Below, piece by piece: positions 1 through 64,000 of a stretch of 64,000 nt of DNA. The stretch lies in the NCBI GenBank assembly GCA_027452025.1, contig DAIDHI010000080.1, positions 58 to 64,057 on the forward strand, in the 5' to 3' direction. Position numbers and translations under genes: made by a program. Numbering within the stretch: position 1 is the first letter of the stretch; every line of letters starts with the position of its first letter. The notes under the pieces are model-generated. The model saw only the letters and a list, made by a program, of their open reading frames with translations. It was not told the origin of the DNA and did not search any database. This DNA is from Elusimicrobiota bacterium (GTDB lineage: Bacteria > Elusimicrobiota > Elusimicrobia > UBA1565 > UBA9628).

Positions 1-14
1 GCCGGCGAGGGCGA

Positions 15-470
15 CTACCCGCGGTGGGTGTCGAAGAAGAAGCGCAGGCCGACGACTCCCGTCCCGTCGACCCCGGCGTCAGGGGTCAAACGGAAGATGG
101 GGCCGGCCTCGACGAACGCCTGCACCGGATGCGCCGGGAGCCAATATTCGAGGCCGCCCACGGGCCGCAGCCCGAACTGGTCCTCGCGCAGCCGGAACCC
201 AAGCCCTCCATAGAGCCCGAAGGTTCCCTTGGGCGGCTTGGGCAAGATGTCCCAGGCATGCCACGTATAACCGGCGTGAAAGGACACTTCGCCGGCGCTG
301 TCGCCGAGTCCGGCGTCGAACGCCTGCGAAGGGCCGAGCCAGTATTGTCCCGTCACCCCGTCTTCCTCGCCCACTTCCACGCCCGCGCCCAGCTGCCCCG
401 CGTGCGGCTGAGCCGCGGCGGGAACGGCGGCGAGCGCGATCACGATTGCGGCTGCCAGTGTCTGCTTCAT
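15..470 (-). CDS. secreted small beta-barrel-like outer-membrane protein (hypothetical)
   Basis: 151-aa ORF with signal peptide MKQTLAAAIVIALAAVPAAAQP, Gly/aromatic-rich alternating segments and a ...GLRFFFD C-terminal region. No specific family recognised. Confidence 0.5.
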   Translation of the reverse strand: MKQTLAAAIVIALAAVPAAAQPHAGQLGAGVEVGEEDGVTGQYWLGPSQAFDAGLGDSAGEVSFHAGYTWHAWDILPKPPKGTFGLYGGLGFRLREDQFGLRPVGGLEYWLPAHPVQAFVEAGPIFRLTPDAGVDGTGVVGLRFFFDTHRG

Positions 471-647
471 ATCGACGCGATCCTGCTAAAACAAAGAAGG
501 GCCGCACGTTGAGCCCCTCGTTCCGGGCAACCCTTCCCGTCCTCAGGATACCCGGCCGCGGCGCCCGCCGCCAGTCAAATGGCGCTCAAATATCCATCGG
601 TTTCACATGTCGGCGCGCATTTGTTACACTGCAGCCCGGAGACCTTG

Positions 648-3287
648 ATGGCCATTGCCCTGCCCAGCCGCGAGCGCCCAGCTTCCGCCGCCGCCAGCGC
701 CTCCGCGCAAGGCGAGCGTGAGATGCTCTCCTGCGCGTCGCTGACTCCCGAAGCGGCGCTGGCCAAACTCAGCTCCTCCGACAAGGGCATTGCGGCCTCC
801 GAGGCGGACGAGCGACGCGCGCGCTGCGGCGACAACTCCGTCGAGAAGGAGCACAAGGCCGGCCCGCTGAAAGACCTGCTCCACCGCTGCAGCAATCCTC
901 TCGTCGTCCAACTGCTCATCATCGCCGCCGTCTCCCTGGCCATGGGAGACCAGGCCTCTGCGGCCGTCGTCGGCCTCATGGTGGTGCTCAGCGTGGCCCT
1001 TTCCTATTTCCAGGAGCGCCGCTCGGGCAAAGCCGTGGAGCGGCTGATGGCCATGGTCAAGACCACCTGCACGGCCCTGCGCGACGGCAAGGAGACCGAG
1101 GTGGCGCTGACGGCGCTGGTGCCGGGCGACGTCGTCGTCCTGGCCGCGGGCTCCATCATCCCCGCCGATCTGCGCCTCATCTCCGCCAAGGACTTCTTCG
1201 TCAGCCAGGCCGCGCTGACCGGAGAATCGATGCCGGTCGAGAAAAACGCCGCGCCCTGCGACACGGCGGGCAAGACCGCGCTCGACTTGACCAACGCCGC
1301 CTTTCTCGGCAGCAACGTCCTCAGCGGAACGGCGCGGGGCGTCGTCGTCAACACGGGAACGCGCACGTATTTCGGCTCCATTTCCCGAAAGCTCGCCGCC
1401 CAGCGCACGCTGACCAGCTTCGACCGCGGCATCGCGGATTTCACCTGGCTGATGGTGCGCTTCATGGTCGTCATGGTCGCCGCCGTCTTCCTCATCGTCG
1501 GCGCGACGAAGGGCAACTGGATCGAGGCTCTGCTCTTCGGGCTCGCCGTCGCCGTCGGCCTGACCCCCGAGATGCTGCCGATGATCGTGACGGTCAACCT
1601 CTCGAAAGGCGCCATCGCGATGTCTCGCAAGAAAGTCATCGTCAAGCGCCTCAACTCCATCCAGAATTTCGGCGCGATGGACATCCTGTGCACGGACAAG
1701 ACCGGGACGATGACGCAGGACAAGATCGTCCTGGAGCGCCACGTCGACGTCACCAATCGCGAGAGCGCCGACGTGCTGCGCTACGCGTACATGAACAGCT
1801 ATTACCAGACGGGCCTGCGCAATCTCATCGACAAGGCCATCCTCGCGCACTCGGACCTCGACGTCGAGCGCACCTGCCGCAAGGTCGACGAGATTCCCTT
1901 CGATTTCCAGCGCCGGCGCATGTCGGTCATCATCGACTACGAAGGCGATCACGTGCTCATCTGCAAGGGAGCCGTGGAAGAGGTCTTCAACGCCTGCAGC
2001 CGCTACCAGGTCGACGATGAGATCTATCCGCTCATCGACATGCTCAAGCACGACCTTCTCGACGAGTATGAGGACCTCAGCGCCGACGGCTACCGGGTGC
2101 TCGCCGTGGCCTACCGGGAATTCCCGCGCAGCAAGGAGGTCTTCTCGGCGGGCGACGAGAGCGACTTGGTTCTCCTGGGCTACGTGGCCTTTTTCGACCC
2201 GCCGAAGGAATCGGCATCGGCCGCCCTCGAGGCCCTGCGCAAGGCCGGCGTGGCGACCAAGATCCTGACCGGCGACAACGCCCTCGTGACGCAGAAGATC
2301 TGCCGGGAAGTCGGCTTGCCGGTGGATCACATCGTCACGGGCAACGAGCTGCAGGGCCTCTCCGACGCCGAACTGACGGCCGCCGCGCAGAAAGCCAACG
2401 TCTTCGCGAGGCTCTCGCCGGCGCAGAAGGAAGACATCATCCGCGCCCTGCAGCGCGGCGGTCACGTCGTCGGCTTTTTGGGCGACGGCATCAACGACGC
2501 CCCCGCGATGAAGACGGCGGACGTCGGCATCTCCGTCGACACGGCCGTCGACGTAGCCAAGGAAGCCGCCGACATCATCCTGCTCAAGAAGAGCCTGCTC
2601 GTTCTCGACGACGGCATCATGGAAGGACGCAAGGTTTTCGGCAACATCATCAAGTACATCCGCATGGGCGCCAGTTCCAACTTCGGCAACATGTTCAGCA
2701 TGGTGGGCTCCAGCTACATTCTTCCCTTCCTGCCCATGGCCCCGATCCAGGTGCTCGTCAACAACCTGCTCTATGATTTCTCGCAAATCGGCATTCCCCT
2801 GGACCGCATCGACGACGAATATACGCAGAAGCCTCGCAAATGGGACATCGGGCTCATCAAGAAGTTCATGATCTGGATCGGGCCGACGAGCTCGGTCTTC
2901 GACTACACGACCTTCGCGATCATGCTGTATTTCTTCGGCTGCATCAAATGGTCGTCGGCGGCCGCCTCCCAAAAGGTCTACTTCGAGAGCTTGTTCCACA
3001 CCGGCTGGTTCGTGGAGTCTCTGCTCACGCAGACGATGATCGTGCACATCATCCGCACCAAGAAGATCCCGTTCCTGCAGAGCGCGGCGAGCCCCGCCTT
3101 GATCCTGACCACCGTCGCCGTGATGGCCGCGGCCTGTCTTCTGCCCTATTCGCCGCTGGCCCATCCGCTCGGGCTCGTCGCCCTGCCTTGGACGTTCTGG
3201 CCCTGGATGGTCGTGACGATCCTGGCCTACTCGCTGCTGACGCATTTCGTCAAGATGAAGTATTTCGCCTACTTCGGGGCGGACTAA
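648..3287 (+). CDS. mgtA: Mg2+-importing P-type ATPase (MgtA/MgtB type)
   Basis: P-type ATPase motifs are present: ICTDKTGTMTQDKIVL (phospho-Asp), TGDN, GDGINDAPAMKTADVGISV, and 10-TM-like hydrophobic blocks. The N-terminal region resembles MgtA. The ORF opens at 579, but GC3 only becomes high after about 630, so ATG 648 is preferred (ATG 723 is also possible). Confidence 0.88.
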   Translation: MAIALPSRERPASAAASASAQGEREMLSCASLTPEAALAKLSSSDKGIAASEADERRARCGDNSVEKEHKAGPLKDLLHRCSNPLVVQLLIIAAVSLAMGDQASAAVVGLMVVLSVALSYFQERRSGKAVERLMAMVKTTCTALRDGKETEVALTALVPGDVVVLAAGSIIPADLRLISAKDFFVSQAALTGESMPVEKNAAPCDTAGKTALDLTNAAFLGSNVLSGTARGVVVNTGTRTYFGSISRKLAAQRTLTSFDRGIADFTWLMVRFMVVMVAAVFLIVGATKGNWIEALLFGLAVAVGLTPEMLPMIVTVNLSKGAIAMSRKKVIVKRLNSIQNFGAMDILCTDKTGTMTQDKIVLERHVDVTNRESADVLRYAYMNSYYQTGLRNLIDKAILAHSDLDVERTCRKVDEIPFDFQRRRMSVIIDYEGDHVLICKGAVEEVFNACSRYQVDDEIYPLIDMLKHDLLDEYEDLSADGYRVLAVAYREFPRSKEVFSAGDESDLVLLGYVAFFDPPKESASAALEALRKAGVATKILTGDNALVTQKICREVGLPVDHIVTGNELQGLSDAELTAAAQKANVFARLSPAQKEDIIRALQRGGHVVGFLGDGINDAPAMKTADVGISVDTAVDVAKEAADIILLKKSLLVLDDGIMEGRKVFGNIIKYIRMGASSNFGNMFSMVGSSYILPFLPMAPIQVLVNNLLYDFSQIGIPLDRIDDEYTQKPRKWDIGLIKKFMIWIGPTSSVFDYTTFAIMLYFFGCIKWSSAAASQKVYFESLFHTGWFVESLLTQTMIVHIIRTKKIPFLQSAASPALILTTVAVMAAACLLPYSPLAHPLGLVALPWTFWPWMVVTILAYSLLTHFVKMKYFAYFGAD

Positions 3288-3299
3288 AAGGCCCAAGCC

Positions 3300-4082
3300 A
3301 TGAAAAGCATGCTCAACGCCCTGCAGGAGGGACGGCTCATCGAGCTGCCCGACACGGACAAGGAGAAGTCGCTCAAGCTCCTGGCCCACCTCATCGAGGC
3401 CATCCCCGATCTCGGAGGCAATCCTGAGCTTGAGGAAGCGATGCTGGCGCGCGAGCGGGTCCAAAACACGGCCCTGGGCGTCGGCGTCGCCTGCCCGCAC
3501 GTGCGGGCGGCCTCCGGCTCCGGCGGAGAGCTGCTTTGCGCCGTGGGCTGGACGCCGGCCGGCATCGATTACGGCGCCCCCGACGGCAAGAAGGTCCACC
3601 TCGTCGTCATGTACTATATCCCCGACTCGCAGAAAGGGACCTATCTCAAGGAAGTGTCGGCGCTGGCCAACGCCATCCGCAAGGAAGGAGGCATACAATC
3701 CATCGCCTCCGCCGAGGACCTGGGCTCCGTGCGCGAGCGCCTGCTCGACTGGGTGCAGGCCGCCATCGACGCGAGCGTCCCGGAGGCCAAGGCGCGCATG
3801 ATCCGGCTGGAGGCGCGCCAAGCGGCGGTGGAAGCCGCCCCGTCCGGCGCGCCGGGCGCCGTCCAGGTCCTGCCCCTGACCGTGGTCACGCTGCCCGAGC
3901 GCCATATCGTGCTGTGCGCCAACCGCGAGCTCGCCGAGTTGCTCGAGCGAGACGAGACCCTGCCCGCCGCCCTCAAGGCGAAGACGCAATTCAACCGCGG
4001 CGGCTATCAGCTGGTTTTTCGCTGCGCGGCGGACTTCGACTCGCGTTCGCTCTACGAGTATCTGGCGGTCAAGGCGGGATGA
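3300..4082 (+). CDS. PTS EIIA type-2 (PtsN/EIIA-Ntr-like) domain protein with uncharacterised C-terminal extension
   Basis: The N-terminal ~150 aa show the EIIA-2 pattern, including GVGVACPHVR with the putative phospho-His. About 100 aa at the C-terminus have no recognisable family. The gene starts 13 nt after the mgtA stop. Confidence 0.65.
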   Translation: MKSMLNALQEGRLIELPDTDKEKSLKLLAHLIEAIPDLGGNPELEEAMLARERVQNTALGVGVACPHVRAASGSGGELLCAVGWTPAGIDYGAPDGKKVHLVVMYYIPDSQKGTYLKEVSALANAIRKEGGIQSIASAEDLGSVRERLLDWVQAAIDASVPEAKARMIRLEARQAAVEAAPSGAPGAVQVLPLTVVTLPERHIVLCANRELAELLERDETLPAALKAKTQFNRGGYQLVFRCAADFDSRSLYEYLAVKAG

Positions 4083-4133
4083 CCCCCCAGCCGCGGCGGC
4101 GAACTCCCCGGCGCGCCAGCGCCGGCCGAGGTC

Positions 4134-4865
4134 TCATTTCCTCCTGCCCATGATGCGCAGGATATCGAGAAAGAGGTTGATGAAATCCAAGTACAGGGTC
4201 AGCGCGCCGAGCACGGCCTCCTTGCGCTCCTGGTCGCTTCCGGGCACGGCGATGAGCTCCATCTGCCGGATCTTCTGCGTGTCGTAGGCGGTTAAGCCTA
4301 CGAAGACCAGCACGCCGATGTAGGTCGTCGCCCAGCCAAGGGCTCGGCTATGCAGGAAGAAGTTCACCACCGAAGCGATGATGATACCGATGAGGGCCAT
4401 CAAGCAGAGGTTTCCCACCCTGGTGAGGTCGGTCTGCGTCGCGTAGCCATACGCGCTCATCACCGCGAAGGTACCCGCCGTGACGAAGAAGGCGGAAGCA
4501 ATCGTGGATTGGGCGTAGGCCAGGAAGATCACGGACATGGTCACGCCGTTGAGCGCGGAGTAGAAGAGGAATAGGCCCGCGGCCGCCGAGGCGGAAAGCC
4601 TGTTGACCAGCCAGACCAAGCCGACCACCATGAGCAGCTCGACGCCCAAAAGGCCGAAAAAGAGGACTTGATCCCGGAGGATCATTGGAGCCAGGATCGG
4701 ATTGACTCCTATATAGGCGGCGACAGCGCCGGTGAGCGCGAGTCCTCCGGTCATCCAGCCGAAAACCTCGGCGAAGAAGCGGCGGTTCTCGGCGCTGTCG
4801 TGAGCCTGCAGGCCGGAACGGGCGTCTCTGAGCACGGCGGCGGCGTTGGCGGCGGCGTTTTCCAT
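4134..4865 (-). CDS. Bax inhibitor-1/YccA family membrane protein
   Basis: 7-TM pattern with the family-typical C-terminus ...YDTQKIRQM...GALTLYLDFINLFLDILRIMG. The ATG at 4865 (MENAAANAA) is chosen over the listed 5111 start, whose N-terminus is Arg-rich junk. Confidence 0.85.
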   Translation of the reverse strand: MENAAANAAAVLRDARSGLQAHDSAENRRFFAEVFGWMTGGLALTGAVAAYIGVNPILAPMILRDQVLFFGLLGVELLMVVGLVWLVNRLSASAAAGLFLFYSALNGVTMSVIFLAYAQSTIASAFFVTAGTFAVMSAYGYATQTDLTRVGNLCLMALIGIIIASVVNFFLHSRALGWATTYIGVLVFVGLTAYDTQKIRQMELIAVPGSDQERKEAVLGALTLYLDFINLFLDILRIMGRRK

Positions 4866-4958
4866 GCCGCCAGTGTGGCCCCGAAGCCGCAGTGCGTCAA
4901 GGGCGGCTAAGCCTTGACAGCACCAGGCCCCCCTGTTATATATGGAAAGCCGCCGCGC

Positions 4959-5666
4959 ATGAAAAATACGATCCTCGCCATCAGCCTGCTGTCGGTCTGC
5001 GCGCCGCTGCGCGCGCAGTTGCTCGTGCTCGATCCGGGCCACGGCGGCCACGATCTCGGGGCCGTCGTGCGCGGGCGCTACGAGAAGCGGCTCACGCTGG
5101 AGATCGCCCAAAAGCTCAAGGAAAAGCTAGAAAAAGAGGGGGCGTCGGTGGCGCTGACCCGCGATCACGACGTCTATCTGCCGCTCGACGAGCGCGTGAA
5201 TCTGGGCGAGCGCGGCGCCGCCTTCATCTCGCTGCATCTCAACGACGTGCGCTCGCGGCGCGAGCGCGGCATCACGGTCTACGCCTTCGGCCGCGACCGG
5301 CGCCGCATCCCGCGCCGCCGGCACCGATACGCCATCCCGCCGCTTCCCGCTCCGCCCATGCAGCAGCGGCGCCAGAGCGCGCGCCTGGCCGCCGCGTTCG
5401 TCGGCACGCTGCGCAGCCGAGGCTTCCGCGTCGACCCTCCGGCTCGCGCGGGCTTTTACGTGCTCAAGAATCCGGACGTTCCGAGCGTCCTCATCGAACT
5501 GGGCTACCTGAGCAACCCGCGGGAAGCGGCGCGCTTGGAAAGCCCCGCGTATCAGGACCGCCTGGCCGACGCCCTTGCCGCGAGCCTCAGGCGTTATTTC
5601 GGACCATTTGCCGGCTCCACGCTGCAGGCGAAAGCCTCCGCCCTCAGCGCCGGCCGCTTGCGTTGA
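4959..5666 (+). CDS. N-acetylmuramoyl-L-alanine amidase (Amidase_3 family)
   Basis: LVLDPGHGGHDLGAV, ...FISLHLN..., VLIELGYLSNPREA are classic Amidase_3 Zn-ligand and fold motifs. A signal peptide begins at MKNTILAISLLSVCA (ATG 4959). Confidence 0.85.
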   Translation: MKNTILAISLLSVCAPLRAQLLVLDPGHGGHDLGAVVRGRYEKRLTLEIAQKLKEKLEKEGASVALTRDHDVYLPLDERVNLGERGAAFISLHLNDVRSRRERGITVYAFGRDRRRIPRRRHRYAIPPLPAPPMQQRRQSARLAAAFVGTLRSRGFRVDPPARAGFYVLKNPDVPSVLIELGYLSNPREAARLESPAYQDRLADALAASLRRYFGPFAGSTLQAKASALSAGRLR

Positions 5667-5678
5667 CCGGAGATCGCC

Positions 5679-6074
5679 ATGCGAAGACTCCTTTTCGCCT
5701 TCTTCGCCTTGTCCGCCCTCGTCTCGGCGCGCCTCTTCGGCGGCCCGATGGACGGCACCGTCTGGGACGTCAAGGTCAAGCCCGACTCCTTTTTCGCGAT
5801 GTCGCATCGCGGCACTCTGATGTTCGCGCGAGGACGCCTCAGCGTAGCCACGGCCGCGTCGCCCGACTTCCAGCCCGGCTACTATACCGCGCAATCGGTC
5901 GACGGCACCACGGCCGACGCGGTCTGGAACGCCTCCCTTAAAGAGCCGGATCAAGGCGTCATGAACTGGCATGGGCTCGTCCGCGGAGATCGCATCGAGG
6001 GCTTCGCGGTCTGGTGGACTAGGTCGGGGAAAGCCCGGCGCTTCAGCTTCACCGGCTCTCGACGCGAAGGCTAG
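5679..6074 (+). CDS. hypothetical secreted protein
   Basis: 131-aa ORF with signal peptide [17 protein letters not shown] and high GC3. No family recognised. Confidence 0.5.
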
Positions 6075-6631
6075 TGCTGCTGGCGTTCTACAAGCCCTAC
6101 GGCGTGGTGTCTCAGTTCACTCCTCTGGCGGGACATCCCACCCTCGCCGGCTTCGGCCTGCCCAAGGGCGTCTACCCCTGCGGCCGCCTCGACCGCGACA
6201 GCGAAGGCCTGCTGCTGCTCACCGACGACGGGGCCCTCCAGCATCGGCTCAGCGACCCGAGATTCGGCCAAGCGCGGACCTACTGGGCCCAGGTGGAGGG
6301 GGCGGCGCAGGAAGCGGCGCTCGCCAGGCTGCGGCGAGGGCCCCGGCTTTCCGATGGCCCGACTAGGCCGTGCGAGGCCCGGAGGCTTTCGGCGGAGCCC
6401 GATCTTGCGCCGCGCGATCCGCCGATCCGCTACAGAAGGACGGTCGCCACTTCGTGGCTCGAGATCACGCTGACCGAAGGCCGCAACCGCCAGGTGCGGC
6501 GTATGACGGCCGCCGTCGGCCTGCCTACCCTGCGCCTGGTACGCGTGCGCCACGGCGGCGCCGGGCTCGAAGGGCTCGCGCCCGGAGAGTGGCGGCCGGT
6601 CCGTCCAGACACTGTCACGCGTTCGCGCTAG
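6074..6631 (+). CDS. RsuA/RluE-family pseudouridine synthase
   Basis: [17 protein letters not shown] catalytic-Asp motif and the ...[10 protein letters not shown] motif are present. The protein is short and lacks an S4 domain, as RluE does. GTG start. Confidence 0.8.
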
Positions 6632-6663
6632 GCCGGGTACGACGCCTTTGTTAGCATCGCGCC

Positions 6664-6945
6664 ATGTCCAACCGGGAATTTTTCTTCGTGGCGACGATGA
6701 CCCTGGGCCTGGCCTTCGCCAATCTCATGGGCCCGCATTGGCTGGTCCGCAAATTCGCGCCTGACGGCAGCTTCATCCTCTGGAAGGTGGTGCCGCGCCC
6801 GACCCTCCCCCGCCGGCGCCAACCTCAGACGCCGATGTCCTCGTTCCAGAGACGCGGATTGGAAGCGATGAAGCCGCGCATCAAGCCGATGCAAGCTTCG
6901 TCGCCGAGATCGACGATCTGGGCGCCTTGGGCGCGCAGCCAATGA
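6664..6945 (+). CDS. small hypothetical membrane protein (uncertain)
   Basis: ATG ORF with high GC3 in its first ~50 codons and one hydrophobic helix (FFFVATMTLGLAFANLM). Its 3' part overlaps the convergent deaminase gene by ~120 nt, so the real extent is doubtful. Confidence 0.3.
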   Translation: MSNREFFFVATMTLGLAFANLMGPHWLVRKFAPDGSFILWKVVPRPTLPRRRQPQTPMSSFQRRGLEAMKPRIKPMQASSPRSTIWAPWARSQ

Positions 6946-7262
6946 GGCGCGCCGGCGAAATTCACCGACTCGCCGACGACGACCTTCGGGATGCGGAACT
7001 GCACGACGGCCCCGGAACACAGGTAGCAGGGCATCAGGGTCGAATACAGCACGGTCCCTTCATAGCGGCCGACGCGTCCGGCCTGGCGCAGGCAGTCGAT
7101 CTCGGCGTGGGCCATGGGGTCTCCCTGCTGGACGCGCCGATTGCGGCCCCGGCCGATGATGCGCCCGTCCTTGACCAGCACCGAGCCGATCGGAATGCCG
7201 CCTTCCTGGAGGCCCTGGCGAGCCTCGTCGAGAGCCGCTCGCAGAAAGACGTCGTGTTCCAT
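6825..7262 (-). CDS. CDA-fold nucleoside/cytosine deaminase (yeast-FCY1-like / TadA-like)
   Basis: HAE (MAHAEIDC) and PCxxC (MPCYLCSGA) zinc motifs. The 145-aa length and the C-terminus resemble the small cytosine deaminase class. Confidence 0.8.
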   Translation of the reverse strand: MEHDVFLRAALDEARQGLQEGGIPIGSVLVKDGRIIGRGRNRRVQQGDPMAHAEIDCLRQAGRVGRYEGTVLYSTLMPCYLCSGAVVQFRIPKVVVGESVNFAGAPHWLRAQGAQIVDLGDEACIGLMRGFIASNPRLWNEDIGV

Positions 7263-7304
7263 GGCGATATGATATGATCTTTGCCGCTATATAAGGAGAG
7301 ATCA

Positions 7305-8012
7305 ATGAGAATGACCGCCGCCGTCGTCGCCCTCTTGCTCGGCTCGCAGGCCTTCGCCGACGCCGCCCCCGCGAAGAAGTCGTCGTCGACGGGGACGTCC
7401 TCGTCGATGAGCGCGGACCAGAAGACATTCTACGCCCTCGGCATGGCGTTGGCCGATAATCTGAAGGTGTTCAGCCTGACGCGCCCGGAAGTCAAGCTCG
7501 TGGAACGAGGCCTGGAAGACGCCACGCTGGGCCGGCCGACCTCGGTGACCCTGCAGGAATACGGTCCAAAGATCCGGGCCTTGGCGGAGCAGCGCATGGC
7601 TGCCCAGGCGAAGAAAGAAAAGGCGCGCGACGCCGCGTTCGCGACCAACGTCCTCAAGGAACCGGGCGCCAAGACGTATCCTTCGGGCCTGATCATGATC
7701 GTGCTCAAGCCCGGCAAGGGGCCCTCGCCCAAGGCGACGGACACCGTCAAGGTGGACTACGAAGGCAAGCTCACCAACGGCAAAGTCTTCGACAGCTCGA
7801 TTGCCCGCGGCCAGCCCGCGGAATTCCCGCTCAACGCCGTCATCCCGTGCTGGACGGAAGCCGTCCAGAAGATGAAGGTCGGAGAGACGGCCCGACTGAT
7901 CTGCCCGTCGAAGATCGCCTACGGCGACGAGGGCCGGCCGCCTCAGATTCCGGGCGGCGCGACGCTGGACTTTAAGGTCACCCTGCTCTCCATCGTCAAC
8001 AAGAAGCCCTGA
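7305..8012 (+). CDS. FKBP-type peptidyl-prolyl cis-trans isomerase (FkpA/Mip-like, periplasmic)
   Basis: Signal peptide, an N-terminal dimerisation-helix region and a C-terminal FKBP domain (VDYEGKLTNGKVFDSS...IPGGATLDFKVTLLSI). AAGGAG lies upstream of ATG 7305. Confidence 0.85.
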   Translation: MRMTAAVVALLLGSQAFADAAPAKKSSSTGTSSSMSADQKTFYALGMALADNLKVFSLTRPEVKLVERGLEDATLGRPTSVTLQEYGPKIRALAEQRMAAQAKKEKARDAAFATNVLKEPGAKTYPSGLIMIVLKPGKGPSPKATDTVKVDYEGKLTNGKVFDSSIARGQPAEFPLNAVIPCWTEAVQKMKVGETARLICPSKIAYGDEGRPPQIPGGATLDFKVTLLSIVNKKP

Positions 8013-8015
8013 CGA

Positions 8016-8381
8016 TCAGCCGCGCCGGCGCCGGTGCTGGCGCAAAAGGCAATCGTCGGATACGACGAGGAGGCCCGCTTTGCGGGCGCGCTCTTCGCCG
8101 GCCGGGTGCGTGATCCCGTCTTGCAGCCAAAGCGCCTTCGCCTTGATCTTGATGGCCTCGTCGATCACGGGACCCACGACCTCGGGGTTGCGAAAGACAT
8201 CGACGACGTCGACGGGAAACGGGATCGCCGACAGGCTCGGATAGCACGTCTGCCCCAGCAATTCCTCGTGCCCGGGATTGACGGGAACCACGCGGTAGCC
8301 CCGCTCCTGCAGGTAGGCGGCCACGTAGTGGCCGGGACGGTCGGGCTTGGGCGAGCAGCCCACGACGGCGATGGTCTTCAT
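8016..8381 (-). CDS. CoA-binding domain protein (YccU-like)
   Basis: MKTIAVVGCSPKPDRPGHYVAAYLQERGYRVVPVNP is the typical CoA_binding_2 N-terminus. ATG at 8381 is preferred over the listed 8606. Confidence 0.8.
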   Translation of the reverse strand: MKTIAVVGCSPKPDRPGHYVAAYLQERGYRVVPVNPGHEELLGQTCYPSLSAIPFPVDVVDVFRNPEVVGPVIDEAIKIKAKALWLQDGITHPAGEERARKAGLLVVSDDCLLRQHRRRRG

Positions 8382-8452
8382 CGCCAGAATCCGATCGACG
8401 ACGTCGGCCGGCGCGCCTCCGGGCGTCAACCGGCAGGCGGAGCCGTCGGCCA

Positions 8453-8830
8453 CTAGGCGCGGTACGCTTCGACCTGGACTTCGCCGTCCTCGATCTGGAC
8501 GTGCACGGAGACGACGCGCGAGCAGACCTCGCAATCCTCGTACATCGTCTGCCCGTCGGATTCCGACGTGACATGGACCTCGAAAGTCTCCCCGCAATAG
8601 GGGCACTCGACTTCGGCGTCCTCGTCGATGGCCGGCGTCTCCGGTGCGGCCGTGACCTCGGTCAAAACGGCTTCCAGGACCTTGGCCTGCCGGCTTTCCT
8701 CCCGCTCCTCCGCCGGCTCGGCGGTCCGGGCGGAAGCCGCCTTCCTGCGAACGGCTGGCCTCTTCGCGTGACTCGGCTTGGCTTTCACAAGCAATATATA
8801 CCCCCCACCTTTTTCCCGCGCAAGACCCAA
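8453..8830 (-). CDS. CPXCG-motif cysteine-rich (zinc-ribbon) protein
   Basis: C-terminal ECPYCGETFEV...YEDCEVCSRVVSVHV matches the CPXCG small-protein family. The start is uncertain (TTG 8830, GTG 8788 or later). The N-terminal half is low-complexity. Confidence 0.55.
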   Translation of the reverse strand: MGLAREKGGGYILLVKAKPSHAKRPAVRRKAASARTAEPAEEREESRQAKVLEAVLTEVTAAPETPAIDEDAEVECPYCGETFEVHVTSESDGQTMYEDCEVCSRVVSVHVQIEDGEVQVEAYRA

Positions 8831-8846
8831 AACTCCTGGGACCAGC

Positions 8847-11561
8847 CTATGCGCCTTTGCTCACCTTCTCGAGAGTCAGCCAGCGGTTGGTGCCCGCGAA
8901 CTTTTGGTGCATGCGCGTGCGCGGCTCGCCGTGGGGTGCTCCGAGCTCGGCCACCTGCAAGTCGGCCAGCGCCTCCAGGCCCTTCTTCTTGAACTCGCGC
9001 AGCGAGGCCTCGAGAGCCATGCCCACTGTGCGGAAGGCCAGCAGCGTCGAGAATTGCAGGACGTAGCCGAGACCGCCGAGCTCCTCGTTGGCGATGAGCC
9101 GGCCCTCTTGCTTGGCCTTGCCCCAATGCAGCGAGGGGGAGAGATTGAAGCCCAGCATCTGATCCGGGAAATACTTGTGCACGCCTTGGGCGAAGGCCCT
9201 CGGCCCGTCGATGCCGGTGTCGTTGAACTCGGCCCAAATGACGTCCACGCCCAGAGACGCCGCCTCCAGGGCCCGCGCGATCGCGTGGTCGACGCCCGGC
9301 CCGCGCCCCCCCGGCACGGCGCCGTCCACGGCGTCGGTGCGCGCGATCACGACGAGGTCCGTCTCCGTCGCCTGGGCGGCGGCCTTGACGGCGATGAGCT
9401 TCTCGATCCACTTGTGGGTAGGTACGAGCACCTTGTCTCGCTTGCTGCCGTGATGGGCGATGATGTGGCCGCACGTGCGCTCGGCCGGATCCTGGTCCTC
9501 GAGATGCACGCCGGCGGCGCCCGCGCGGATGAGCTCGCGCGCCAGCGTGAATGTCTGCGTCGGCCCGCCGAAGCCGGCCTCGATGTCGGCGAAGATCGGA
9601 GGCGCGGCCAGGACCTCGCCGTCGCGGTCGTAGAAGTGTCGGTCGCGCGTGCCCTCGATGCCGCGCAGGAGCTCCTGCACCAGCGAGACCATGGAATGTG
9701 AAGGATATATCCCGATGTCTGGATACATGTTGTGGGCGACGGCCAGCTGCCAGCCGCTGGCGTAGATCGCCTCGAAGCCGAGCTCGGTCAGCAGCGACGC
9801 CGTCACGGCGTCGTAGGCCCCCGCCGTGTGGAGGTAGGACTCCGCCGGATCGCTCCGCCGCCGGGCGAAGCGCGCCTTGAGCAGCGCCCTCAGCTTCTGC
9901 GCCGGATGCGTTTTTTCAAGCGGCGCATACATCTTCGCGAACTGCGCCGCGGGATAGGTCCACTTCTTGAAACCTTCGCTGGGAACGGCCGCCGTCTCGC
10001 TGATCATATCTTGGCTCCATTGGCTGGCGCGCTCATAGCGTCGCTCCAGCGCCTCTCTTTGTGCGCGCTCGCCGTTCTGGCGCTGCGCGCGCAGATCCTT
10101 GAAAATCTTCTTCAGCTCCTCGTCGAACCAGCCCGCGACGAGCTCGCGCGTGACGCGCTCTCCCTCCGCGGCCGCGACGGCGTGCCTGATGCGCTGCGCG
10201 ACCATCAGCCGGTAAATCCGGTCCGTCGCCAGATCCTCCATGAAGTTGCCGATGAGGTCGCCGTGCCGGTCGTAGCCTTTGATCATCCGAGCGCCGAGCC
10301 CCGAGAGCACGCCGAATCGATATTCGATCATGGTCCGGATCGCGTCCTTGGTCCCGGCGACGGTGATCGCCCCGATCCCGGTCGGCGCGGGAGTCAGATC
10401 GGGCTTGACCTCGGCGCGCGCGGGAAACGAATGGAGCTGGTTGGGGGCGGGGAATTGGGAAATGGCGGCCTCGTGTTGATCGGGATGCCCGGTCCAAGCC
10501 CCGTCGAAGCCGCAATCCGCTTCATTCTTCTTGTCCGCGGCCAGCCGCTCCATGGCTCGTCCGTTGACCGCGGCATCGCCGCGGTCGGGAAAGAGCGCCG
10601 TCATGCCCCCGATCGCCAGCGCCCCTCGCCGATGGCAGATCTCGACGAGCCGGCGGCGAACATTCTGAAAAAAAGGGATGTCGTGCGGAATCGTGTTACG
10701 GTCCGGCAGGATCCAGCCCGGGTCGGCGAGCTTGAACTCGAGGAGGCTGGCCATATAGTCCCAGCGGCCCAAATTGAGGCCGATCGCGTGTCGGCGAGCC
10801 TCGTAGAGGATCTCCTCGATCTGATAAGCTGCGGGCAGCGACTCGATAAGATACATGATTTTCGTCGTTCCCTCCGGCACGCCGATCGCCGCCTCCATCG
10901 CGGCCAGCGCGTCCGAAAACCACCGCGCCTCGGCGGCCGATTCCACTTTCGGGATGTAGAATCCGAGCTTAGCCTGCAGCCCCGGCGAGTGGACCGCCGC
11001 TTTACGCAGGTCCGCCGTCGGGAAAAAGACCGCGACCATGTCGAAGAGCGAGGCCGACACAATCTCTCCCGGGACGGCTCGCGTTTCGTCGAGATGCAGG
11101 CCGCGGGGGCGGTAATACATAGCCTGAGCGCTCGGCTTGACGCGGGCGGTCTTGCCCGTTTGGGGGTCGGCATAGGCGAGCGTGCCGCGAATGGCCAAGA
11201 CGGTGTTTTCTTGGGCCGTCCGCACGTGCTCCCACTCGGGCGAGATGGAGTCCTCTCCATCCGGCATGCATCCCGGATCGTCGGCGTTGCACATGCCGAC
11301 CAGGATCTTCGCGTTGTCGGCCGGACCGGTGATCTGATTGCGCTGGTCCTTGGCCCAGTCCGGCAGCCGGATCTTCCAGGCCCCGCTCGTCGCCTCCGAT
11401 TCCGGGAGGTAGTCGGGCATCCGTCCTGCGCGCGCGGACGCCAGGGCCGCGCGGCGCTGCTGCAACAGGGCCTGGCGCCTAGGCTCGAAGCGCCTGTGGA
11501 GAGGCAGCAGGAACCCGCGCAAGTCATCCGGAACAATCGCGACGCTTTGTGTCGTTTTCAT
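8847..11561 (-). CDS. bifunctional malate synthase (N-terminal, A-type) / isocitrate lyase (C-terminal) fusion
   Basis: aa 1-~520 align by eye to malate synthase A (RNQITGP, FYIPKVESAAEARWF, GLNLGRWDYMAS, GGMTALFP, DGAWTGHP). aa ~560-904 align to isocitrate lyase (ASGWQLA, ADIEAGFGG, VHLEDQ, TCGH catalytic Cys-His, VVIARTDA, GFNLSPS). It is a single uninterrupted 904-codon frame. Confidence 0.9.
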   Translation of the reverse strand: MKTTQSVAIVPDDLRGFLLPLHRRFEPRRQALLQQRRAALASARAGRMPDYLPESEATSGAWKIRLPDWAKDQRNQITGPADNAKILVGMCNADDPGCMPDGEDSISPEWEHVRTAQENTVLAIRGTLAYADPQTGKTARVKPSAQAMYYRPRGLHLDETRAVPGEIVSASLFDMVAVFFPTADLRKAAVHSPGLQAKLGFYIPKVESAAEARWFSDALAAMEAAIGVPEGTTKIMYLIESLPAAYQIEEILYEARRHAIGLNLGRWDYMASLLEFKLADPGWILPDRNTIPHDIPFFQNVRRRLVEICHRRGALAIGGMTALFPDRGDAAVNGRAMERLAADKKNEADCGFDGAWTGHPDQHEAAISQFPAPNQLHSFPARAEVKPDLTPAPTGIGAITVAGTKDAIRTMIEYRFGVLSGLGARMIKGYDRHGDLIGNFMEDLATDRIYRLMVAQRIRHAVAAAEGERVTRELVAGWFDEELKKIFKDLRAQRQNGERAQREALERRYERASQWSQDMISETAAVPSEGFKKWTYPAAQFAKMYAPLEKTHPAQKLRALLKARFARRRSDPAESYLHTAGAYDAVTASLLTELGFEAIYASGWQLAVAHNMYPDIGIYPSHSMVSLVQELLRGIEGTRDRHFYDRDGEVLAAPPIFADIEAGFGGPTQTFTLARELIRAGAAGVHLEDQDPAERTCGHIIAHHGSKRDKVLVPTHKWIEKLIAVKAAAQATETDLVVIARTDAVDGAVPGGRGPGVDHAIARALEAASLGVDVIWAEFNDTGIDGPRAFAQGVHKYFPDQMLGFNLSPSLHWGKAKQEGRLIANEELGGLGYVLQFSTLLAFRTVGMALEASLREFKKKGLEALADLQVAELGAPHGEPRTRMHQKFAGTNRWLTLEKVSKGA

Positions 11562-11637
11562 GGTCGCCTAGCGTAAGAAATACCGCCGCGGGACTCAACG
11601 GAGGATCGGATGCGGGAGAGTAAAAGTTTCTTGACGG

Positions 11638-12396
11638 CTAGATGGCGATGCGAAGGAGGTCGCGCGCCAGGCCGACCCGACGCCGACCGCGCACGAGGGC
11701 GCGCAGCTCGGCCTCCGAGCGTTCCGACAGGTGGGTCAGCAGCCCGCGCCGGCACGCGGACGCGCCAAGAGTCGCCAAGGCCAAGGGAGGCGTCAAATGC
11801 CCGGCCGCGGGCGAAAGAGAGGACAGGGTGCACTCGAGAAGGAAGAGATCGGCCTCGGCCGCGAAATCGGCCAATCCCGGATCGTAGCCGGCGTCTCCGG
11901 AATAAACAAAGCTCTTCCTCTTATACGAGAGCCGGTATGCCAGGGCCGGCGTCGGATGCGGGACCGAGCGCGCCGCGACGCGCCAGTCCGCGCCTCGCGC
12001 GTCGCGGCCGGCAGAGAGTTCCTCGACCTCAAGGCGGTAGCCCCGGGGCGACAGCCAGGGGCGATAGGCGCCGCGCAAATCGTGGAGGAATCGCGCGAAA
12101 TCCCGCGGGCCCCAGAGCCGCAGCCGCCGGCTCCTCGGGCGGGCCTCGTAGCGCAGGAAGAAGAGGAGCGCCGCCAAGTCCCCTACGTGGTCGGGGTGGC
12201 GATGCGAGATGAAGACGTCGGTCACGCGCGCCGGGTCCAGGCCCGCGCGCGCCATCTGCCGGACGGCGCCGAACCCTAGGTCGAAGAGCATGATCCGGCC
12301 GTCCAGCACGACGGCGTTGGCCGCGGCGTTGCGTACCGCAGCTTTCGGCCGCCGCGGCGCGAACGCGCTGCCTGATCCCAAGATGACCAATTCCAT
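11638..12396 (-). CDS. MBL-fold metallo-hydrolase (RNase Z/ElaC-like)
   Basis: MELVILGSGSA... and the HRHPDHVGD metal-binding motif. 252 aa. Confidence 0.75.
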   Translation of the reverse strand: MELVILGSGSAFAPRRPKAAVRNAAANAVVLDGRIMLFDLGFGAVRQMARAGLDPARVTDVFISHRHPDHVGDLAALLFFLRYEARPRSRRLRLWGPRDFARFLHDLRGAYRPWLSPRGYRLEVEELSAGRDARGADWRVAARSVPHPTPALAYRLSYKRKSFVYSGDAGYDPGLADFAAEADLFLLECTLSSLSPAAGHLTPPLALATLGASACRRGLLTHLSERSEAELRALVRGRRRVGLARDLLRIAI

Positions 12397-12417
12397 GGGA
12401 CAATGTTAGAATAACAA

Positions 12418-12476
12418 GGTGTCAGACTTTCACTTTTCACTTACCTTTAATAAGTGGAAAGTGAAAGTCTGACACC
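12418..12476. repeat. AT-rich 26-bp-stem palindromic hairpin element (GGTGTCAG...CTGACACC termini)
   Basis: Left arm GGTGTCAGACTTTCACTTTTCACTTA (12418-12443), 7-nt loop CCTTTAA, right arm TAAGTGGAAAGTGAAAGTCTGACACC (12451-12476). 25 Watson-Crick pairs plus one T.G. It lies between a divergent gene pair, 42 nt upstream of the acnA ATG. Confidence 0.85.
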
Positions 12477-12518
12477 GATCGGACCGGTCGCCGTTAAGTC
12501 GGCTCCAGGAGAAACTCC

Positions 12519-15269
<2,751 letters not shown>

Positions 15270-16738
15270 CCCAGGGGTCCTCCCGGATCTGGGCGTCCCG
15301 CTGCTCGATCTGAGCGTCGAGGCGTTCGCGCTCGTTGGCCGGCAGGAGCTCGTTTTCCTGGCGCCGGCGCGCGGCCCAGCGCCGCCACCGCGCCAAAAAG
15401 TCGTGCACGAGGCGCTGGCGCCAACGCGCGTGGAAGGCGGCCGCGAAGCGCGCCAGCCGCGCGTCCGTGGGCGAGGGCGGAACCTTCGGAGCCATGCCCA
15501 GATCTTGATAAGGCTCGACCAGGTCCGAGGCGAGCAATTCCCGACGGCGCTCGCAGGCCGAGACCAGGCGGCGCAGGGGCGCGTCCAGGATCAAGTCGGG
15601 CTGGACCTGCTCGAGGCGGACGTAGAAGCGGCATTGGCTGGCCTGGGCGTCGCGCTCGTCGTAAAACCGGTCGCCTCCGCCTCCGTCCAGGCGCCGGTCC
15701 AGGTGCTGCAGTTCGTGAAGCAGCACGCCCGCCAACTGCCCTGACGCGTATTCGACCCGGGTGCTGCCGTCGGGATAGCCGTAGCGCACGGGCTCGCCGC
15801 GGCGGCCCGGCAGAAGATGCCGCCGCTCGTCGAGCGGATTGACGGCGGCCAGGGGAACAGGACGGCCTTGAAGCCCGGCCCGAGCCAACTGCTTGGCCAG
15901 AACCTGGGCATTGACGGCCAGGCGCCCCTTGAGCATCGGCGTCTCGACGTAGCCGGGAGTGACGGTGATGATCCAGCCGTCTTGCGGCTGCGCGGGAGAA
16001 ACCGGCACGACGAGCCCGTAAGGCTGGCCGCGCGTGCCGTCCATGACCAAAAAGGTTTGGGTCCTTTTGAGGGCGGCCACCGCGGCCCACGCGTCCTCGG
16101 GGTCGGCCGCCTGGAGGACCAACCTCGCCAGCGAATCGAAGGGCGGGCGCAGTGGGGGCAAGTCGGCCGCGGTGGGGCGTCCGGGATGCGGCTGGCGCCA
16201 GGGCACGACGAACGGCTTGGGAGCTTCGGCCTCCTTGGGCGGGGCGGCTCCGGTGCTGACGGCCACCGCGGGCGTGCTCACGGCCACCGCGGCGGTGCTT
16301 TGGGCGATCTGCGCGGCCGCGGTCGGCGTGCTGACGCGGACCGCCGCAGCCTTCGCTTTGCGCGGCGGGATCTTGACCTTGGGCAGCGGCTGGCCTTGCG
16401 CCTCCCATGCGGTCTCGAGATAGCGCTCGCCCTCGGGCGTCAGGCAGAGCTTCTTGAGGTCCTCGACGGCGACCAGCTTGGCCGCCACCGCGGGGCCGAA
16501 GCGCGTCTGGCACCTCCTCCAAAAGGCCATCTCGGCGGCCTTGCGGATGTTTTCCGGAGCATGGCCGGCCTCGCAGTCCTCGTTCCAGAGCCTCTGGTCG
16601 ACCTGCCAGTCGTCGGCCAGATCCTTGGTGAAGGAAGCCTCGCACTTCTTGACGGCCTGGGTGGCGCAGCCGCTCAAGAGCAGCGCGCCGGCCGCGCAAA
16701 GGCCCAGCGCCCGGACGGCGCTGCGCGCGCCGGCGACC

Positions 16739-17887
16739 TTAGGCCCTCGAGCGAAACCGGGACAGTCGGAAGCGGTGGAGGTTGAGATCGGGCTTGCCTC
16801 CCATGATCATCTCCGCCATCGTCTTACCGACGAGCGGGGCGAACTTGAAGCCGTGGCCGGAAAAGCCCGCCGCCACGAAGCCGTTGGGCGCGTCGGGCAG
16901 GCGGTCCAGGATGAAGTCGTCGTCCTTGGTGTTGTCGTAATGGCAGACGGCGCCCTCGAACTCGGTGAAATCGGCGAGCTCGGGGATGTAGCGGCGGAAA
17001 AAAGCCCGGCATTTTTTCTCGAACGCCGGCGGAGCCTCGCGCGGCGAGCCCGGCTCCGGCTTGCCCGCAGGCCCCTTGCGATGATCGGCGACCTTGAGGA
17101 AGCCGTGGATATGCAGAGGGAAGCCATAGAAGCCGAGCGGCAGGGCCGCGAAGACCGGGAAATGCTCGGGCCGGTAGCGCCCGCGGTTGGCCGGCGGGCG
17201 CACGTAGAGCTGGAACTGCCGTGTCACCTTGATCGGCAGGCGGAAATCCTTAAGCAGCTCGGGAGTCCAGACGCCGCCGGCGAAGAGATAGGCGTCGCCG
17301 CGCCAGACCTTGCCCGTCGCGTCCTTGACGCCCTTGATGCCCGACTTCTTGTCGTGGAGCACGGCGGTGACGCGGGTCTGCGCCCGAAACTTAGCGCCCT
17401 TGCGCTGGGCCAGGGCGGCGTAAGCCGCCACGGCGCGCTGGGCCCAAATCATGCCGCCGTCCTTGTGGAACAAGCCGTACTTGATGGCGCGGGTGTTCAC
17501 CATCGGGTAATTGCGGCGCACCTCGTCCTTGCTCATCTTGACGACGGGCAGCTTCATCTCCTTGAGGACGTCGTAGCTCTGGTCCTCGTAGCCCTTCGTC
17601 TTCGTGGCCAGCTCGAGCATGCCGTTCTGGACGAGGATCTTGTCCTCCCACTCGGCGTTGAGACCCAGCCACAGCGGCAGCGCCTTGACCGCCATGTCGG
17701 TGTAGAAAGCGTCCTTGCCGTAGGTCAGGCGGAAGGCGCGCAGGTGGTCGCCGGAGGCCTGCCACTGATTGGGGACGTCGAACTGGTCGAGCAGGGTGAC
17801 CGCCCGGCCCTTTTGGGCCAGCCAGTAGGCGGCGGTCACGCCCACGATCCCGCCTCCGACGACGATGACGCCGTTGCTGTCGTTCAT
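16739..17887 (-). CDS. FAD-dependent oxidoreductase (DAO family; sarcosine/glycine-oxidase-like)
   Basis: N-terminal dinucleotide fold VIVVGGGIVGVTAAYWLAQKGRAVTLLD and C-terminal ...GFSGHGFKFAPLVG. ATG 17887 overlaps the upstream stop as ATGA. Confidence 0.8.
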   Translation of the reverse strand: MNDSNGVIVVGGGIVGVTAAYWLAQKGRAVTLLDQFDVPNQWQASGDHLRAFRLTYGKDAFYTDMAVKALPLWLGLNAEWEDKILVQNGMLELATKTKGYEDQSYDVLKEMKLPVVKMSKDEVRRNYPMVNTRAIKYGLFHKDGGMIWAQRAVAAYAALAQRKGAKFRAQTRVTAVLHDKKSGIKGVKDATGKVWRGDAYLFAGGVWTPELLKDFRLPIKVTRQFQLYVRPPANRGRYRPEHFPVFAALPLGFYGFPLHIHGFLKVADHRKGPAGKPEPGSPREAPPAFEKKCRAFFRRYIPELADFTEFEGAVCHYDNTKDDDFILDRLPDAPNGFVAAGFSGHGFKFAPLVGKTMAEMIMGGKPDLNLHRFRLSRFRSRA

Positions 17888-18282
17888 CTCAAAAATCGAG
17901 CTTCGATGCGCCTGAGGACTCCGTCGTAGCCGCCGGGCCCCGTCCGCAGCCATACGGCTCCTTCCTGCTCGGCGGCCCGGCCCAACCCGCCGTCCGCCGT
18001 CACGACCGTCACTCCCGCGCCGGAATACCGGCGGGCGCGCACGCGATCGAGGATCAGCGCGTCCGCCGGCTCCTCATGAGAGGCCCTCACACGCAGGTTC
18101 TCGGCCTCCCAGCGCCAGCCCCGCCTGGGGCCGTCGAAGAACAGCTCGACTTCCAACTGCCCTCCGGCCTCGGCGCAGATGCGCGAAAGAATCGTCACCA
18201 GGCGCTGCGCTTCCTCGTCTTCGTCCTGGGCATCCACCCCGCGCACGAGGTTGGTCCCATCCACACAATAAAGCCGCGACAT
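17884..18282 (-). CDS. NYN/PIN-like domain protein (YacP-like)
   Basis: 132 aa. MSRLYCVDGTNLVRG... and ...VTVVTADGGL resemble the YacP/NYN ribonuclease-like fold. Assignment is by pattern only. Confidence 0.5.
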   Translation of the reverse strand: MSRLYCVDGTNLVRGVDAQDEDEEAQRLVTILSRICAEAGGQLEVELFFDGPRRGWRWEAENLRVRASHEEPADALILDRVRARRYSGAGVTVVTADGGLGRAAEQEGAVWLRTGPGGYDGVLRRIEARFLR

Positions 18283-18380
18283 CGGATTATATCTTAAAGT
18301 CTAGCAAACCTGTGTTCATAGGACCGGGACCCAGGGGCCCTTGACACCCACGGCCGGGCTCTTTAAACTTTTCGCAGGCG

Positions 18381-20517
<2,137 letters not shown>

Positions 20518-20534
<17 letters not shown>

Positions 20535-20967
20535 GGATCGCCGCCCATTCGGCGGGCGCGACCGGCTGGACCGAGAGGCGAGAGCGCTTGAAGAGCGCCA
20601 TATTCTCGAGCTCGGGCATCCCGCGAAGCTCGTCTAAAGGGATCAGCCGCTTAAACCTGCGCCCGAAGCGCACGTCGACATGGAACCAGATGGGCGCGTC
20701 CATTTTGGCCTTGGGATCGAAATGGACGTCCTTGCGGTCGAATTGGGTCGCGTCGGGATAGGCCTCGCGCGCGACCTCGACGACGCCGGCGATGCCGGAA
20801 GGCTCGGCATTGGAATGGTAGAAGTAGGCCAGATCGCCCCTCTTCATCTCCTTCATGTAGTTGCGCGCCTGGTAGTTGCGCACGCCGCTCCAGCCCGTGA
20901 CCTTGTCGCGCGCGAGGTCGGCGATGGAGTAGGCCGACGGCTCCGACTTCATGAGCCAGTGGCGCAC
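20518..20967 (-). CDS. EVE (PUA-like) domain protein
   Basis: MRHWLMKSEPSAYSIADL...GVRNYQARNYMKEMKRGDLAYFYHS is the canonical EVE-domain N-terminus. Confidence 0.8.
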
Positions 20968-20968
20968 G

Positions 20969-22423
20969 TTATTTAGAGCCGTTGCTCTTGGGCCCGTAAG
21001 GATACCACCACGGCTTGGCCTTCTGCTCGAAGTCCCAGTGGACGTGCTTGGACTGCTGGAACTCCTCCAGGCCCTCTTCGCCGAGTTCCCGCGAGCCGCC
21101 GGTCGCCTTGTAGCCGCCGAAGGGACCGGCGTCGTTGTCGGTGAGCGGATCGTTGATCCAGATCGTGCCCGCCTGGACCTCCTCGAAGAACTTCTTGGCC
21201 TTGCGCGCGTCGTGCGTGTAGAGGTTGGCGCCGAGTCCGTAGATCGAGTCGTTGGCCAGCTTGATCGCGTCGTCGAAGTGCCGATAGGGCATGACGGGAC
21301 AGACCGGGCCGAAGGTCTCGTCGCGCATGACCGTCATCTTGTGGTCGACGTCGGCCAGCACGGTGGGCTCATAGAAGAAGCCCCGCGGCCGGTCCTTCGG
21401 CCGCTTGCCGCCGGCCAGGAGCTTGGCTCCCCTTTTGAGCGCGTCGCGCACGTGCTCCTCCACCTTCTCGCGGTAGACCCCGCCGATCATGGGCCCCACG
21501 TCGGTGGCCGGATCGAAGCCGTCGCCGAGCCGGAGGGACCTCGTGAAGTCGGCCAGCCTTTCCAGAAAGGGCTTATAGATATCCTTCTGGACGTAGACGC
21601 GCTCGGCCGACGTGCAGACCTGCCCGGTGTTGAGAAAAGAGGCCCAAGCCACGGCCTTGACGGCCACGTCGAGATCGGAGTCCTCGCAGACGACGAAGGC
21701 GTCCTTGCCGCCCAGCTCCAGGTGAGCCTTCTTGACCATGTCGGCGCAGATCCGCGAGATGCGCTTGCCGGTTTCCAGCGAGCCCGTGAAGGCGATGAGG
21801 GCGACGTCTGGATGCCGCACGATCGCCTCCCCCGCCGTCTCCCCCAGGCCGGTCACGATCTCGACGACGCCGGGAGGCAGGACGTCGAAGATCCTCTCGA
21901 AGGCGAGCGTCGAAAGCGGCGTCTGCTCGGCCGGCTTGAGCACGATGGTGTTTCCGGCGGCCAGCGCCGGAGCGAGCTTCCAGGCCATGAGCAGGATCGG
22001 GTAATTCCAGGGCACGATCGCGCCGACGACGCCGTAGGGCTCCTTGACGACGAGGTTGAGCTGCGAGGTCTCGATCGACGGGATCACGCGGCCGCGGCGG
22101 CCCCGCGCGAGCTCCGCGTAGAATTCAAAGCAGGAAGCCGACCAGCCCATCTCGTCCTTGTTCTCCCGAAAAGGCTTGCCGCCTTCCTGGGTGAGGACCT
22201 TGGCCAGGTCGTCGGCGCGGTCCTGGATGCGGCGGGCGATCTCGCGCAGCATCTGCGCCTTTTCGTGGGCCGGCGTCCGGCGCCAGCCGTCCCAGGCCTT
22301 CTTGGCGCGGGCGACGGCCTTGTGCACTTGCTCGGCCGGCATGTCGGGCACCTGGCCGATGATCTGCTCGGTGGCCGGATTGACGACGGATATGGCGGCG
22401 TTCTGGATTTTAGGCATGGTCAC
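20969..22423 (-). CDS. NAD(P)+-dependent aldehyde dehydrogenase
   Basis: ALDH blocks: VPWNYP, FTGSLETGK, ELGGKDAFVV, and the catalytic-Cys region FLNTGQVCTSAERVYV. 484 aa. Confidence 0.9.
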   Translation of the reverse strand: MTMPKIQNAAISVVNPATEQIIGQVPDMPAEQVHKAVARAKKAWDGWRRTPAHEKAQMLREIARRIQDRADDLAKVLTQEGGKPFRENKDEMGWSASCFEFYAELARGRRGRVIPSIETSQLNLVVKEPYGVVGAIVPWNYPILLMAWKLAPALAAGNTIVLKPAEQTPLSTLAFERIFDVLPPGVVEIVTGLGETAGEAIVRHPDVALIAFTGSLETGKRISRICADMVKKAHLELGGKDAFVVCEDSDLDVAVKAVAWASFLNTGQVCTSAERVYVQKDIYKPFLERLADFTRSLRLGDGFDPATDVGPMIGGVYREKVEEHVRDALKRGAKLLAGGKRPKDRPRGFFYEPTVLADVDHKMTVMRDETFGPVCPVMPYRHFDDAIKLANDSIYGLGANLYTHDARKAKKFFEEVQAGTIWINDPLTDNDAGPFGGYKATGGSRELGEEGLEEFQQSKHVHWDFEQKAKPWWYPYGPKSNGSK

Positions 22424-23697
22424 ACCTTCGAGAACGCCCGGCGGGCGGCCAGGATCGTGCGGTCGACGTCCTTGGGCCGATGAGCCGCCGACAAGAAGGC
22501 CGCCTCGAATTGCGCGGGCGGGAAATAGACGCCCTCCCGGAGCATCGCGTTGAAGAAGCGCGCGTAGCGCTTGGCGTCGGCCTTCTTGGCCGACGCGTAG
22601 TCAAAGACGGGAGAGTCGCAGAAAAAGACCGTGAACATGGAGCCGGCGGAGTTGACCCGCACCGGCACCTTGGCCGCGCGCGCGGCGCCCAGCAGGCCGG
22701 CGACGAGCCGCGTCGTGGCTTCGTTGAGGCCCCGGTAGGGCCGGTCGCGGCGCAGCAGGCGCAGGCACTCGAGGCCGGCGGCCACGGCGACGGGGTTACC
22801 GGAAAGCGTGCCGGCTTGATAAACGGGGCCGAGGGGCGCCACGAGCTCCATGATCTCGCGCCGTCCGCCGTAGGCCGCCAGCGGCAGGCCGCCTCCGACG
22901 ATCTTGCCGAGAGTCGTCAGATCCGGCGTGATGCCCAGGGCGTTTTGCGCCCCGCCGTAGCAAAGGCGAAAGCCGGTGATCACCTCGTCGAAGATGAGCA
23001 GGGCCTTGTGCCTCTTCGTCAGCGCGCGCAGCCCCTCGAGAAAGCCGGGCCTCGGCAGCACGACGCCCATATTGCCCACGAAGGGCTCGACGATGACGGC
23101 GGCGATCTTGCCGCCGAGCTTGGAAAACGTCCGACGCGCCGCCTCGAGATCGTTGTAGGGCAGGGTCAGGGTGGTCCGGGCCCAGGCGGCGGGCACTCCC
23201 GCGGAGTCCGGCACCCCGAGCGTCGTCGCCCCCGAGCCGGCCTGCACCAGCAGGCTGTCCACGTGGCCGTGATAGCAGCCCGAGAACTTCACGATCAGGT
23301 CCCGCGAGGTCGCGGCCCGCGCCACCCGCAGCGCGCTCATCACGGCCTCGGTGCCGGAGCTCGTCAGCCGCACGCGCTCCAAGGACGGGATCGCGCGCCG
23401 CAGCTCCTCGGCGAGCTCCACTTCGGCCTCGGTGGCCGCGCCGAACGTCGAGCCCCGCCGCAGCGCCTTGGCCGCCGCGGCGGCGATCTCCGGCCGCGCG
23501 TGGCCCAGGATCAGCGGCCCCCAGGAGAGGCAGTAGTCGATGTAAGCGCGGCCGTCGGCGTCGACGAGCCGGCAGCCTGAGCCTTCGACGGCGAAGCGCG
23601 GCGCGCCCCCCACGGCCCTGAAGGCCCGCACCGGGGAATTGACGCCGCCGACGAGGACTTTTTGCGCGCGAGAAAAGAGCTTTTGGGACCGGGTCAT
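22420..23697 (-). CDS. hemL: glutamate-1-semialdehyde 2,1-aminomutase
   Basis: MTRSQKLFSRAQKVLVGGVNSPVRAF..., LIFDEVITGFR, TLGKIVGGGLPLAAYGG (PLP-Lys). ATG 23697 is preferred over the listed 23736. Confidence 0.9.
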   Translation of the reverse strand: MTRSQKLFSRAQKVLVGGVNSPVRAFRAVGGAPRFAVEGSGCRLVDADGRAYIDYCLSWGPLILGHARPEIAAAAAKALRRGSTFGAATEAEVELAEELRRAIPSLERVRLTSSGTEAVMSALRVARAATSRDLIVKFSGCYHGHVDSLLVQAGSGATTLGVPDSAGVPAAWARTTLTLPYNDLEAARRTFSKLGGKIAAVIVEPFVGNMGVVLPRPGFLEGLRALTKRHKALLIFDEVITGFRLCYGGAQNALGITPDLTTLGKIVGGGLPLAAYGGRREIMELVAPLGPVYQAGTLSGNPVAVAAGLECLRLLRRDRPYRGLNEATTRLVAGLLGAARAAKVPVRVNSAGSMFTVFFCDSPVFDYASAKKADAKRYARFFNAMLREGVYFPPAQFEAAFLSAAHRPKDVDRTILAARRAFSKV

Positions 23698-23773
23698 AGG
23701 GCCTAAGGTACAATAAATAAGGAGGGTACGGGCCATGGTCCCGATCGGCGCGGTGCGGCGTTATCTGGACGCG

Positions 23774-24478
23774 ATGTCGTTTCGCCTCAAGCAGGCCGAG
23801 GAGCGCGCCCAATGGAACGCGTTTCCTTTCGTGACGATCTCCCGCCGCGCGGGGGCGGGCGGCCGCAGCCTGGCCGCGGCGCTCGAGGGCGAGATGCGCT
23901 CGCGCAGCCGCGATGACCCCGCTCTATTCCTCGACTGGCACGTCTTCGACGAGACCCTCCTGCGGCTGCTCACGGAGCATCCGGGCTCCAAGACCCGCTT
24001 CGAAGAGCTCCTGGCCGAGGAATACCGCTCGAAGGCGCAGGATTACGTGCACCAGCTCCTCACGGGCGGCCCGCCCCAGGATCTCGTGCTCGCCCGGGTC
24101 TTTCACTCGCTGCGCGCCGTGGCGGGCTTCGGCAAGGCCCTCATCATCGGCCGCAGCGGCGCCTGCCTGACGCGCGACCTGCACAAGGGCGTGCACGTCA
24201 GGCTGGTCGGCAGCGAGAAGCCGTGCGTGGACCGGCTCAGGGAGCGTTACGGCCTCGACGAAGGCGAAGCCCGCCGGCGCCGGCTCCAGCTCGACGCCTC
24301 CCGCGCCAGGCTCGTCGCGGCGTATTTCGAGCGCGACATCGACGACCCGCTGCTTTACGACTGCGTCTGGAACACCGATCGCGTCTCCTTCGAGGAGATC
24401 GCGCGGGCGGTTTGCGACCGTGTGGAGGAGAAGGCGCGGGCCTACTCGGTCAGCCAGCGCGCCGCTTCGAGCGCGTAA
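23774..24478 (+). CDS. cytidylate-kinase-like family protein (Cytidylate_kin2-type)
   Basis: [19 protein letters not shown] degenerate P-loop and overall pattern of the cytidylate kinase-like family. The start is either 23735 or 23774, and 23774 leaves room for the divergent promoter. Confidence 0.55.
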
Positions 24479-25416
24479 TAGGTGAGGATGAAGTCCGCCC
24501 CGGCGCGCTTGATCGAGCCGAGGGCTTCCAGGGCGATCTTTTTCTCGTCGATCCAGCCGTTCTTGGCGGCCGCCTTGATCATGGAGAACTCGCCCGAGAC
24601 CTGGTAGGCCGACGTGGGCAGGCCGAAGCGCTCGCGCACGGCGGCCAGCACGTCGAGGTAAGGCAGAGCCGGCTTGACCATGATCATGTCCGCGCCCTCC
24701 TCCACGTCGAGGGCGGCCTCGCGCAGGGCCTCGCGGAAATTGCCCGGGTCCATTTGATAGGTCGAGCGGTCGCCGAACTGCGGCGGAGACTCGGCGGCGT
24801 CTCGGAAAGGGCCGTAGAAGGCGCTGGCGTACTTGGCCGCGTAGGCGAGGATCGGCGTGTCGGCGAATCCCGCGCAGTCCAGCGCCCGCCTGATCGCCGC
24901 CACCTGCCCGTCCATCATACCCGAGGGCGCCACGACGTCGAAGCCGGCCTGGGCCTGGGAGACGGCCGTCTTGGCCGCCAGCTCCAGCGTCGGATCGTTG
25001 AGGACGCGGCCCTTCTCCACGATGCCGCAGTGCCCGTGATCGGTGTATTCGCAAAAGCAGAGATCGGCGATGACGCAAAGCTCCGGATGCCGGTCCTTGA
25101 CCGCGCGCGCCGCGCGCTGGACGATGCCGTCCTTGGCATAGGCGCCGCTGGCCTTGGCGTCCTTCTTGTCCGGGATGCCGAAGAGGATGACGGCCGGAAT
25201 CCCCAGCTTGACGACGGCGTCGGCCGCCTTGACGGCCTCGTCGACGGAATACTGGAAGTGGCCCGGCATGGACGCGATCGGCCGCTTTTCGCTCTTGCCG
25301 GGGCGCACGAAGAGCGGAAGGACGAAGTCCGTCGGGTGCAGGCGAGTCTCGCGCACCAGGCGCCGCAGGGCGGCAGCCGCGCGCAGGCGGCGCGGGCGAG
25401 TCGTGGGAAAGGCCAT
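24442..25416 (-). CDS. hemB: porphobilinogen synthase (delta-aminolevulinate dehydratase)
   Basis: RPRRLR..., [14 protein letters not shown] (Zn-type Cys motif), [17 protein letters not shown] and KPALPYLD active-site Lys blocks. Confidence 0.92.
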
Positions 25417-25436
25417 CTCGCCGTCATTTTACTATA

Positions 25437-26876
25437 ATGGTCCGCCCCATGAAAGAAGCCTTCACTTTCCACGATGTCCTCCTTGTCCCGAAGCGCTCCT
25501 CGATCCGCTCGCGCCGCGACGTCGACACCTCCGGGCGTTTCTCCAAGAACATCGCCCTGGAATGCCCCATCGTCTCCGCGAACATGGATACGGTCACGGA
25601 GGCGAAGATGGCCATCGCGCTCGCGCAGGCCGGGGGCCTGGGCGTCATCCACCGTTTTCTGACGATCGAGGAGCAGGTGGCCGAGGTGGCCAAGGTCAAG
25701 CGCGCCGAGAACATCGTCATCGAGAAGCCTTACACGGTGGGGCCCGACAACAGCGTGGATTTCGCCAGGCGCCTGATGGCCGAGCAGGAGGTTGGCGGCC
25801 TGCTGGTCGTCGACGCCGGGCAAAAGCTGCTGGGCATCGTCACCTCGCGCGACCTGCAGTTCCAAAAAGACGACACCCTCCCGATCAAGCGCGTAATGTC
25901 CAAGAAGCTCGTCACCGGCAAGGTCGGCCTGGACCTCGAGGAAGCCCAGGATATCCTGCGCGAGCACAAGATCGAGAAGCTTCCTCTCATCGACAAGGAC
26001 GGCAAGCTCGCCGGCCTCATCACCGCCAAGGACATCCGCAAGAAGAAGCACCATCCGCACGCCTCCAAGGACAAGAAGGGGCGGCTGATGGCCGGCGCCG
26101 CGGTGGGGGTCGTCGGGGATTTCATGGAGCGCTCCTCCGCGCTCATCGCGGCCGGCGCCGACGTCCTGGTCGTCGACGTGGCGCACGGCCATGCCGACCA
26201 CGTCATCGACGTCGTCAGGAAGATCAAGCGCAAGTGGCCGGGCGCGGAACTGGTGGCCGGAAACGTGGCGACTTACGAGGGCGCCAAGGACCTGGCCGGC
26301 GCCGGCGCCGACGGCGTCAAGGTAGGCGTCGGGCCGGGCTCGATCTGCAGCACCCGCATCGTCTCCGGCTCGGGGCTGCCGCAGCTCTCCGCCGTCATGG
26401 AGTGCGCCAAGATCACCCGCGAGCGCGGCATCCCGGTCTGCGCCGACGGCGGCATCCGGGACTCCGGAGACATCGCCAAGGCCCTGGCCGCGGGAGCTTC
26501 CTGCGTCATGCTCGGCTCTCTTTTTGCCGGCACCGAGGAAAGCCCGGGCTGGACCGTGGTGCGCGACGGAGCACGCTACAAGGTCTACCGGGGCATGGCC
26601 TCCCTGGGAGCGACGTTGTCGCGCAAGCGCAAGGAGCGCTCCGACGACGAGCTGGATCCCATCGAAGTGGCCGAGGTCGTGCCCGAGGGGGTGGAGTCCA
26701 TGGCGCCCTTCAAGGGTCCGGTGGCCGACGTGCTCTACCAGCTCCAGGGCGGCCTTCGCTCCGGCATGAGCTACTCCGGGGCGCGCACGCTCAAGGAGTT
26801 CTGGGACAACTCGGAGTTCGTCCGGATCACCGCCGCCGCTTGGGCGGAGTCGCGGCCGCATCATCTCGACCGCTGA
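25437..26876 (+). CDS. guaB: IMP dehydrogenase
   Basis: [10 protein letters not shown], a CBS pair, [14 protein letters not shown] catalytic Cys loop, [21 protein letters not shown]. An alternative start at ATG 25449 sits just downstream of ACTATAAT. Confidence 0.92.
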
Positions 26877-28197
26877 AGAGCGGAGAAAGCTCCGGAAACG
26901 CTTCCAGCAGCTGCTCGCCGCGCAAGCGGTCCAGCCTCGCCGTCATCGAGCGCAACGCCTCGAGCTCTCCGCGGCAATCGTCGCGCGAATTCAAAAAGGC
27001 AAGCGCCGACCGAAACGGCGCCGCCGCGGCCTCACCCAAGGGCTCGAGGCGGTCGACGTAGGCCCGGTAAGCATCGATGGCGCGCTCCAGCAGCTCCGGG
27101 CCGAGGACGTGCGCCCGGTAATAGCGCGGCCAGCGCAGGGCTTTGATGCGCATGCCGTCCGCGGCCAGGTAGCCTTTTTCAACCCAGTCGCGGTGAAAAT
27201 TGGGCAGGTGGAGCGCGTTAAAGACGCTCAGCGTCGAGGCCACGGCGAAATCCACCCGGGGGCACTCACGCATGAGGCGCTTGCGGTTGTCCACTATGCC
27301 GTCCCACTTCTGCCCTTTGCGCAGGTACTGCGCCCGCGCGCCCATGGCATCGAGGCTGGCGACAACGCGCACTTCGCGGAACTTCGTCCAATAGCGCAAG
27401 GCGTCCCGGGAGCCCAGGCGCAGCGTGGAAAAGTTGGTCGTGTAGAACAAGGCGACGTCGAAGCGCCTGCGCGACGCCAGGTAGTCGAGGACGTCGTAAT
27501 GCTCGCGGGCCAGAAGAGGCTCTCCCGCGCCGCCGAATTGGATCGTGTGAGCCTCGTCGAGATGCGGCTTGAGGACCTCCAAGAAGCGCGCGCCCCGCGC
27601 CCCGGGCTCGATGAGCCTGGGCCGGGGGACCTTGCCGAGACGCTCGCCCGCCATGGCCGCCAGGTCGGGATACCAGCCCGAGCTGAGCTCGGGGTTGCAG
27701 GTCCGGCAGCTGTAGTTGCAAAGGTTGGAAAAGGTCAGGTGCAGGTAGCGCAGACGGGGATCGCGGAGGCCGCCGTCCTTCCTTGTCTGCGCGACCGCGT
27801 CGAAAAAACCGGAGAACCGGTCGTTGGCCCAATTGCGCATGCTGTACCAGCCGAAGCTCTCATGGGCCTGGCAGCGCTCGCATTGCGCAAGCCTCTTGCC
27901 CGCCAGCATGTCCCGGCGCGCCTTCTTGAGGGTTGGCTGGTTGAGAAAGCCGTCCGCGCGCAGGCCCTCCAAGCGCCCCAGGGACTTGCCTCGCGCGTCC
28001 CAGCGGCAGCACGGCGCCAGCCCCCCGTCGGCGAGGTTGCGCACGGCGAGCCAGGGCAGTATGCAGAAGCCCGGCGCTCGTTTAAGCGCGGCGTCGGGGC
28101 TCAGGCCTTCTTCAGGAGCTTGTTCTTGCAGAGTTGCTCGACCAGTGACCCAATCTCCGCCTCGGCCGCGGCGCCAGACACCTCGAAGAGACCGCAA
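26827..28197 (-). CDS. radical SAM protein with N-terminal Cys-rich (twitch-like) domain
   Basis: N-terminal FCILPW...PCC...CERC block, then the radical SAM motif CNYSCRTC (Cx3Cx2C). The listed TTG start (28197) overlaps the PqqD gene by 97 nt. A CTG at 28104 would overlap the PqqD stop as CTGA. Confidence 0.75.
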   Translation of the reverse strand: MRSLRGVWRRGRGGDWVTGRATLQEQAPEEGLSPDAALKRAPGFCILPWLAVRNLADGGLAPCCRWDARGKSLGRLEGLRADGFLNQPTLKKARRDMLAGKRLAQCERCQAHESFGWYSMRNWANDRFSGFFDAVAQTRKDGGLRDPRLRYLHLTFSNLCNYSCRTCNPELSSGWYPDLAAMAGERLGKVPRPRLIEPGARGARFLEVLKPHLDEAHTIQFGGAGEPLLAREHYDVLDYLASRRRFDVALFYTTNFSTLRLGSRDALRYWTKFREVRVVASLDAMGARAQYLRKGQKWDGIVDNRKRLMRECPRVDFAVASTLSVFNALHLPNFHRDWVEKGYLAADGMRIKALRWPRYYRAHVLGPELLERAIDAYRAYVDRLEPLGEAAAAPFRSALAFLNSRDDCRGELEALRSMTARLDRLRGEQLLEAFPELSPLFSGRDDAAATPPKRRR

Positions 28198-28373
28198 AGC
28201 TCGTCGCGAGCCTCGGCCAGCGACAGGCCGCGGGTGAGGGAGTCCCAGATGGCCGCGCCCGTCTCATTGAGCGAGAAATAAGCGCTCGTGTCGGTGTCGA
28301 GGATCACCGTCTCTTTATCGACCTTCCTGAAGGCCACGTTATCAGGAATCTGGAACTTGTCGTTGAGCGTCAT
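28101..28373 (-). CDS. PqqD-family peptide-binding protein (RiPP recognition element-like)
   Basis: 90 aa. VAFRKVDKETVILDTDTSAYFSLNETGAAIWDSL...EIGSLVEQLCKNKLL follows the PqqD pattern. Confidence 0.75.
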   Translation of the reverse strand: MTLNDKFQIPDNVAFRKVDKETVILDTDTSAYFSLNETGAAIWDSLTRGLSLAEARDELCGLFEVSGAAAEAEIGSLVEQLCKNKLLKKA

Positions 28374-28385
28374 GTCGACCGGAGT

Positions 28386-29597
28386 CTACCTAAATATGGA
28401 TAACCGCAGGTAGGCCAGCGCGGCCGCCTCCCAGCGATAACGCGGCGAGCGCGCCAAGGCCGCCGCCCCGAGCCGCCGGCGCAAAGGGGCGTCTCGAAGC
28501 AGGCGCTCCAGCCCGGCGGCGAGCGCCGCCGGGTCCTTGGGCGCGACGAGCAGGCCCGTGCGCCCGTCCTGGACTACGTGGGCCAGCCCGCCGACGCGCG
28601 TCGCCAGGACGGGCTTCGCGCAGGCCATGGCTTCGACGGCGGCCATGCCGAATATCTCGAAGCGAGACGGCAGGACGAGGAAAAGGCACCGGCGCATCAA
28701 GGCGCGCAAGGCGGGGCGCTCGACGAGGCCTAAAAACCGCACGCGCCGGCCAAGGCCCAGCTTGGCGGCCAGCGACTGGAAATAGCCGTCGAAATGATCC
28801 GGGCCGCAGAGCACGAGCGTAACCCCGGGGAATCGCGCGCACACATCGCGCCAGGCGAGCAGCAGCAGGTCGATGCCTTTGTAGTAGTGAAGCCGCGCCG
28901 CGCAAAGGATGAAGCGCGAGCCCGCAGGCAGCGGAAGCGGCGCCGGGCGGCCCCGAAACTCGCCGGGGTCGAAGCCCGACGGCACGACGGCGACGCGGCG
29001 CGAGGCTCCGTCCGTGCGGCGGATGTCCTCGGCCACCGAGGGCGAGATCACGGTGACCCAGGCCGCGCGCCGAAACGCTTCGTCGAGAAGCCGCCAGCGC
29101 CGGCCGCGCTGAGGACGCTCGCCGGTGACCCGGTCCCAGGAATGAAAGGTCAGGCCTACGGGCACGCGGCGCGCCGAGCAGGCCCGCCAAAGCGCCGTGA
29201 GCTGGTTGTCTCGGAAGCAGCGCATGACGTGAAGATGGATCATGTCGGGCCGGAAGTCCGCGAGGGCCGAGGACAGCTGCGCGAAGATGCGCCGGCCGCG
29301 CCGGCGACGCTGCGAGCCGTTGCCCCCGAGGCGCCAGAAGCGGCCCCAGGGCCTGTCCTCGAAAAACGGCAGCCGCGCGCCGGGCGCCAACTGCGCCGCG
29401 GCGGCGACCGGGCAGCCGAGCTTGGCATAACCCGCGGCGAGGCCTGCGATGGTGGACTCGGCCGTCGGATCGCCGGCGAGGAACTCGGCGCAGATGAAAA
29501 CGCGGGGCCGGGCTAGGGGAGGACGGCCAGGGCGATGCCGGCCTGCGTGGCCAAATAGGTCAACGCGCCGTGGACCACCAGCACCGGCTTGAGCCAA
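28386..29597 (-). CDS. glycosyltransferase family 4 (GT-B, group 1)
   Basis: The C-terminal half carries the GT4 signature (LVLPSRFEIFGMAAVEAMACAKPVLATRVGGLAHVVQDGRTGLLV). The start is unresolved. High-GC3 coding in this frame begins only at ~29516, where there is no ATG/GTG/TTG, and the nearest canonical start is TTG 29597, inside the small ORF. Confidence 0.7.
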   Translation of the reverse strand: MAQAGAGGPRRVDLFGHAGRHRPGRPPLARPRVFICAEFLAGDPTAESTIAGLAAGYAKLGCPVAAAAQLAPGARLPFFEDRPWGRFWRLGGNGSQRRRRGRRIFAQLSSALADFRPDMIHLHVMRCFRDNQLTALWRACSARRVPVGLTFHSWDRVTGERPQRGRRWRLLDEAFRRAAWVTVISPSVAEDIRRTDGASRRVAVVPSGFDPGEFRGRPAPLPLPAGSRFILCAARLHYYKGIDLLLLAWRDVCARFPGVTLVLCGPDHFDGYFQSLAAKLGLGRRVRFLGLVERPALRALMRRCLFLVLPSRFEIFGMAAVEAMACAKPVLATRVGGLAHVVQDGRTGLLVAPKDPAALAAGLERLLRDAPLRRRLGAAALARSPRYRWEAAALAYLRLSIFR

Positions 29598-29635
29598 GGG
29601 CGCCTCTTGCGCTTCTTGTCCTTTCCCTTGGCCAT
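29513..29635 (-). CDS. 40-aa small ORF (candidate precursor peptide or membrane anchor): MAKGKDKKRKRRPWLKPVLVVHGALTYLATQAGIALAVLP
   Basis: Not in the supplied ORF track. It has an ATG start and a TAG stop, and 37 of 40 codons end in G/C by hand count, against roughly half in the overlapping GT4 frame. It lies between the GT2 and GT4 genes of the PqqD/radical SAM operon. The SD (GAGG) abuts the ATG, which is a weak context. Confidence 0.5.
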   Translation of the reverse strand: MAKGKDKKRKRRPWLKPVLVVHGALTYLATQAGIALAVLP

Positions 29636-29653
29636 CCTCGGAATTAAAGCAGG

Positions 29654-30622
29654 TCACGGGGCCCCTGTCAACGCCAGGACGCCTCGCAGAGCGGGAGAGG
29701 CGAAATAAGGGTGCGCCGCGGCGCGCGAAAGCCACTCGCGCGCCCGCGGCCCGTCGCCGCTTTTGAGGCAGAGACCGGCCATCGCCGCGTAGAACTGCGC
29801 CGGCGCGGGATGTCCCTTGACGGCCTCGGCGTAGCGCCTGATGGCCAGGTCGAAGCGTCCGGCGGCGGCGTGCCGGGCCGCCAGCCACTCCGCGCGGTCC
29901 CAAGGGTGGCTGTCGGGCAGCGGAAAGCGCGCGAGACGAGAGCCCCATTTCTCGAAGAACTTCAAGCGCGCCGCCCCGGAGTCCGGATTGCGCCGCAGAT
30001 GGTCGTGGATCACGGCGCTGCCGCCGTGATAGAGGACGGCGAGCCCCTTCAAGCGAGCCCTCAGGCAATAGTCGAGGTCCTCGAACTGGCAAGGGAAGAA
30101 CCTCTCGTCGAACGGACCGACGCGCGAAAACAGCGAGCGGCGCATGAGCCAGCAGGCGCCGATCACGCTTTCGCAGCGGCGGGTGTAGTCGCGCTGGCCC
30201 AGGTCGCGCTCTTCCTCCCCGGCGTTGCGGCTCCACGGAGAGCCCATCTCCGCGGCGTTGATCGTGCCGTCCGGCCGCGCCACCTTGCAGCCGACGATGA
30301 CGGCCTTACGGTCGCCCTCGGCGGCCCGGAGCATCCCTTCCAGCCAGCCAGCCGTGGCGCGGGCATCGTCATCGAGCAGGACCACCCAATCAGAGCGGAG
30401 TCGCCCGCGGACGGCGTTGACGGCGCCGGAAAATCCCAGGTTGCGGCGGTGGCGAACCGCCTCGACGTCGGCGCCTCGCAGCCACGACGCCGTTCCGTCG
30501 CGGGAGGCGTTGTCGACGATGATCAGCCGGTGCGGGACGGCCCGCGTGTGGCGTCGGACCGATTGCACGCACGACGCCAGAGCCCGTCTGGCGTCGTGCG
30601 TGACCACGACGATGTCGATCAT
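29654..30622 (-). CDS. glycosyltransferase family 2 with C-terminal helical-repeat tail
   Basis: MIDIVVVTHDA...LIIVDNASRDGT...VVLLDDDA (DxD) GT-A pattern. GAGGAG SD overlaps the upstream stop. Confidence 0.8.
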   Translation of the reverse strand: MIDIVVVTHDARRALASCVQSVRRHTRAVPHRLIIVDNASRDGTASWLRGADVEAVRHRRNLGFSGAVNAVRGRLRSDWVVLLDDDARATAGWLEGMLRAAEGDRKAVIVGCKVARPDGTINAAEMGSPWSRNAGEEERDLGQRDYTRRCESVIGACWLMRRSLFSRVGPFDERFFPCQFEDLDYCLRARLKGLAVLYHGGSAVIHDHLRRNPDSGAARLKFFEKWGSRLARFPLPDSHPWDRAEWLAARHAAAGRFDLAIRRYAEAVKGHPAPAQFYAAMAGLCLKSGDGPRAREWLSRAAAHPYFASPALRGVLALTGAP

Positions 30623-30629
30623 CGGCTCC

Positions 30630-32612
30630 TCAGCTGGCCGCGGCGGAAAACGCGGCGAAATCGCTCATGCGAGGCATCTTGCGCACATAGGCGACGGCCT
30701 GCATCCGGTCGAGCGCGAGGCGCTGGGCGACCGGCAGGCTCGACATGGGCATGGCCAGGAAAAGGAAAGAGTCGTCCTCTTCGAAGACCCAGCGCCGCTT
30801 GACGAGGTCTGCGAGCGCCCGGCGCACGCGCTTGGCCGAGCAGCGGGGAAACTTTTCTTGGCAGGCCCGCAGGACGCCGGGGAAGGGACGGATCTCGTCG
30901 CAGGCTTCCAGGATCGCGGCCTCAAGGCCCGTGACCAGGCGCTGCCGGTGCTCGATGCGCCGGGAAAGCCCGAGCGGACGCGAGTCGTAGACCTCCATGA
31001 AGCCGAGGCCCTTGCGATAGGCGAAATAGTTCTTCTGGTAGATCCGCTGCCAATGGTCGAATATCGGGCGTATCACGGGCTCGGCGTAGTCAGCCGGATC
31101 CGGCTGCCCTTCGACGCTCGGCGCCTCGAAGAAGTAGGCGATCTCGCCGCGCTTGAAGCGCGGCTCTGGGTAGAGGAAACGGTATTCCTCCATAGGCACG
31201 GGCTCCCGCAGCCCGAAGCGCCGCCAGTCGAAGTAGTAGGGGCTGAAGCGGTCGACCCGGATGACGTGGGCGTAAAACGGCGGCTGCAGGTGCGTCGCCG
31301 CCGCCATCGTATCGGCGATCCTGCGGTACTCGTCGGGCGACTCGCCGGGAAAGCCCCACAGCATCCCCCACGTCAGCTGAATGCGGCCCGCGCAGGCCTT
31401 GAGCGCCTGGAGGTTTTGGATGGTCTTGACGCCCTTGCGCATCAGCTTGAGGACGGGCGTGCTGAAGCTCTCGATGCCCGCTTGGATCGCCAGGATTCCG
31501 GCCTCGTGAAGAGTCTCGATCTGGGCCGCCGTCAAGTTCGCCTTGGTCTCGAAAAAAACGTGCCACTCGAGCTTGTGCTTCTTGCGAAACTCCGCCAGGA
31601 CGGCGGTGAGGCTGGTGAGGTGCTCCACGCTCAGGATGTTGTCGCAGGCATGCAGCCGGTAGGTCTTGTATCTCTCGAAGAGGAAGGCGATCTCGGCGGC
31701 GACGGCCTGCGCCGGCTTGGCGCGGAACGTCATGCCGTCGCGGTTGAGCCCGCAGAACGTGCAGTGCTGCTTCTGCCCCCACCAGCATCCGCGGGAGGCC
31801 TCGAAAGTCACCTGCGGCGAGACCCACGATGCCATGCCCGAGGCCTCAAGCTCACGGAAATAGTCGTCGTGGTCGGGAACTGGCACGCGGCGCATGTCGG
31901 CCAGGCGCGTCTCAGCGGGGTTTCGGGAGACGACGCCCTCGCCTGTCCGCGCCGAGACATGCGGCATCCCCTTCGGGAGCCGGCCGGAGCGGATGTGCCG
32001 CAGCAGCGCCGGAAACGCCTCCTCGGCCTCGCCTTCGACGACGTAGTCGACCCACTCGCAGCCCTTGAGCGTCGCCACCCCCATCTCGCCGTCGCAATTG
32101 GCTCCGCCGAGGACGATCGTCGTTTTCGGATGCTTGCGCTTGATGAGGCGGGCCAGCGCCAGAGAGGCGATGTGATTGTGGAACATGCTGCTGAAGCCGA
32201 CGACGTCGTAGCGCCCCCAGGGGACGTCGGCCAGGCAATGCTCGAGGAAAGCCGGCACGTCGTCGCGCACGAGCCTGCGCAGGCGCTCGCGCGGAAATTT
32301 TCCAAGGTTCTTGGCGAACACGGGCTCGGCGAGGACGTCCTCGAGCTCGTCAGGCAGCTCCTTGAGGCCGCCCGGGCCGAAAAGATGATAGGCGAAGGCC
32401 CACTGCGCGAAATGCCCGTAGGGAGCGAGCGCGAAGGCGTCGAGAAGGTCGTCGGCCCACCGGCCGAAGCGCAAGTTGAGGTAGTGGACGTCGCAAGGCA
32501 TCCCTTCACGCGCGAGGACGCTTTTGAGCACGCCGACTCCGAGCGGAGGCCGGTCGGGCGCGGCCCAAGGCATGACGACCAAGGCGACGCGGAGGCTGCG
32601 CGGTTTGGACAT
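30630..32612 (-). CDS. B12-binding-domain radical SAM enzyme (class B; resembles RiPP C-methyltransferase-type)
   Basis: N-terminal LRVALVVMPWAAPDRPPLGVGVLKSVLAREGMPCDVHYLNLRF (cobalamin-binding-like Rossmann region), then SRGCWWGQKQHCTFCGLN (Cx7Cx2C cluster motif). 660 aa from ATG 32612. The listed 840-aa ORF has a junk N-terminus. Confidence 0.85.
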   Translation of the reverse strand: MSKPRSLRVALVVMPWAAPDRPPLGVGVLKSVLAREGMPCDVHYLNLRFGRWADDLLDAFALAPYGHFAQWAFAYHLFGPGGLKELPDELEDVLAEPVFAKNLGKFPRERLRRLVRDDVPAFLEHCLADVPWGRYDVVGFSSMFHNHIASLALARLIKRKHPKTTIVLGGANCDGEMGVATLKGCEWVDYVVEGEAEEAFPALLRHIRSGRLPKGMPHVSARTGEGVVSRNPAETRLADMRRVPVPDHDDYFRELEASGMASWVSPQVTFEASRGCWWGQKQHCTFCGLNRDGMTFRAKPAQAVAAEIAFLFERYKTYRLHACDNILSVEHLTSLTAVLAEFRKKHKLEWHVFFETKANLTAAQIETLHEAGILAIQAGIESFSTPVLKLMRKGVKTIQNLQALKACAGRIQLTWGMLWGFPGESPDEYRRIADTMAAATHLQPPFYAHVIRVDRFSPYYFDWRRFGLREPVPMEEYRFLYPEPRFKRGEIAYFFEAPSVEGQPDPADYAEPVIRPIFDHWQRIYQKNYFAYRKGLGFMEVYDSRPLGLSRRIEHRQRLVTGLEAAILEACDEIRPFPGVLRACQEKFPRCSAKRVRRALADLVKRRWVFEEDDSFLFLAMPMSSLPVAQRLALDRMQAVAYVRKMPRMSDFAAFSAAAS

Positions 32613-32657
32613 TTTGTTGCAAGGGGACGTCGCTGAAGTATTATAGTATATCGCCCT

Positions 32658-33209
32658 ATGGAGATCGTCGAGGAAGCCAGCGATATTTTCAGCTTTCAGC
32701 TCCTCTCGCCGAGCTATTGCCAAAAACTCGTCCGGTGGGCTTCGCGGGACCTCCGGTGGAATCGCGGGCGCGTGTACGCCGGTCCGCGGCGCCTGCAGGA
32801 CGCCGCCTCCCGCCGCTGCCTGGAGCGCACGGTCGCCGGCCTGCCCCCTCCCTGGAACGAGCTGGCGCAGGCTTGCCGCGAAAAGGCGCTTTCCGCGGCG
32901 CGGCTGTGCTGGCGCGAGCGCTTCAGGCGGCTGACCGGAGCGCGTCTGGTGCGCTACGACCCCGGCGGCTATTTCAAGATGCATTGCGACTTCCTCCCCA
33001 GCCTGCGGGTCAAGCCGCGCTTCCTGAGCCTGGTCTGCTATCTCAACGAAGACTTCTCGGGCGGGCGCACGGCCTTCCCGCGGCAAGCCCACGACATCGT
33101 CCCAAAGACCGGGAAAGCCGTCCTCTTCCCGTCCTCGATCACGCACCCTCACGAAGCCCAGGCCGTCCGAGAGGGGACCCGCTACGTGATCGTGGCCTGG
33201 GTCGAATGA
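32658..33209 (+). CDS. 2OG-Fe(II) oxygenase (prolyl-4-hydroxylase-like)
   Basis: YFKMHCD (HxD) ... ITHPHEA (distal His) ... RYVIVAWV, a double-stranded beta-helix pattern. 183 aa. Confidence 0.75.
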   Translation: MEIVEEASDIFSFQLLSPSYCQKLVRWASRDLRWNRGRVYAGPRRLQDAASRRCLERTVAGLPPPWNELAQACREKALSAARLCWRERFRRLTGARLVRYDPGGYFKMHCDFLPSLRVKPRFLSLVCYLNEDFSGGRTAFPRQAHDIVPKTGKAVLFPSSITHPHEAQAVREGTRYVIVAWVE

Positions 33210-33964
33210 GGGGCCGCCGCCCCGCGGTCTGCGTCGTCATCCCGACCTTCGACCGCATCGAGTTCCTCAAGCCCTGCCTGGAGTCCGTCTACGCGCAGAC
33301 GTTTCGCGGCTTCGAAATCGTCGTCGTGGACGACGGCTCGACCGACGGCACGGCGCGCTGGCTTGCCTCGCGGCGGCTGCCGCGCCTGACCTTGCTGCGC
33401 AACGCGCGCAACCGCGGCCCGGCCAGAGCCCGCAACCGCGCCCTCGCCGCGGCTTCGGCGCAGCTCTTGGCGTTCCTCGATTCGGATGACCTCTGGCGGC
33501 CCGGCTATCTGGACGCGATGACGCGCGCCTTTCGCGATCCGGGCATCGTGGCCGCGTTCTCGGGCTACGACCGCATCGACGAGCGCGGACGCCTGCGCCG
33601 CGGCGCCGGGCGCCCGCGCCGCAACCTGGCCCTGGAGGCGGTCGCGGGCCTCGAGACCCCGCCGCCGCCCTCGACGATGGTCATCCGAAGGCAGGCCTGC
33701 CGAGAGCTCGGCGGCTTCGACGAGCGCTTCGGACGGGTAAACGAGGACATCGACTTCCTGCTGCGCGCGGGCCTGCGCTACGGACCCGCCTCCTTCCGCC
33801 TCCAGCCGCGCAAGCTTGTCTTGCGCCGGCGTCATGGCGGCCAGATCAGCCGCCGCCTGCAAATCGAGCCTCTCGACACCGCCTGGCTCAACCTCAAGCA
33901 TCGCTGGTGGCTCGAGCTCCTGGCCGAAGGCGCTGGGCCCGGGCCCAGCGCGCTTAGGCCCTAA
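33206..33964 (+). CDS. glycosyltransferase family 2
   Basis: VCVVIPTFDRIEFLKPCLESVYAQTFRGFEIVVVDDGSTDGT ... FLDSDD GT-A motifs. The ATG overlaps the upstream stop (ATGA). Confidence 0.82.
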   Translation: MRGRRPAVCVVIPTFDRIEFLKPCLESVYAQTFRGFEIVVVDDGSTDGTARWLASRRLPRLTLLRNARNRGPARARNRALAAASAQLLAFLDSDDLWRPGYLDAMTRAFRDPGIVAAFSGYDRIDERGRLRRGAGRPRRNLALEAVAGLETPPPPSTMVIRRQACRELGGFDERFGRVNEDIDFLLRAGLRYGPASFRLQPRKLVLRRRHGGQISRRLQIEPLDTAWLNLKHRWWLELLAEGAGPGPSALRP

Positions 33965-34005
33965 GCCCCTGGGGCGCGCGGCGTGTTGCCGTTAAAATAG
34001 TCCAG

Positions 34006-35943
34006 ATGCTCAGAATATTGGCAGCTCTCCTGCTCGCCTGCCCGGCCGCCGCCGGCCAACTCCAGCAGGCCCCGGGGCCAGTCGAAGTCCCCTCTTTGCC
34101 CGCCGCGCAGGCCGCCGTTTTCCCGCGGCTCGACGCCCCGGCCGCGGCCGCGTCGCCCCAGGCGACGGCTTCCCAGGCGCCTCAAGCGCCCGCCGCGGCC
34201 GAAGCGGCGGAGCCGGCGGCCGCTCCGGCGCCGGCAGCCTTCGAGGCCCGGCCCTCCTTCGCGCGCCGCCTGCTCTATTCCAACTTCGCCGCGCGGCGCA
34301 TGGCGGCGCGCCTGCTCGACCGAAACCTTGGCTCCGCCCTCGGCGACCGGCTGTCATCGGAGCCGGCGCTGGCCCCTCACGCGCGGTTTTGGAGCGACCA
34401 ATCCGTGCGCATCGAGCTCGTCCCGGCCAAGGCCCTCGGTGCCTCGACGCGCGCGGCGAGCTACTCCCACAACCGGCGAGTCGTCCGGATCAACCGCGAC
34501 CGGGCCGCGCGCTGGCTCTGCGAGATCGCCGCCCAGGGAGCCCCTTTCGCGCAAGGCATCGACGTCCTGACCGAGAAACTCTTGCCGCTGCTGGCCCACG
34601 AGTTGCGCCACGGAATCACCAAGACCCAATGGCAGCGCGCCCTGGGCCATCGCCTCCCGATCGAGGCGCGCGAAAACGAGGTCCTCTCCTTCGCCGACGA
34701 GCTGCGCGTCTGGCAGGGGCTCAAGGATCGGCCGTCGGCGAGCGCCGAGCTCAGCCACCTCGACGAGCATCACCGGATCGTCGCCTCCTACTGGGCGCGG
34801 GACGGCTGGGCCGGTCTGGACTCGATCATCGACCAGGTGTATCGCCAGCCCGCCTTGCTCGGAGACCGGCAGGCCGTGCACGACGCCGCGCTCGCGGCCG
34901 CGGTCCGGACGCTCGGCGGCTCCGAGATCTCCGGCCTCCCCCAGACGCTCGCCGCGGCCTCCGGCGACGAGTCTTGGAGCCGCTTTCAGGAAGGCTTCCG
35001 CCCGCTCTATGAGGAGCAAAAGCGGGCCGTGGCGCCGGCGCCCGAGGAGACGCATCCGGCCTCGGCCATCGTCGCCGCGCTCAAGGCGACGGCGCTCAGG
35101 CGCCTGGCCTTCCGGCCTTGGGTCGTTCATCGCCTTCTGCCGCGCCTGCTCGGCGGCGCCGTGGTCAAGACCATGACCGCGGAGCTCGCGCGTCTCGCCT
35201 CGACCGGAGAGGAGGCCGCGTATCTGGCGCGCCAAGGTCCGGCGATCAAGCTCGACGGCGCTCCGCGCCTCGACGCGCACGACATGGCGCTCTACGACCG
35301 GGGCGCGCGCGACACGATCTATCTCAACCGCGACCGGCTGGGCGTCTGGCTGGCCTACCGTCTCATCGAGGGAGACTCGCCCAGGCAAGCCGCGCGCACG
35401 GTCGGCCTGAAGTTCCTTCCCACTCTCGCACACGAAGTGCGTCACGCGATCACCGACGGCCAATGGCTCGAGCGTTTGGGGTTCACCTTCATGGGCGGCA
35501 ACATCGAGACGGAGATGATCTCCCACGCGCAGACCGTCCGGGTCATCGGCGAGGTCAGGGCCAGGCACGAAAAGGAGCTTTCCTCGCGCCCGATCCCCGG
35601 ACTCGACGACCACCACGACGAGCTGCTCGAGCTTTGGCGGCAGGGCGGCTGGAGCGCCCTGGGCGCCTACGTGCGCCGCGAATACGAGACGCGCGTCTCC
35701 ATCCTCCGGACGGAGCGCGGCGAGCTCCACAACGTCATGAGCGCCATCGGCCTCGTCACCGCCGTGGGCATGTCCCAGGAAAAGGACGCCGCCGCGGCGA
35801 TGCGCGCCGTCTACGGCGACTTCCGCGCGTTTTTCTCCCAGCTCGACGACGCGGCCTCCTGGGAGGCCTTCCGCGGCCGCTTTTCCGGCGTCTACGCGCG
35901 CCAACTGCGCGCCGTCAGCCCCCGCCTTCCTTCCGCCCGCTGA
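34006..35943 (+). CDS. secreted protein with two tandem HExxH modules (hypothetical metallopeptidase-like)
   Basis: Signal peptide MLRILAALLLACPAAAG and an Ala/Pro-rich linker, followed by two homologous ~250-aa halves. Each half has ...NRDR...WL...LLAHELRHGI / LAHEVRHAI. Confidence 0.6.
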   Translation: MLRILAALLLACPAAAGQLQQAPGPVEVPSLPAAQAAVFPRLDAPAAAASPQATASQAPQAPAAAEAAEPAAAPAPAAFEARPSFARRLLYSNFAARRMAARLLDRNLGSALGDRLSSEPALAPHARFWSDQSVRIELVPAKALGASTRAASYSHNRRVVRINRDRAARWLCEIAAQGAPFAQGIDVLTEKLLPLLAHELRHGITKTQWQRALGHRLPIEARENEVLSFADELRVWQGLKDRPSASAELSHLDEHHRIVASYWARDGWAGLDSIIDQVYRQPALLGDRQAVHDAALAAAVRTLGGSEISGLPQTLAAASGDESWSRFQEGFRPLYEEQKRAVAPAPEETHPASAIVAALKATALRRLAFRPWVVHRLLPRLLGGAVVKTMTAELARLASTGEEAAYLARQGPAIKLDGAPRLDAHDMALYDRGARDTIYLNRDRLGVWLAYRLIEGDSPRQAARTVGLKFLPTLAHEVRHAITDGQWLERLGFTFMGGNIETEMISHAQTVRVIGEVRARHEKELSSRPIPGLDDHHDELLELWRQGGWSALGAYVRREYETRVSILRTERGELHNVMSAIGLVTAVGMSQEKDAAAAMRAVYGDFRAFFSQLDDAASWEAFRGRFSGVYARQLRAVSPRLPSAR

Positions 35944-36011
35944 GGGAACTTTTTTACCCCCTCGTTCGTATACCTAGGGTCGAGACCTTCGACAAGGAGG
36001 AGGAAGAAGCC

Positions 36012-36371
36012 ATGAAACGGACACGTTGGGCGTTGACGTTGGGCCTGCTGCTCGCCACCGCGGCGGCGACGCAGGCCAAGGGCCGCAAGGCGGATCAGGC
36101 TCTGCCGGACTCGGCGTTCGCGTCGATCGAGCAGGGGCCGCAGGGCCAGAAGATCCGGCGCCTGCCCTACCGCGACTCGTCGGGCGTGGTCGACCCCAAG
36201 CGCCTGCGCGCCGCGCTGCGCATGTGGAAGCGCGTCAAATGGCAGGACCCCACGGATGCGCAGCCGGCGCTGGCCCTGCTCACGCAGGCCAAGCAGCGGC
36301 TGTGCCAAGAGGGCAAGATGAAGTGCGGCAAGGGCCGCAAGAAGGGCAAGCCCAAGAAAGCCAAGGTCTGA
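36012..36371 (+). CDS. small secreted basic protein (hypothetical)
   Basis: AAGGAGGAGG SD, signal peptide MKRTRWALTLGLLLATAAATQA, Lys-rich C-terminus. Confidence 0.5.
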   Translation: MKRTRWALTLGLLLATAAATQAKGRKADQALPDSAFASIEQGPQGQKIRRLPYRDSSGVVDPKRLRAALRMWKRVKWQDPTDAQPALALLTQAKQRLCQEGKMKCGKGRKKGKPKKAKV

Positions 36372-36389
36372 GACGGCCGCGAAAGCGGC

Positions 36390-36426
36390 GCGGCCTCTCC
36401 GCTCGCGCGGAGAGGCCGCTCATTTT
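36390..36426. terminator. GC-rich hairpin between convergent transcripts (likely bidirectional terminator)
   Basis: 13-bp stem GCGGCCTCTCCGC / GCGGAGAGGCCGC with loop TCGC, followed on the + strand by TCATTTTA. It sits between the stop of the 36012-36371 gene and the 3' end of rnpB. Confidence 0.5.
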
Positions 36427-36797
36427 AGGGAGAGCCTGTACCCCGAATTCTGTTCCCCCCTCGCGGAGGGCGAGGATCATTTCTCTGATGCGGCTACCGA
36501 GGAGCCGCCCCGCCTCTCGGCGGGACCGCGCGGGCCGCGCGAGCTCCCACACTGCCTTGCTCCGGACGGGGTTTGCCGTGACGCCGTCCCTCGCGGGACG
36601 GCCGGTGGGCTCTTGCCCCACCTTTTCACCCTTGCACTCCGCACGGTCTGCGGAGTGCGGTTGTTCTCTGTGGCACTTTCCGTCGGCGAAGCGTATGGTC
36701 TTCGCCTCCCCGCCTTTCGACGGGCGTCCTGCCCTGCGGAGTTCGGAAGTTCCTCCCCCCGCGACGCGTCGCGGAAGGCGATCCCCCGGCTCTCCCT
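36427..36797 (-). ncRNA. rnpB: RNase P RNA (bacterial type A-like)
   Basis: The reverse complement contains GGAAAGTGCCACAGAGAACAACCGC, GCAAGGGTGAAAAGGTGGGGCAAGAGCCCACC, GGCAAACCCCGTCCGGAGCAAGG and ACAGAATTCGGGGTACAGG. P1 pairing is AGGGAGAGCC...GGCTCTCCCT. The ends are approximate. Confidence 0.85.
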
Positions 36798-36802
36798 AAA
36801 TC

Positions 36803-37540
36803 TTACGCCGCCGGAGCCGAGGCCTTGGCCAGGATCTCGGGGCGATAGAGGATGCGCTGGCAGCTCTCGCAGGTGACCAGGCTTTTGAGCTTGGTCGCCT
36901 CGACGATGACCTGGGGCGCCAGATTGATGCGGCAGGCGCTGCAGATCGCGGCCTCGATGGGCACCACGGCGTCCGGCTTGCCGCGGGAGCGGATGTGATC
37001 GTAGACGCGCATGGCCTGCGGAGGGATCGGAGCCGCGTCTTGGTCGCGCACGGCCTTGGCGGCGTCGTATTCCGCCTGGGCCTGCTTGAGGCGCCCCTCG
37101 TGGGCGGCGATCTCGGCCTCGAACTTCTTGGCCTCGGCGGCCACCTCGGCGGCGGCGGCCTTTTCGTCCTTGCGCGCCCCGTCGATCTGCTCCATCAGCA
37201 TCAAGATCTCGGTCTCGATCTCGCCGGCCGCCTGCTTGGCGAATCCGATCTCGGTCTGGAGAGCCTTGAAAGCCTCGTTGGTCTTGACCGTGTTGAGCTC
37301 GGCGCCGTGCTTCTTGGCCTGCTCTTCCTTCTGGGCGAGTTCGAGCTCCTTTTCCTTCTTCTTCTTTTCCAGGGCGATCGTCCTGGCCTTGGTCTCGCCG
37401 GCCCTGGCCTTCTCGGCCTCGAGCTGCGCCTTGAGATTGGCGATCATGACGGGAATCTTGTCCAGGACGGCCTTGAGCTTGTCGAGCGCGAAATCCTGCT
37501 TCTGGAGCTCGATAAGTTTAAGCAAGCTCTCCTTGTTCAT
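36803..37540 (-). CDS. coiled-coil / C4 zinc-ribbon protein (DUF164 family)
   Basis: A long coiled-coil (LKAQLEAEKARAGETK...) followed by CSACRINL...CESCQRILY, a Cys4 ribbon. Confidence 0.8.
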   Translation of the reverse strand: MNKESLLKLIELQKQDFALDKLKAVLDKIPVMIANLKAQLEAEKARAGETKARTIALEKKKKEKELELAQKEEQAKKHGAELNTVKTNEAFKALQTEIGFAKQAAGEIETEILMLMEQIDGARKDEKAAAAEVAAEAKKFEAEIAAHEGRLKQAQAEYDAAKAVRDQDAAPIPPQAMRVYDHIRSRGKPDAVVPIEAAICSACRINLAPQVIVEATKLKSLVTCESCQRILYRPEILAKASAPAA

Positions 37541-37565
37541 CGTTTTATTATACTATAGAAACGTC
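37541..37565. promoter_or_regulatory. 25-bp divergent intergenic region with face-to-face -10 boxes (candidate leaderless promoters)
   Basis: Sequence CGTTTTATTATACTATAGAAACGTC. On the - strand, TATAAT ends 6 nt before ATG 37540. On the + strand, TACTAT ends 9 nt before ATG 37566. No SD is present on either side. Confidence 0.35.
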
Positions 37566-38084
37566 ATGGCGGCCTCAAAAGTCGTTTTGCTCGTCGGCCA
37601 CGGGGGAATCCCCAAGGATTGCCCGCCGCAGCTCGTCTCCGAGTTCAAGCGCGAGGAGGCCCGGGCGGCCGGAAAGCCCTCCGCGCGCCTCCTCGAGCTC
37701 GACGCCCGCCTGCGCCAATGGCCCCGGACGCCGGAAAACGACCCCTATAAGCCCGGCTTGGAGGCCGTGGCGGCCTCCCTCGCCGCGGCCCTGCCGGAGC
37801 ACGACGTCGTCACCGCCTACAACGAATTCTGCGCGCCAAGCCTCGAGCAGGCCTTCGACGAGGCCGTGGCGGGCGGCGCCCGCCAGATCATTGTGATCAC
37901 CACCATGTACACGCGCGGGGGCATCCACAGCGAAAAGGAAATCCCAGCGATCCTGGAGGGCCTGCGCCGGCGCCATCCGGGAGTCGAGGCCCGCTACGTC
38001 TGGCCCTTCGATGCCGCGGCGATCGGGGAGTTCCTGGCCCGGGAAGTGCGCCGTACCGAGACGGACGCGCCGGCCCCGGCATGA
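37566..38084 (+). CDS. CbiX/SirB-type sirohydrochlorin chelatase-like protein
   Basis: VVLLVGHGGIP... and ...IIVITTMYTRGGIHSEKEIP match the small CbiX(S) pattern. 172 aa. Confidence 0.65.
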   Translation: MAASKVVLLVGHGGIPKDCPPQLVSEFKREEARAAGKPSARLLELDARLRQWPRTPENDPYKPGLEAVAASLAAALPEHDVVTAYNEFCAPSLEQAFDEAVAGGARQIIVITTMYTRGGIHSEKEIPAILEGLRRRHPGVEARYVWPFDAAAIGEFLAREVRRTETDAPAPA

Positions 38085-39865
38085 AGCTCTGGCTGACCTT
38101 GGCCGCGCTCCTGGCAGCCGCGACGCCCGCGCAAGCTTTCTTCTCCCACGCCCGAAAGGCCGCTTCCCCGCCGGCCGCGCCCGCGCCGCCGCCCGAACCC
38201 CTCGATCCGCTGACGACGGCCGAGATCGACGGCGCGGCGCAGGCGCTGCGCGACTCGCGGCTTTTCAGCGATTCCGCCGTCTACCTTTCCATCGCCCTCC
38301 AGGAGCCGTCCAAAGACGAGCCGGGCGCGGGCAAAAGGCTCGCCGCCGCCGTCATCTATGACCGCGCGCGCCGCGAGACCTCGGAGGCCGTCGTCGACGT
38401 CGCCAACCGCAAGCTCGAGTCGTGGCGCCTGGTCCCCGGCATAGAGCCCGGGCTTTCCGACGAGGAGCTCTCGCGGGCGCGGAAACTGGCGTTGTCCGAC
38501 TCCCGCTTCAAGGCGGCGATGGCGGCGCGCGGCCGCAAGACCTGGGACGATCTCGAGGTCGACGGCTGGTCGCCCGGGCCGCTCGACGCGGCGCGCAACT
38601 CGCCGCACCGGGTGGCGCGTCTGGACTTCTACGTGCCCGCGGCGCGCGGCCGCGTCCTCATCGACGGGCTGCAGGCGCTGGCCGACCTGACCGAGGGCAC
38701 GGTCGTCGAGCTGCTCGACGCCGGCGGGCCGCCTCTGCCGCCGCCGGCCCAGGCCCAGGCCCCGGCCCCCGCGCCGCCGCCGCAGCCGGCCAAGAAGAAG
38801 AAAAAACGGGAGGAAGCCCCCGCGCCTGCGGCGCCCTCCTACCCGTTCGAGGTCGCCGGCCACGAACTGCGCTGGCGAGGATGGACGCTGCGCTACGCGC
38901 TGACGCCGCGCGAAGGGCTCGTCCTCTACGAGGTCTCGCGCGACGGCCGGGGGATCGCCGACCGGGCGAGCCTTTCCGAGACGTTCGTCGTCTACGGCGA
39001 CGCGCGGCCGCAGTGGGCCGACCGCTCGGTTTTCCAGGAAGGCGAGCGCGGCCTGGGCCTGCGCGATATCCCGCTCGATCCCGCCCTGGACGCTCCCTCG
39101 CAAGCCGCCTTTTTCGACGAACCGGGCCCGGGGCCGGACGGCCGGGGCCGGATGCTGACGCGCGCCGTCGCCGTCTTCGAGCGAGACGCCGGCCGCGGAG
39201 CCGTCCGCCGCCTCAAGGAGCTCGTCCTCGAATCCAAGGCGCAGGCCGGACCCGAGACCTACGTCACGCGCTGGACCCTGGGCGACGACGGCGAGCTCGA
39301 CGCCGGCGTCGACGTCTCGCAAGACGACCCGGAGGCGCCGCCGCACCAGCATTTCTTCAATTTCAGGGTGGATTTCGACGTCGACGGCAGCACCGACTCG
39401 GTGGCCGAGCTGGAGGCCGCGCCCGGACGGATGACCCTGCTGTCGACGCCCCTGGAAAACCGCTCCCAGGCCCGTCGCGACGTCGACGAGGCGGCGGGCC
39501 GCCGGTGGCTCGTGACGGCGTCCTCCCCCTCGGCCGACGCCTCCCGAGGCTACCTGATCATCCCGGAGGGCAACGCGGCGCCGCTTTCGCCCGCCTTCTC
39601 GCCCGCGCGCCGCGCCGCGCCCTTCATCGGTCACCAGCTTTGGATCACGGCCTACCGCCCCGACGAGCTTTACGCGGCCGGAGAGTTCCCGGGCCGCCGC
39701 GCGCGCGCCGGAGGCGTCGAGCGCTGGACCCAGCGCGACGAGCCGATCCGCGACGCAGACCTCGTCGTCTGGTACACGCTGGGAGCCACGCATCTGCCCA
39801 GGGCCGACGGCTCCGCCCGCCGCCCGCTTTCCTGCCGCCTGCGCCTGGTCCCCGCCGGGCGCTAG
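38081..39865 (+). CDS. copper amine oxidase-fold protein (divergent; secreted)
   Basis: Signal peptide MKLWLTLAALLAAATPAQA. The C-terminal domain carries HQHFFNFRVDFDVDG (HxH copper ligands) and VVWYTLGATHLPRADG (third His). The canonical NY(D/E)Y TPQ motif is not seen. Confidence 0.6.
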   Translation: MKLWLTLAALLAAATPAQAFFSHARKAASPPAAPAPPPEPLDPLTTAEIDGAAQALRDSRLFSDSAVYLSIALQEPSKDEPGAGKRLAAAVIYDRARRETSEAVVDVANRKLESWRLVPGIEPGLSDEELSRARKLALSDSRFKAAMAARGRKTWDDLEVDGWSPGPLDAARNSPHRVARLDFYVPAARGRVLIDGLQALADLTEGTVVELLDAGGPPLPPPAQAQAPAPAPPPQPAKKKKKREEAPAPAAPSYPFEVAGHELRWRGWTLRYALTPREGLVLYEVSRDGRGIADRASLSETFVVYGDARPQWADRSVFQEGERGLGLRDIPLDPALDAPSQAAFFDEPGPGPDGRGRMLTRAVAVFERDAGRGAVRRLKELVLESKAQAGPETYVTRWTLGDDGELDAGVDVSQDDPEAPPHQHFFNFRVDFDVDGSTDSVAELEAAPGRMTLLSTPLENRSQARRDVDEAAGRRWLVTASSPSADASRGYLIIPEGNAAPLSPAFSPARRAAPFIGHQLWITAYRPDELYAAGEFPGRRARAGGVERWTQRDEPIRDADLVVWYTLGATHLPRADGSARRPLSCRLRLVPAGR

Positions 39866-39938
39866 TCATCCGGGCGTCCCGACCTTTTGACGCGGCCGCC
39901 ATGGCCGCTCCTATGGCGCGCCGATATGATGAGGCGCC

Positions 39939-41699
39939 ATGTCCCGACGCCGCCGCGCCCCGCTCCTGCTGGCCGCCGCGCTGCTGGGGGCGGGGCCGGC
40001 GTCGGCGAGGACGTCGAGCAGGGCTGCCGCGGTCGAGCAGCTGTGCCCCCGCATCCGCTTCGTAGGCCCGGCGATCGACCTCGACGACGTCGAGAAGCGC
40101 CTGGTCTGCGGAGATCCGAGCCGCCCGGCCTGGAGCCGCATCCCGCTCAACCAGGCCGAGCAGTTCATGCGCGCGTTCCTGCAGAGGCGCGGGCGCAATT
40201 TCCCGACCTTCAAGGCCGTCGACGACACCCTGGAGGTGCGCATCGGGACGCCGACCTACGTGACGAAGATGACGACCACGGGACTGGAGGGCATTTTGGA
40301 CATGAGCAAGCGCCGCCACATCGTCGGCGAGCTCATGACCCCGGCGGAGCTCGACAAGTTCACCAGCGCCGTCAAGTTCGAGCTCCAGAGCCGCGGCTAC
40401 GCCTGCCCCAAGATCAGCGTGACCGGCGACGCCCGCACGGGCGAGGTGCACGCCTCAGTCGATCCCGGGCCGCGCTACACGATGAGCGACATCGCCACGC
40501 CGCCGCCTCCGGGCATCGACCCGGACATCTTCCGCCGCTATTGGGCCTTCGAGCCCAGCCAGCCATTCGACACGCGCCTGCTGTCTTTGACCTCCGACCG
40601 CATCCAGACCGACGCGCTCTTCCTGAGCGCCTATTACGAGGTCGCGTGCACGACCACGGGGCTGCACATCACCCAAAGGGTCGTCGAGGCTCCTCCGCGC
40701 GAGGTGCGCATCGGCGTGGGGGCCGACACCGAAGGCTATCTGCGCGGCCGCGCCGAGTGGAAGCATTCCCGGATAGGCTACCGCGCCAGCTCCATCGACG
40801 TCACGGCCTTCGACTCCTTCCTCGAACAGTCGGTCGACGGCAACATGAAGTACTACCTGCGGCCTTCCGACCGCATCTACCTGATGCCGCGGGTCTTCCT
40901 GCGGCGCGAGAGCTACACTCCCTACGAAGCCGCCCACTCCGAGGCCGCGATCCTGCCCAGCTGGACTTGGGACGGCACCGACCTCCACGTCGAGACGCGC
41001 GGCGGCCCGGGCATCGAATATTTCAACACCTTGCGCGGCGAGGGCCCGATCGACGACAAGTTCCTCAGCTTCGACACTCAGGCCAAGGTGATGTCGCACC
41101 TCTACGAATATTACGAGCGCGACCCGCGCGAAGGCTGGACGGCCTCGTTCCAATCCAAGTCCCGCGTCTCCGGAGCTTATTCCGACCTGACGGCGCACAT
41201 GATGCGCGTCGACGAGGAGGATCTCTGGAACCTCGGGCGCTACAGCCCGCCGCTGGCCGTCCTGGCGATCCGAGGCTTTGCCGGCACCACCTGGCTCTCC
41301 GACCCCTCTCTGGCCTTCACCAAGCTCCCGCCGAGCATGCGCTTCTTCATGGGCGGCGACGCTAATTTCCGCGGAGCCCCGCTCATGGAGCTGCCCAACG
41401 ACGCCGGCGGGTTTTTGACGGCCGTCTATCAAGGCGTCGAGCTGCGCGCGGGCGACCTCCTTCCCTACGGGCTGCAGCCGCTCGTCTTCATGGACGGCGC
41501 GATGGGAGGCGAGAGCGCCTTCCACCTCGACCCCGCCGTCTACTGGGCTCCGGGAGCGGGCCTGCGCTGGGCGCTGCCCTTCGGCTCCATGCGCGCCACG
41601 ATCGCGCGGGGCCTGACCTGGGCGCGAGGCCAGCAGACCCTGCCGACCTTGAATCTGCCTCGCTGGCAGTTCTTCTTCACGTTCGGACAGGAATTCTGA
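39939..41699 (+). CDS. tamA: Omp85/BamA-family outer-membrane protein (TamA-like)
   Basis: Signal peptide, POTRA-like N-terminal repeats, a C-terminal beta-barrel ending ...WQFFFTFGQEF, and a position immediately upstream of a TamB-like gene. Confidence 0.7.
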   Translation: MSRRRRAPLLLAAALLGAGPASARTSSRAAAVEQLCPRIRFVGPAIDLDDVEKRLVCGDPSRPAWSRIPLNQAEQFMRAFLQRRGRNFPTFKAVDDTLEVRIGTPTYVTKMTTTGLEGILDMSKRRHIVGELMTPAELDKFTSAVKFELQSRGYACPKISVTGDARTGEVHASVDPGPRYTMSDIATPPPPGIDPDIFRRYWAFEPSQPFDTRLLSLTSDRIQTDALFLSAYYEVACTTTGLHITQRVVEAPPREVRIGVGADTEGYLRGRAEWKHSRIGYRASSIDVTAFDSFLEQSVDGNMKYYLRPSDRIYLMPRVFLRRESYTPYEAAHSEAAILPSWTWDGTDLHVETRGGPGIEYFNTLRGEGPIDDKFLSFDTQAKVMSHLYEYYERDPREGWTASFQSKSRVSGAYSDLTAHMMRVDEEDLWNLGRYSPPLAVLAIRGFAGTTWLSDPSLAFTKLPPSMRFFMGGDANFRGAPLMELPNDAGGFLTAVYQGVELRAGDLLPYGLQPLVFMDGAMGGESAFHLDPAVYWAPGAGLRWALPFGSMRATIARGLTWARGQQTLPTLNLPRWQFFFTFGQEF

Positions 41700-44074
41700 T
41701 GCGTACCCTGCGGCGCGCCGTCAAACGGCTCCTCCAGGCCCTCGGCCTGCTCCTCACGCTGACGACCGCGCTCCTGACGGCCTTCATCGCCCGTCCCGAA
41801 TGGTTCCTGACCTCGAGTCGCGTCGAGAGGCTGGCGCGCCGGTTCGGCAAGGCCTATCAGCCCTCATGGACGAGCTTCCATTTCGAGATCGTGTCCCGAA
41901 GCTTCCGCGACAAGACCGTCTCGGTCCGCGTGAAAGACCTGCGCTTCGACGATCCCGCCGCCGGCGCTTCCGGACTGGCGTCCACGGCGGCCGTGACCGT
42001 CAGCTTCCGCCTCGGCCTGCGTCCCCTCGTCCGGCTGACCAGGCTGGACTCGGCCGAGCTCGACGCGCGCTGGCTGCGGCTCGACGAGCGCGGGCCGCGC
42101 CCGGCCAAGCCGGCCAGGAAGACGGTGGAGCGCTACGTCTCGCTGCCGAACCTCCTGCCCGGGCCGGCGCGCTCGATGACATTCGGGGTCGTCGACCTGC
42201 GCGCCCGGCGATTCGTGATCCTGCGCTCGAGCGGCTCTCTGTCCGGCTCGGCCTGGGCGCGCTATCCGTGGCGCAGCCGGCCGCAGCTCGACGCCGCCTC
42301 CGACGTGATCTCGCGCTCGGCCGCGGGCGCCTCGCGCTGGCGCGCCCGCGCGGCCGTGACCTCCGACGTGTTCCAGAAAGGCGGCCTGACCTATCTCCAG
42401 GCGCGGGCGGACTTGGCGGGCCCGGGCTCGACGGCCAAGCTGAGCGCGCGGGTGTTCCAATCCGGGCCCCGGCAGACCCGGCTTCGCGCCGTCGCCGGCG
42501 GCCGCATCGGCGGGCACGCTTTCACCGCCGACCTAGCCGGCTCGCAGACGCCCGCGGCCTACGCCCTGCGCGGCTCGCTGGCCGTACTCGCTCCGACGCC
42601 GCGGCTGCGCTCCGTCTCCTTGGACGACTGCCGCCTCGACGTTCCCCTGCGCAAGGGCTCCCTTTCGCCGCGCGCGCTGACGCTCGATTGCCAGCTCGCG
42701 CTGGCGCCCGCGCCGTTCGGCCCGTCGCCCAACGCCGTTCCCAAGACCATCGCGGGGCGCGTCGCCTTCGACGCCGACGTCAAGAGCTACACGCTGGAGG
42801 GCAAGCCCGACGCCTTCGACGCCCGCCTAGACGCTGCGCTTGGGCCGATGCGCGGCTGGTACCGGTTCGACGCGCGCCTCCAGCTCCAGGCCTCCGGACG
42901 GCTCGCCGCGCTGCCCGCGAGCCTCAAAGCCCGGCACCGCTTGAGCGCCCGCCTGCGCGTGGCGCGCTTCCGCGACCTGGTCGAGTTCCTCAAAGGCACG
43001 AAATACGCCATTCCAGCCCCGCTCAACGTCCTGGAAGGCTCGATCGGCGCCTCGTTTTACGGCTCGGGCGACGCGCGCAGCCCCTCCCAGACGTTCGATT
43101 ATCGCGCGGGAACGGACCTCTCGGGCGCCGGCGAGCGCCTGAAGGTCTCCGTCGCCGGCTCGCTGCTCGCCAAGCGGCTCTTCGAGCCCTCGCGCTCCTT
43201 TTTTGACCGCACCGACGTCGACTTGGAGGAGGTGTCCGTCGAGCTGCCCTATCTGCGCCTGGGGCCGCTGCCGAAGGTGTTCGTCGACAGCCGGATCCAG
43301 ACCGGAGCCGCTTCGCGGCGCGCGGTCGACCCCGTGCCCCCCCCGCCCGCCGAGGCCGTGGCGGGCTCCACCGCGTCCGTGGTCGACTACGACGCGCGCG
43401 TGTTCACCTCCTCGCCCGCCGTGGTCCGGTCCAATCTCGCCAAGACGCCGGTCCCGGTCTCTCTGCGCCTGCGCGCCAGGCCGCAAGCCGTGAGCGGCAC
43501 GATCGCGATCGGGCGCTTCGAAGCCGAGCTGTTCCGGCAGCTGGCCGTCATCGACCACGTGATCCTGACCGAGCACCCGGGCGCCTCGGCGCTCGGCCTC
43601 GACGGCCTCGTCACCTATAAGCGTCCGGAAGCGACGATCTACATCCATCTGCTCGGCAGCACCTCCAAGCCGCAGGTCGCCCTGTCCAGCGACCCTCCGA
43701 TGACGCGAGACGAGATCCTGGCCCTGCTGCTCTACGGCCAGCCGCCGGACGCGCTCGACGAAGATCAGCGCAGCAACGTCGGAAACGCCTCCAACGGCAT
43801 GGCCGCGGGAGCCTTCGGCCTGGCCTCGCTCTATCTCTTCGCCTCCACGCCCGTGGAATACGTGGGCTACGATCCGGCGACGCAGACCTACGCCGTGCGG
43901 CTGAAGCTTCCGGGCGGGGTGCACATGCAGCTGGGCTCCTCGGCGCTGCAGGAATCGCGCACGCTCACGCTGCGCAAGCGGCTGGCGCCCCATTGGCAGA
44001 TCGAGACGCAAGCCGCGACCAGCCAGCAAGGCAACGCCATCACCACGTTCCTCGAGTGGTTCGAACGCTACTAG
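41699..44074 (+). CDS. tamB: translocation and assembly module TamB-like protein (DUF490 C-terminus)
   Basis: N-terminal membrane anchor, a long beta-rich body, and a C-terminal ...SDPPMTRDEILALLLYGQP... block typical of DUF490/TamB. The start overlaps the tamA-like stop. Confidence 0.7.
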   Translation: MRTLRRAVKRLLQALGLLLTLTTALLTAFIARPEWFLTSSRVERLARRFGKAYQPSWTSFHFEIVSRSFRDKTVSVRVKDLRFDDPAAGASGLASTAAVTVSFRLGLRPLVRLTRLDSAELDARWLRLDERGPRPAKPARKTVERYVSLPNLLPGPARSMTFGVVDLRARRFVILRSSGSLSGSAWARYPWRSRPQLDAASDVISRSAAGASRWRARAAVTSDVFQKGGLTYLQARADLAGPGSTAKLSARVFQSGPRQTRLRAVAGGRIGGHAFTADLAGSQTPAAYALRGSLAVLAPTPRLRSVSLDDCRLDVPLRKGSLSPRALTLDCQLALAPAPFGPSPNAVPKTIAGRVAFDADVKSYTLEGKPDAFDARLDAALGPMRGWYRFDARLQLQASGRLAALPASLKARHRLSARLRVARFRDLVEFLKGTKYAIPAPLNVLEGSIGASFYGSGDARSPSQTFDYRAGTDLSGAGERLKVSVAGSLLAKRLFEPSRSFFDRTDVDLEEVSVELPYLRLGPLPKVFVDSRIQTGAASRRAVDPVPPPPAEAVAGSTASVVDYDARVFTSSPAVVRSNLAKTPVPVSLRLRARPQAVSGTIAIGRFEAELFRQLAVIDHVILTEHPGASALGLDGLVTYKRPEATIYIHLLGSTSKPQVALSSDPPMTRDEILALLLYGQPPDALDEDQRSNVGNASNGMAAGAFGLASLYLFASTPVEYVGYDPATQTYAVRLKLPGGVHMQLGSSALQESRTLTLRKRLAPHWQIETQAATSQQGNAITTFLEWFERY

Positions 44075-44086
44075 GCGGAGCTTGAT

Positions 44087-44155
44087 GGTGTCAGGCCTTG
44101 AATTGTTTGACTTGTTTGCCGAGCAAACAAGTCAAACAATTCAAGGCCTGACACC
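44087..44155. repeat. AT-rich perfect 33-bp-stem palindromic hairpin element (GGTGTCAG...CTGACACC termini)
   Basis: GGTGTCAGGCCTTGAATTGTTTGACTTGTTTGC (44087-44119), loop CGA, then the exact reverse complement (44123-44155). It fills the 89-nt gap between the convergent tamB-like and DUF2267 genes. There is no U-tract. Confidence 0.9.
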
Positions 44156-44163
44156 AAGCCCAG

Positions 44164-44679
44164 TCAGTAGCCGCCGGGAACGGCGCCGTAGGGACCCGGC
44201 ACGGACGGAGCCGGCCGCTCGGGCGGGATCGCCGGCTCCGCTTCCTCGCGGGAAAGCTCCGACCAGAATTGCCGGATCTCGCGGGGCAAGATGAACCGGA
44301 TCGCCCGTACTTCGCCCGGGGATAAATGCTCCTCGACGACCCGGAACACCGCCCGCGCCGCGAGCGCGCCGTCGAGACCCGGCTGGCCGCGCAGGGCGTC
44401 GCCGATCGCGCGCAAGAACCGGTCCTTGGTGTAGCGCCGGGGCTTGCGCCGCGGCTTCCAGCCGTCGAAAAAGACGCCTCGCACGAGCAGCGGCATCTGG
44501 GACGAGAACTTGGCCGTCTCGTCGACGGGCATGCAGTCGCGCAGCGCATGCAGCACGGCCCTCAGCGCCGAATAGGCGCGGGGCCGGTCCGTCGAGTGGA
44601 TCTCCGACTCCACCCCCTTGATCCAGAGGTTCGTCTTTTGGAGCGACGAATCGAAGACGTCGATGTTCCTCACCGCCAT
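44164..44679 (-). CDS. DUF2267 domain protein
   Basis: ...RPRAYSALRAVLHALRDCMPVDETAKFSSQMPLLVRGVFFDGWKP... matches the DUF2267 pattern. Confidence 0.72.
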   Translation of the reverse strand: MAVRNIDVFDSSLQKTNLWIKGVESEIHSTDRPRAYSALRAVLHALRDCMPVDETAKFSSQMPLLVRGVFFDGWKPRRKPRRYTKDRFLRAIGDALRGQPGLDGALAARAVFRVVEEHLSPGEVRAIRFILPREIRQFWSELSREEAEPAIPPERPAPSVPGPYGAVPGGY

Positions 44680-44710
44680 AAATCCTCCCTCACTGGATTG
44701 TATCGGGCGG

Positions 44711-45655
44711 CTAGACCGACGGGACTGGGCGAGCTTGCAACTGTTTTGTGGCGGGAATGAGACGCTGGATCGCCTCCGCCATCCCCCTCGCGGCGGCTTC
44801 CTCGCCCGCGGCGTTGGGCCACGGCAGGCCCGGACGCAGCCGATAGCGCTTGAGCGGCGGCCTCAGGTCGCCGACCCCGTCATGAAAGGGAAGGCCGCAG
44901 GCGGCCGCGTACGTCCGGTAGGCCTGACGGACGGGCTCGGCGTCTCGAAGCGACCGCAAGGCGGGATCGGGGAACAGGACGACGACCCCCGGAACGCGGG
45001 CGCGGCGCAGGATCCTCGCGACGAGCGCCAAGTTGTCCCGGATCGACTTCGGATGAAACGGGATCGCGGGCCTGGGCCGCGACCAATAGGAGCGTTCCAT
45101 GTACCAGCGCAGCAAGACGCTGTGCGTCCTGAGGAAGTTCTTGAGGCGGGGAAAAGGATACCGCGCCTTGGCCAGAGGAGGCCCTTGGTCCAAGGCGGCT
45201 TCGAAGACCACGAGATCGGGGTGCCATTGCAGCGCCCGCGCCTTGAGGAACTCCCGCTCCTGGCCGAACTGGTAATGGTACATCGAAGCGTTGATCACAA
45301 CCAGCCGCATGCCCCGCGGCGGCCGGAGCAGGCCTTCCAGGCGGCGGACGAAGCCGGCCGCCTCCGGCAGCCCCAAAGCGAACGCCGGCTCGTCTCCGAC
45401 GACGACGACCCGGTATTCGCCGGCGGGCTTGGCCTTCGGGATGTCGCGCTCGCGCAGGCCGTCGGCGTTGATGCGGGTAAACGCCCCTTCCTTCATGCCG
45501 GCGGCCCCAGGACGCAGCTCGAAGCCGAGGCCGGGATCGAGGCTGTCCTCGTAGACGAGCGCGTCCTCGTGAATCACGGCCCTGGCGACGGCCTCCGCGC
45601 AGGCGGCCGCGGCGACAAGCGCGCAGGCGGCCGCGGCTATGGTCCTCGGCAACAT
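44711..45655 (-). CDS. secreted SGNH-hydrolase-like protein (hypothetical)
   Basis: Signal peptide and a VVVVGDEPAF block in place of the GDS motif. The flavodoxin-like alternation is weak evidence. Confidence 0.4.
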   Translation of the reverse strand: MLPRTIAAAACALVAAAACAEAVARAVIHEDALVYEDSLDPGLGFELRPGAAGMKEGAFTRINADGLRERDIPKAKPAGEYRVVVVGDEPAFALGLPEAAGFVRRLEGLLRPPRGMRLVVINASMYHYQFGQEREFLKARALQWHPDLVVFEAALDQGPPLAKARYPFPRLKNFLRTHSVLLRWYMERSYWSRPRPAIPFHPKSIRDNLALVARILRRARVPGVVVLFPDPALRSLRDAEPVRQAYRTYAAACGLPFHDGVGDLRPPLKRYRLRPGLPWPNAAGEEAAARGMAEAIQRLIPATKQLQARPVPSV

Positions 45656-45773
45656 CTCGTGCTCAGATTATCAACTTTTCCGGCAACCCACAACCCGGGC
45701 ATAAATCACTGACGAAACGGCTATCCCGCCGGCTTCGCCTCGGGCGCCTATAATTCGAGCAAGGAGGAAAACC

Positions 45774-46346
45774 ATGAACTCTTGGAAACCATGCATAAGA
45801 CGGGCGCTCGCGGCCGTCGGCGCGACGGCGCTGGCGCTGAGCGTGCTGGCGCTGCCGTCCGCCGTGTCCGCGGACACCGAAAGCGACGCGCACCCGCATA
45901 CGGGCGTGTCGATCGGAGGCAACGCGACGTACTTTCACGGCAACAAGGGCACGGCCGACGGCTGGTACGGCGGGGCGGACCTGCGGCTGCAATTCGCTCC
46001 CGCCTTGGCGCTGGAAGGCTCGGTCAACTACCAGCAGGATCGTTCCATCGACTACTACCCGGTCCAGGCGTCGCTGCTGGTCTACCTGACGCCGCAATAT
46101 CGCTTGAGCCCCTACATCCTGGGCGGCGGCACGTGGTATCTTCAAAGCGGGCCGGGCAACATGGGCAATTCGTTCGGGCCGCACGCGGGCGCAGGCCTGG
46201 AGCTCTATCTCAGCCGCGACTGGTCCATCGACAGCTCGTGGCGCTACATGTGGCTCCAGAACACCGGCACGGGCACGAACTACTTCAACCGCAGCTACAG
46301 CAGCAACACCTGGATGGTGCAGTCGGGCCTGCACTACCACTTCTAA
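45774..46346 (+). CDS. small outer-membrane beta-barrel protein
   Basis: Signal peptide ...LALPSAVSA, alternating aromatic/Gly strands, C-terminal ...SGLHYHF. Confidence 0.65.
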   Translation: MNSWKPCIRRALAAVGATALALSVLALPSAVSADTESDAHPHTGVSIGGNATYFHGNKGTADGWYGGADLRLQFAPALALEGSVNYQQDRSIDYYPVQASLLVYLTPQYRLSPYILGGGTWYLQSGPGNMGNSFGPHAGAGLELYLSRDWSIDSSWRYMWLQNTGTGTNYFNRSYSSNTWMVQSGLHYHF

Positions 46347-47236
46347 AAGAGGCGGACCGCGCCCCGGACGCCGCTGGAATCGCCGTGCCGGGCCCGGGCC
46401 AGCTTGGTGCGGACGTCGTCGGAGAAGACGTAGCGCCCCCAGAGCCGCGGGACGGACTGATAGAGCCGCGCGAGGTTGGAGAGCCCGCCGCCGAGCACGA
46501 TCACCTCGGGATCGAGGACGTTGATGACGGTGGCCAGCGCCCGGGCGAGGCGGTCCTCGTAGCGCTCAAGCGCCGCCGCCGCCCGAGGCTCTCCGGCGGC
46601 GGCCCGACGCGCGACCTCCTCGGACGCGACCCGCGTTTTCGCGCCCGGCTCGTAGTCGCGCGCCAGGCCCGGGCCCGACAAGAAGGTCTCGATGCAGCCG
46701 CGCTTGCCGCAGTAGCAGGACGGTCCCGGGCGCTCGTCGTCGGCCGGCCAGGGCAGCGGGTTGTGCCCCCACTCGCCGGTGATGGCGTTGGGGCCGGAGA
46801 GGATGCGTCCCGAAACCACCACGCCCCCGCCCACGCCCGTGCCGAGGATCGCGCCGAAGACGCAAGAGGCTCCGGCGGCGGCCCCGTCGGCCGCTTCCGA
46901 AAGGGCGAAACAGTCGGCGTCGTTGGCCAGCCGCACCGGCCGGCCCAGCGCCCGCGCCAAGTCCCGGTCCAGGGGCTTGCCGATGAGGCACGTCGAGTTG
47001 GCGTTCTTGACGAGGCCGGTGGCGGGCGAGAGCGCGCCCGGCATGGCGACGCCGATTCCCGCCGCCCGCGCTCCCGTCCGCTCCTCGGCCCGCCGGACGA
47101 GGCCGACGATGGCCGAAAGCGTCGCCTCGTAATCGCCGGCCGGCGTGGGCACGCGCTCCCGGAAGAGCTCCCGGTCCCCGCCGTCCAGGACGGCGGCCTC
47201 GATCTTGGTGCCGCCCAAGTCGACGCCGATGCGCAC
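46343..47236 (-). CDS. mak: ROK-family sugar kinase (fructokinase/mannokinase Mak-like)
   Basis: MRIGVDLGGTKIE, VKNANSTCLIGKPL, RLANDADCFALSEA, GEWGHNPLPW, CYCGKRGCIETFLSG (Zn motif), ARHGDSSGVRGA. From memory this closely parallels E. coli Mak/YajF. Confidence 0.8.
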   Translation of the reverse strand: MRIGVDLGGTKIEAAVLDGGDRELFRERVPTPAGDYEATLSAIVGLVRRAEERTGARAAGIGVAMPGALSPATGLVKNANSTCLIGKPLDRDLARALGRPVRLANDADCFALSEAADGAAAGASCVFGAILGTGVGGGVVVSGRILSGPNAITGEWGHNPLPWPADDERPGPSCYCGKRGCIETFLSGPGLARDYEPGAKTRVASEEVARRAAAGEPRAAAALERYEDRLARALATVINVLDPEVIVLGGGLSNLARLYQSVPRLWGRYVFSDDVRTKLARARHGDSSGVRGAVRLF

Positions 47237-47253
47237 GCCGCTAGACTAGCCTA

Positions 47254-47733
47254 TTATGGCGACGTCTGCACGCCCCCCGAAGGCGTCGCCGCCGCGCCCT
47301 GGCCGGCCGCCCCCGCCGCCGGGCGCTTGACCTCGACGAGGACCAAGTCGCAGGCATGATCGCCCGTGGCCGCGGCGCCGCGCTGGGCGGCGTCCGACCA
47401 GATGACTTGGTCCTTCTTCGTGTTCAGGTCCCACGTCCGTCCGTCCGCGGACTCCAGCCGCAGAGAGCAGTCCTGAAGCGAATACATCATCTCGTTGGGC
47501 GTATCCGGCATCGTGACGCGCTGGCCGGGACTGATCGACAGCCGGCTCACGCGCACTTGCGCGTTGTCGTAGATGGGCTGCGCCTGGCCCGGCAAGGGCG
47601 CCTCTCCGGCCGGCTGCACGTTGGTGGCGGACGGGGAACTCGACGACGCCTGGGCCGTGGCCTCGCCGGCGCGGGTGTGAGCGCACGCGCACCCCAGCAC
47701 GGCGGCCGCGGCCAAGAGAAACAGTCTCTTCAT
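47254..47733 (-). CDS. hypothetical lipoprotein (small beta-rich/cupin-like)
   Basis: AAGGAGG SD, MKRLFLLAAAAVLGCACAH lipobox. ATG 47733 is preferred over the listed 47943. Confidence 0.5.
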   Translation of the reverse strand: MKRLFLLAAAAVLGCACAHTRAGEATAQASSSSPSATNVQPAGEAPLPGQAQPIYDNAQVRVSRLSISPGQRVTMPDTPNEMMYSLQDCSLRLESADGRTWDLNTKKDQVIWSDAAQRGAAATGDHACDLVLVEVKRPAAGAAGQGAAATPSGGVQTSP

Positions 47734-47804
47734 GGCTGCCTCCTTTGCGACGCCTCCAGTATAGCCGGACGGACGCGACGATCCTCGGACGGGGCGCAAA
47801 CGAG

Positions 47805-48467
47805 TCAGTGAAGCAGCGCGGCCCAGTCCAGCCGCAGAAGGTCGCCGATGCGCGGGACCGCGACGTCGGCCCAGTCCCCCCGCGAGACACCCGCCGCGTA
47901 ATGCCCCTGGCGGGGCCACACGGTGATCACGCGGTCCTTCCACGCTCTCTTGACGGCCTTCAGGATGCGCGGCTTGTCGTCGACGAGCACATAGCGCCGG
48001 GCGGGATACAGACGCTCGACGTCGCGCAGGTTCTTCTCCTTGTGCACGTAGACGAGGGCCCGGCCGCCCGTCGCGCGGGAAAGGCCCGACGCGCGGGTCT
48101 TGAGCGGCTGGAACACGGCGTCGCCGTCGGTGAAGAGCACGGTCCTCCCGAGGCGGCGCAAAAGCCCGAGGACCCGCCGCGCGCGCGGGTAGACGCGGCG
48201 GGCGAAGGGATAGTCGATCAAGAAGGCGGAGACTTGGGCGAAATGCTGGTCGGCGGGATAGCGCGCCCGATAGCGCTGGACGGCGCCCAGATAGTCGGCG
48301 TAGCCGAGCTCCCGGCGCAGGCTCTCGAAGATGCGCCAGTAAAGCCTCTGGCGCGCGGCGCCGATCTGGCGATTGAGATGCCGGCGCAAGTCGGCCGCCA
48401 CCGTGTCGTTGTCGAGCAGGGTGTTGTCGACGTCGAGCAGGAAGACGACGCGGCCGATGCGCTTCAC
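47805..48467 (-). CDS. HAD-superfamily hydrolase
   Basis: VVFLLDVDNTLLDND (DxDxT motif I) and a downstream ...VLFTDGD... region. 220 aa. Confidence 0.7.
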   Translation of the reverse strand: MKRIGRVVFLLDVDNTLLDNDTVAADLRRHLNRQIGAARQRLYWRIFESLRRELGYADYLGAVQRYRARYPADQHFAQVSAFLIDYPFARRVYPRARRVLGLLRRLGRTVLFTDGDAVFQPLKTRASGLSRATGGRALVYVHKEKNLRDVERLYPARRYVLVDDKPRILKAVKRAWKDRVITVWPRQGHYAAGVSRGDWADVAVPRIGDLLRLDWAALLH

Positions 48468-49000
48468 GAGCCGAGCACGGCCTCCGGCCTGAGATAATGG
48501 CAGGTGTAGCCGCCGGGGTCCTTCTGCAGGTAGTCCTGATGGTAATCTTCGGCGGGATAAAACGGCCCCGCGGGCGAGATCTCGGTGACCAGCGGCGCGC
48601 CCCAGCCGCCCGCCTCGTCGATCCTCCTCTTGAGCGCCTCGGCGGCCTTGCGCTGCTCCTCGGTATGGAAGAAGATCGCCGAGCGGTAGGAGGTGCCGAC
48701 GTCGTTGCCCTGCCGGTTGAGGGTCGTCGGATCGTGCATGCGGAAGAACCAGCGCAGGAGGACCTCGAAGGGCAGCCGGTCCGGGTCGTATTCGACGCGC
48801 ACGGCCTCGGCGTGGCCCGTGGCGCCGGAATGGACGGCCTCGTAGCGCGGGTTGGGCGTGCGCCCCCCGGTATAGCCGACTTCCGTGCGCGTCACGCCGG
48901 GGATGCGGCGCAGCAGCTCCTGCATGCCCCAGAAGCAGCCTCCCGCCAGGTCCACCGTCTCCGTCCGCTTGCGCTCGGTCATGTCCTCGGTCTCCGCCAA
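48464..49000 (-). CDS. msrA: peptide-methionine (S)-S-oxide reductase
   Basis: GGCFWGMQE active-site motif, GHAEAVRVEYDP, YHQDYL. Confidence 0.92.
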   Translation of the reverse strand: MAETEDMTERKRTETVDLAGGCFWGMQELLRRIPGVTRTEVGYTGGRTPNPRYEAVHSGATGHAEAVRVEYDPDRLPFEVLLRWFFRMHDPTTLNRQGNDVGTSYRSAIFFHTEEQRKAAEALKRRIDEAGGWGAPLVTEISPAGPFYPAEDYHQDYLQKDPGGYTCHYLRPEAVLGS

Positions 49001-49048
49001 ATGGTATAGTGCGCTGCCGGGGAAAAATTACTTTAAAAGGAAGACGAC

Positions 49049-49474
49049 ATGCCAGGGCACTTCAAGAAACGCCGCCACGCGCCGGGACCGAGCAAGAACG
49101 AGGAGAAGATCATGCGCGCCCGCCGCGCCGAGAATCAAACCCGCCTGGGCTCCCGCCACGCCGCCGTGCGTCAACTGCGCGCGGAATTGGTGTTCCTCGA
49201 CGCCCACCAGACGGAGCTCGACCGCAAGGCCGTGACCCGCGGACCCTCGGACGCCGCCTCGCTTTCCTTCTCCTGTCCCGGCCTCTGCGGGCGCAGCGTC
49301 TTCGACCTGGAGCCGCTGCTTTTGCAGAACGTGGCGTCCCGAGCGCCCTCCTTCGAGGTCGGTCTAAAATGCGCGGCGCAGGTCGCCTCCTCCGGCCAGC
49401 CCTGCGGCTGCGAGCTCAAGGGCCGCATCGACATCGACTACTTCCCGGCCGAGAACCCCGCCCCCGGCGCCTGA
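49049..49474 (+). CDS. hypothetical Cys-containing protein
   Basis: 141-aa ATG ORF with consistently high GC3. No family recognised. Confidence 0.45.
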   Translation: MPGHFKKRRHAPGPSKNEEKIMRARRAENQTRLGSRHAAVRQLRAELVFLDAHQTELDRKAVTRGPSDAASLSFSCPGLCGRSVFDLEPLLLQNVASRAPSFEVGLKCAAQVASSGQPCGCELKGRIDIDYFPAENPAPGA

Positions 49475-49634
49475 CGCTCCGGGCTCGAGGGCAGCCTGCT
49501 TTTCCGCCCGACAGCCCGGGTCCCTTGGCCCGCGCGGAGGGCGCGCACGACGGCGAATCTATGATCCCCATCATGGTCGCCGCATTGCCGCACTGGTAAA
49601 CTTCGAAAGCCCAGGAGGGCCCGACCCGCCAACC

Positions 49635-50300
49635 GTGCTGTCATCAAAGGAGATTCGCCGCTTCCTCGCCTGCATCAAGCCCTTCGCCGCGCTGCCCAGC
49701 CGGGAGCTCGACCGCGTCGCCAGCCACGCCGTGAGCCGGCGATTCCTGGACGGGGAGACGGTCTACGAGGAAAGCGCCGCGGCCGAGAGCATCTGGATCG
49801 TCCATCAGGGCCGCGTCGTCGTCTTTAAGAACGCGCCGCTCCAGGGCCGCTTCCCGATCGAGTCGCTGGGCCCGGGCGAGGTCTTCGGCGCCTTCTGCCG
49901 CCTCGGCGAGGATTCCGGGAAATACCCCTGCTCGGCCCTGGCCGCAGGCAAGGCGACGATCATCCGCCTGCCCGAGCGCTCCTTCTTCGAGCCTTACGAC
50001 GGCAACTCCGCCTTCGCCCGCCAGGCTTGCGCGCTCTGCTCGGTGCGCCTGGCGATCACGCTCACTCTCAGGAACGTCGATCAAGCGCCGGTCGAGACGC
50101 GCGTCGCCCACACGCTCGCGCGCCTGCACCGCGTCTACGGGGCGACGATCCCCTTGACCAAGCGCGAGCTCGCCGAGCTCGTCGGCTCAGCCCTAGAGAC
50201 CACCTTCCGGGCGCTGGCCAAACTCCAGCGCCAGGGAGTGGTCTTTTCCTCGCGCGGCAGGATCGAGATCAAGAAGCCGGAGCGGCTGACGGCTTCTTAG
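49635..50300 (+). CDS. Crp/Fnr-family transcriptional regulator
   Basis: A cNMP-binding-like beta-roll (GETVYEESAAAESIWIVHQGRVVVFK) and a C-terminal HTH (LTKRELAELVGSALETTFRALAKLQRQGVV). GTG start. Confidence 0.8.
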   Translation: MLSSKEIRRFLACIKPFAALPSRELDRVASHAVSRRFLDGETVYEESAAAESIWIVHQGRVVVFKNAPLQGRFPIESLGPGEVFGAFCRLGEDSGKYPCSALAAGKATIIRLPERSFFEPYDGNSAFARQACALCSVRLAITLTLRNVDQAPVETRVAHTLARLHRVYGATIPLTKRELAELVGSALETTFRALAKLQRQGVVFSSRGRIEIKKPERLTAS

Positions 50301-50302
50301 CC

Positions 50303-50902
50303 CTACTCGACGCGAAAGACCTGCCCCGTCTGCGCGCCCTCCACGCTCTTGGCGTAGGCCAGCGCCACCCGCGCGCCGGCCACGGGCTCGTAGCCCCGGA
50401 AATAGGGCCCGAAATCCTTCATCGACTCGGCGAGCACTCCGGGGCAAACGGCGTTGATGCGCCGGCCGCGCGAAAGCTCCACGGCCGCCGCGACGCAGAA
50501 CGAGTTGATCGCGCCGTTGACCATGGAAGCGGAGCTGCCGAAGCGGATCGGGTCGCGGTCGAGGATTCCGGAGGTCAGAGTGAAGGAGCCTCCGTCGCTG
50601 ACGTGCTCGCGGCCGAGGAGCACCAGGTTGACCTGCCCCATGAGCTTGTCCTTGAGGCCGATCTCGAAGCCGCTTGCGTCGAGCTGCTCGAGCGGCGCGA
50701 ACTTCACGCGCCCGGCCGCCGACACGACGGCGTCGACTTTGCCGAGCTTCGCGAACGCCGCCCTGATCGACTCGACCGAGGTGATGTCGACGCGAATGTC
50801 GCCCGTCTTGCTGCCGCCCGAAACGATCTCGTGCCGCGAGCCCAGCTCCGCGGCCACGGCCCGCCCGATGGTGCCCGACGCGCCCACGAGGAATATTTTC
50901 AT
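50303..50902 (-). CDS. short-chain dehydrogenase/reductase (atypical, ~200 aa)
   Basis: MKIFLVGASGTIGRAV Rossmann motif ... RINAVCPGV. Confidence 0.78.
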   Translation of the reverse strand: MKIFLVGASGTIGRAVAAELGSRHEIVSGGSKTGDIRVDITSVESIRAAFAKLGKVDAVVSAAGRVKFAPLEQLDASGFEIGLKDKLMGQVNLVLLGREHVSDGGSFTLTSGILDRDPIRFGSSASMVNGAINSFCVAAAVELSRGRRINAVCPGVLAESMKDFGPYFRGYEPVAGARVALAYAKSVEGAQTGQVFRVE

Positions 50903-50944
50903 GGGCCGATTATGACAATTCCAGGGGGCGGGCCGCGACGCCGG

Positions 50945-51496
50945 CTACTGATTTCCGCCAGAGGGCTGCGTCGACTCGCCGAGCTTGCCCTGCAGACGCT
51001 TGGCCTCGCCCAGGTGCCGGGCGACGGTCTCCCGGGTGCTCTCGATGAACCGCCGGAATTCCTTGTTCGACGTGGAAGCCAGGGCCGAATCGAGCTTGTC
51101 GAGCGCCTGCTGGTGCTCCTTGATCTGCGCTTCGATGTAGGCGGCGTCGAAGCCGCCGGCGCCCCGCGCCTGCAGCTGCTGCGTCGTCTCCTGCGCCTGG
51201 CTCGACAAGGCCTGGACCTCCGACGTCGCCTCCGGCTGTATTCCCTGGCGCTTGTCGACGGACGCCAACTGGGAGTCGTTCTTGCTGTGGTCTCGCAGCA
51301 TCATATGGGCGAAGCGCTTGACCGCCGGCGACTGGGCGCTCTGCTCGGCGACCTTCGCCTGGGAGATCTCCGCGTGGTTGATCGCCTGGATCATCGCCGC
51401 CGTCTGCGCGTCCGCGGGGCCCTGGTTGGAAGTCCCTTGAGCGAAAGCCGTCGCCGCCAGCGCCGCCGCCGAGACCGCCAAGATCAATCTGTTCAT
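50945..51496 (-). CDS. DUF4142 domain protein (periplasmic)
   Basis: Signal peptide MNRLILAVSAAALAATAFA, ...INHAEISQAKVA...FAHMMLRDHS... pattern, AAGGAGG SD before ATG 51496. Confidence 0.72.
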   Translation of the reverse strand: MNRLILAVSAAALAATAFAQGTSNQGPADAQTAAMIQAINHAEISQAKVAEQSAQSPAVKRFAHMMLRDHSKNDSQLASVDKRQGIQPEATSEVQALSSQAQETTQQLQARGAGGFDAAYIEAQIKEHQQALDKLDSALASTSNKEFRRFIESTRETVARHLGEAKRLQGKLGESTQPSGGNQ

Positions 51497-51676
51497 AGTG
51501 TTCCTCCTTGGTTGGGCGGTCATTCTACCAGCGCGCCGCGACGGCCCGGCGTCGGCCGCGTAAGCAAGGCCGGACGGACGTCGCCGGCGTTGAATTACCT
51601 GGAGTTGCGGAAAATCGGCGGTCCCCGTCAAGCAAAAGCCCTTCCGCGAGGAAGGGCTTATCCGGCAGGGTCGAGA

Positions 51677-51751
51677 TGGTGGGCAGTATAGGATTCGAAC
51701 CTATGACCCCTGTCGTGTGAGGACAGTGCTCTACCGCTGAGCTAACTGCCC
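51677..51751 (-). tRNA. tRNA-Val (anticodon CAC), CCA-encoded
   Basis: Reverse complement: GGGCAGT TA GCTC AGCGGTA GAGC A CTGTC CTCACAC GACAG GGGTC ATAGG TTCGAAT CCTAT ACTGCCC A CCA. This gives a full cloverleaf with a 7-bp acceptor stem and a TTCGAAT T-loop. Confidence 0.9.
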
Positions 51752-51803
51752 GCAAAGCGGTTCGTTGATTATAGCAATTTCCCGATTTGCCACTCGCAGC
51801 CAA

Positions 51804-51833
51804 TTGACAACCCAAGTTCTCCCTTATTAGTAT
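51804..51833 (+). promoter_or_regulatory. candidate sigma70-type promoter of the regulator/radical-SAM operon
   Basis: TTGACA (51804-51809), an 18-nt spacer, then TAGTAT (51828-51833), inside an unusually AT-rich ~110-nt intergenic region. A small inverted repeat ATTGAAACAAT lies just downstream. Confidence 0.35.
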
Positions 51834-51862
51834 TTTCAGAACTTATTGAAACAATAGAAACC

Positions 51863-52378
51863 ATGAGCGACAGGCTTAAGGCGGCGAAGGCGCGGTTCGT
51901 GTCCACCTGGGGCGAGATGGCGTCCCATTGGGGCATCAACAAGACGATGGCGCGCATCCATGCGCTGCTCATCGCCTCCGACGCCGCGCTCTCGGTCGAC
52001 GAGATCATGGCAACGCTCTCGATCAGCCGCGGTAACGCCAGCATGAACCTGCGGGCGCTGATGGACTGGGGCCTGGTCAGGCGCGTTTCGGTGGGCAGCG
52101 AGCGGCGCGAGTATTTCCAGAGCGAGAAGGACGTCTGGAACATGTGCTGCCGCATCGCGCGCGAGCGCAAGAAGCGGGAGATCGAGCCCGTGATCGGCGC
52201 TCTGGAGGAATGCCTGCGCGAAGCCGGGGAAGGCCAGGACTCGGCGGCCTTCCGGCGCCGGACCAAGGAGCTCTTGGAGCTGGTCAAGACCCTCGATTTC
52301 GTGCTCGGCAAGGTCGCCGCGCAAGAGAAGAACGCCGTCATGCCGCGCGTGCTGACGCTGCTCAAGGCCATGTCATGA
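51863..52378 (+). CDS. GbsR/MarR-like winged-helix transcriptional regulator
   Basis: FVSTWGEMASHWGINKTMARIHALLIASDAALSVDEIMATLSISRGNASMNLRALMDWGLVRRV is the GbsR-type wHTH pattern. Confidence 0.7.
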   Translation: MSDRLKAAKARFVSTWGEMASHWGINKTMARIHALLIASDAALSVDEIMATLSISRGNASMNLRALMDWGLVRRVSVGSERREYFQSEKDVWNMCCRIARERKKREIEPVIGALEECLREAGEGQDSAAFRRRTKELLELVKTLDFVLGKVAAQEKNAVMPRVLTLLKAMS

Positions 52379-53319
52379 CTCCCGCTTCTTTATTAAAGGT
52401 GGAGGACTCGCTCTCCCGCGTTCGCGCGGGCCTGGAGAGCCGCGCCCTGCGCATCGAGGGCCGGGTCGGCCGGGAGCTGGCGGCCTTCGTGGCCCGCCCG
52501 GGAAAGATGCTGCGCTCGCGCTTCTGCCTGCTTTTGGGCGGCGCGCTGGGCGTGCCGCGGGACAAGGCCGAGGCGGCCGCCCGGGCGCTGGAGCTGGTGC
52601 ACAACGCCAGCCTCCTCCATGACGACTGCATCGACGAGGCCACGCTTCGCCGCAGCCGGCCCACGCCCAACGCCCTTTTCAACATCCCGACGGCGCTGCT
52701 CATCGGCGATCTGGCTTTTTCCCAAGGCCTCGAGGAGGCCGTGGACGTTTCGCCGAGCGCGGCCAAGCTCCTGGCCGCGGCGGTGCGCGAGATGTCGGTC
52801 GGGGAGCTTCAGGAGGAGTTCCTCAAGGGCGACGCCGACTTGACCGTCGACGCCTACATCGGCGTCTGCTCGCGCAAGACCGGCGCGCTCTTCGAGTGGG
52901 CCGGGGCGGTGCTCTCGGAGCTGAGCCCCTTTCCCCACGAGCAGGCGGACCCGCCGCGGCTGGCCTGCGCGGCCGGCATCCTCCTTCAGGTCGTCGACGA
53001 CATCCACGACTACACCCTGGGCGAGCGGGTGTCGGGCAAGGACGAGGGCCAGGACGTCAAGAACCGGCGGCTGACGCTGCCCTGCCTCTACGCCCTGGCC
53101 GACGCGCGGGCCCGCGAGGAGTTTCTCAAGCTTTGGCGAGGCGGCGACGCGACGGGAGTGGGACGGTTCCTCGTCGAGGGCGGGTTCGTCGCGAAGGCGC
53201 GCGGGAAGGGGCGGGAGCTGGCCGACTCCATGACGGCGATGGCGCGCGCCCTGCCCTGCCGCGCCGAGGCCTCCCAATTGGCCTTCTTCATCGACCTGCT
53301 GGTCAAGAGGGAATTTTGA
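52375..53319 (+). CDS. polyprenyl diphosphate synthase (trans-isoprenyl, FARM/SARM type)
   Basis: First Asp-rich motif LLHDDCIDE and second motif VVDDIHD. 314 aa. The ATG overlaps the regulator stop (ATGA). Confidence 0.88.
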   Translation: MTPASLLKVEDSLSRVRAGLESRALRIEGRVGRELAAFVARPGKMLRSRFCLLLGGALGVPRDKAEAAARALELVHNASLLHDDCIDEATLRRSRPTPNALFNIPTALLIGDLAFSQGLEEAVDVSPSAAKLLAAAVREMSVGELQEEFLKGDADLTVDAYIGVCSRKTGALFEWAGAVLSELSPFPHEQADPPRLACAAGILLQVVDDIHDYTLGERVSGKDEGQDVKNRRLTLPCLYALADARAREEFLKLWRGGDATGVGRFLVEGGFVAKARGKGRELADSMTAMARALPCRAEASQLAFFIDLLVKREF

Positions 53320-53320
53320 G

Positions 53321-53761
53321 ATGTCTTACGAGGCCCTGGTCAAGAAAGCGTGGGCGAGCGGGACGTTCAAGCTCGACGAGGCCGAGGCCGGAAAGGCCGA
53401 TCCGTCGGCGGCCGTCAGTCGCGAGGCCGTGCGCCGGGAGATGGAACAGATCGCGGAGAGGGAGACCTGGGACGCCGCAAGCTGCTTCTCCGCCCATAAA
53501 GAGGGAATCATGAAACTAGCTCCGTTCGTGAAGTTCCGTGAAGAGAAGTTCGGCGCCGTGCTCTTTGAGACGCGCTCGGAGAAGGTCTATACGCTCAGCC
53601 CGAGCGGCGCCGCCGTCGTGCGGGAAGTGGTCGCCGGGGCCACTTCCAGCGACCTGCCGGCCAGGCTCAAGCAGAAGTTCGAGGACCCCACCGGGAAGAT
53701 GGAGCAGGAAGCGGCAAGCTTCCTGGCCCAGCTCAAGGACAAGGGCCTCGTCGTCGAGTAG
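53321..53761 (+). CDS. PqqD-family peptide chaperone (RRE) with 63-aa N-terminal extension
   Basis: The C-terminal 83 aa (MKLAPFVKFREEKFGAVLFETRSEKVYTLSPSGAAVVREV...FLAQLKDKGLVV) show the PqqD/MftB pattern. The N-terminal 63 aa have high GC3, so they are probably translated. There is an internal alternative start at 53510. Both ATGs are preceded by AAGAGGGAAT. Confidence 0.7.
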   Translation: MSYEALVKKAWASGTFKLDEAEAGKADPSAAVSREAVRREMEQIAERETWDAASCFSAHKEGIMKLAPFVKFREEKFGAVLFETRSEKVYTLSPSGAAVVREVVAGATSSDLPARLKQKFEDPTGKMEQEAASFLAQLKDKGLVVE

Positions 53762-53767
53762 GGCGCC

Positions 53768-54739
53768 GTGACCGCGCAAGCTCCCGAAAGCGCGCCGCAG
53801 ACGGGCACCGAGGATCTCGGCGCCCCGCTCTACGTCGCCTGGCAGATCACCAACGAGTGCAACCTGGCCTGCCTACACTGCATCGAGGAGTCCGGGCCGG
53901 GAAAGGCCTTCAAGGACGAGCTGACCACCGAGGAGGCTTACCGCCTCATCGACCAGCTCGCGCAAGGCGAGGTGCCCTACGTCTCCTTCTCGGGCGGCGA
54001 GCCGATGGTCCGGCCGGACTTCTTCGGCATGGTCGAGAGAATCACTCGGGGCGGCGTCGGGCTCAAGATCGAGACCAACGGCCATTACCTAACCGCTGAC
54101 AACTGCCGCCGCCTCAAGGACCTGGGCGTCAAGGCCGTCCAGGTCTCCCTCGACGGCGCCAGCCCCGCCTCGTTCAACAAGATGCGGGTCCACGGCCGCT
54201 TCGAGTCGGCGCTGGAAGGCATCGGCCGGCTGCGCGAGGCGGGCGTGCCGATCGAAATCAACTTCGTGCCGGCGAAGTTTAATATCCGCGAGATCGGCGC
54301 CGCCGTCGACTTGGCCTACCGGCTCGGGGCGTATTCGTTCTATACCGGCAAGCTGATGTATACCGGCAACGCCGTGCGCACCTGGGGCATCACCGCCCCC
54401 GACGAGGCGGAGTATCCCGCCTACTTCGCCGCGCTCAAGGAGAAGGCCAAGGAGTACGAAGGCCGCATGCGCGTCTACTACCACGAGATGGGGCTGCTCG
54501 AGGAGCTGCGCTACCGCCTGAAAAACCCCGCCGCCCTCTTCATCGTCCTGCCCAACGGCAAGGTCAAGCTCATCAACGCCCTGCCCTTTATCTGCGGCGA
54601 CCTGCGCCGCCAGAGCCTGGGCCAGGTCTGGCAGAGCTTCCAGCTCGCCTGGAAAAGCCCGCGGGTCAGCGCCTTCATCGACGAGCTCGCCGCCGACCCC
54701 TCGATCCTGTCTCGTCTGCACCGCTGGGAGGAGGTCTAG
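53768..54739 (+). CDS. radical SAM enzyme, PqqE/AhbD-like core, SPASM cysteines absent (paralog 1)
   Basis: YVAWQITNECNLACLHC (Cx3Cx2C), SFSGGEP, KIETNG, VQVSLDG. The C-terminal region ...VLPNGKVKLINALPFICGDL keeps only one Cys. Confidence 0.85.
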   Translation: MTAQAPESAPQTGTEDLGAPLYVAWQITNECNLACLHCIEESGPGKAFKDELTTEEAYRLIDQLAQGEVPYVSFSGGEPMVRPDFFGMVERITRGGVGLKIETNGHYLTADNCRRLKDLGVKAVQVSLDGASPASFNKMRVHGRFESALEGIGRLREAGVPIEINFVPAKFNIREIGAAVDLAYRLGAYSFYTGKLMYTGNAVRTWGITAPDEAEYPAYFAALKEKAKEYEGRMRVYYHEMGLLEELRYRLKNPAALFIVLPNGKVKLINALPFICGDLRRQSLGQVWQSFQLAWKSPRVSAFIDELAADPSILSRLHRWEEV

Positions 54740-54745
54740 GCGGAC

Positions 54746-55633
54746 ATGAGCCTCGTCGGCAAGGCCGCGGCGCTGGTGCGCTACCGCTTCTTTCTCTACG
54801 CGGGCCTCCTGCCCTATCTGCTGGGCGCGGCCTGGGCCTACGGCGTGGACCGGCAGTTTCGGCCCGGCGTCTTCTGGCTCGGCCTGCTCGGGATCTTCCT
54901 CGCCGTCGTCGGAGTCGAGAGCTTCAACGAGTATTTCGACGCGAAGATGGGGACCGACCGGGTCTTCAATCCCGACGCCGACGAGAACATCCCGGAGTGG
55001 ATGTTCTCGCTCGGCGTGGCCGCCTTCGCGCTGGCCGCGGCGGTCGGCTTCTACCTGGCCTGGGAAGGCGGCTGGCCCGTGGTCCTCTATACTCTGCTCG
55101 GCGGCGCCGCCGCCGTCTGGTACGTGGGCCCGCCCGTGCGCTGGGTCTACCGGGGCCTTGGCGAGGCCGTGATCGGGCTGTCCTACGGCCCGTGGATGAC
55201 GCTGGGCTCGGTGCAGCTGCACACGCACCGTTTTTCCTGGGGCGCGCTGGCCGCGTCGCTCGTCCCCGGCCTGCTGATCATGGCGCTGGCCGTGGTCAAC
55301 AACATCCCCGATTATCATCAGGACCGGCTGGTCGGCAAGAGGAACCTCGTCGTGAGGCTGGGCCGGGAGAAGGGACGGCTGCTCTACCTCGCCTTGTCGG
55401 GGCTGGGCTTGGCCGTGATCGTCGCCGGAGCGGCGGCGGGGACGTTCCCGCGCCTTTGCCTGCTGGCCGCGCTGCCCGGCGCCGCCCTTTGGTGGGCGAG
55501 CCTGCGCGCCGGCCGGGACACCTGGGACACGCCCCGCGCCTTCCTGCCGGCCATCAAGAGCATCGTGCAATGCTACGCCTTGACGACGCTGATCTTCGCC
55601 TTGGCGGTGGCGTTCGGAGCGCGCCTGGCATGA
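54746..55633 (+). CDS. UbiA-superfamily aromatic prenyltransferase, MenA-like
   Basis: NEYFDAKMGTD (compare MenA NDYGDAVKGSD) and NNIPDYHQDRLVGKRNLVVRLG (compare MenA NNLRDINSDRENGKNTLVVRLG, recalled from E. coli). 8-9 TM helices. Confidence 0.85.
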   Translation: MSLVGKAAALVRYRFFLYAGLLPYLLGAAWAYGVDRQFRPGVFWLGLLGIFLAVVGVESFNEYFDAKMGTDRVFNPDADENIPEWMFSLGVAAFALAAAVGFYLAWEGGWPVVLYTLLGGAAAVWYVGPPVRWVYRGLGEAVIGLSYGPWMTLGSVQLHTHRFSWGALAASLVPGLLIMALAVVNNIPDYHQDRLVGKRNLVVRLGREKGRLLYLALSGLGLAVIVAGAAAGTFPRLCLLAALPGAALWWASLRAGRDTWDTPRAFLPAIKSIVQCYALTTLIFALAVAFGARLA

Positions 55634-56592
55634 GGATCGATTCCCTGAGCGCCCCGGCGATGGTCGCCTGGCAGCTCACGCGCGACTGCAACCTCGCCTG
55701 CCTGCACTGCTGCACGGACTCCGCGCCGGGCCGGGCGCTGCCCGGCGAGCTGCCGCGCGAGAGAGCCCTGTCTCTGGCGCGCGAGATCGCCGAGGCGGGC
55801 GTGCCTTACGCGCTGATCGCCGGCGGCGAGCCGAGCTTGGTCTCGCATTTCGGCGAGGTCTGCGCCGCGCTTTCCCAGGGCGGCGTCTGGCTCAAGGTCG
55901 AGACCAACGGCCAGAGCTTCGACGTCTCGGCGCTGCGCGGCCTGCGCGTGCGCTCGGTGCAAGTCTCGCTCGACGGCGCGACTCGGCGCGTCTACGCCCG
56001 ACAGCGGCCGGGCGGCGACCTGGAGAAGGCCCTGGCCTGCGGCCGCGCCGTGCGCGCCGCCGGGCTGCCCCTGGAGATCACGTTCGCCCCCACTCTCCTC
56101 AACATCGACGAGGCCGGCGCCGTCATCGACTTGGCCCTGGAGCTCGGAGCCTTCCGCTTCAACACCGGAAGGCTCATGCGATTGGGCACCGCCGCCAAGC
56201 TCTGGCAGCGCCTGGAGCCTTCGCAGGAGCGCTACGAAAGGTTCCTCGCGCTGCTCGAGCGGCGCGAGCGCGAGCTGGCCGGACGCCTGGAGCTGTGCTT
56301 CCGGCCGTTTTCGCTGCCCGAGGATGCCCGGGCCCTCAGACGCGAGCCCCCGGGGACCTTGCTGATCCTCCCCGACGGCCGCGTGAAAGTGGCCGCGCCG
56401 CTGCCCTACACCTGTTTCGACGTGACGAAACGTCCGTTTCTCGAGGCGTGGGACGCGTATCGCAAGTCTTTCGGCGATCCGCGCGTCCTGCGCGCCTTCG
56501 AGCGCCTCGCCGCCGACCCCGCGTCGTCGGCGAAGGCCAATGAGTGGGTCGACCTGGAGTCCGTCGCCTTCGATTTGCCGGCCGTGGTCTGA
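55630..56592 (+). CDS. radical SAM enzyme, PqqE/AhbD-like core, SPASM cysteines absent (paralog 2)
   Basis: MVAWQLTRDCNLACLHC, IAGGEP, KVETNG, VQVSLDG, ...ILPDGRVKVAAPLPYTCFDV. The ATG overlaps the prenyltransferase stop (ATGA). Confidence 0.85.
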   Translation: MRIDSLSAPAMVAWQLTRDCNLACLHCCTDSAPGRALPGELPRERALSLAREIAEAGVPYALIAGGEPSLVSHFGEVCAALSQGGVWLKVETNGQSFDVSALRGLRVRSVQVSLDGATRRVYARQRPGGDLEKALACGRAVRAAGLPLEITFAPTLLNIDEAGAVIDLALELGAFRFNTGRLMRLGTAAKLWQRLEPSQERYERFLALLERRERELAGRLELCFRPFSLPEDARALRREPPGTLLILPDGRVKVAAPLPYTCFDVTKRPFLEAWDAYRKSFGDPRVLRAFERLAADPASSAKANEWVDLESVAFDLPAVV

Positions 56593-56612
56593 CCGGCAGA
56601 CAGGAGTCAAGC

Positions 56613-56735
56613 ATGAACGACCAGAAGAAGACCGTGACCGTCGTGAAGGCCGAGCCGAAGCTCGTTTGGCAGACCCCCTCCCTGGAGGAGGTCTCCGATC
56701 GGGTGATGGCGCAGCCTTACATCCGGTTCACGTGA
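56613..56735 (+). CDS. 40-aa candidate precursor peptide (PqqA-like): MNDQKKTVTVVKAEPKLVWQTPSLEEVSDRVMAQPYIRFT
   Basis: AGGAG SD lies 7 nt upstream of ATG 56613. 37 of 40 codons end in G/C by hand count. The TGA stop overlaps the GTG start of the next radical SAM gene (GTGA). It is visible only as the tail of the listed ORF 56544-56735. Confidence 0.6.
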   Translation: MNDQKKTVTVVKAEPKLVWQTPSLEEVSDRVMAQPYIRFT

Positions 56736-57700
56736 CGCACGGGAGAGGGGCGTCCGTGGGCGACTACGGCGCCCCTCTCTTTCTGGCCTGGCAGCTGACC
56801 AACCGCTGCACGGGCAGCTGCCTGCACTGCTGCGAGGAATCCGGGCCCGACAAGGCTTGGCCCGACGAGATGAGCCGCGAGCAGTGCTTGTCGCTGGCCC
56901 GGCAGATCGCGCGCATGGGCGTGCCTTACGTGGCCTTCGGCGGCGGCGAGCCGATGGGCTCGCCCCACGTCTGGGAGATCTTCGAGATCCTGGCGCGCGG
57001 CGGCGTCGAGATCAAGATCGAGACCAACGGGCTGCTCCTGGACGACGCGGCCTGCGACCGGCTCAAGGCCTTGAACGTCGCCTGCGTGCAGATCTCCATC
57101 GACGGGGCGACGGCCGCCGTTCACGAGGGCCTGCGTCCCGGCTCCGGCTACGCGCCGGCCTGGGAGGCGATCGACCGCCTGGTCTCGCGCGGCCTGGGTC
57201 CCGAGCTCGTTTTCATCCCCACCAAGCTCAACGTCTCCGGCGCCGTCGCCGTCTATGAGCAAGCGGCGCGGCGGGGCGTGCGCACGTTCGTGACGGGGCC
57301 GCTCATGCGCCTGGGGCGGGCCGCCGCGGCCTGGGAGGCCCTGGCCTGCTCCGAGGAGCAATGGGCCGCCGCGGCCGAGGCCCTGCGGCAGGCCTCGCTG
57401 CGCGAAAAAGGCCCGCGCCTGGCGCTCTATCCTTGGGGCATCCAGGCCGAGATGAAGACCCGCGCCGAAAGCCCGCAGGCCATGGTGCTGGTCGTGCCCA
57501 ACGGCCGGGTCAAGCTCCTCAACGCCCTGCCCTTCGCCGCCGCCGACCTCAAGACCGAGACGCTGGCCGCGGCCTGGCCGAAGGTCGCCGCCGCCTGGCG
57601 GCGGCCCGAGGTCCAGGACTTCGTGCGCCGCGCGCAAAGCGACCCCGGTCTTCTGCGCCACGCCAACGAGTGCTGGGACGTGGCCCTCGCCGGCGCCTAA
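56732..57700 (+). CDS. radical SAM enzyme, PqqE/AhbD-like core, SPASM cysteines absent (paralog 3)
   Basis: LFLAWQLTNRCTGSCLHC, FGGGEP, KIETNG, VQISIDG, ...VVPNGRVKLLNALPFAAADL (no Cys at the SPASM-entry position). GTG 56732 is preferred, and GTG 56756 is also in frame. Confidence 0.85.
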   Translation: MTHGRGASVGDYGAPLFLAWQLTNRCTGSCLHCCEESGPDKAWPDEMSREQCLSLARQIARMGVPYVAFGGGEPMGSPHVWEIFEILARGGVEIKIETNGLLLDDAACDRLKALNVACVQISIDGATAAVHEGLRPGSGYAPAWEAIDRLVSRGLGPELVFIPTKLNVSGAVAVYEQAARRGVRTFVTGPLMRLGRAAAAWEALACSEEQWAAAAEALRQASLREKGPRLALYPWGIQAEMKTRAESPQAMVLVVPNGRVKLLNALPFAAADLKTETLAAAWPKVAAAWRRPEVQDFVRRAQSDPGLLRHANECWDVALAGA

Positions 57701-57744
57701 AACTCGCTGCGACGGGCGGCAAAACTGCTATCCTGAGACGTCGC

Positions 57745-58191
57745 ATGGCGGCTCTCTTTCCTCACGGCTGGATCCATTACTTGGCGGGCGGCCTGCTCAT
57801 CGGCTGCGGGGTCTCGCTGATCTATCTCTGCACCGGCGTGGCCGCCGGCACGAGCTCTTTTTTCAGCGCGCAGTGGTCCTGGTTCTCGCGCCTGGGCTTT
57901 TTTAGGCAGGAGCGCTGGCGCGAGGAACGCGGCTGGCGGCTGATCTACGCCGCCGGCCTGGTCGCCGGAGCGCTGCTTTGGCGGCTCGAGACCGGCGTCT
58001 GCCTGACGACGTCCGTGGAGCCGCGCAGGCTCCTCGTCGGCGGCCTGCTGGCCGGCTTCGGTGCGCGCCTTTCGGGCGGCTGCACGGCCGGCCACGGCAT
58101 CTGCGGCCTCGCCTCTCTCAAGAAGGAGTCTTTCGTGGCCGTTCCCGTCTTCCTGCTCACGGCGATCCTCGTGGCGAGGCTCCTGCCGTGA
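57745..58191 (+). CDS. YeeE/YedE-family (sulfur-compound transport) membrane protein, half-size subunit 1
   Basis: GGLLIGCGVSLIYL... and ...LSGGCTAGHGICGL conserved Cys motifs of the YeeE/YedE family. 148 aa. Confidence 0.75.
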   Translation: MAALFPHGWIHYLAGGLLIGCGVSLIYLCTGVAAGTSSFFSAQWSWFSRLGFFRQERWREERGWRLIYAAGLVAGALLWRLETGVCLTTSVEPRRLLVGGLLAGFGARLSGGCTAGHGICGLASLKKESFVAVPVFLLTAILVARLLP

Positions 58192-58598
58192 AGCGCGCCG
58201 CCGCGGCGCTCTTGGGCGGCGTCCTCTTCGGCCTGGGCCTGGCCGTTTCCGGCATGGTCCGGCCCGAGACCGTCCTCGATTTCCTCCACCTGCGCGACAT
58301 GGGCCTTTTGCTCGTGCTCGGCGGGGCGGCGGGCGTCAGCCTCCTCGCCTTCCAGCTCGCGCCGCGGCTGCTCGGCCGGCCGGCGTTCGGAGGAAGCTTC
58401 GAGCCGCATCCCGGGCGCCTGAGCGGACGCACCTTCGCCGGCGCGGCGATCTTCGGGGCGGGCTGGGGCCTGTGCGGAGTCTGCCCGGGGCCGGCCGTGG
58501 CGGGCCTGGGCGCGGGCCTGACGGCGCTCTTGTGGTCCGTCGCCGGGCTCGCGCTCGGCGCCTGGCTGCACGGGCTCTATCAAGAGCTGGCCGGCTAG
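58188..58598 (+). CDS. YeeE/YedE-family membrane protein, half-size subunit 2
   Basis: LLGGVLFGLGLAVSGM...GAGWGLCGVCPGPA motif. The GTG overlaps the upstream stop (GTGA). Confidence 0.7.
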   Translation: MKRAAAALLGGVLFGLGLAVSGMVRPETVLDFLHLRDMGLLLVLGGAAGVSLLAFQLAPRLLGRPAFGGSFEPHPGRLSGRTFAGAAIFGAGWGLCGVCPGPAVAGLGAGLTALLWSVAGLALGAWLHGLYQELAG

Positions 58599-58599
58599 C

Positions 58600-59760
58600 T
58601 CAGGTTCCGATCTTGTCGCTGCGCGCCGGCAGGGGATTGTCCCCCGGCCGGAACGGATGAGCCAGCAGGTAATGCGCGTAGCGCTGCACGCCCCACAACG
58701 GCGGCTGGCGCAGCGCCTGCCGGTAGGCGTCCCGGGCGTCCGCCCGGCGTCCGAGCAAGTCCAGCGACTCGCCCTTGAACAAGCTCAAGACGCTGCAGAA
58801 GCGCTGGCCGCGCGGCACGAATTGCGCGGCCCGTTCGTAGTCGACGAGGGCTTCCTGGGGCCGGCCCTCCATCTGGCGGGCCAGGCCGAGGAAGCCGCGG
58901 CCGATGGCGCGGTCGAGCGGCCGGTAGAACGGCGCTTTGGCGCGCGCGTGGTCCAGATACCGGCGCGCCTGCTCGCCTAGGCCCTGCGCGTCGCCCAGGC
59001 GCACGAGCCCGACGAGCCGCAGGAAGGCGAAGAAGGGGCTGCCGGGATAGCGCTTGCCGGCGTCCTCCAGGATCTGCCAGGCCTCCTGGGGCTTCTTCTC
59101 GAAGGTCCAGTCGATGGCGACGAGCAGGAGCTTGGCGGCCATGGCGCTGAAGCGGCCTTGCGAGGCCAGCGCCAATTCGTGAAGACCGCGCGCCTTGCCG
59201 CCGCCGCCCATGAAGGCCAGGAAGCGCACGATGCGAGACAGCGTGGCCAGGTAGTAGTCGAAGGCTCCAAGGCCGAGATAGGCGTCGTCGAGGGCCGGGT
59301 CGAGGGAAACGGCGCGCCGCTCCGCCTTGTAGGCGCGGCGGCCGTCGAAGTAGGCGCGCACCCATTTCTGGCGCGCGGCCTCCCAGCGCCCGCGCAGGCC
59401 GTAGGCCGCGCCCAGATAAAGGTAGGCCTCGGGATCCTTGGCGTGGCCGCGCGCGTAGGACGAGGCGTCGGCGATCGCCGTCGAGACGGCGGCGGTGAAC
59501 CTCGCTTCCTCCGGGCTGCCCGGAAGCGCCAGGAGGTTTTCCATGCGCCACCAGGTCGCCGTGGCGTAGCCCAGGGAGAGCACGGGGTCGCCGGGGCGCT
59601 GCGCCATCAAGACGGCGAAGTCCTGTTCCGCGCCGTCGTAGTCGCACATGTAGAGCGCGTCGATGCCCTTGGTGACGGCGGCCTGGTCCTCGGGCGTCAT
59701 GGCTCGGGCCGCGCCAGGGATCGCGAGCAGCGCCGCCAACGCCAGGCCCCGAAGGTTCAC
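58600..59760 (-). CDS. secreted TPR-like helical-repeat protein (hypothetical)
   Basis: Signal peptide MNLRGLALAALLAIPGAARA and repeated A-x-x-x-Y/A-x-x-A helical hairpin patterns. Confidence 0.5.
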   Translation of the reverse strand: MNLRGLALAALLAIPGAARAMTPEDQAAVTKGIDALYMCDYDGAEQDFAVLMAQRPGDPVLSLGYATATWWRMENLLALPGSPEEARFTAAVSTAIADASSYARGHAKDPEAYLYLGAAYGLRGRWEAARQKWVRAYFDGRRAYKAERRAVSLDPALDDAYLGLGAFDYYLATLSRIVRFLAFMGGGGKARGLHELALASQGRFSAMAAKLLLVAIDWTFEKKPQEAWQILEDAGKRYPGSPFFAFLRLVGLVRLGDAQGLGEQARRYLDHARAKAPFYRPLDRAIGRGFLGLARQMEGRPQEALVDYERAAQFVPRGQRFCSVLSLFKGESLDLLGRRADARDAYRQALRQPPLWGVQRYAHYLLAHPFRPGDNPLPARSDKIGT

Positions 59761-59860
59761 GGGGGCATCATACCCGATTTTGAAGCGTGATTTTATCGCC
59801 TAGCCGCGCCGAGTTTTGTTAGGATGATCTCAAGCCGTTTCCATTTCAGGAGGAATCTCA

Positions 59861-60241
59861 ATGCCAATCACCACAGATCGTCAGACGTCCGTCGCGGGAG
59901 CCGTGGACTATTTCCGCGCCAAGCTCCAGTTCGAGACGACGCCGCACCAAGTCAAGGCCGCCGTCGAGCATGGCGACATCGTGCTCCTCGACGTGCGCGA
60001 CGCCGAGTCCTACAAGGCCGAACGCATCCCCGGCGCCAAGAACGTCCCCATGACCGAGCTCGAGAAGCACCTCAAGAGCCTGCCCAAGGACAAGACCCTC
60101 GTGACCTACTGCTGGAACATCACCTGCGCCATGGCGCCCAAGGCGGCCCTCATGCTGGCCGAGAAAGGCTTCCAGGTCCAGGAGCTCGTCGGCGGCCTGG
60201 AGGAATACCGCAAGAAGTTTCCCACCGAAAAGGCCAAGTAG
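59861..60241 (+). CDS. rhodanese-like domain protein
   Basis: VLLDVRDAESYKAERIPGAKNVP ... TLVTYCWNITCAMAPKAA (active-site Cys loop). Confidence 0.85.
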   Translation: MPITTDRQTSVAGAVDYFRAKLQFETTPHQVKAAVEHGDIVLLDVRDAESYKAERIPGAKNVPMTELEKHLKSLPKDKTLVTYCWNITCAMAPKAALMLAEKGFQVQELVGGLEEYRKKFPTEKAK

Positions 60242-60259
60242 ATCGCCTGTCGCCGTCTC

Positions 60260-60294
60260 GACCCCGCTCGCCCCGCGAGCGGGGTCTTTTTTTT
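60260..60294 (+). terminator. Rho-independent terminator
   Basis: GACCCCGCTCG / CGAGCGGGGTC 11-bp stem, loop CCCCG, followed by T8 (60287-60294). The T-run overlaps the stop codon of the convergent gene. Confidence 0.85.
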
Positions 60295-61502
60295 CAGCGC
60301 AAGACCAGCCGCGAGTCCGGCGGCCACAGGCGCGGCGTCTGATCCCGGCCGAAGCCCCGGGCCGCGTCCTCGACGCGCGGCGCGAGATAGCGCTCGAGGC
60401 CCGCGGCCGTCACGCGGCCGGAGGCGTCGGCGGCCTCGCCGTCGAGGCCCTTGAGCAGGTAATACGTGAAGGCGCCATGGCCGACGCGGTCGAGCGAGAC
60501 GGAGACTTGCCTCGGGCCGGAGGCCGTCAGGACGGTCAGCGTGGGGTCGCGAGGCAGAGCTGATTCGACCCGCGTGACCAGCGGGCGGACGTTGGAGGCC
60601 AGGACCGAGCGCGGGCCCGCGCCCGAAAAGCAGGCGTCGAGCGCGACGAAGGTTTGGCGCGCGCCGAGCTCGGAAAGGTCGGCATAGAGGCGTTTGAGCG
60701 GGAAGCCAGTTTTCTTGAGGTAGTTCGCATCGCCGTCCCAGGGCACCAGATAAGCCGCGCCGGTGACCGGGTCCGGCGCTCCGTGGCCGGAAAAGAAGAA
60801 ATAGACCCGGCTGTCCTCCTTGACGCGGCGAGGCAGCCACAGCTCCAGGTATTTCTCCAGGCTCGCCAGCCCGGCCTTGTCGTCGGCCAGGAAGACCACG
60901 TTGCGCGGCGGCACGCCCAGGGCGAGCAGGTGCCGGTAGACGGCCCGGGCGTCGCGCACGGCGTAGCGCGCGTCGGGCAGGTCCGAATAATGCTCGACGC
61001 CGACGGCCACGGCCAGGTCGTGCGGCCGCTGCGGCAGCCGGTAGTCCGGCTCGGCCAGCGGGTCCTCGGAGCCGGGCAGCGGCCCGGGCGCGGACGGCTG
61101 GGCCCCGGCCGCCGGCAGCGAGGCGAGCAGGCCGGGGTCGGAGAGCAGCCGGCGGGCGACCTTCCGCGACAAGTCGCGCATCGCGCCCGACCACGTCCAG
61201 AGGCTGCGCGTCTCGACTGAAAAAAGCCGCCGCGAGCGGGCGCCGTCGTAGACGTCCGCGGTGAATCCCACGCCGCGCCCGAGCTCTATTTGCAGGTCGC
61301 AGTCCCGCTTGCCCTGCCGCGCGCGGTCAAACTCCGCGGCGTAGCGCAGAAACAGGGGAACCAGCGGCTCGTCGTCGGCGGTCTTGGCCGAGACGCAGAC
61401 CGCGGCGTCGAACCCCGCGCGCGCCGGCGCGGCGGCGGGCCCGAAGGACGACAGAAGGAGCAGAAGCGCGGCGGTCATGCGGCGGGGCGGGGCTAGCCGC
61501 AA
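60294..61502 (-). CDS. secreted caspase-like (peptidase C14) domain protein
   Basis: Signal peptide. A C14 His-Cys dyad context is present: YFFFSGHGAPD and FVALDACFSGAG. The start is 61502 or 61478. Confidence 0.72.
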   Translation of the reverse strand: MRLAPPRRMTAALLLLLSSFGPAAAPARAGFDAAVCVSAKTADDEPLVPLFLRYAAEFDRARQGKRDCDLQIELGRGVGFTADVYDGARSRRLFSVETRSLWTWSGAMRDLSRKVARRLLSDPGLLASLPAAGAQPSAPGPLPGSEDPLAEPDYRLPQRPHDLAVAVGVEHYSDLPDARYAVRDARAVYRHLLALGVPPRNVVFLADDKAGLASLEKYLELWLPRRVKEDSRVYFFFSGHGAPDPVTGAAYLVPWDGDANYLKKTGFPLKRLYADLSELGARQTFVALDACFSGAGPRSVLASNVRPLVTRVESALPRDPTLTVLTASGPRQVSVSLDRVGHGAFTYYLLKGLDGEAADASGRVTAAGLERYLAPRVEDAARGFGRDQTPRLWPPDSRLVLR

Positions 61503-62493
61503 GGGTAGCCCCGGCCGCGGCTCCCGTCAAGGCGTCGAGGGCCCAGCGCGCGGCGCCGGTCGCCACGGCGAGGTCCCCCAGCCGCGCCGGGACGACGCGC
61601 ACGACGCGCGCGATCGGGGCCAAGGCATGGCGGCGCATGGTCTTTTCGGCCTCCGGCACGATGATGTCCCCCAAGGCCTTCACCAGGCCTCCGCCGAGGA
61701 CGACCATGTCGGGATTGAGAAAGTTCACGAGGTTGGCGAGCACCAGGCCCACGACGCTTGCGCGGCTGCGCACGAGCTCCTCCAGCTGAGCGTCGCCCTT
61801 GCGGATGGCGCGGGCCATGACGTCGGCGCGGATGTCGAGGAGGTTGGCCCCCGCCTCGCGAAACAGCGCGGGCGCCCACTGCTTGGCCGCGAGCGCCGCG
61901 GCCTGCGCGGCCACGGCGTGGCGGCTGGCGATGTCGTCGAAGAGACCCTGCCGCCCGGAGCCCGAGAGCGGCCCCAAGGCGTCGAGCAGGTAGTGGCCGA
62001 TCTCGCCGGCGAGGCCCGAGGAGCCCTGGTAAAGCCGGCCTTCGAGGATGATCGCCCCTCCGATGCCCGTGCCCAGGAATAGGCCGATCACGTTGCGCGC
62101 CAGCGCCGCCGCGCCGAGCTTGAACTCGCCGTAGAGGCCCATTTGCGCGTCGTTGCCGACGAAAACGGGGCAGCCGGTCGCGCGGCGCAGGCGGGCGGCG
62201 ATCGGGAAGTCGCGGATGAATGGGATGTTGGGGCAGGACGCCAGCGCGCCGGACTCGGCGTCGATGAAGCCCGCGCAGCCGGCGCCCACGGCTTGGATTT
62301 CGAGGCGCTCGCGGCGGGCGCGGGCTGCCAGCCTTTGCACGCTCTCATCGAGCCTGGCCGAGAACAGGCGCAGGCCCTTATCGGGCTCCGAGCGGTGCAG
62401 CAGCGACTCGACGGGCCGCAGCTTCTCGTCGAAAAGCGCCGCCAGCACTTTGGAGCCGCCCAGATCCAGGCCCAGGTAAGCCCGCCCGCTCAT
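61327..62493 (-). CDS. ROK-family kinase/regulator-like protein (no Zn Cys motif) with Arg-rich tail
   Basis: YLGLDLGGSKV, VGNDAQMGLYGE, LGTGIGGAIILEG, GEIGHYLLD, VVLGGGL. The last ~60 aa are Arg-rich and overlap the start of the caspase-like gene by ~176 nt. Confidence 0.7.
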   Translation of the reverse strand: MSGRAYLGLDLGGSKVLAALFDEKLRPVESLLHRSEPDKGLRLFSARLDESVQRLAARARRERLEIQAVGAGCAGFIDAESGALASCPNIPFIRDFPIAARLRRATGCPVFVGNDAQMGLYGEFKLGAAALARNVIGLFLGTGIGGAIILEGRLYQGSSGLAGEIGHYLLDALGPLSGSGRQGLFDDIASRHAVAAQAAALAAKQWAPALFREAGANLLDIRADVMARAIRKGDAQLEELVRSRASVVGLVLANLVNFLNPDMVVLGGGLVKALGDIIVPEAEKTMRRHALAPIARVVRVVPARLGDLAVATGAARWALDALTGAAAGATLAASPAPPHDRRASAPSVVLRARRRAGARGVRRRGLRLGQDRRRRAAGSPVSALRRGV

Positions 62494-62553
62494 GATTGAA
62501 TTTTACCGCCGCCAAGATGACGGGCGCTTGCCCGCGAGGTCGCGATCGGTCGC

Positions 62554-63861
62554 CTAGCGAGCGGCGGCGTCGGCCTGGGTGGCGACCGGCAGGGCGGGCC
62601 GGTCCTGGTAGGCGGCGACGAAATTGCGCATGATCGTGACGACGTAAGCGCGCGTCTCCGCCGGCAGGCTGCGCCCGCGGGTGACGAACTGGTCGACGCG
62701 CCCCATGCCCGCGTTGTAGGCCGCCAGCGCGAGGATGACGGCCTTGACGGCCTGCGTCATCTGGCTCGTCGCGTCATAGCCGCCGCGGCGCACCTGGCGG
62801 TAGGCGACCTCGACGACGTCGTCGGCGTCCCTGCGGACCGCGGCCCCGAACTCGGCCATGACCTGCTGCGCGGAACGGCCGGAATAGCGCTCCAAGAGCA
62901 TCCGGAAGATGCCCGTGCCCTTATCGACGTTCTCGCGCGGCCGCAGCATCTGCGCGCGCGTCGTGTTCCAATCGCCGGGGACCACCTGCATCAGGCCGAC
63001 GGCCTGCCGGCCGCTGATCGCCGCCGTCTTGAAGTCGGATTCGATCCGGGCCATGGAGGTCACGAGCCGCGCGGCGGCGGCGCGTGCCTTGCCGAAAGAC
63101 CGAGACGCCGCGTCCAAGGCCAGGGTGTAGACTTGGCCATAGGACAGCCGCCGGGCGGCGGCCGCGTCGGGGACGGCCGCCGCGGGAACAGGGGCGAGAT
63201 CGGGCGACGAGGCCCCCGGCCAGCGCCTGGCGGGCTCGAAATCCCGCGCGACCATGGTGGAAAGGGCGTCGAGGCGGCGGCGCTCGGCGACGGGCAGGCG
63301 GTCGGCCAGGACGCCGAGGTCCACGTCGCCTCGTCCGGACTGCAGCGCGGCCACGATGCCCTCGGCCTTGGCCTTGGCGCGCGAGGCCGCCGGCCCGCGG
63401 CGCCGGCTGAGGCTTTCAACGATCGCCTTTTCGCTAGCCGTCAGGGCTTTCGCCTGCAGCCGAGCAACATAGCCCTGGACGCCCAGGGCCATGTAGCGGC
63501 CGTCCTGGGCCTGGGATTCATAGCTGAGGCGCAGGGCGCAGGAGAGGGCGGCCTTGAAGCGCTCGCCCTGCTTATTGAGCTGGGTCAGATACATGGGAGC
63601 GGCGGTGACTTTCCGGACCTCCTCCATCTCGCCCCTATAATAGGCGTAGCCTTGCGGGCACTGCGCCTCGGGCCCCGGGCTCTTATCGAGAGTTTCCGGC
63701 AGGAGCTGAAGGTAGCCCGCGGCGTCGGAGTTGAGCTGGAGCCTTTCTTGACGGACGGCCTCGGAAAACGGCACCGTCTGCGGCTTGGCGGCGCCGAGGC
63801 CCTCGGCGAAAGCGCCCTGGGCGGGGAACGCCAGGACCGCGGCGAGCAGGACCGTCTTCAT
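62554..63861 (-). CDS. lytic transglycosylase (SLT domain) with N-terminal helical region
   Basis: Signal peptide MKTVLLAAVLAFPAQGAFA. Catalytic block MARIESDFKTAAISGRQAVGLMQV and ...AAYNAGMGRV. GGGAGG SD before ATG 63861. Confidence 0.8.
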   Translation of the reverse strand: MKTVLLAAVLAFPAQGAFAEGLGAAKPQTVPFSEAVRQERLQLNSDAAGYLQLLPETLDKSPGPEAQCPQGYAYYRGEMEEVRKVTAAPMYLTQLNKQGERFKAALSCALRLSYESQAQDGRYMALGVQGYVARLQAKALTASEKAIVESLSRRRGPAASRAKAKAEGIVAALQSGRGDVDLGVLADRLPVAERRRLDALSTMVARDFEPARRWPGASSPDLAPVPAAAVPDAAAARRLSYGQVYTLALDAASRSFGKARAAAARLVTSMARIESDFKTAAISGRQAVGLMQVVPGDWNTTRAQMLRPRENVDKGTGIFRMLLERYSGRSAQQVMAEFGAAVRRDADDVVEVAYRQVRRGGYDATSQMTQAVKAVILALAAYNAGMGRVDQFVTRGRSLPAETRAYVVTIMRNFVAAYQDRPALPVATQADAAAR

Positions 63862-64000
63862 CCTCCCCAGTATGCCCCCGGCCGCTCCCGCGGCGGCTGA
63901 GGCCAAGGGCCCATTCCCGGTTGGGACTAAAGGCCTAGGCGCGCAAGCGGCCTGCCGGCTGGCTGGCATGCTCTAAGGATAAGGGACATTCGGCGGGCCC

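Follow-up and report, generated by a model that had tools for sequence, protein, structure and literature searches.

A 64,000-nucleotide stretch of DNA from an Elusimicrobiota bacterium (contig DAIDHI010000080.1 of assembly GCA_027452025.1, referred to here as the window) interleaves genes for isoprenoid supply and membrane prenylation with genes of the type that mature ribosomal peptides (RiPPs). The arrangement raises the question of whether these genes serve one pathway and, if they do, what its product might be.

Organization of the operon

The genes between 52378 and 57700 on the forward strand form a single tight operon, as neighboring genes overlap by up to 4 nt or are separated by no more than 20 nt. 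The operon comprises a trans-polyprenyl diphosphate synthase (52378–53319; PF00348, 141 bits), a PqqD-family peptide chaperone of 146 residues (53321–53761; PF05402, 37.8 bits against a cutoff of 23.4), radical SAM enzyme 1 (rSAM1, 53768–54739; PF04055), a UbiA-superfamily, MenA/UBIAD1-like membrane prenyltransferase (54746–55633; PF01040, 83 bits), rSAM2 (55630–56592), a 40-residue precursor peptide (56613–56735) and rSAM3 (56756–57700). The Pfam matches recover the synthase and prenyltransferase genes at the positions of the original prediction, and place the latter between rSAM1 and rSAM2 as it had proposed; the synthase gene, which it had set two genes upstream of the PqqD gene, instead directly adjoins it across a 1-nt gap. 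The peptide gene was absent from the earlier gene list, to which the third radical SAM paralog is also an addition. For rSAM3, a start at ATG 56540 was rejected in favor of the GTG 3′ of the peptide gene; the ortholog in locus L003 begins MGDYGAPLFLAWQLT.

A gene for a MarR/GbsR-like HTH regulator (51863–52378, forward strand; Pfam MarR_2/HTH_20, with a weak NCBIfam match to CudC) abuts the synthase gene. The regulator was found by tblastn 5′ of the synthase in approximately 15 Elusimicrobia-type loci and, being upstream in only a subset of Elusimicrobia loci, is accessory. The cassette in the window is flanked by this regulator, a YeeE/YedE pair and housekeeping genes, with no respiratory neighbor.

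Linkage and distribution of the cassette

A profile search with the UbiA-family protein matched 270 species genomes, from which the best 80 genome loci were analyzed. The exact peptide is present in 74 of these 80, the remaining six stopping short of the peptide position, and the order PqqD–rSAM1–UbiA–rSAM2–peptide–rSAM3 is kept in all 74 loci with enough contig. In the reverse direction, 120 metagenome loci were collected with the back-translated peptide: the enzymes are visible in 115, and the UbiA gene is present in 14 of the 14 loci with at least 2.6 kb on each side. Three or four peptide genes (L128, L164, L186 and, partly, L093) lie away from the enzyme genes in the DNA examined. Because each UbiA-found locus with room keeps both the interleaved order and the peptide, we conclude that the genes form one pathway, as had been argued from their interleaving in the window alone. 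Homologous radical SAM/PqqD genes without a linked prenyltransferase had been named as evidence against that proposal, but the radical SAM/PqqD/peptide sets found elsewhere do have the prenyltransferase.

Carriers of the cassette include Elusimicrobiota and alpha-, beta- and gammaproteobacteria, among them the cultured Rhodopila globiformis. A minimal cassette of peptide, PqqD, one radical SAM enzyme and UbiA, with the same C-terminal 9-mer, is found on Omnitrophota-type contigs, and the UbiA gene is embedded in the gene set in all phyla, whichever of the two architectures they have. No further gene is conserved alongside this core across phyla in the neighborhoods compared: hydroxylases, methyltransferases and dedicated proteases are not among the conserved genes, and the cassette has no linked exporter or protease. 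A literature search found no publication on the cassette, which is apparently undescribed, and no RiPP pathway that contains a UbiA-family enzyme.

The precursor peptide

The 40-residue precursor, MNDQKKTVTVVKAEPKLVWQTPSLEEVSDRVMAQPYIRFT, is encoded between rSAM2 and rSAM3, starting 6 nt downstream of an AGGAG ribosome-binding site. Its leader carries WxxPxLEEVS and its C-terminal core, MAQPYIRFT, shows no variation across at least three phyla. The identical C-terminal 9-mer occurs in 79 UbiA-found loci, in 49 DNA versions between which every change is synonymous, and the peptide is present on at least 120 further metagenome contigs; the core is therefore kept invariant by purifying selection. 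The peptide and PqqA have in common the pattern WxxP-hydrophobic-x-acidic-aliphatic, a Tyr at +17 from the Trp and a C terminus at +21. Hhalign sets the two leaders in that same register (P = 0.0012), although as a profile match the similarity is weak (19% probability), and the NCBIfam PqqA model does not find the peptide.

Radical SAM enzymes and chaperone

rSAM1 resembles RiPP maturases, with a CX3CX2C motif and without SPASM cysteines. Its predicted structure (AF2 pLDDT 92.3) has SkfB, PqqE and SuiB, all RiPP maturases, as top folds, and its scores against the NCBIfam AhbD, NirJ2, MftC and PqqE models are all far under cutoff. rSAM2 and rSAM3 are paralogs, 38% and 40% identical to rSAM1, respectively, and rSAM2 retains the CX3CX2C and GGEP motifs. 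Identity to the Omnitrophota-type enzyme is 45–46% for rSAM1 and 37–40% for rSAM2 and rSAM3, which identifies rSAM1 as the ortholog of the single radical SAM enzyme of the minimal cassette. The PqqD protein consists of an RRE domain (residues 64–146) and a 63-residue N-terminal extension, which is Elusimicrobia-specific and conserved, together with the 146-residue length, in L001 and L003. It scores under the cutoffs of the PqqD and MftB equivalog models (22 against 33 for MftB), and no cassette protein reaches a curated MenA, PqqE, PqqD or MftC cutoff.

The prenyltransferase and the polyprenyl diphosphate synthase

Both Asp-rich motifs originally noted in the UbiA-family protein, NEYFDAKMGTD and NNIPDYHQDRLVGKRNLVVRLG, are present, and the proposal that it is more MenA-like than heme O synthase- or DGGGPS-like is borne out by profiles, identity, and PDB sequence and fold matches. 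Its nine best NCBIfam matches are all MenA-type (eight DHNA polyprenyltransferase/MenA models and one generic PRK ‘prenyltransferase’), yet it lies under every curated MenA cutoff, with 109 bits against 264 for the best model and 63.5 against 102 for TIGR00751. Chlorophyll synthase models (BchG/ChlG) match weakly, with ChlG approximately 70 bits behind the MenA models, and heme O synthase (CtaB/CyoE) models are missing from the match list. Identity is 24–25% to E. coli MenA, 15% to UbiA and 18% to CyoE. UBIAD1 is the only PDB sequence match and also the best fold match (TM 0.70–0.73; AF2 pLDDT 89.7). The family signature is NE[YF]FD … N(N/E)IPDYxQDxLVGKRNLVVRLG, in which Glu always replaces the first Asp of motif 1. 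In a neighbor-joining tree the family forms its own clade (monophyletic in 74 of 100 replicates), with E. coli MenA excluded in 89 of 100. A small aromatic acceptor had been suggested for the enzyme; a more specific candidate would be the invariant Tyr of the peptide core, and we know of no precedent for a peptide-sized acceptor among UbiA-family enzymes.

The synthase has both of its predicted DDxxD motifs (LLHDDCIDE and VVDDIHD) intact. All its NCBIfam matches are far under cutoff; an encapsulin-cargo model ranks first, followed by HepT, solanesyl and octaprenyl synthases. It belongs to a divergent clade of trans-polyprenyl diphosphate synthases. When aligned to E. coli IspB and IspA, its chain-length region is IspB-like, with Ala at −5, Ser at −4 and no insertion. 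A dedicated isoprenoid supply, as first proposed, holds for the Elusimicrobia-type cassette, where the synthase is linked in 51 loci, and for some Omnitrophota-type loci. It is not universal: of the 16 proteobacterial loci examined, 15 showed no synthase and the other, L077, is too short for a call. The Omnitrophota-type synthase is non-orthologous and 24% identical, the two architectures having recruited their synthases independently.

Respiratory neighborhoods

By raw locus counts, the cassette has quinone-coupled respiratory genes as its neighbors in several bacterial phyla. An nqrA–F-type operon lies directly 5′ on the same strand in six loci (L085, L158, L162, L166, L167 and L183), with NqrF present in 10 loci, and L093 has two Proton_antipo_M genes (NuoM/N or Mrp type) immediately 5′. 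NapC/NirT, a CymA-like quinol dehydrogenase, occurs in 23 loci and in eight of these is encoded between rSAM2 and the peptide gene. MtrA-like, MtrB-like and MtrC-like proteins are found in 15, 12 and 5 loci, respectively, and fumarate reductase or SDH, and an Isp-type [NiFe] hydrogenase, in three loci each. No men, mqn or ubi gene was found in any neighborhood inspected. Because the cassette adjoins quinone-dependent respiratory genes in several phyla, its product may be a membrane redox cofactor of a new kind.

A proposed pathway and its alternatives

The explanation that we prefer, and to which we give an even chance, is that the Tyr-containing core of a ribosomal peptide is modified by radical SAM chemistry and then polyprenylated to yield a membrane redox cofactor for quinone-coupled respiration. 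The PqqD-family chaperone would bind the precursor through its WxxPxLE(E/D)VS leader and hand it to rSAM1, the putative ancestral and sufficient maturase, and, in the three-paralog version, also to rSAM2 and rSAM3. The likeliest site of modification in the core would be the Tyr, which matches the register of the cross-linked Tyr of PqqA. The MenA-like enzyme would then move a medium or long polyprenyl chain to the Tyr-derived phenolic ring, so that the peptide probably carries a long isoprenoid tail; in Elusimicrobia and some Omnitrophota the adjacent synthase would supply this chain, and in other carriers housekeeping synthases would. Retained in the membrane, the product could serve quinone-coupled respiratory enzymes either as a lipoquinone-like electron carrier or as a bound cofactor. 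With neither a hydroxylase nor a methyltransferase nor a dedicated protease conserved, the cassette alone would not account for the making of a true quinone head group. Proteobacteria, to which many carriers belong, generally make ubiquinone, and the product there is thus not simply a replacement quinone.

The same biosynthesis could instead lead to a membrane-anchored lipopeptide that carries no electrons (a structural or assembly factor, a bound non-redox prosthetic group or a signal), a possibility that we regard as real but rather unlikely. The linkage and peptide evidence fit it equally well, the cassette lacks a hydroxylase or methyltransferase with which to build a quinone, the neighborhood in the window is non-respiratory, and prenylated RiPP signals such as ComX exist. 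However, the cores of signals and antibiotics vary, whereas this one is as invariant in at least three phyla as PqqA or MftA; neither an exporter nor a protease is linked; and the recurring neighbors are specifically quinone-coupled, including a quinol dehydrogenase gene within the cassette itself. More doubtful is that one operon makes two products, with UbiA and the synthase performing ordinary menaquinone-type prenylation of a free aromatic acid while a second, soluble cofactor akin to PQQ or mycofactocin, used by the same respiratory enzymes, comes from the peptide, PqqD and radical SAM genes. The MenA and UBIAD1 matches, the lack of any known UbiA-family enzyme with a peptide substrate and the quinone-related neighbors would all suit such a division. 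Against it stand the wide misses of all MenA equivalog cutoffs (109 against 264 and 63.5 against 102 bits), the separate clade with its invariant Glu in motif 1, the absence of men, mqn and ubi genes from the neighborhoods inspected, and the constant place of UbiA in a cassette that at its minimum contains only peptide, chaperone, one radical SAM enzyme and UbiA.

Tetrapyrrole tailoring, in which AhbD/NirJ-like radical SAM enzymes and a chlorophyll synthase- or heme O synthase-like prenyltransferase would produce a prenylated heme-type cofactor, is disfavored as highly improbable. AhbD and NirJ2 are the top NCBIfam matches of rSAM1, the UbiA protein does match BchG/ChlG weakly, and Elusimicrobia reportedly carry radical SAM-rich loci proposed to modify tetrapyrroles; but the AhbD/NirJ scores are far under cutoff and span the generic radical SAM core only, ChlG trails MenA as described above and CtaB/CyoE does not appear. 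Moreover, the obligate PqqD chaperone and invariant peptide gene would have no role in tetrapyrrole pathways, no conserved tetrapyrrole gene lies nearby, and none of the 30 window ORFs scanned is nitrogenase-like.

Comparison with known systems

The preferred pathway, that of a prenylated peptide-derived redox cofactor, can be compared with PQQ biosynthesis, with which the cassette shares a short, extremely conserved precursor with leader pattern, Tyr and C terminus in the PqqA register, a PqqD-family chaperone, a cofactor-like conservation pattern and a radical SAM fold with PqqE among the top two PDB matches. It differs in that the cross-linking Glu of PqqA is Met here (MAQPY against E-x-x-x-Y), the radical SAM enzymes lack SPASM cysteines and reach 90 bits against a PqqE cutoff of 381, PqqB, PqqC and PqqF are absent, and an obligate UbiA-family prenyltransferase accompanies one to three radical SAM enzymes. 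Mycofactocin, likewise a redox cofactor of RiPP origin, arises from a Tyr-containing C-terminal core through a PqqD-like chaperone and a radical SAM enzyme, and MftC is among the best NCBIfam matches of all three radical SAM proteins. Unlike its precursor, the cassette peptide has no C-terminal Gly-Val-Tyr; the MftC scores are 83–126 bits against a cutoff of 265 and that for MftB is 22 against 33, MftD, MftE and MftF are absent, and mycofactocin is glycosylated and soluble rather than prenylated.

With MenA and UBIAD1, its best profile, sequence and structure matches, the cassette prenyltransferase shares the UbiA fold, both Asp-rich motifs, the GK(R/N)(N/T)LVVRLG signature and, in some cases, an adjacent long-chain polyprenyl synthase. 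It is set apart by its place below all curated MenA cutoffs and in a separate clade, its 24–25% identity to E. coli MenA, its motif 1 (NE..D against ND..D) and its setting among RiPP genes instead of men or mqn genes. Isoprenoids are also attached to aromatic side chains of ribosomal peptides by known enzymes: F-type ABBA prenyltransferases of cyanobactin pathways, such as PagF, prenylate Tyr, and ComQ acts on the Trp of ComX. Those enzymes are soluble, ABBA-fold or IPPS-like, and use C5–C15 donors on variable peptides, whereas in the cassette the core is invariant, the synthase is of a long-chain type and the UbiA-family enzyme is an integral membrane protein. Finally, in plastoquinone and tocopherol biosynthesis the ring is a free small molecule from soluble enzymes, and models of homogentisate phytyltransferase give only a marginal match here (E = 0.0035 with the L085 protein); yet homogentisate prenyltransferases, themselves of the UbiA family, C-prenylate a Tyr-derived phenolic ring to form a membrane redox lipid, and so offer a chemical precedent for the prenylation proposed.

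Organization of the cassette and its precursor peptide

The window has a GC content of ~68%, and its nearest relatives are Elusimicrobia MAGs. Eight plus-strand genes span 51863–57700; neighboring genes overlap by up to 4 nt or are separated by at most 20 nt. They encode a MarR/GbsR-like regulator (51863–52378), a polyprenyl diphosphate synthase (52378–53319; PF00348, 141 bits), a PqqD-family protein (53321–53761; PF05402, 37.8 against a cutoff of 23.4), a first radical SAM enzyme (rSAM1, 53768–54739; PF04055), a UbiA-family prenyltransferase (54746–55633; PF01040, 83 bits), a second radical SAM enzyme (rSAM2, 55630–56592), a 40-codon ORF with AGGAG in front (56613–56735) and a third radical SAM enzyme (rSAM3, 56756–57700). 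The Asp-rich motifs quoted in the original prediction were confirmed in the window proteins. Its placement of the synthase two genes from the PqqD gene was wrong, as the synthase directly abuts it, and the small ORF was missing from its gene list. The N-terminal 63 residues of the PqqD-family ORF (53321–53509) form an extension, MSYxAL.K.AW.SG..., of the Elusimicrobia protein; in two relatives' loci (L001 and L003) its length is kept and its sequence partly kept, and the proteobacterial and Omnitrophota versions (about 81–86 aa) lack it.

The small ORF encodes a peptide with an N-terminus of variable length and sequence, a conserved leader motif, W-[EQ]-[TK]-P-x-[LMI]-E-[ED]-[VI]-[ST], and a nine-residue C-terminus, MAQPYIRFT, that is identical across all the copies seen. 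Among 79 copies from loci found through the UbiA protein, and hence located independently of the peptide, the last 10 codons occur in 49 DNA versions, and all the differences are synonymous. The ORF, its ribosome-binding site and the synonymous changes indicate an encoded leader and core under coding selection, and both a PqqD-type recognition element (PF05402) and candidate peptide-modifying enzymes (PF04055, radical SAM fold) are encoded alongside, as in RiPP systems generally. Such a pattern is what cofactor precursors (PqqA and MftA, for example) typically show, in contrast to antibiotics and signals. No NCBIfam family (June 2026) matched the peptide at E ≤ 1.

Linkage and spread of the cassette

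A UbiA-family profile search recovered relatives in 270 species-level genomes. Among the best 80 matches, the order PqqD–rSAM1–UbiA–rSAM2–peptide–rSAM3 is kept in every locus with room to display it, and the exact peptide C-terminus is present in 74; the contigs of the remaining six stop short of the peptide position. Among the carriers are Elusimicrobiota and alpha-, beta- and gammaproteobacteria, the proteobacteria including Rhodopila globiformis DSM 161, Rhodovibrionaceae, Casimicrobiaceae, Steroidobacteraceae and Alcaligenaceae. When back-translated MAQPYIRFT* was used as the query in the opposite direction (an estimated ~44 bits, with ~0.1 chance matches expected), at least 120 metagenome contigs were returned. 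Among the matches listed, cassette enzymes were seen in 115 of 120 contigs, and UbiA was present in all 14 that extend at least 2.6 kb on both sides. The interleaving of UbiA within the RiPP-type genes is obligate. The kept order and the 74 peptide-bearing loci agree with the original argument that interleaving marks a single pathway, and the 14 roomy contigs run counter to one of the two observations that together would have spoken against it, namely radical SAM/PqqD sets elsewhere that lack a prenyltransferase. All-against-all clustering of flanking ORFs, in which longest-ORF calling in high-GC DNA produces antisense noise, identified no further gene conserved with the cassette core, and no conserved protease, hydroxylase or methyltransferase.

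This linkage has exceptions: in two or three cases the peptide gene stands alone, and in one locus (L093) the peptide follows two Proton_antipo_M genes (NuoM/N or Mrp type) that lie directly upstream. The stand-alone genes (L128, 1041–1070; L164, 1191–1220; and L186) have no chaperone, radical SAM or UbiA gene in the fetched DNA and may represent extra copies or split clusters. In L128, the peptide lies 3′ of a NuoG-like Fer2_4/Fer4 gene and 5′ of genes for TauE, a metallo-beta-lactamase-fold protein and a 2-oxoacid dehydrogenase.

A more distant UbiA branch, 35–48% identical to the window protein, originates from Omnitrophota, although a few of its members bear the names Planctomycetota or Phycisphaerales. 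Its cassette is reduced to peptide–PqqD (84–86 aa)–one radical SAM–UbiA, in some cases with a polyprenyl synthase after it. The lone radical SAM enzyme is nearest to rSAM1 (45–46% identity, compared with 37–40% for rSAM2 and rSAM3). As this minimal cassette contains a single radical SAM gene, one such enzyme appears to be sufficient, and rSAM2 and rSAM3 would therefore be later additions. Two variant layouts were also observed: peptide–PqqD–rSAM–rSAM, which follows the minimal-type order but has two radical SAM genes and is preceded by a long-chain synthase (L199, 11483–13925), and a divergent UbiA–rSAM–peptide–rSAM arrangement (L156, 1–2611).

The prenyltransferase is MenA-like

The window prenyltransferase has the UbiA-superfamily membrane fold and both Asp-rich motifs, as judged from PF01040, the alignment and an AF2 model (pLDDT 89.7). 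The top structural matches to the model are UBIAD1, DGGGPS and ApUbiA, with UBIAD1 the best (TM 0.70–0.73) and also the sole match in a PDB sequence search. Its top nine NCBIfam matches are all MenA-type models, and it misses the curated equivalog cutoff of every one, scoring 109.3 bits against 264 for the best (NF004751) and 63.5 against 102.15 for TIGR00751; the Omnitrophota-type member likewise falls under all the MenA cutoffs. ChlG/BchG models match weakly, and the heme O synthase model is absent from the NCBIfam matches. The protein is 25% identical to E. coli MenA, 15% to UbiA and 18% to CyoE. Within the family, Glu replaces the first Asp of motif 1 (NE[YF]FD), and an insertion present in the nearest MenA-like group is lacking.

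In a neighbor-joining tree with 58 outgroup sequences and a single experimentally defined MenA as reference, the 23 cassette-linked UbiA proteins formed a single clade in 74 of 100 bootstrap replicates, with E. coli MenA outside the group in 89 of 100; in the superfamily tree, the cassette proteins do not group with MenA. No men, mqn or ubi genes were found in the inspected neighborhoods or among the 30 window ORFs scanned. The MenA-like character originally assigned to the transferase is borne out by the NCBIfam, identity and UBIAD1 matches, yet the protein lies outside the MenA cutoffs, and phylogenetic placement sets the family apart from E. coli MenA. From its sequence, the prenyltransferase is best described as MenA-like, not MenA.

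Isoprenoid supply

The residues K43, R46, H75, D82/83/86, R91, K167, T168, Q204, D207/208/211 and K221 of the window synthase are invariant with IspB and IspA, so that the DDxxD motifs and the IPP- and allylic-substrate-binding residues are all present; its scores are under all the NCBIfam equivalog cutoffs. As a rule, synthases whose products are longer than C20 have small residues at positions −4 and −5 before the first DDxxD and no two-residue insertion. The window synthase has Ser at −4 and Ala at −5 and no insertion, and its chain-length region (NASLLHDDCIDE) agrees with that of IspB (TATLLHDDVVDE), unlike that of IspA (AYSLIHDDLPAMDD). The chain-length analysis proposed with the original prediction accordingly fits the IspB type and predicts a medium- or long-chain product.

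In 51 Elusimicrobia-type loci the window-type synthase is linked to the cassette. Of 16 proteobacterial loci examined, 15 gave no sign of it, and the other one (L077) is too short to show it. The synthase in three Omnitrophota-type loci (L085, L158 and L199) is a different, HepT-like one, 24% identical to that of the window, and the fact that two synthases were recruited independently supports a genuine requirement for polyprenyl diphosphate. The proposal of a dedicated isoprenoid supply holds for the Elusimicrobia-type loci and, through a different synthase, for some Omnitrophota-type loci, but not for most of the proteobacterial ones examined; the supply is lineage-specific.

The radical SAM enzymes and alternative functions

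All three radical SAM enzymes contain CX3CX2C and GGEP motifs. SPASM cysteines and SPASM Pfam matches are absent from the three window proteins, in which just 2–6 scattered Cys residues lie outside CX3CX2C. The nearest folds to the AF2 model of rSAM1 (pLDDT 92.3) are the RiPP maturases SkfB, PqqE and SuiB, and all three enzymes fall far short of the NCBIfam cutoffs for AhbD, NirJ, MftC and PqqE.

Three other functions were considered. Elusimicrobia reportedly contain nitrogenase-like loci, which prompted the idea that AhbD/NirJ-like radical SAM enzymes and a ChlG-like transferase tailor a tetrapyrrole; the idea was rejected, as the scores behind this resemblance span the generic radical SAM core alone, the cassette always includes a peptide and a chaperone, the 30 window ORFs scanned contain no nitrogenase-like gene, and no tetrapyrrole gene is conserved nearby. 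A futalosine pathway would likewise combine radical SAM enzymes (MqnC/E) with a UbiA-family transferase (MqnP), but no Mqn model is among the best 25 NCBIfam matches of any of the radical SAM proteins, which are of the PqqE/MftC/SkfB type, and this pathway too was rejected. Finally, prenylation of the peptide by the synthase itself, acting as a ComQ-like enzyme, was rejected in view of its intact chain-elongation residues and its absence from the proteobacterial cassettes examined.

Genomic neighborhoods

Within the window, the genes that flank the cassette are uninformative: besides the regulator and housekeeping genes, they encode a TPR protein, a caspase-like peptidase and a split YeeE/YedE pair. 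This sulfur-transport pair (Sulf_transp + DUF6691; 57733–58598, plus strand) directly follows rSAM3, but other loci do not keep it with the cassette. The caspase-like Peptidase_C14 gene (60294–61502, minus strand) has two copies directly downstream of the cassette in L001 (13021–15551) and none in L003; such genes are not conserved with the cassette, though recurrent in some Elusimicrobia, and could encode a lineage-specific leader protease or reflect mere shared gene order. Farther away, the window encodes a 904-aa ORF with malate synthase and isocitrate lyase domains, apparently a fusion of the glyoxylate-shunt enzymes (8847–11561, minus strand), a 717-aa Ser/Thr protein kinase joined to a long TPR array (18381–20534, plus strand) and an 840-aa B12-binding radical SAM protein whose long N-terminal region matches nothing in Pfam (30630–33152, minus strand). 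A copper amine oxidase, of a family that relies on topaquinone, a cofactor derived from Tyr, is encoded 12 kb upstream (38081–39865, plus strand); a tie to the cassette is improbable.

In other loci, quinone-coupled respiratory genes recur near the cassette. Six Omnitrophota-type loci have an nqrA–F-type operon immediately upstream, in the same orientation, and NqrF occurs in ten loci. Rnf/Nqr-like and NuoE/F/G-like genes are present in L086, L128, L136 and L165, complex I genes lie 6 kb downstream of the cassette in L084, and an NrfD gene is close to it in L085. NapC/NirT (CymA-like) genes occur in 23 loci, MtrA-like in 15, MtrB-like in 12 and MtrC-like in five; fumarate reductase or SDH and Isp-type [NiFe] hydrogenase occur in three loci each, and 2-oxoacid:ferredoxin oxidoreductase in five. 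As raw counts, these recurrences are suggestive.

In eight metagenome loci, the NapC/NirT tetraheme quinol dehydrogenase gene lies within the cassette itself, between rSAM2 and the peptide gene (L190, 12850–13488; also L131, L184, L099, L092, L116, L139 and L169). Six soil metagenome loci (L206, 4938–8573; also L100, L132, L157, L171 and L194) contain a ~1200-aa ORF with no Pfam match downstream of rSAM3, beside NapC/NirT-like, MtrA-like and MtrB-like genes; this ORF may partly be an artifact of longest-ORF calling in high-GC DNA.

A proposed pathway to a membrane-bound product

The comparisons show a self-contained RiPP-type cassette that has a MenA-like, UbiA-family enzyme as an obligate member. 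In the putative pathway that we infer, the radical SAM enzymes would act on the invariant core, with the Tyr equivalent to that of PqqA as the most probable site, the UbiA enzyme would C-prenylate the phenolic ring produced by the radical SAM step, and the lipidated product would act in the membrane alongside quinone-dependent enzymes. Chemical precedents exist in cyanobactins, where Tyr is prenylated, and in the UbiA-family enzymes that prenylate Tyr-derived homogentisate; we know of no precedent for a peptide-sized acceptor in the UbiA family.

A more specific proposal, which we advance tentatively and consider rather doubtful, is that the cassette makes a ribosomally templated respiratory lipoquinone, its redox head group carved by radical SAM chemistry from the Tyr-bearing core of a PqqA-like peptide and polyprenylated by the MenA-like enzyme, for use by Nqr, CymA, Mtr, fumarate reductase and hydrogenase. 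Such membrane electron carriers would arise without the menaquinone and ubiquinone pathways, which start from chorismate; Omnitrophota-type bacteria would pair the product with Nqr, and soil proteobacteria would pair it, as a low-potential quinone, with CymA/Mtr, fumarate reductase and Isp hydrogenase. To our knowledge, no respiratory quinone derives from a ribosomal peptide. The nqr, nuoM/N-type (Proton_antipo_M), frd, CymA/Mtr and hydrogenase context points to a component of electron transport, anaerobic or microaerobic, that has gone unrecognized in soils and groundwater.

The cassette extends to at least 270 species-level genomes and thousands of metagenome proteins, with its core invariant from Elusimicrobiota to Omnitrophota and Proteobacteria. 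None of its proteins reaches an NCBIfam family cutoff (June 2026), and the names they currently carry go no further than 'prenyltransferase', 'DHNA octaprenyltransferase' or 'radical SAM protein'. If correct, the proposal would account for the 'MenA' labels assigned by annotation pipelines and alter quinone-based metabolic inference for uncultured phyla. It is testable, as an intact copy is available in R. globiformis DSM 161 and the minimal form, with four genes, is of a size suited to heterologous expression.

Comparison with PQQ and mycofactocin

The peptide was compared with K. pneumoniae PqqA, confirmed against an annotated pqqA, and eight more PqqA sequences. They share a W-x-x-P-x-hydrophobic-x-acidic-aliphatic pattern, a Tyr at Trp +17 and a C-terminus at Trp +21, and hhalign placed the two leaders in identical register (P = 0.0012, with a probability of just 19%). 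The Tyr register is kept, whereas the Glu that is cross-linked in the Glu-X3-Tyr of PqqA is an invariant Met in the peptide. The chaperone reaches the Pfam cutoff for the PqqD family but scores 20 against 46 for the PQQ-specific TIGR03859. The radical SAM enzymes differ from PqqE, with its SPASM domain and auxiliary Fe–S clusters (TIGR02109, 90 bits against 381), and PqqB, PqqC and PqqF/G are not conserved with the cassette. The cassette also differs from the mycofactocin system: the peptide ends in IRFT, in contrast to the C-terminal Val-Tyr of MftA, the radical SAM enzymes score 83–126 against a cutoff of 265 for MftC, the MftB model gives 22.4 against 33, and MftD, MftE and MftF are absent from the cassette. 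No published description of the cassette, the core PYIRFT or a RiPP–UbiA pairing was found in a search that had most subscription journals outside its reach. PQQ and mycofactocin are soluble peptide-derived cofactors; the combination of RiPP machinery with an integral-membrane UbiA-family prenyltransferase is, as far as we found, a new pairing.

Follow-up and report, generated by a model that had tools for sequence, protein, structure and literature searches.

The window analysed here, 64,000 nucleotides of DNA from an Elusimicrobiota bacterium (GCA_027452025.1, DAIDHI010000080.1:58-64057), carries three radical SAM proteins of nearly equal length whose cysteines at the SPASM positions are missing, and this raises the question of how such enzymes would work and on which substrate. 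Their genes lie in an operon with overlapping start and stop codons, in the following order:

51863..52378, plus strand: MarR/ArsR-type transcriptional regulator (Pfam MarR_2 and HTH_20)
52375..53319, plus strand: polyprenyl diphosphate synthase (Pfam polyprenyl_synt, E=5.8e-41)
53321..53761, plus strand: PqqD-family peptide chaperone (RRE), 146 aa (Pfam PqqD, E=2.5e-9)
53768-54739, plus strand: rSAM-A, 323 aa, GTG start; extra conserved cysteines C113 and C276 only
54746..55633, plus strand: UbiA-superfamily MenA-like polyprenyltransferase, integral membrane protein, 295 aa (Pfam UbiA, E=2.5e-23)
55630-56592, plus strand: rSAM-B, 320 aa, its ATG overlaps the stop of UbiA; extra conserved cysteines C137/138, C223 and C262
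56613..56735, plus strand: precursor peptide, 40 aa, MNDQKKTVTVVKAEPKLVWQTPSLEEVSDRVMAQPYIRFT; AGGAG 8 nt upstream of the ATG, stop overlapping the rSAM-C start (GTGA)
56732-57700, plus strand: rSAM-C, 322 aa, its GTG overlaps the stop of the peptide gene; extra conserved cysteines C118 (90%) and C206 (65%)

Radical SAM motifs and cysteine content

The three proteins are 38-40% identical to each other in pairwise comparison and match Pfam Radical_SAM with E-values of 1e-18 to 6e-26. All the shared blocks listed in a preliminary description of the window were found, namely AWQ(I/L)T, CX3CX2C, GGEP, ETNG, VQ(V/I)S(L/I)DG and P(N/D)G(K/R)VK...LP(F/Y). The radical SAM motifs CX3CX2C and GGEP are intact in rSAM-A, -B and -C and invariant across their orthologues, and the three proteins are predicted to be active radical SAM enzymes. 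The most conserved of the paralogues is rSAM-A, of which the single radical SAM protein of the minimal cassettes described below is an orthologue. The Pfam search gave no match to the SPASM model PF13186 in any of the three. When the trio and its operon partners were searched against NCBIfam, every model remained below its cut-off, including those of families with an assigned substrate.

The SPASM motif considered (TIGR04085 / PF13186) was CX9-15GX4C, gap, CX2CX5CX3C, gap, C, whose seven cysteines ligate two auxiliary clusters, with MftC, PqqE and two further SPASM enzymes as the reference for its columns. In the alignment of 30 family members, these seven columns are occupied by other residues or gaps throughout, and the block CX2CX5CX3C, of about 32 residues, is deleted. 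The loss of the auxiliary-cluster cysteines, first proposed from the window alone, is thus upheld by the alignment, and none of the scattered cysteines (in CRRL, CAAL, CDRL and ACVQ) falls on a ligand column. The earlier counts of 1, 1 and 0 cysteines in the hairpin (FICGDL, YTCFDV and FAAADL) are correct, but the C-terminal parts additionally carry C223 in rSAM-B and C206 and C314 in rSAM-C.

Across the 63-83 orthologues of each paralogue, no more than two extra cysteines are conserved in rSAM-A and one to two in rSAM-C. One invariant cysteine stands just after the hairpin in rSAM-A, rSAM-B and most single-copy members. It is absent from rSAM-C, whose SPASM-remnant hairpin is free of cysteine, and from all three Acidianus paralogues, which also lack the cysteine at the hairpin position. 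In rSAM-A, rSAM-C and the Acidianus paralogues, the three or four cysteines required for the one auxiliary cluster of a twitch domain (BtrN, MoaA, SkfB) are not there either: rSAM-A offers one in the domain, rSAM-C none that is conserved and the Acidianus paralogues none. In rSAM-B, C223 and C262 lie inside the C-terminal domain and C137/138 in the core; because these three conserved extra cysteines remain, this paralogue may still hold a residual cluster. The family as a whole is predicted from the alignment to have lost both auxiliary Fe-S clusters and to have kept the hairpin-plus-helix shell of the domain.

Fold and ancestry

The AlphaFold2 model of rSAM-A (pLDDT 91) presents strands at residues 257-260, 265-267 and 274-278, followed by helices. 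Its best matches among solved structures, as determined with Foldseek, are SkfB, PqqE, BlsE and SuiB, and structures of EpeE are also among the matches. The model and the structural matches point to a SPASM-type C-terminal beta-hairpin plus helix on a partial TIM barrel and, together with the alignment, bear out the suggestion that the C-terminal segment is a remnant of a SPASM/twitch domain.

With respect to PqqE, MftC and other SPASM enzymes, the family of the trio is monophyletic in 100 of 100 bootstraps; it forms a clade of its own and therefore the distinct subfamily that had been suggested. Within it, rSAM-A clusters with the single-copy type (87 of 100 bootstraps). Outside the family, its nearest relatives are SPASM peptide maturases associated with PqqD, and the closest outgroup is located on an Indioceanicola plasmid, inside a classic multi-rSAM RiPP cluster. 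The trio is best read as derived from SPASM peptide maturases of the PqqE/MftC type.

Precursor peptide, operon partners and distribution

The peptide encoded between rSAM-B and rSAM-C always ends in P-[Y/F]-I-R-F-T-stop, in 72 distinct DNA versions that use many codons and differ by synonymous changes only, and the core is the same from an archaeon of 34% GC to a bacterium of 68% GC. The conserved leader reads W-x-x-P-x-[LM]-x-[DE]-V-[ST], and the peptide is in register with Rhizobium PqqA at W, P, E, V, S and Y, the position of the cross-linking Glu of PqqA being Met or Thr. Since the peptide profile search retrieved no true PqqA sequences, it is the in-register motif that argues for homology with PqqA. 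No NCBIfam model matched the 40-aa peptide. Tyr and Phe alternate at core position 18, which argues against a PQQ-style Tyr-derived quinone and therefore leaves a simple redox-cofactor reading with no obvious chemical basis. The generic RiPP-type layout is present, with an encoded leader and a conserved core adjoining an RRE/PqqD protein and a maturase, and the cassette probably acts on this PqqA-like precursor with its fixed core P-[Y/F]-I-R-F-T-COOH.

The PqqD domain occupies residues 79-144 of the 146-aa protein, for which all PqqD-type NCBIfam models are below cut-off. The 63-aa extension at its N-terminus is confined to Elusimicrobiota, among whose loci it is conserved at the protein level. 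The UbiA protein scores 83 bits against PF01040 (gathering score 34) and has both Asp-rich motifs, NEYFDAKMGTD (residue 61) and NNIPDYHQD (residue 185); its gene adjoins a radical SAM gene in every cassette type. The polyprenyl diphosphate synthase, which is likely the source of the prenyl donor, immediately precedes PqqD in about 40 Elusimicrobiota-type loci; the proteobacterial and archaeal cassettes compared lack it. The regulator is the first operon gene in Elusimicrobiota-type loci, its stop overlapping the next start, and is kept upstream in 13 loci.

The order PqqD-rSAM-UbiA-rSAM-peptide-rSAM is kept in all of the approximately 80 loci whose length allows it to be seen, which belong to Elusimicrobiota, Burkholderiales and other Gammaproteobacteria. 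A minimal cassette, with peptide, PqqD, one rSAM and UbiA in this order, is found in Bacillota, Planctomycetota, Nitrososphaerales and unassigned contigs. In Acidianus brierleyi and A. ambivalens the order is peptide-PqqD-rSAM-UbiA-rSAM, and a third rSAM gene lies at a distance of 4 kb. The three copies arose independently in this genus; Acidianus infernus retains just a fragment of 47 aa. PqqD and the invariant peptide are found in every cassette type, in Bacteria and Archaea. The patchy occurrence of the cassette would fit an accessory trait passed on horizontally. The survey of conserved neighbours revealed no consistently linked protease, exporter, immunity gene or client enzyme. The extra neighbours are lineage-specific: a tetrapyrrole methylase adjoins the third Acidianus rSAM, genes for BtuFCD-like transporters neighbour the cassette in Acidianus and one planctomycete, and a succinate dehydrogenase/fumarate reductase operon is directly upstream in several Burkholderiales loci. 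The literature search found no paper on the cassette, which is common to many bacteria and archaea and is previously undescribed. The conserved peptide, the significance of the interleaved prenyltransferase and the spread over two domains were all absent from the preliminary description.

Relation to known systems and proposed pathway

The cassette shares with the PQQ system a discrete PqqD-family protein and a small precursor with the in-register motif W-x-x-P-x-[FL]-x-E-V-S...Y, and its radical SAM proteins align with PqqE, the second-best structural match, through the hairpin and the following helix. However, the peptide has Met or Thr for the Glu of E-x3-Y, either Tyr or Phe, and the fixed IRFT end, the radical SAM proteins lack every SPASM cysteine of PqqE, and the cassette has a UbiA prenyltransferase as a regular member. 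Neither PqqB nor PqqC was found in the window or in 97 loci (1.27 Mb), and identity with the PQQ system was rejected on the NCBIfam scores of 90 bits against 381 for PqqE and 20 against 46 for PqqD. In mycofactocin synthesis, too, a small molecule is made from a peptide with the help of a chaperone of PqqD type and a closely related radical SAM enzyme, which acts at the very C-terminal end of its peptide, as the cassette enzymes would. MftC is among the best sub-threshold matches of the trio (TIGR03962, 83-126 bits against 265; MftB 22 against 33), and this identity was rejected as well. In contrast to MftC, which requires its SPASM clusters (PMC10114670), the cassette enzymes would have none; the core ends in IRFT and not in GVY, and MftD, MftE and MftF are absent.

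SkfB (PDB 6efn) is the best match both by sequence (profile E=1.1e-33) and by structure (Foldseek E=2.6e-17, TM 0.73). It presents the same truncated C-terminal hairpin-helix architecture but retains a twitch auxiliary cluster and an N-terminal extension, whereas the cassette proteins lack the post-hairpin ligand cysteines. The UbiA protein resembles MenA in its Pfam family, its two Asp-rich motifs and its best NCBIfam matches, which are DHNA polyprenyltransferases; at 109 bits against an equivalog cut-off of 264, MenA identity was rejected, and its partners are the peptide, the RRE and radical SAM proteins rather than men or mqn genes. The literature search found no UbiA-family enzyme in a RiPP-type pathway, and none is known to have been described in one. 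AhbD, AhbC and NirJ were likewise rejected (best score 147 bits against 500, and no ahb or nir genes among the conserved neighbours).

Our preferred reading, which we hold to be rather probable, is that the trio are PqqE/MftC-derived peptide maturases that use the radical SAM cluster alone, and that a prenyl chain then anchors their product in the membrane. The discrete PqqD chaperone would bind the conserved leader, and the ancestral rSAM-A, then rSAM-B and rSAM-C, would act on the core in turn, each introducing a single modification by way of hydrogen-atom abstraction. Use of the radical SAM cluster alone would favour redox-neutral chemistry, such as epimerisation or radical addition followed by return of a hydrogen atom, or the cluster itself retaking the electron. 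PoyD and YydG/EpeE are epimerases that abstract and return a hydrogen atom on a ribosomal peptide in a redox-neutral manner, with a conserved cysteine as hydrogen donor, and are candidate analogues in mode of action only, with no membership at the sequence level. The invariant post-hairpin cysteine of rSAM-A, rSAM-B and most single-copy proteins is a point of resemblance to them that rSAM-C and the Acidianus trio do not share. The interleaved MenA-like UbiA protein would then attach a polyprenyl chain, which in Elusimicrobiota would come from the synthase encoded in the same operon, and the end product would be a membrane-anchored, peptide-derived molecule.

An obligate heteromer, in which the three proteins would share the work of one complex, either as one catalytic subunit with two scaffolds or through an interface cluster built from scattered cysteines, is unlikely. 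The three genes are always together in fixed order in the six-gene cassette, each paralogue has one to three conserved cysteines outside the motif, and the independent evolution of three copies in Acidianus would also suit such a complex. Nevertheless, purifying selection has kept the CX3CX2C and GGEP motifs complete in all three, which is not expected of pure scaffolds, minimal cassettes have a single radical SAM protein beside the same peptide, PqqD and UbiA, and the Acidianus paralogues are without the hairpin cysteine, so that an interface cluster cannot be family-wide.

We give very little credit to a non-peptide substrate, with AhbD/NirJ-like radical SAM enzymes acting on a tetrapyrrole or quinone ring, UbiA making a heme O-, chlorophyll- or menaquinone-like prenylated molecule, and the peptide and PqqD as accessories. 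The best sub-threshold matches are indeed AhbD and NirJ2, the UbiA protein is MenA-like, and the tetrapyrrole methylase, the BtuFCD-like transporters and the succinate dehydrogenase/fumarate reductase operon could be read in this sense, but the AhbD and MenA scores are far under their cut-offs, these neighbours are lineage-specific, PqqD and the invariant peptide accompany all cassette types in both domains, and the nearest outside relatives are peptide maturases. That the product is an ordinary secondary-metabolite RiPP, a horizontally spread prenylated lipopeptide antibiotic or signal rather than something cofactor-like, also seems improbable to us. The patchy distribution with its remnant in A. 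infernus, the typical layout of leader, RRE and rSAM, and the RiPP cluster around the closest outgroup agree with it; against it stand the core unchanged over the whole range of GC content, the lack of linked immunity, export or protease genes in the neighbour survey, and an rSAM-A that is 64-85% identical across many Elusimicrobiota species.

For the lipid-anchored peptide product that we favour, a cofactor-like or structural metabolite is more likely than a variable antibiotic, because the core is invariant across domains. Whether this extends to a polyprenylated ribosomal membrane cofactor, a lipid-anchored relative of PQQ or mycofactocin built without auxiliary Fe-S clusters, common to Bacteria and Archaea including the cultivable Acidianus, and serving membrane redox or another essential-type process, is a tentative and rather doubtful proposal. 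If it were true, the independent expansion from one to three radical SAM proteins in two lineages would represent three chemical steps on P-[Y/F]-I-R-F-T.

The radical SAM trio and its SPASM-position cysteines

The three radical SAM paralogues of the trio, rSAM-A, rSAM-B and rSAM-C, are encoded on the same strand within a tight operon, whose genes overlap or almost abut. The peptide ORF has its own Shine-Dalgarno sequence and its stop codon is overlapped by the GTG start of rSAM-C.

Genes and RNAs in and around the operon (window positions)
36423-36797, minus strand: bacterial RNase P RNA, class A (182 bits)
51680-51751, minus strand: tRNA gene, just upstream of the operon regulator
51863-52378: MarR/ArsR-type regulator (operon gene 1)
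52375-53319: polyprenyl-PP synthase (gene 2)
53321-53761: PqqD (gene 3)
53768-54739, trio strand: rSAM-A, 323 aa (gene 4)
54746-55633: MenA-like UbiA prenyltransferase (gene 5)
55630-56592, trio strand: rSAM-B, 320 aa (gene 6)
56613-56735: 40-aa peptide ORF (gene 7)
56732-57700, trio strand: rSAM-C, 322 aa (gene 8)
57730-58598: split YeeE/YedE-type sulphur-transport pair
59861-60241: rhodanese
60294-61502: caspase-family (C14) peptidase

The outer neighbours in the window (sulphur-transport fragments, a TPR protein, a rhodanese, a caspase-like peptidase, MsrA and a Crp-type regulator) are unrelated, and the YeeE/YedE pair, the rhodanese and the C14 peptidase are not conserved beside the cassette (PqqD, radical SAM enzymes, UbiA prenyltransferase and precursor peptide) in other loci. 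No riboswitch was found in the window or in four cassette loci.

Pairwise identity within the trio is 38-40%, and the common blocks reported in the preliminary description, AWQ(I/L)T, CX3CX2C, GGEP, ETNG, VQxSxDG and PxGxVK...LP(F/Y), are present in all three proteins. The Pfam model Radical_SAM was matched by 3/3 and the SPASM model by 0/3. No cassette component reached an NCBIfam cut-off; for the trio, the top sub-threshold models were AhbD, NirJ2, MftC and PqqE, and on this ground the trio is excluded from known families whose substrate has been assigned. In the AlphaFold2 model of rSAM-A (mean pLDDT 91), a partial barrel leads into three short strands and helices, with SkfB, PqqE, BlsE, SuiB and viperins as top solved-structure matches; SkfB and PqqE are also the top sequence matches in the PDB.

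The trio had been described as having lost the cysteines of the SPASM domain, the C-terminal domain in which seven cysteines hold two auxiliary Fe-S clusters. When the trio is aligned with true PqqE and MftC genes and with a pair of SPASM enzymes encoded on an Indioceanicola plasmid, the alignable region is the beta-hairpin ('P.G.V') and the next helix. The 7/7 cysteine columns are non-Cys or gapped in the trio, which bears out the loss, and the CX2CX5CX3C block, of about 32 residues, is absent, the alignment picking up again at 'DP', which normally comes before the last SPASM cysteine. The earlier count of one, one and no cysteine in the C-terminal segment stands, and is corrected by the further cysteines C223 in rSAM-B and C206 and C314 in rSAM-C. 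Cysteines outside CX3CX2C were counted in 63-83 orthologues per paralogue, taken from related loci.

Conserved cysteines outside CX3CX2C (orthologue census)
rSAM-A: C113 (95%), C276 (100%)
rSAM-B: motif-adjacent C28 (100%), C137/138 (94%), C223 (92%), C262 (97%)
rSAM-C: motif-adjacent C34 (100%), C118 (90%), C206 (65%)

C262 of rSAM-B shares an alignment column with C276 of rSAM-A. None of the conserved extra cysteines falls on a SPASM ligand column, and the hairpin cysteine is missing too in distant family members, including the three Acidianus brierleyi paralogues ('VVAD'). An auxiliary cluster is therefore no family-wide feature. Scattered cysteines acting as hidden auxiliary ligands, the case that would have explained the loss away, are ruled out by the alignment together with the census in the case of rSAM-A and of rSAM-C; only in rSAM-B may such a cluster still exist.

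The family has its closest outgroup on the Indioceanicola profundi plasmid NZ_CP030128.1 (locus L088, 5026-9850), in an uncharacterised RiPP cluster with several rSAMs and complete SPASM cysteines. Its order is small ORF, NTF2-like protein, rSAM, PqqD, rSAM, rSAM, and it adjoins TIR and SIR2 genes.

The cassette and its precursor peptide in Bacteria and Archaea

Close relatives of rSAM-A, with 64-85% identity, number in the hundreds and come mainly from Elusimicrobiota MAGs. A scan of one genome per species gave at least 565 matching stretches, and the best 80 of these belong to Elusimicrobiota, Casimicrobiaceae/Usitatibacter, other Burkholderiales, Steroidobacteraceae, other Gammaproteobacteria and one Rhodopila contig. 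The order PqqD-rSAM-A-UbiA-rSAM-B-peptide-rSAM-C is kept at all sufficiently long loci, the polyprenyl synthase and the regulator being extra in Elusimicrobiota-type loci only. PqqD of Elusimicrobiota carries a 63-aa N-terminal extension (MSYEALLRKAWKSGDF...EIAARE.WDA.SC; window 53321-53509), conserved at the protein level across many MAGs and missing in proteobacterial and archaeal PqqD (79-89 aa).

The peptide profile gave 98 matches among 1.84 billion representative proteins, nearly all of them family members and a few with variant cores. Through the contigs of these matches and a homology search seeded with their rSAMs, minimal cassettes of the form peptide-PqqD-one rSAM-UbiA were found in one MAG each of Syntrophomonadaceae, Planctomycetota and Nitrososphaerales, the last with archaeal ribosomal proteins encoded on the same contig, and in unassigned contigs, one of which carries a PCNA gene. 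The PqqD genes, uncalled on two of the minimal-cassette contigs, were recovered by translation. The UbiA gene of one minimal cassette (L092, 1700-2563) is apparently frameshifted or misassembled, since its N-terminal part, including the first Asp-rich motif, lies out of frame with the called 178-aa product.

The cultured archaea A. brierleyi and A. ambivalens present the order peptide-PqqD-rSAM-UbiA-rSAM, with a third rSAM 4 kb off, and their proteins are named only 'radical SAM protein'. Their precursor gene (MQEISKSKKTWEKPEMIDVSQKVMAQPFIRFT) lies directly upstream of PqqD, at 6624-6722 of L094 (A. brierleyi CP029289.2) and 5536-5649 of L095 (A. ambivalens), and is missing from the called genes of the genome records examined for both species. 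In A. infernus, P0395, P0397 and P0399 are 47-aa fragments only, clustering with the rSAM of the other two species, which suggests that the cassette was recently lost or pseudogenised in a close relative.

After a variable N-terminal stretch, all versions of the peptide follow the consensus W-x-x-P-x-[LMIV]-x-[DE]-V-[ST]-x-x-[VIL]-[MTV]-A-Q-P-[YF]-I-R-F-T-stop. Among 72 distinct DNA versions, every change within the last six codons is synonymous, except at the core aromatic position (Tyr in 65, Phe in 7), and five codons are in use for the core Arg; the G+C of the genomes with the peptide ranges from 34% to 68%. Judged from its sequence, the ORF is a real coding gene under strong constraint.

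The peptide can be placed in register with PqqA (Rhizobium sequence MKWTAPKFVEVSCGMEINRYAQ...), with which it has W, P, E, V, S and, at position 18 from Trp, the Tyr in common, whereas the cross-linking Glu of PqqA is replaced by Met or Thr. Neither the PqqA model nor the profile search gave a statistical connection between the two, and neither PqqB nor PqqC was found in 1.27 Mb of loci. A PQQ variant is ruled out, as PqqB, PqqC and the cross-linking Glu are missing.

The search for further conserved neighbours of the cassette, such as a protease, an exporter or a client enzyme, gave nothing apart from the regulator and polyprenyl synthase of Elusimicrobiota. Lineage-specific neighbours are succinate dehydrogenase in Burkholderiales and BtuFCD-like transporters in Acidianus and one planctomycete. 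An operon for succinate dehydrogenase/fumarate reductase (Sdh_cyt, flavoprotein, Fe-S subunit) lies on the strand of PqqD and ends approximately 200 nt upstream of it in L001 (5951-9551) and in 8 further loci of the Burkholderiales type, so that a quinone-dependent enzyme adjoins the prenyltransferase cassette. The BtuFCD-like ABC transporter of Acidianus (Peripla_BP_2, FecCD, ABC_tran; L094 9863-12802) is directly downstream of the cassette, that of the planctomycete (L098 8006-12993) adjoins it within a CobU-CobT-CobS operon, and a tetrapyrrole methylase adjoins the third Acidianus rSAM; these neighbours may reflect a corrinoid link or a coincidence.

Ancestry of the family and alternative readings

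Neighbour-joining recovers the family (A, B and C together with the single-copy enzymes) as monophyletic with respect to PqqE, MftC and the enzymes of Indioceanicola in 100/100 bootstraps, and places rSAM-A with the single-copy enzymes in 87/100. It follows that the cysteines were lost ancestrally. Going by the sequences compared, rSAM-A is the original enzyme, and rSAM-B and rSAM-C are paralogues that arose later. Among themselves, the three Acidianus enzymes have 56-74% identity, against about 50% with the single-copy forms and 32-38% with A, B and C of the window; they represent a second, independent expansion to three copies. Repeated expansion to three hints at three chemical steps or sites; a single enzyme would carry out all steps in the minimal cassettes, and the paralogues would divide them elsewhere.

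The preliminary description had offered heteromeric function beside a distinct subfamily; an obligate heteromer of the three paralogues is disfavoured by the existence of single-rSAM cassettes and by the intact motifs of 3/3 paralogues. The AhbD/MenA-like sub-threshold matches and some lineage-specific neighbour genes would agree with a small-molecule pathway to a tetrapyrrole or quinone, but the scores are far under the cut-offs, and the universal presence of peptide and PqqD in the cassettes contradicts it. As for an ordinary RiPP antibiotic or signal, with which the patchy distribution is compatible, it fits poorly with a core that stays the same in both domains and with cassettes that lack genes for export and immunity.

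Caldariellaquinone is a tyrosine-derived prenylated benzothiophene quinone of Sulfolobales whose pathway is unknown. Its biosynthesis by the cassette is judged unlikely, considering that the Acidianus peptide core has Phe and no Tyr, that A. infernus has only a 47-aa gene fragment, and that no Sulfolobus, Saccharolobus or Metallosphaera protein is among the 120 best matches.

Proposed pathway and its significance

We classify the cassette as a PQQ/mycofactocin-like, RRE-dependent radical SAM peptide pathway, unusual in that the SPASM clusters are wholly lost and a UbiA prenyltransferase is integral. It is established that the enzymes keep their radical SAM motifs and lack the auxiliary ligands, that a discrete RRE protein (the PqqD-type peptide chaperone) is present, that the precursor peptide is invariant and that the membrane prenyltransferase is obligatorily linked to the cassette. 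In the proposed pathway, PqqD would present the peptide to the rSAMs, these would modify the C-terminal hexapeptide with the radical SAM cluster alone, and the UbiA enzyme would add a polyprenyl chain. Candidate acceptors are an aromatic carbon, the hydroxyl of Thr, the side chain of Arg, the carboxylate of the fixed C-terminus or a group that the rSAMs have introduced; alkylation of aromatic carbons, of hydroxyls and of carboxylates is known for UbiA-family enzymes. Since the core aromatic can be Phe, a quinone made from Tyr as in PQQ is unlikely.

In SuiB, the oxidant of the cross-linked radical has been identified as auxiliary cluster I, and the auxiliary clusters of MftC are thought to transfer electrons reversibly (PMC10114670). 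The lack of such clusters in the trio favours redox-neutral outcomes, or electron return to the radical SAM cluster.

The literature searched contained no description of the cassette and no account of an invariant cross-domain peptide core tied to a membrane UbiA prenyltransferase. SPASM or twitch clusters are generally thought necessary for PqqD-dependent peptide-modifying radical SAM enzymes, with proposed roles in electron transfer and substrate binding (PMC10114670); an entire clade without auxiliary clusters, yet strongly selected, is a natural test of their purpose. Because cultured A. brierleyi and A. ambivalens carry the cassette, its product is directly searchable, and the pairing of the peptide core with UbiA suggests a new class of lipid-linked metabolites derived from peptides.

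What the first reader, a model, noticed from the sequence alone, without database searches (positions are those of the whole stretch)
56613..56735. 40-aa ORF (in the track only inside a longer 63-aa ORF) with PqqA-like architecture: W-x-x-P ... Y-I with the same 17-residue W-to-Y spacing as PqqA, but no Glu at Y-4
**Peptide.** MNDQKKTVTVVKAEPKLVWQTPSLEEVSDRVMAQPYIRFT.

**Evidence that it is coding:**
- AGGAG sits 7 nt upstream of the ATG.
- 37 of 40 codons end in G/C (hand count).
- The stop is embedded in the GTG start of the downstream radical SAM gene.

**Alignment by eye** to Klebsiella PqqA as I recall it ([23 protein letters not shown]):
- W19-Q-T-P22 lines up with W-K-K-P.
- L24 lines up with F.
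- E26-V27 lines up with D-L.
- Y36-I37 lines up with Y-I.
- W to Y is 17 residues in both peptides.

**Key difference.** The Glu that PqqE crosslinks to Tyr (position Y-4) is Met here, with Gln at Y-2. If this is a substrate, the chemistry must differ from PQQ.
Basis: partly seen in the sequence, partly recalled or inferred. Interest (0 to 1): 0.8.

Follow-up and report, generated by a model that had tools for sequence, protein, structure and literature searches.

The report
Precursor peptide of rSAM–prenyltransferase pathway
The 40-codon ORF is a real, strongly conserved precursor peptide of an undescribed pathway (PqqD chaperone, one to three radical-SAM enzymes and a MenA-like prenyltransferase) that is found in at least five bacterial phyla, often directly beside quinone-dependent respiratory enzyme genes, so it may encode a new lipid-anchored peptide-derived cofactor.

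Summary
**Observation: confirmed.**
- The ORF at 56613-56735 (+) encodes MNDQKKTVTVVKAEPKLVWQTPSLEEVSDRVMAQPYIRFT.
- It has an AGGAG Shine-Dalgarno site.
- Its stop codon overlaps the comparatively supported GTG start of the next radical-SAM gene.
- It evolves as a protein: 16 DNA versions vary mostly at third codon positions.

**The family is large.**
- It comprises about 2,700 sequence clusters.
- More than 600 metagenome hits were found.
- Named members come from Elusimicrobiota, Burkholderiales, Omnitrophota, Thermodesulfobacteriota and Planctomycetota.
- All members have a hypervariable leader, then W-x-x-P-x-L-E-D-V-S, then an almost invariant C-terminus [VI]MAQPYIRFT.

**Gene neighbourhood.** The peptide always sits with a PqqD-domain protein, one to three radical-SAM enzymes and a MenA-like UbiA prenyltransferase. 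The usual order is PqqD-rSAM-UbiA-rSAM-peptide-rSAM.

**Relation to PqqA.** It is not PqqA:
- The PqqA models do not match, there is no Glu, and there are no pqqB/C genes.
- Similarity is limited to the chaperone-recognition motif, which lasso-peptide leaders share, plus the same 17-residue W-to-Y spacing.

**Context in other phyla.** The cluster lies inside or directly after nqr, frdCAB or nuo operons, or next to hydrogenase and cytochrome genes.

**Best reading.** It is the precursor of a polyprenylated peptide-derived membrane cofactor, possibly quinone-like. The chemistry is unknown.

**Prior description.** No Pfam or NCBIfam model and no paper describes it.

The parts
51804..51833 (+). 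sigma-70-like promoter (TTGACA-18-TAGTAT) ahead of the operon
   Evidence: 10 of 12 consensus matches. Two such sites were found against 0.3 expected. This is a consensus match only.
51863..52378 (+). ArsR/MarR/GbsR-type transcriptional regulator; first gene of the operon in the Elusimicrobiota clade
   Evidence: Searches give HTH families. The gene is conserved upstream in about 10 Elusimicrobiota loci. Its stop overlaps the next start (ATGA).
52375..53319 (+). trans-polyprenyl diphosphate synthase (clade-specific addition)
   Evidence: Pfam polyprenyl_synt, E = 6e-41. The best NCBIfam hits are hepta-, nona-, octa- and solanesyl-PP synthases, all below cutoff. The sequence shows Ala and Ser at -5 and -4 before DDCID, the long-chain type by established knowledge. 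The gene is present only in Elusimicrobiota-type loci.
53321..53761 (+). PqqD-domain (RRE) peptide chaperone; domain = residues ~62-146, with a clade-specific 60-aa N-terminal extension
   Evidence: Pfam PqqD scores 37.8 bits, above the 23.4 cutoff. The best PDB match is the lasso leader-binding protein TfuB1, 6jx3. The gene is present in every locus with enough flank.
53768..54739 (+). radical-SAM enzyme 1 (CxxxCxxC plus one conserved Cys); the only rSAM kept in the minimal clusters
   Evidence: The best sub-threshold hits are AhbD, NirJ2 and MftC. The best PDB matches are SkfB and PqqE.
54746..55633 (+). MenA-like UbiA-family membrane prenyltransferase
   Evidence: Pfam UbiA scores 83 bits. 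The best NCBIfam hit is MenA at 109 bits, below the 264 cutoff. The best PDB match is UBIAD1. The motifs N61-x3-D65-x5-D71 and D189-x3-D193 are at least 95% conserved. The gene sits between rSAM genes in all type A loci.
55630..56592 (+). radical-SAM enzyme 2 (CxxxCxxCC plus three further conserved Cys)
   Evidence: Its start overlaps the UbiA stop (ATGA).
56602..56606 (+). Shine-Dalgarno AGGAG, 6 nt before the ATG
   Evidence: A purine-rich GGAG is conserved at the same place in related loci.
56613..56735 (+). precursor peptide (40 aa + stop)
56613..56666 (+). hypervariable N-terminal leader (residues 1-18)
   Evidence: Length and sequence vary across the family. Peptide lengths run from 30 to 78 aa with a median of 51.
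56667..56696 (+). recognition motif W19-Q-T-P22-S-L24-E-E-V27-S28
   Evidence: W is 98% conserved, P 99%, L/M 91%, E 94%, D/E 99%, V 100% and S 97%. hhalign aligns this stretch to the PqqA N-terminus. There are weak lasso-leader hits.
56703..56732 (+). near-invariant core V31-M-A-Q-P-Y36-I-R-F-T40
   Evidence: 98-100% identity across 248 distinct tails. Only synonymous DNA changes occur here.
56732..57700 (+). radical-SAM enzyme 3; its GTG start overlaps the peptide stop (translational coupling)
   Evidence: The AF2 model has pLDDT 94. The nearest folds are SkfB, PqqE, MoaA, SuiB and EpeE.

Best explanation
The ORF encodes the ribosomal precursor of a previously undescribed peptide-modification pathway that is conserved across phyla.

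**Shown**
- The peptide is translated sequence under strong purifying selection.
- It has a hypervariable leader, a W-x-x-P-x-L-E-[DE]-V-S motif and an almost invariant 10-residue C-terminus.
- It is always encoded next to a PqqD-domain protein, one to three radical-SAM enzymes and a MenA-like UbiA prenyltransferase.

**Inferred mechanism**
1. The PqqD-domain protein binds the W-x-x-P-x-L motif, as PqqD binds PqqA and as lasso B1 proteins bind Y-x-x-P-x-L leaders. It presents the C-terminal core to the radical-SAM enzymes.
2. The radical-SAM enzymes abstract hydrogen atoms from the invariant MAQPYIRFT core. Tyr36, 17 residues after the Trp anchor as in PqqA, is the most likely focus. This would give cross-linked, oxidised or fragmented product.
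3. The membrane-embedded MenA-like enzyme attaches a polyprenyl chain. In Elusimicrobiota a dedicated long-chain synthase makes that chain. The product is therefore membrane-resident.
4. The core is invariant like a cofactor precursor, and the cluster repeatedly sits in or beside nqr, frd/sdh, nuo, hydrogenase and cytochrome operons. The product therefore most likely serves membrane electron transport as a quinone-like, lipid-anchored cofactor, not as a variable antibiotic.

**Probabilities**
- RiPP-type precursor of this pathway: about 0.85.
- Prenylated product: about 0.6.
- Redox or quinone-like role: about 0.35.
For: **Coding and conservation**
-.

**Synteny**
- PqqD-rSAM1-UbiA-rSAM2-peptide-rSAM3 is found in every one of about 45 loci with enough flank.
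- A minimal form, peptide-PqqD-rSAM(1-2)-UbiA, occurs in Omnitrophota, Planctomycetota-type and Thermodesulfobacteriota loci.
- Genes overlap by ATGA or GTGA in the window.

**Chaperone and motif**
- Pfam PqqD is above its cutoff.
- The best solved relative is the lasso leader-binding TfuB1.
- Motif similarity to PqqA and to lasso leaders.

**Enzymes**
- The radical-SAM motif is conserved.
- The rSAM3 model is closest to the RiPP maturases SkfB, PqqE and SuiB.

**Prenylation**
- The UbiA Asp-rich motifs are conserved, and the enzyme is MenA/UBIAD1-like.
- The polyprenyl synthase is closest to quinone-tail synthases.
- IspD lies next to the cluster in L123.

**Respiratory context**
- An nqrA-F-like operon lies directly upstream in L115, L119 and L120. 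In L116 the cluster sits between nqrE and an nqrF-like gene.
- frdCAB lies directly upstream in L121, where FrdA passes NCBIfam NF006383 (1119.7 bits against a cutoff of 663). In L087 it is followed at once by the peptide.
- A nuoN-like gene lies 61 nt upstream in L049.
- A [NiFe]-hydrogenase large subunit occurs in 10 loci and cytochrome b in 6. MtrA/MtrC-type multihaem cytochromes are neighbours.

**What is absent**
- No transporter, immunity or dedicated protease gene is conserved with the cluster.
Against: - No biochemical data exist, and the chemistry is entirely inferred.
- The three radical-SAM enzymes lack the canonical 7-Cys SPASM auxiliary-cluster motif found in PqqE, MftC, SkfB and SuiB.
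- Tyr is replaced by Phe or Cys in rare members that still keep PqqD, rSAM and UbiA (L122, L123). This argues against a strictly Tyr-derived quinone.
- No peptidase or oxidase is conserved in the cluster, unlike the PQQ and mycofactocin pathways. Release of a small head group is therefore unsupported.
- About a third of the annotated neighbours are unrelated to respiration: lactate permease, DctM, Usp and others.
- In the window itself the neighbours are sulfur-transport genes.
- Whether host genomes lack known quinone pathways could not be tested.
- Family members were collected by motif or HMM, which inflates the apparent invariance.
Confidence: 0.6

Rival explanations
1. It is the precursor of an ordinary RiPP natural product: a prenylated lipopeptide used for signalling or antagonism, as ComX is. 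It has no role in core energy metabolism, and the respiratory neighbours are coincidental synteny.
For: - The gene set of RRE, radical SAM and precursor is typical of RiPP clusters.
- No dedicated protease or oxidase is present, so the peptide backbone may be retained.
- Several neighbours are unrelated to respiration.
- A regulator heads the operon in the window.
Against: - The core is 98-100% invariant across at least five phyla and about 2,700 clusters. Bioactive RiPP cores normally diversify.
- No exporter or immunity gene is conserved with the cluster.
- The cluster lies inside or directly after nqr, frd and nuo operons on the same strand in independent lineages.
Confidence: 0.2
2. It is a divergent PqqA, and the cluster makes PQQ or a close PQQ analogue.
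For: - The W-x-x-P motif, the 17-residue W-to-Y spacing and the 4-residue tail all match PqqA.
- A PqqD domain and PqqE-like radical-SAM folds are present.
- Two of 58 members give weak Pfam PqqA hits at E = 0.055.
Against: - The essential Glu at Y-4 is Met in 99% of members.
- The window peptide does not match PF08042 or TIGR02107.
- hhalign probability is 8%, over 10 leader columns only.
- No pqqB, pqqC or pqqF homologue is in any locus.
- PqqE scores only 47-90 bits against a cutoff of 381.
- UbiA has no place in PQQ synthesis.
Confidence: 0.02
3. The peptide is an unmodified small subunit or assembly factor of respiratory complexes (like NqrM). The PqqD, radical-SAM and UbiA genes would then act on a non-peptide substrate, for example a tetrapyrrole or an ordinary menaquinone intermediate.
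For: - The peptide lies directly after nqrF or frdB in several loci.
- rSAM1 scores best against the haem enzymes AhbD and NirJ2, at 147 and 132 bits.
- The UbiA family includes haem O synthase.
- Haem genes are nearby in L115 and L119.
Against: - All AhbD and NirJ scores are far below cutoff (500).
- MftC, SkfB and PqqE are equally close.
- A PqqD domain is a peptide-binding module, and the peptide carries its cognate recognition motif.
- The peptide is hydrophilic, with a hypervariable N-terminal part and a conserved C-terminus. That is a leader/core layout, not a membrane subunit.
- Peptide and rSAM3 are translationally coupled.
Confidence: 0.08
4. It is a mycofactocin-like soluble redox cofactor precursor, with C-terminal decarboxylation and cross-linking followed by excision.
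For: - MftC is the best NCBIfam hit for rSAM2 and rSAM3 (83 and 111 bits). MftB-like hits occur for the PqqD protein.
- The invariant C-terminal core resembles MftA.
Against: - All scores are below cutoff (265 for MftC, 33 for MftB).
- There is no C-terminal Gly-Val-Tyr.
- No MftD, MftE, MftF or MftG homologues are in any locus.
- The conserved UbiA points to a lipid product.
Confidence: 0.05

Closest known systems
PqqA / PqqD / PqqE (pyrroloquinoline quinone biosynthesis)
   Same: - A short ribosomal peptide with a W-x-x-P-x-hydrophobic-x-acidic-hydrophobic motif.
- A conserved Tyr exactly 17 residues after the Trp, followed by a 4-residue tail.
- A stand-alone PqqD chaperone.
- Radical-SAM enzymes of the PqqE/SkfB structural neighbourhood.
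- A cofactor-like, invariant core.
   Different: - Met replaces the cross-linked Glu.
- The PqqA HMMs do not match.
- There is no pqqB, pqqC or pqqF.
- The radical-SAM enzymes lack the SPASM cysteines.
- Up to three radical-SAM paralogues are present.
- A MenA-like prenyltransferase is obligatory.
Mycofactocin (MftA/MftB/MftC)
   Same: - A peptide-derived redox cofactor paradigm with an invariant C-terminal core.
- An RRE chaperone.
- MftC is the top (sub-threshold) NCBIfam hit for rSAM2 and rSAM3.
   Different: - No Gly-Val-Tyr terminus.
- No MftD, MftE, MftF or MftG.
- The product is expected to be lipidated.
- The genomic link is to membrane respiratory complexes, not to nicotinoprotein dehydrogenases.
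Lasso-peptide leader recognition (Y-x-x-P-x-L leader bound by PqqD-like B1 protein, e.g. TfuB1, PDB 6jx3)
   Same: - The aromatic-x-x-P-x-L recognition motif.
- TfuB1 is the closest solved relative of the PqqD-domain protein.
- 14 of 58 family peptides weakly hit a lasso precursor model.
- From memory, the lasso cleavage site also lies 17 residues after the aromatic anchor.
   Different: - No lasso cyclase or B2 protease.
- The core is invariant rather than diverse.
- Radical-SAM and UbiA enzymes are present instead.
Isoprenoid quinone tail attachment (MenA/UbiA/UBIAD1 with IspB/HepT-type polyprenyl diphosphate synthase)
   Same: - A MenA-like enzyme with both Asp-rich motifs.
- A long-chain-type prenyl diphosphate synthase in the same operon (Elusimicrobiota).
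- Neighbourhood of NQR, fumarate reductase and complex I.
   Different: - No known head-group pathway (men, mqn or ubi) is present.
- The prenyltransferase is interleaved and translationally coupled with RiPP-type genes.
- MenA HMM scores are below cutoff.
ComX / ComQ prenylated peptide pheromone
   Same: A ribosomal peptide that is isoprenylated.
   Different: - ComQ is a soluble polyprenyl-synthase-like enzyme, not a UbiA membrane enzyme.
- There is no RRE and no radical SAM.
- ComX sequences are highly polymorphic.

Membership tests
PqqA (Pfam PF08042 / TIGR02107) | Matches the PqqA profile above its gathering score | tested here: not met
   The window peptide gives no hit at E <= 10. In the wider family, 2 of 58 members score E = 0.055 on Pfam and 1 of 58 scores E = 0.035 on TIGR02107. 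Genuine PqqA sequences score 36-46 bits.
PqqA (Pfam PF08042 / TIGR02107) | Conserved Glu four residues before the conserved Tyr (the residues cross-linked by PqqE) | tested here: not met
   Position Y-4 is Met in 99% of 248 distinct tails. E-V-T-x-Y is invariant in four PqqA sequences.
PqqA (Pfam PF08042 / TIGR02107) | W-x-x-P N-terminal motif with the Tyr 17 residues downstream | tested here: met
   W is at -22 and Y at -5 in 376 of 381 peptides. hhalign aligns the 10-column W-x-K-P-x-L-x-D-V motif.
PqqA (Pfam PF08042 / TIGR02107) | Encoded in a pqq operon with pqqB, pqqC, pqqD and pqqE | tested here: not met
   Only a PqqD domain is present. No PqqB or PqqC homologue occurs in the window or in about 60 related loci. 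PqqE HMM scores are 47-90 bits against a cutoff of 381.
RRE-dependent RiPP / peptide-derived cofactor precursor (generic) | Short ORF under purifying selection with a variable leader and a conserved core | tested here: met
RRE-dependent RiPP / peptide-derived cofactor precursor (generic) | Co-localised PqqD/RRE domain protein and tailoring enzyme(s), conserved across taxa | tested here: met
   Pfam PqqD is above its cutoff. Synteny holds in all loci with sufficient flank.
RRE-dependent RiPP / peptide-derived cofactor precursor (generic) | Physical binding of the leader to the RRE, and enzymatic modification of the core | not testable with these tools
No biochemical data are available.
SPASM/twitch radical-SAM peptide maturases | CxxxCxxC radical-SAM cluster motif | tested here: met
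   The motif is conserved in all three paralogue families. Pfam Radical_SAM is above its cutoff.
SPASM/twitch radical-SAM peptide maturases | C-terminal Cys-rich motif binding auxiliary Fe-S cluster(s) (Pfam SPASM PF13186) | tested here: not met
   There is no PF13186 hit. The extra conserved Cys number 1 in rSAM1, 3 in rSAM2 and 1 in rSAM3, plus the fourth Cys of CxxCC in rSAM2 and rSAM3. The overall fold is still closest to SkfB, PqqE and SuiB.
MenA (1,4-dihydroxy-2-naphthoate polyprenyltransferase) | Scores above the curated MenA model cutoffs | tested here: not met
   The best score is NF004751 at 109 bits against a cutoff of 264. TIGR00751 scores 63.5 bits against 102.
UbiA prenyltransferase superfamily | Pfam UbiA above its cutoff, with two Asp-rich motifs | tested here: met
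   83 bits against a cutoff of 34. N61/D65/D71 and D189/D193 are at least 95% conserved in 48 sequences.
Mycofactocin system | MftA C-terminal Gly-Val-Tyr; MftB and MftC above cutoffs; MftD, MftE and MftF present | tested here: not met
   The C-terminus is IRFT. MftC scores 83-126 bits against a cutoff of 265, and MftB scores 22 against 33. No other mft genes are present.

The most novel reading that the evidence does not exclude
The cluster makes the first ribosomally derived, polyprenylated (lipid-soluble) redox cofactor: a quinone-like membrane electron carrier.

- Its head group would be carved by radical-SAM enzymes out of the invariant MAQPYIRFT core.
- Its tail would be added by a MenA-like enzyme.
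- It would serve NQR, quinol:fumarate reductase, complex I and hydrogenases in uncultured anaerobes. One case would be as a low-potential carrier for fumarate reduction in Burkholderiales-type bacteria, which otherwise have only ubiquinone.
Probability: 0.3. Interest if true: 0.95.

Novelty: new variant of a known kind. Interest (0 to 1): 0.8.

Why it matters
**Known background.** Only two peptide-derived redox cofactors are established, PQQ and mycofactocin. Both are water-soluble. All known respiratory quinone head groups come from chorismate or free aromatic amino acids.

**What is new here.**
- A deeply conserved peptide is hard-wired to a PqqD chaperone, radical-SAM enzymes and a MenA-like prenyltransferase.
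- The cluster is repeatedly inserted in nqr, frd and nuo operons.
- This points to a new class of membrane cofactor, or at least a new lipidated RiPP class.
- It occurs in major uncultured lineages: Elusimicrobiota, Omnitrophota, Planctomycetota, Thermodesulfobacteriota and soil Burkholderiales.

**Consequences.**
- It would change how respiratory capacity is inferred from metagenomes.
- The minimal four-gene version is directly testable by heterologous expression.
- The family is currently annotated only as 'hypothetical protein'. It has no Pfam or NCBIfam model and no paper in the searched library.

Tried and rejected
**Searches and comparisons that came back negative**
- PqqA membership: HMM scans and profile-profile comparison were negative beyond the leader motif.
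- Curated family assignment of the three radical-SAM enzymes, the PqqD protein and the UbiA enzyme: nothing reaches an NCBIfam cutoff.
- Rfam scan of 51000-59000: only a tRNA, and no RNA element explains the region.
- Literature searches found nothing relevant. Terms covered Elusimicrobia with radical SAM and PqqD; UbiA with RiPP and radical SAM; PqqD with UbiA; the string PYIRFT; and MenA, prenyltransferase and electron-carrier combinations. The Klebsiella PqqA string was also not found as text, so I validated it against Pfam instead.
- One paper on dark-matter phyla (PMC9324843) had nothing on this cluster.
- The third listing of cluster members added no taxa.

**Methods that failed or misled**
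- De novo clustering of longest ORFs was confounded by antisense shadow ORFs in high-GC DNA. I replaced it with tblastn-based architecture calls.

**Ideas tested and dropped**
- The idea that Tyr is the obligatory prenyl or quinone site: Phe and Cys variants still carry UbiA, so I weakened the claim.
- The 63-aa ORF form: rejected from comparative starts.
- The downstream sulfur-transport genes as cluster members: rejected because they are not conserved.
Full report
**1. The observation**

ATG 56613 to TGA 56735 encodes MNDQKKTVTVVKAEPKLVWQTPSLEEVSDRVMAQPYIRFT. The mechanical ORF list shows only the 63-aa form starting at GTG 56544.

- AGGAG lies at 56602-56606, 6 nt before the ATG.
- 37 of 40 codons end in G/C.
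- The stop shares bases with an in-frame GTG (56732) of the downstream radical-SAM gene.
- NCBI's own call for that gene (P0057, 314 aa) starts at the later GTG 56756. In related loci that codon is GTA or GCG, and only a start overlapping or abutting the peptide stop is kept: GTGA, TGATG or TAAxATG. The peptide and rSAM3 are therefore most likely translationally coupled.

**2. Is it coding?**

Yes. A protein search with the 40-aa sequence returned 56 relatives. All are 36-41 aa gene calls or extended miscalls, and an exact match comes from a 64.5-kb NCBI contig. In the alignment, K16, W19, P22, E25, V27 and the last ten residues are invariant.

Across 24 related Elusimicrobiota loci, the last 22 codons exist in 16 DNA versions. 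Variable sites number 4, 2 and 15 at codon positions 1, 2 and 3. The last ten codons carry only synonymous changes. The conserved MNDQK start and SD site support the 40-aa form.

**3. The operon in the window**

All genes are on the + strand, and most are separated by 0-7 nt or overlap by ATGA or GTGA.

| Coordinates | Gene |
|---|---|
| 51863-52378 | ArsR/MarR-type regulator |
| 52375-53319 | polyprenyl diphosphate synthase |
| 53321-53761 | PqqD-domain protein |
| 53768-54739 | radical-SAM 1 |
| 54746-55633 | MenA-like UbiA prenyltransferase |
| 55630-56592 | radical-SAM 2 |
| 56613-56735 | the peptide |
| 56732-57700 | radical-SAM 3 |

A promoter-like site precedes the regulator.

- None of the radical-SAM enzymes, the PqqD protein or the UbiA enzyme reaches the curated cutoff of any NCBIfam model. 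The best sub-threshold hits are MftC, AhbD, NirJ and PqqE for the radical-SAM enzymes, lasso/MftB/PqqD chaperones for the PqqD protein, and MenA for the UbiA enzyme.
- There is no Pfam SPASM hit. Conserved cysteines beyond the radical-SAM motif are few: one in rSAM1, three in rSAM2 and one in rSAM3.
- A confident AlphaFold model of rSAM3 (pLDDT 94) is nevertheless closest to the RiPP maturases SkfB, PqqE, SuiB and EpeE, and to MoaA.
- The closest solved relative of the PqqD protein is TfuB1, the leader-binding protein of a lasso-peptide pathway. For the prenyltransferase it is human UBIAD1.
- The prenyltransferase keeps both Asp-rich motifs.
- The polyprenyl synthase has Ala and Ser at -5 and -4 before its first DDxxD. 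It scores best against hepta- to nonaprenyl synthases. By established knowledge of chain-length determination, this fits a long-chain product.

**4. Distribution**

- A genome scan with rSAM3 found 30 loci, all Elusimicrobiota MAGs. The full order, synthase-PqqD-rSAM1-UbiA-rSAM2-peptide-rSAM3, is conserved wherever the contig is long enough. The downstream sulfur-transport genes are not conserved.
- A profile of the peptide searched against 1.84 billion representatives found 97 hits. Nearly all are 30-78 aa peptides ending in ...W-x-x-P-x-[LM]-E-[DE]-V-S-x-x-[VI]-M-A-Q-P-Y-I-R-F-T.
- A second profile search found 2,707 clusters at E <= 1.
- Sources name Elusimicrobiota, Casimicrobiaceae (Burkholderiales), Omnitrophota, Thermodesulfobacteriota and Planctomycetota. 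All are MAGs, and all members are annotated 'hypothetical protein'.
- Over 248 distinct C-terminal tails, W(-22), P(-19), V(-14), S(-13) and the last nine residues are 97-100% conserved. The N-terminal part is hypervariable in both length and sequence.
- Rare variants have Phe (4), Cys (1), or Thr or Ile for Met.

**5. Two architectures**

- **Type A:** PqqD-rSAM1-UbiA-rSAM2-peptide-rSAM3. It is found in every one of about 45 loci with enough flank (examples).
- **Type B:** peptide-PqqD-rSAM (one or two)-UbiA. It occurs in Omnitrophota, Planctomycetota-type and Thermodesulfobacteriota loci.

The constant set is therefore peptide, PqqD, one radical-SAM enzyme and UbiA. No protease, oxidase, transporter or immunity gene is conserved with it.

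**6. Relation to PqqA**

- W-to-Y spacing is 17 in four PqqA sequences, the same as here.
- The window peptide does not match PF08042 or TIGR02107. Only 1-2 of 58 family members give marginal hits.
- Profile-profile comparison aligns only the ten columns W-x-K-P-x-L-E-D-V, with probability 8%.
- Fourteen of 58 members weakly hit a lasso-peptide precursor model. From memory, lasso leaders carry Y-x-x-P-x-L, bound by PqqD-like B1 proteins, with the processing site 17 residues after the Tyr.

My reading is that the resemblance reflects a shared way of docking onto a PqqD-type domain. This may include a common 'ruler' to the reactive residue. It does not show membership of the PqqA family. The Glu that PqqE cross-links is absent, and no pqqB or pqqC exists in any locus.

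**7. Functional context in other phyla**

On the same strand, the cluster follows three kinds of quinone-reducing or quinol-oxidising enzymes.

| Neighbouring operon | Loci | Detail |
|---|---|---|
| nqrA-F-like | L115, L119, L120 | cluster follows directly |
| nqr | L116 | cluster sits between nqrE and an nqrF-like gene |
| frdC-frdA-frdB | L121 | FrdA passes the NCBIfam fumarate-reductase model, 1119.7 bits against a cutoff of 663 |
| frdC-frdA-frdB | L087 | peptide starts 160 nt after frdB |
| nuoN-like gene | L049 | 61 nt upstream |

Other neighbours are also electron-transfer components:
- a [NiFe]-hydrogenase large subunit in 10 loci and cytochrome b in 6;
- MtrA/MtrC/MtrB-type multihaem systems;
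- a molybdopterin oxidoreductase and CCG/HdrD-like proteins.

About a third of the neighbours are unrelated to respiration. In L123 the isoprenoid gene ispD is adjacent.

**8. Interpretation**

The solid conclusion is that this is the precursor peptide of a new, widely conserved PqqD/radical-SAM/UbiA pathway. The mechanism I think most likely has four steps:
1. The PqqD domain binds W19-x-x-P22-x-L24.
2. The radical-SAM enzymes act on the invariant core around Tyr36.
3. The MenA-like enzyme attaches a polyprenyl chain.
4. The lipidated product works in membrane electron transport.

Steps 1-3 are inferred from homology and synteny. Step 4 rests on guilt by association and on the cofactor-like invariance of the core.

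Points against a Tyr-derived quinone specifically:
- Phe and Cys variants still have UbiA.
- No peptidase or oxidase is conserved in the cluster.
- The radical-SAM enzymes lack SPASM auxiliary-cluster cysteines.

A prenylated but otherwise intact lipopeptide remains a serious alternative.

**9. Novelty**

No Pfam or NCBIfam (release 20) model covers the peptide. Eight literature searches found nothing on this cluster or motif. Subscription-only papers could not be searched.

I classify it as a new variant of a known kind: RRE-dependent, radical-SAM-modified peptides and peptide-derived cofactors. There is a realistic chance (about 0.3) that it is something categorically new, a ribosomally derived lipoquinone-like carrier.

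Noticed in passing
window 51680-51751 (-): A tRNA gene (Rfam RF00005, 71 bits) lies just upstream of the operon's promoter-like site.
   Followed up: no
window 57745-58191, 58188-58598 and 59861-60241 (+): Two half-size YeeE/YedE-type sulfur-transport genes (Pfam Sulf_transp, DUF6691) follow rSAM3 on the same strand. A rhodanese-like ORF lies further on. They are absent from all related loci, so they are not part of the conserved cluster.
   Followed up: partly
window 56758-56783 (+): A 5-bp GC hairpin (GGGCG...CGCCC) followed by CTCTCTTTCT sits inside the first codons of rSAM3, just after the peptide gene. The nucleotides are conserved across loci, but they also encode the conserved G-D-Y-G-A-P. 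It could attenuate read-through after the precursor gene. The terminator scan was not above chance.
   Followed up: no
window 53321-53500 (+): The Elusimicrobiota PqqD protein carries a conserved ~60-residue N-terminal extension (Y3, L6, W11, G14, E40, R47, C55, H59). The 83-94 aa PqqD proteins of other phyla lack it. Its function is unknown.
   Followed up: partly
window 55630-56592 (+): Only rSAM2 has three extra conserved cysteines (C138, C223, C262), plus a fourth Cys in CxxxCxxCC. It may bind a non-canonical auxiliary cluster, whereas rSAM1 and rSAM3 probably do not.
   Followed up: partly
L025 (CP096137.1) 4868-6908: In this 'complete genome' MAG, rSAM2 and rSAM3 give split or truncated tblastn hits. 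This suggests frameshifts, pseudogenes or long-read assembly errors.
   Followed up: no
L116 10001-13185: The peptide-PqqD-rSAM-UbiA cassette is inserted between nqrE and a 273-aa nqrF-like gene. That gene matches only the C-terminal FAD/NAD part of NqrF (profile positions 237-403 of 405), so the Fer2 domain appears to be missing or encoded elsewhere.
   Followed up: partly
L118 1143-4200: A Phe-variant peptide (…MAQPFIRFT) with PqqD and one radical-SAM gene is followed by Peripla_BP_2 and FecCD ABC-transporter genes instead of UbiA. It may be a derived, non-prenylated version of the system. The contig is short.
   Followed up: partly
L043, L047, L048, L108 and others, downstream of rSAM3 (-): A ~586-aa protein recurs next to type A clusters in peat and soil metagenomes, alongside [NiFe]-hydrogenase and a CCG-domain protein. 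By eye it looks like a B12-binding radical-SAM enzyme. I did not annotate it with an HMM.
   Followed up: no
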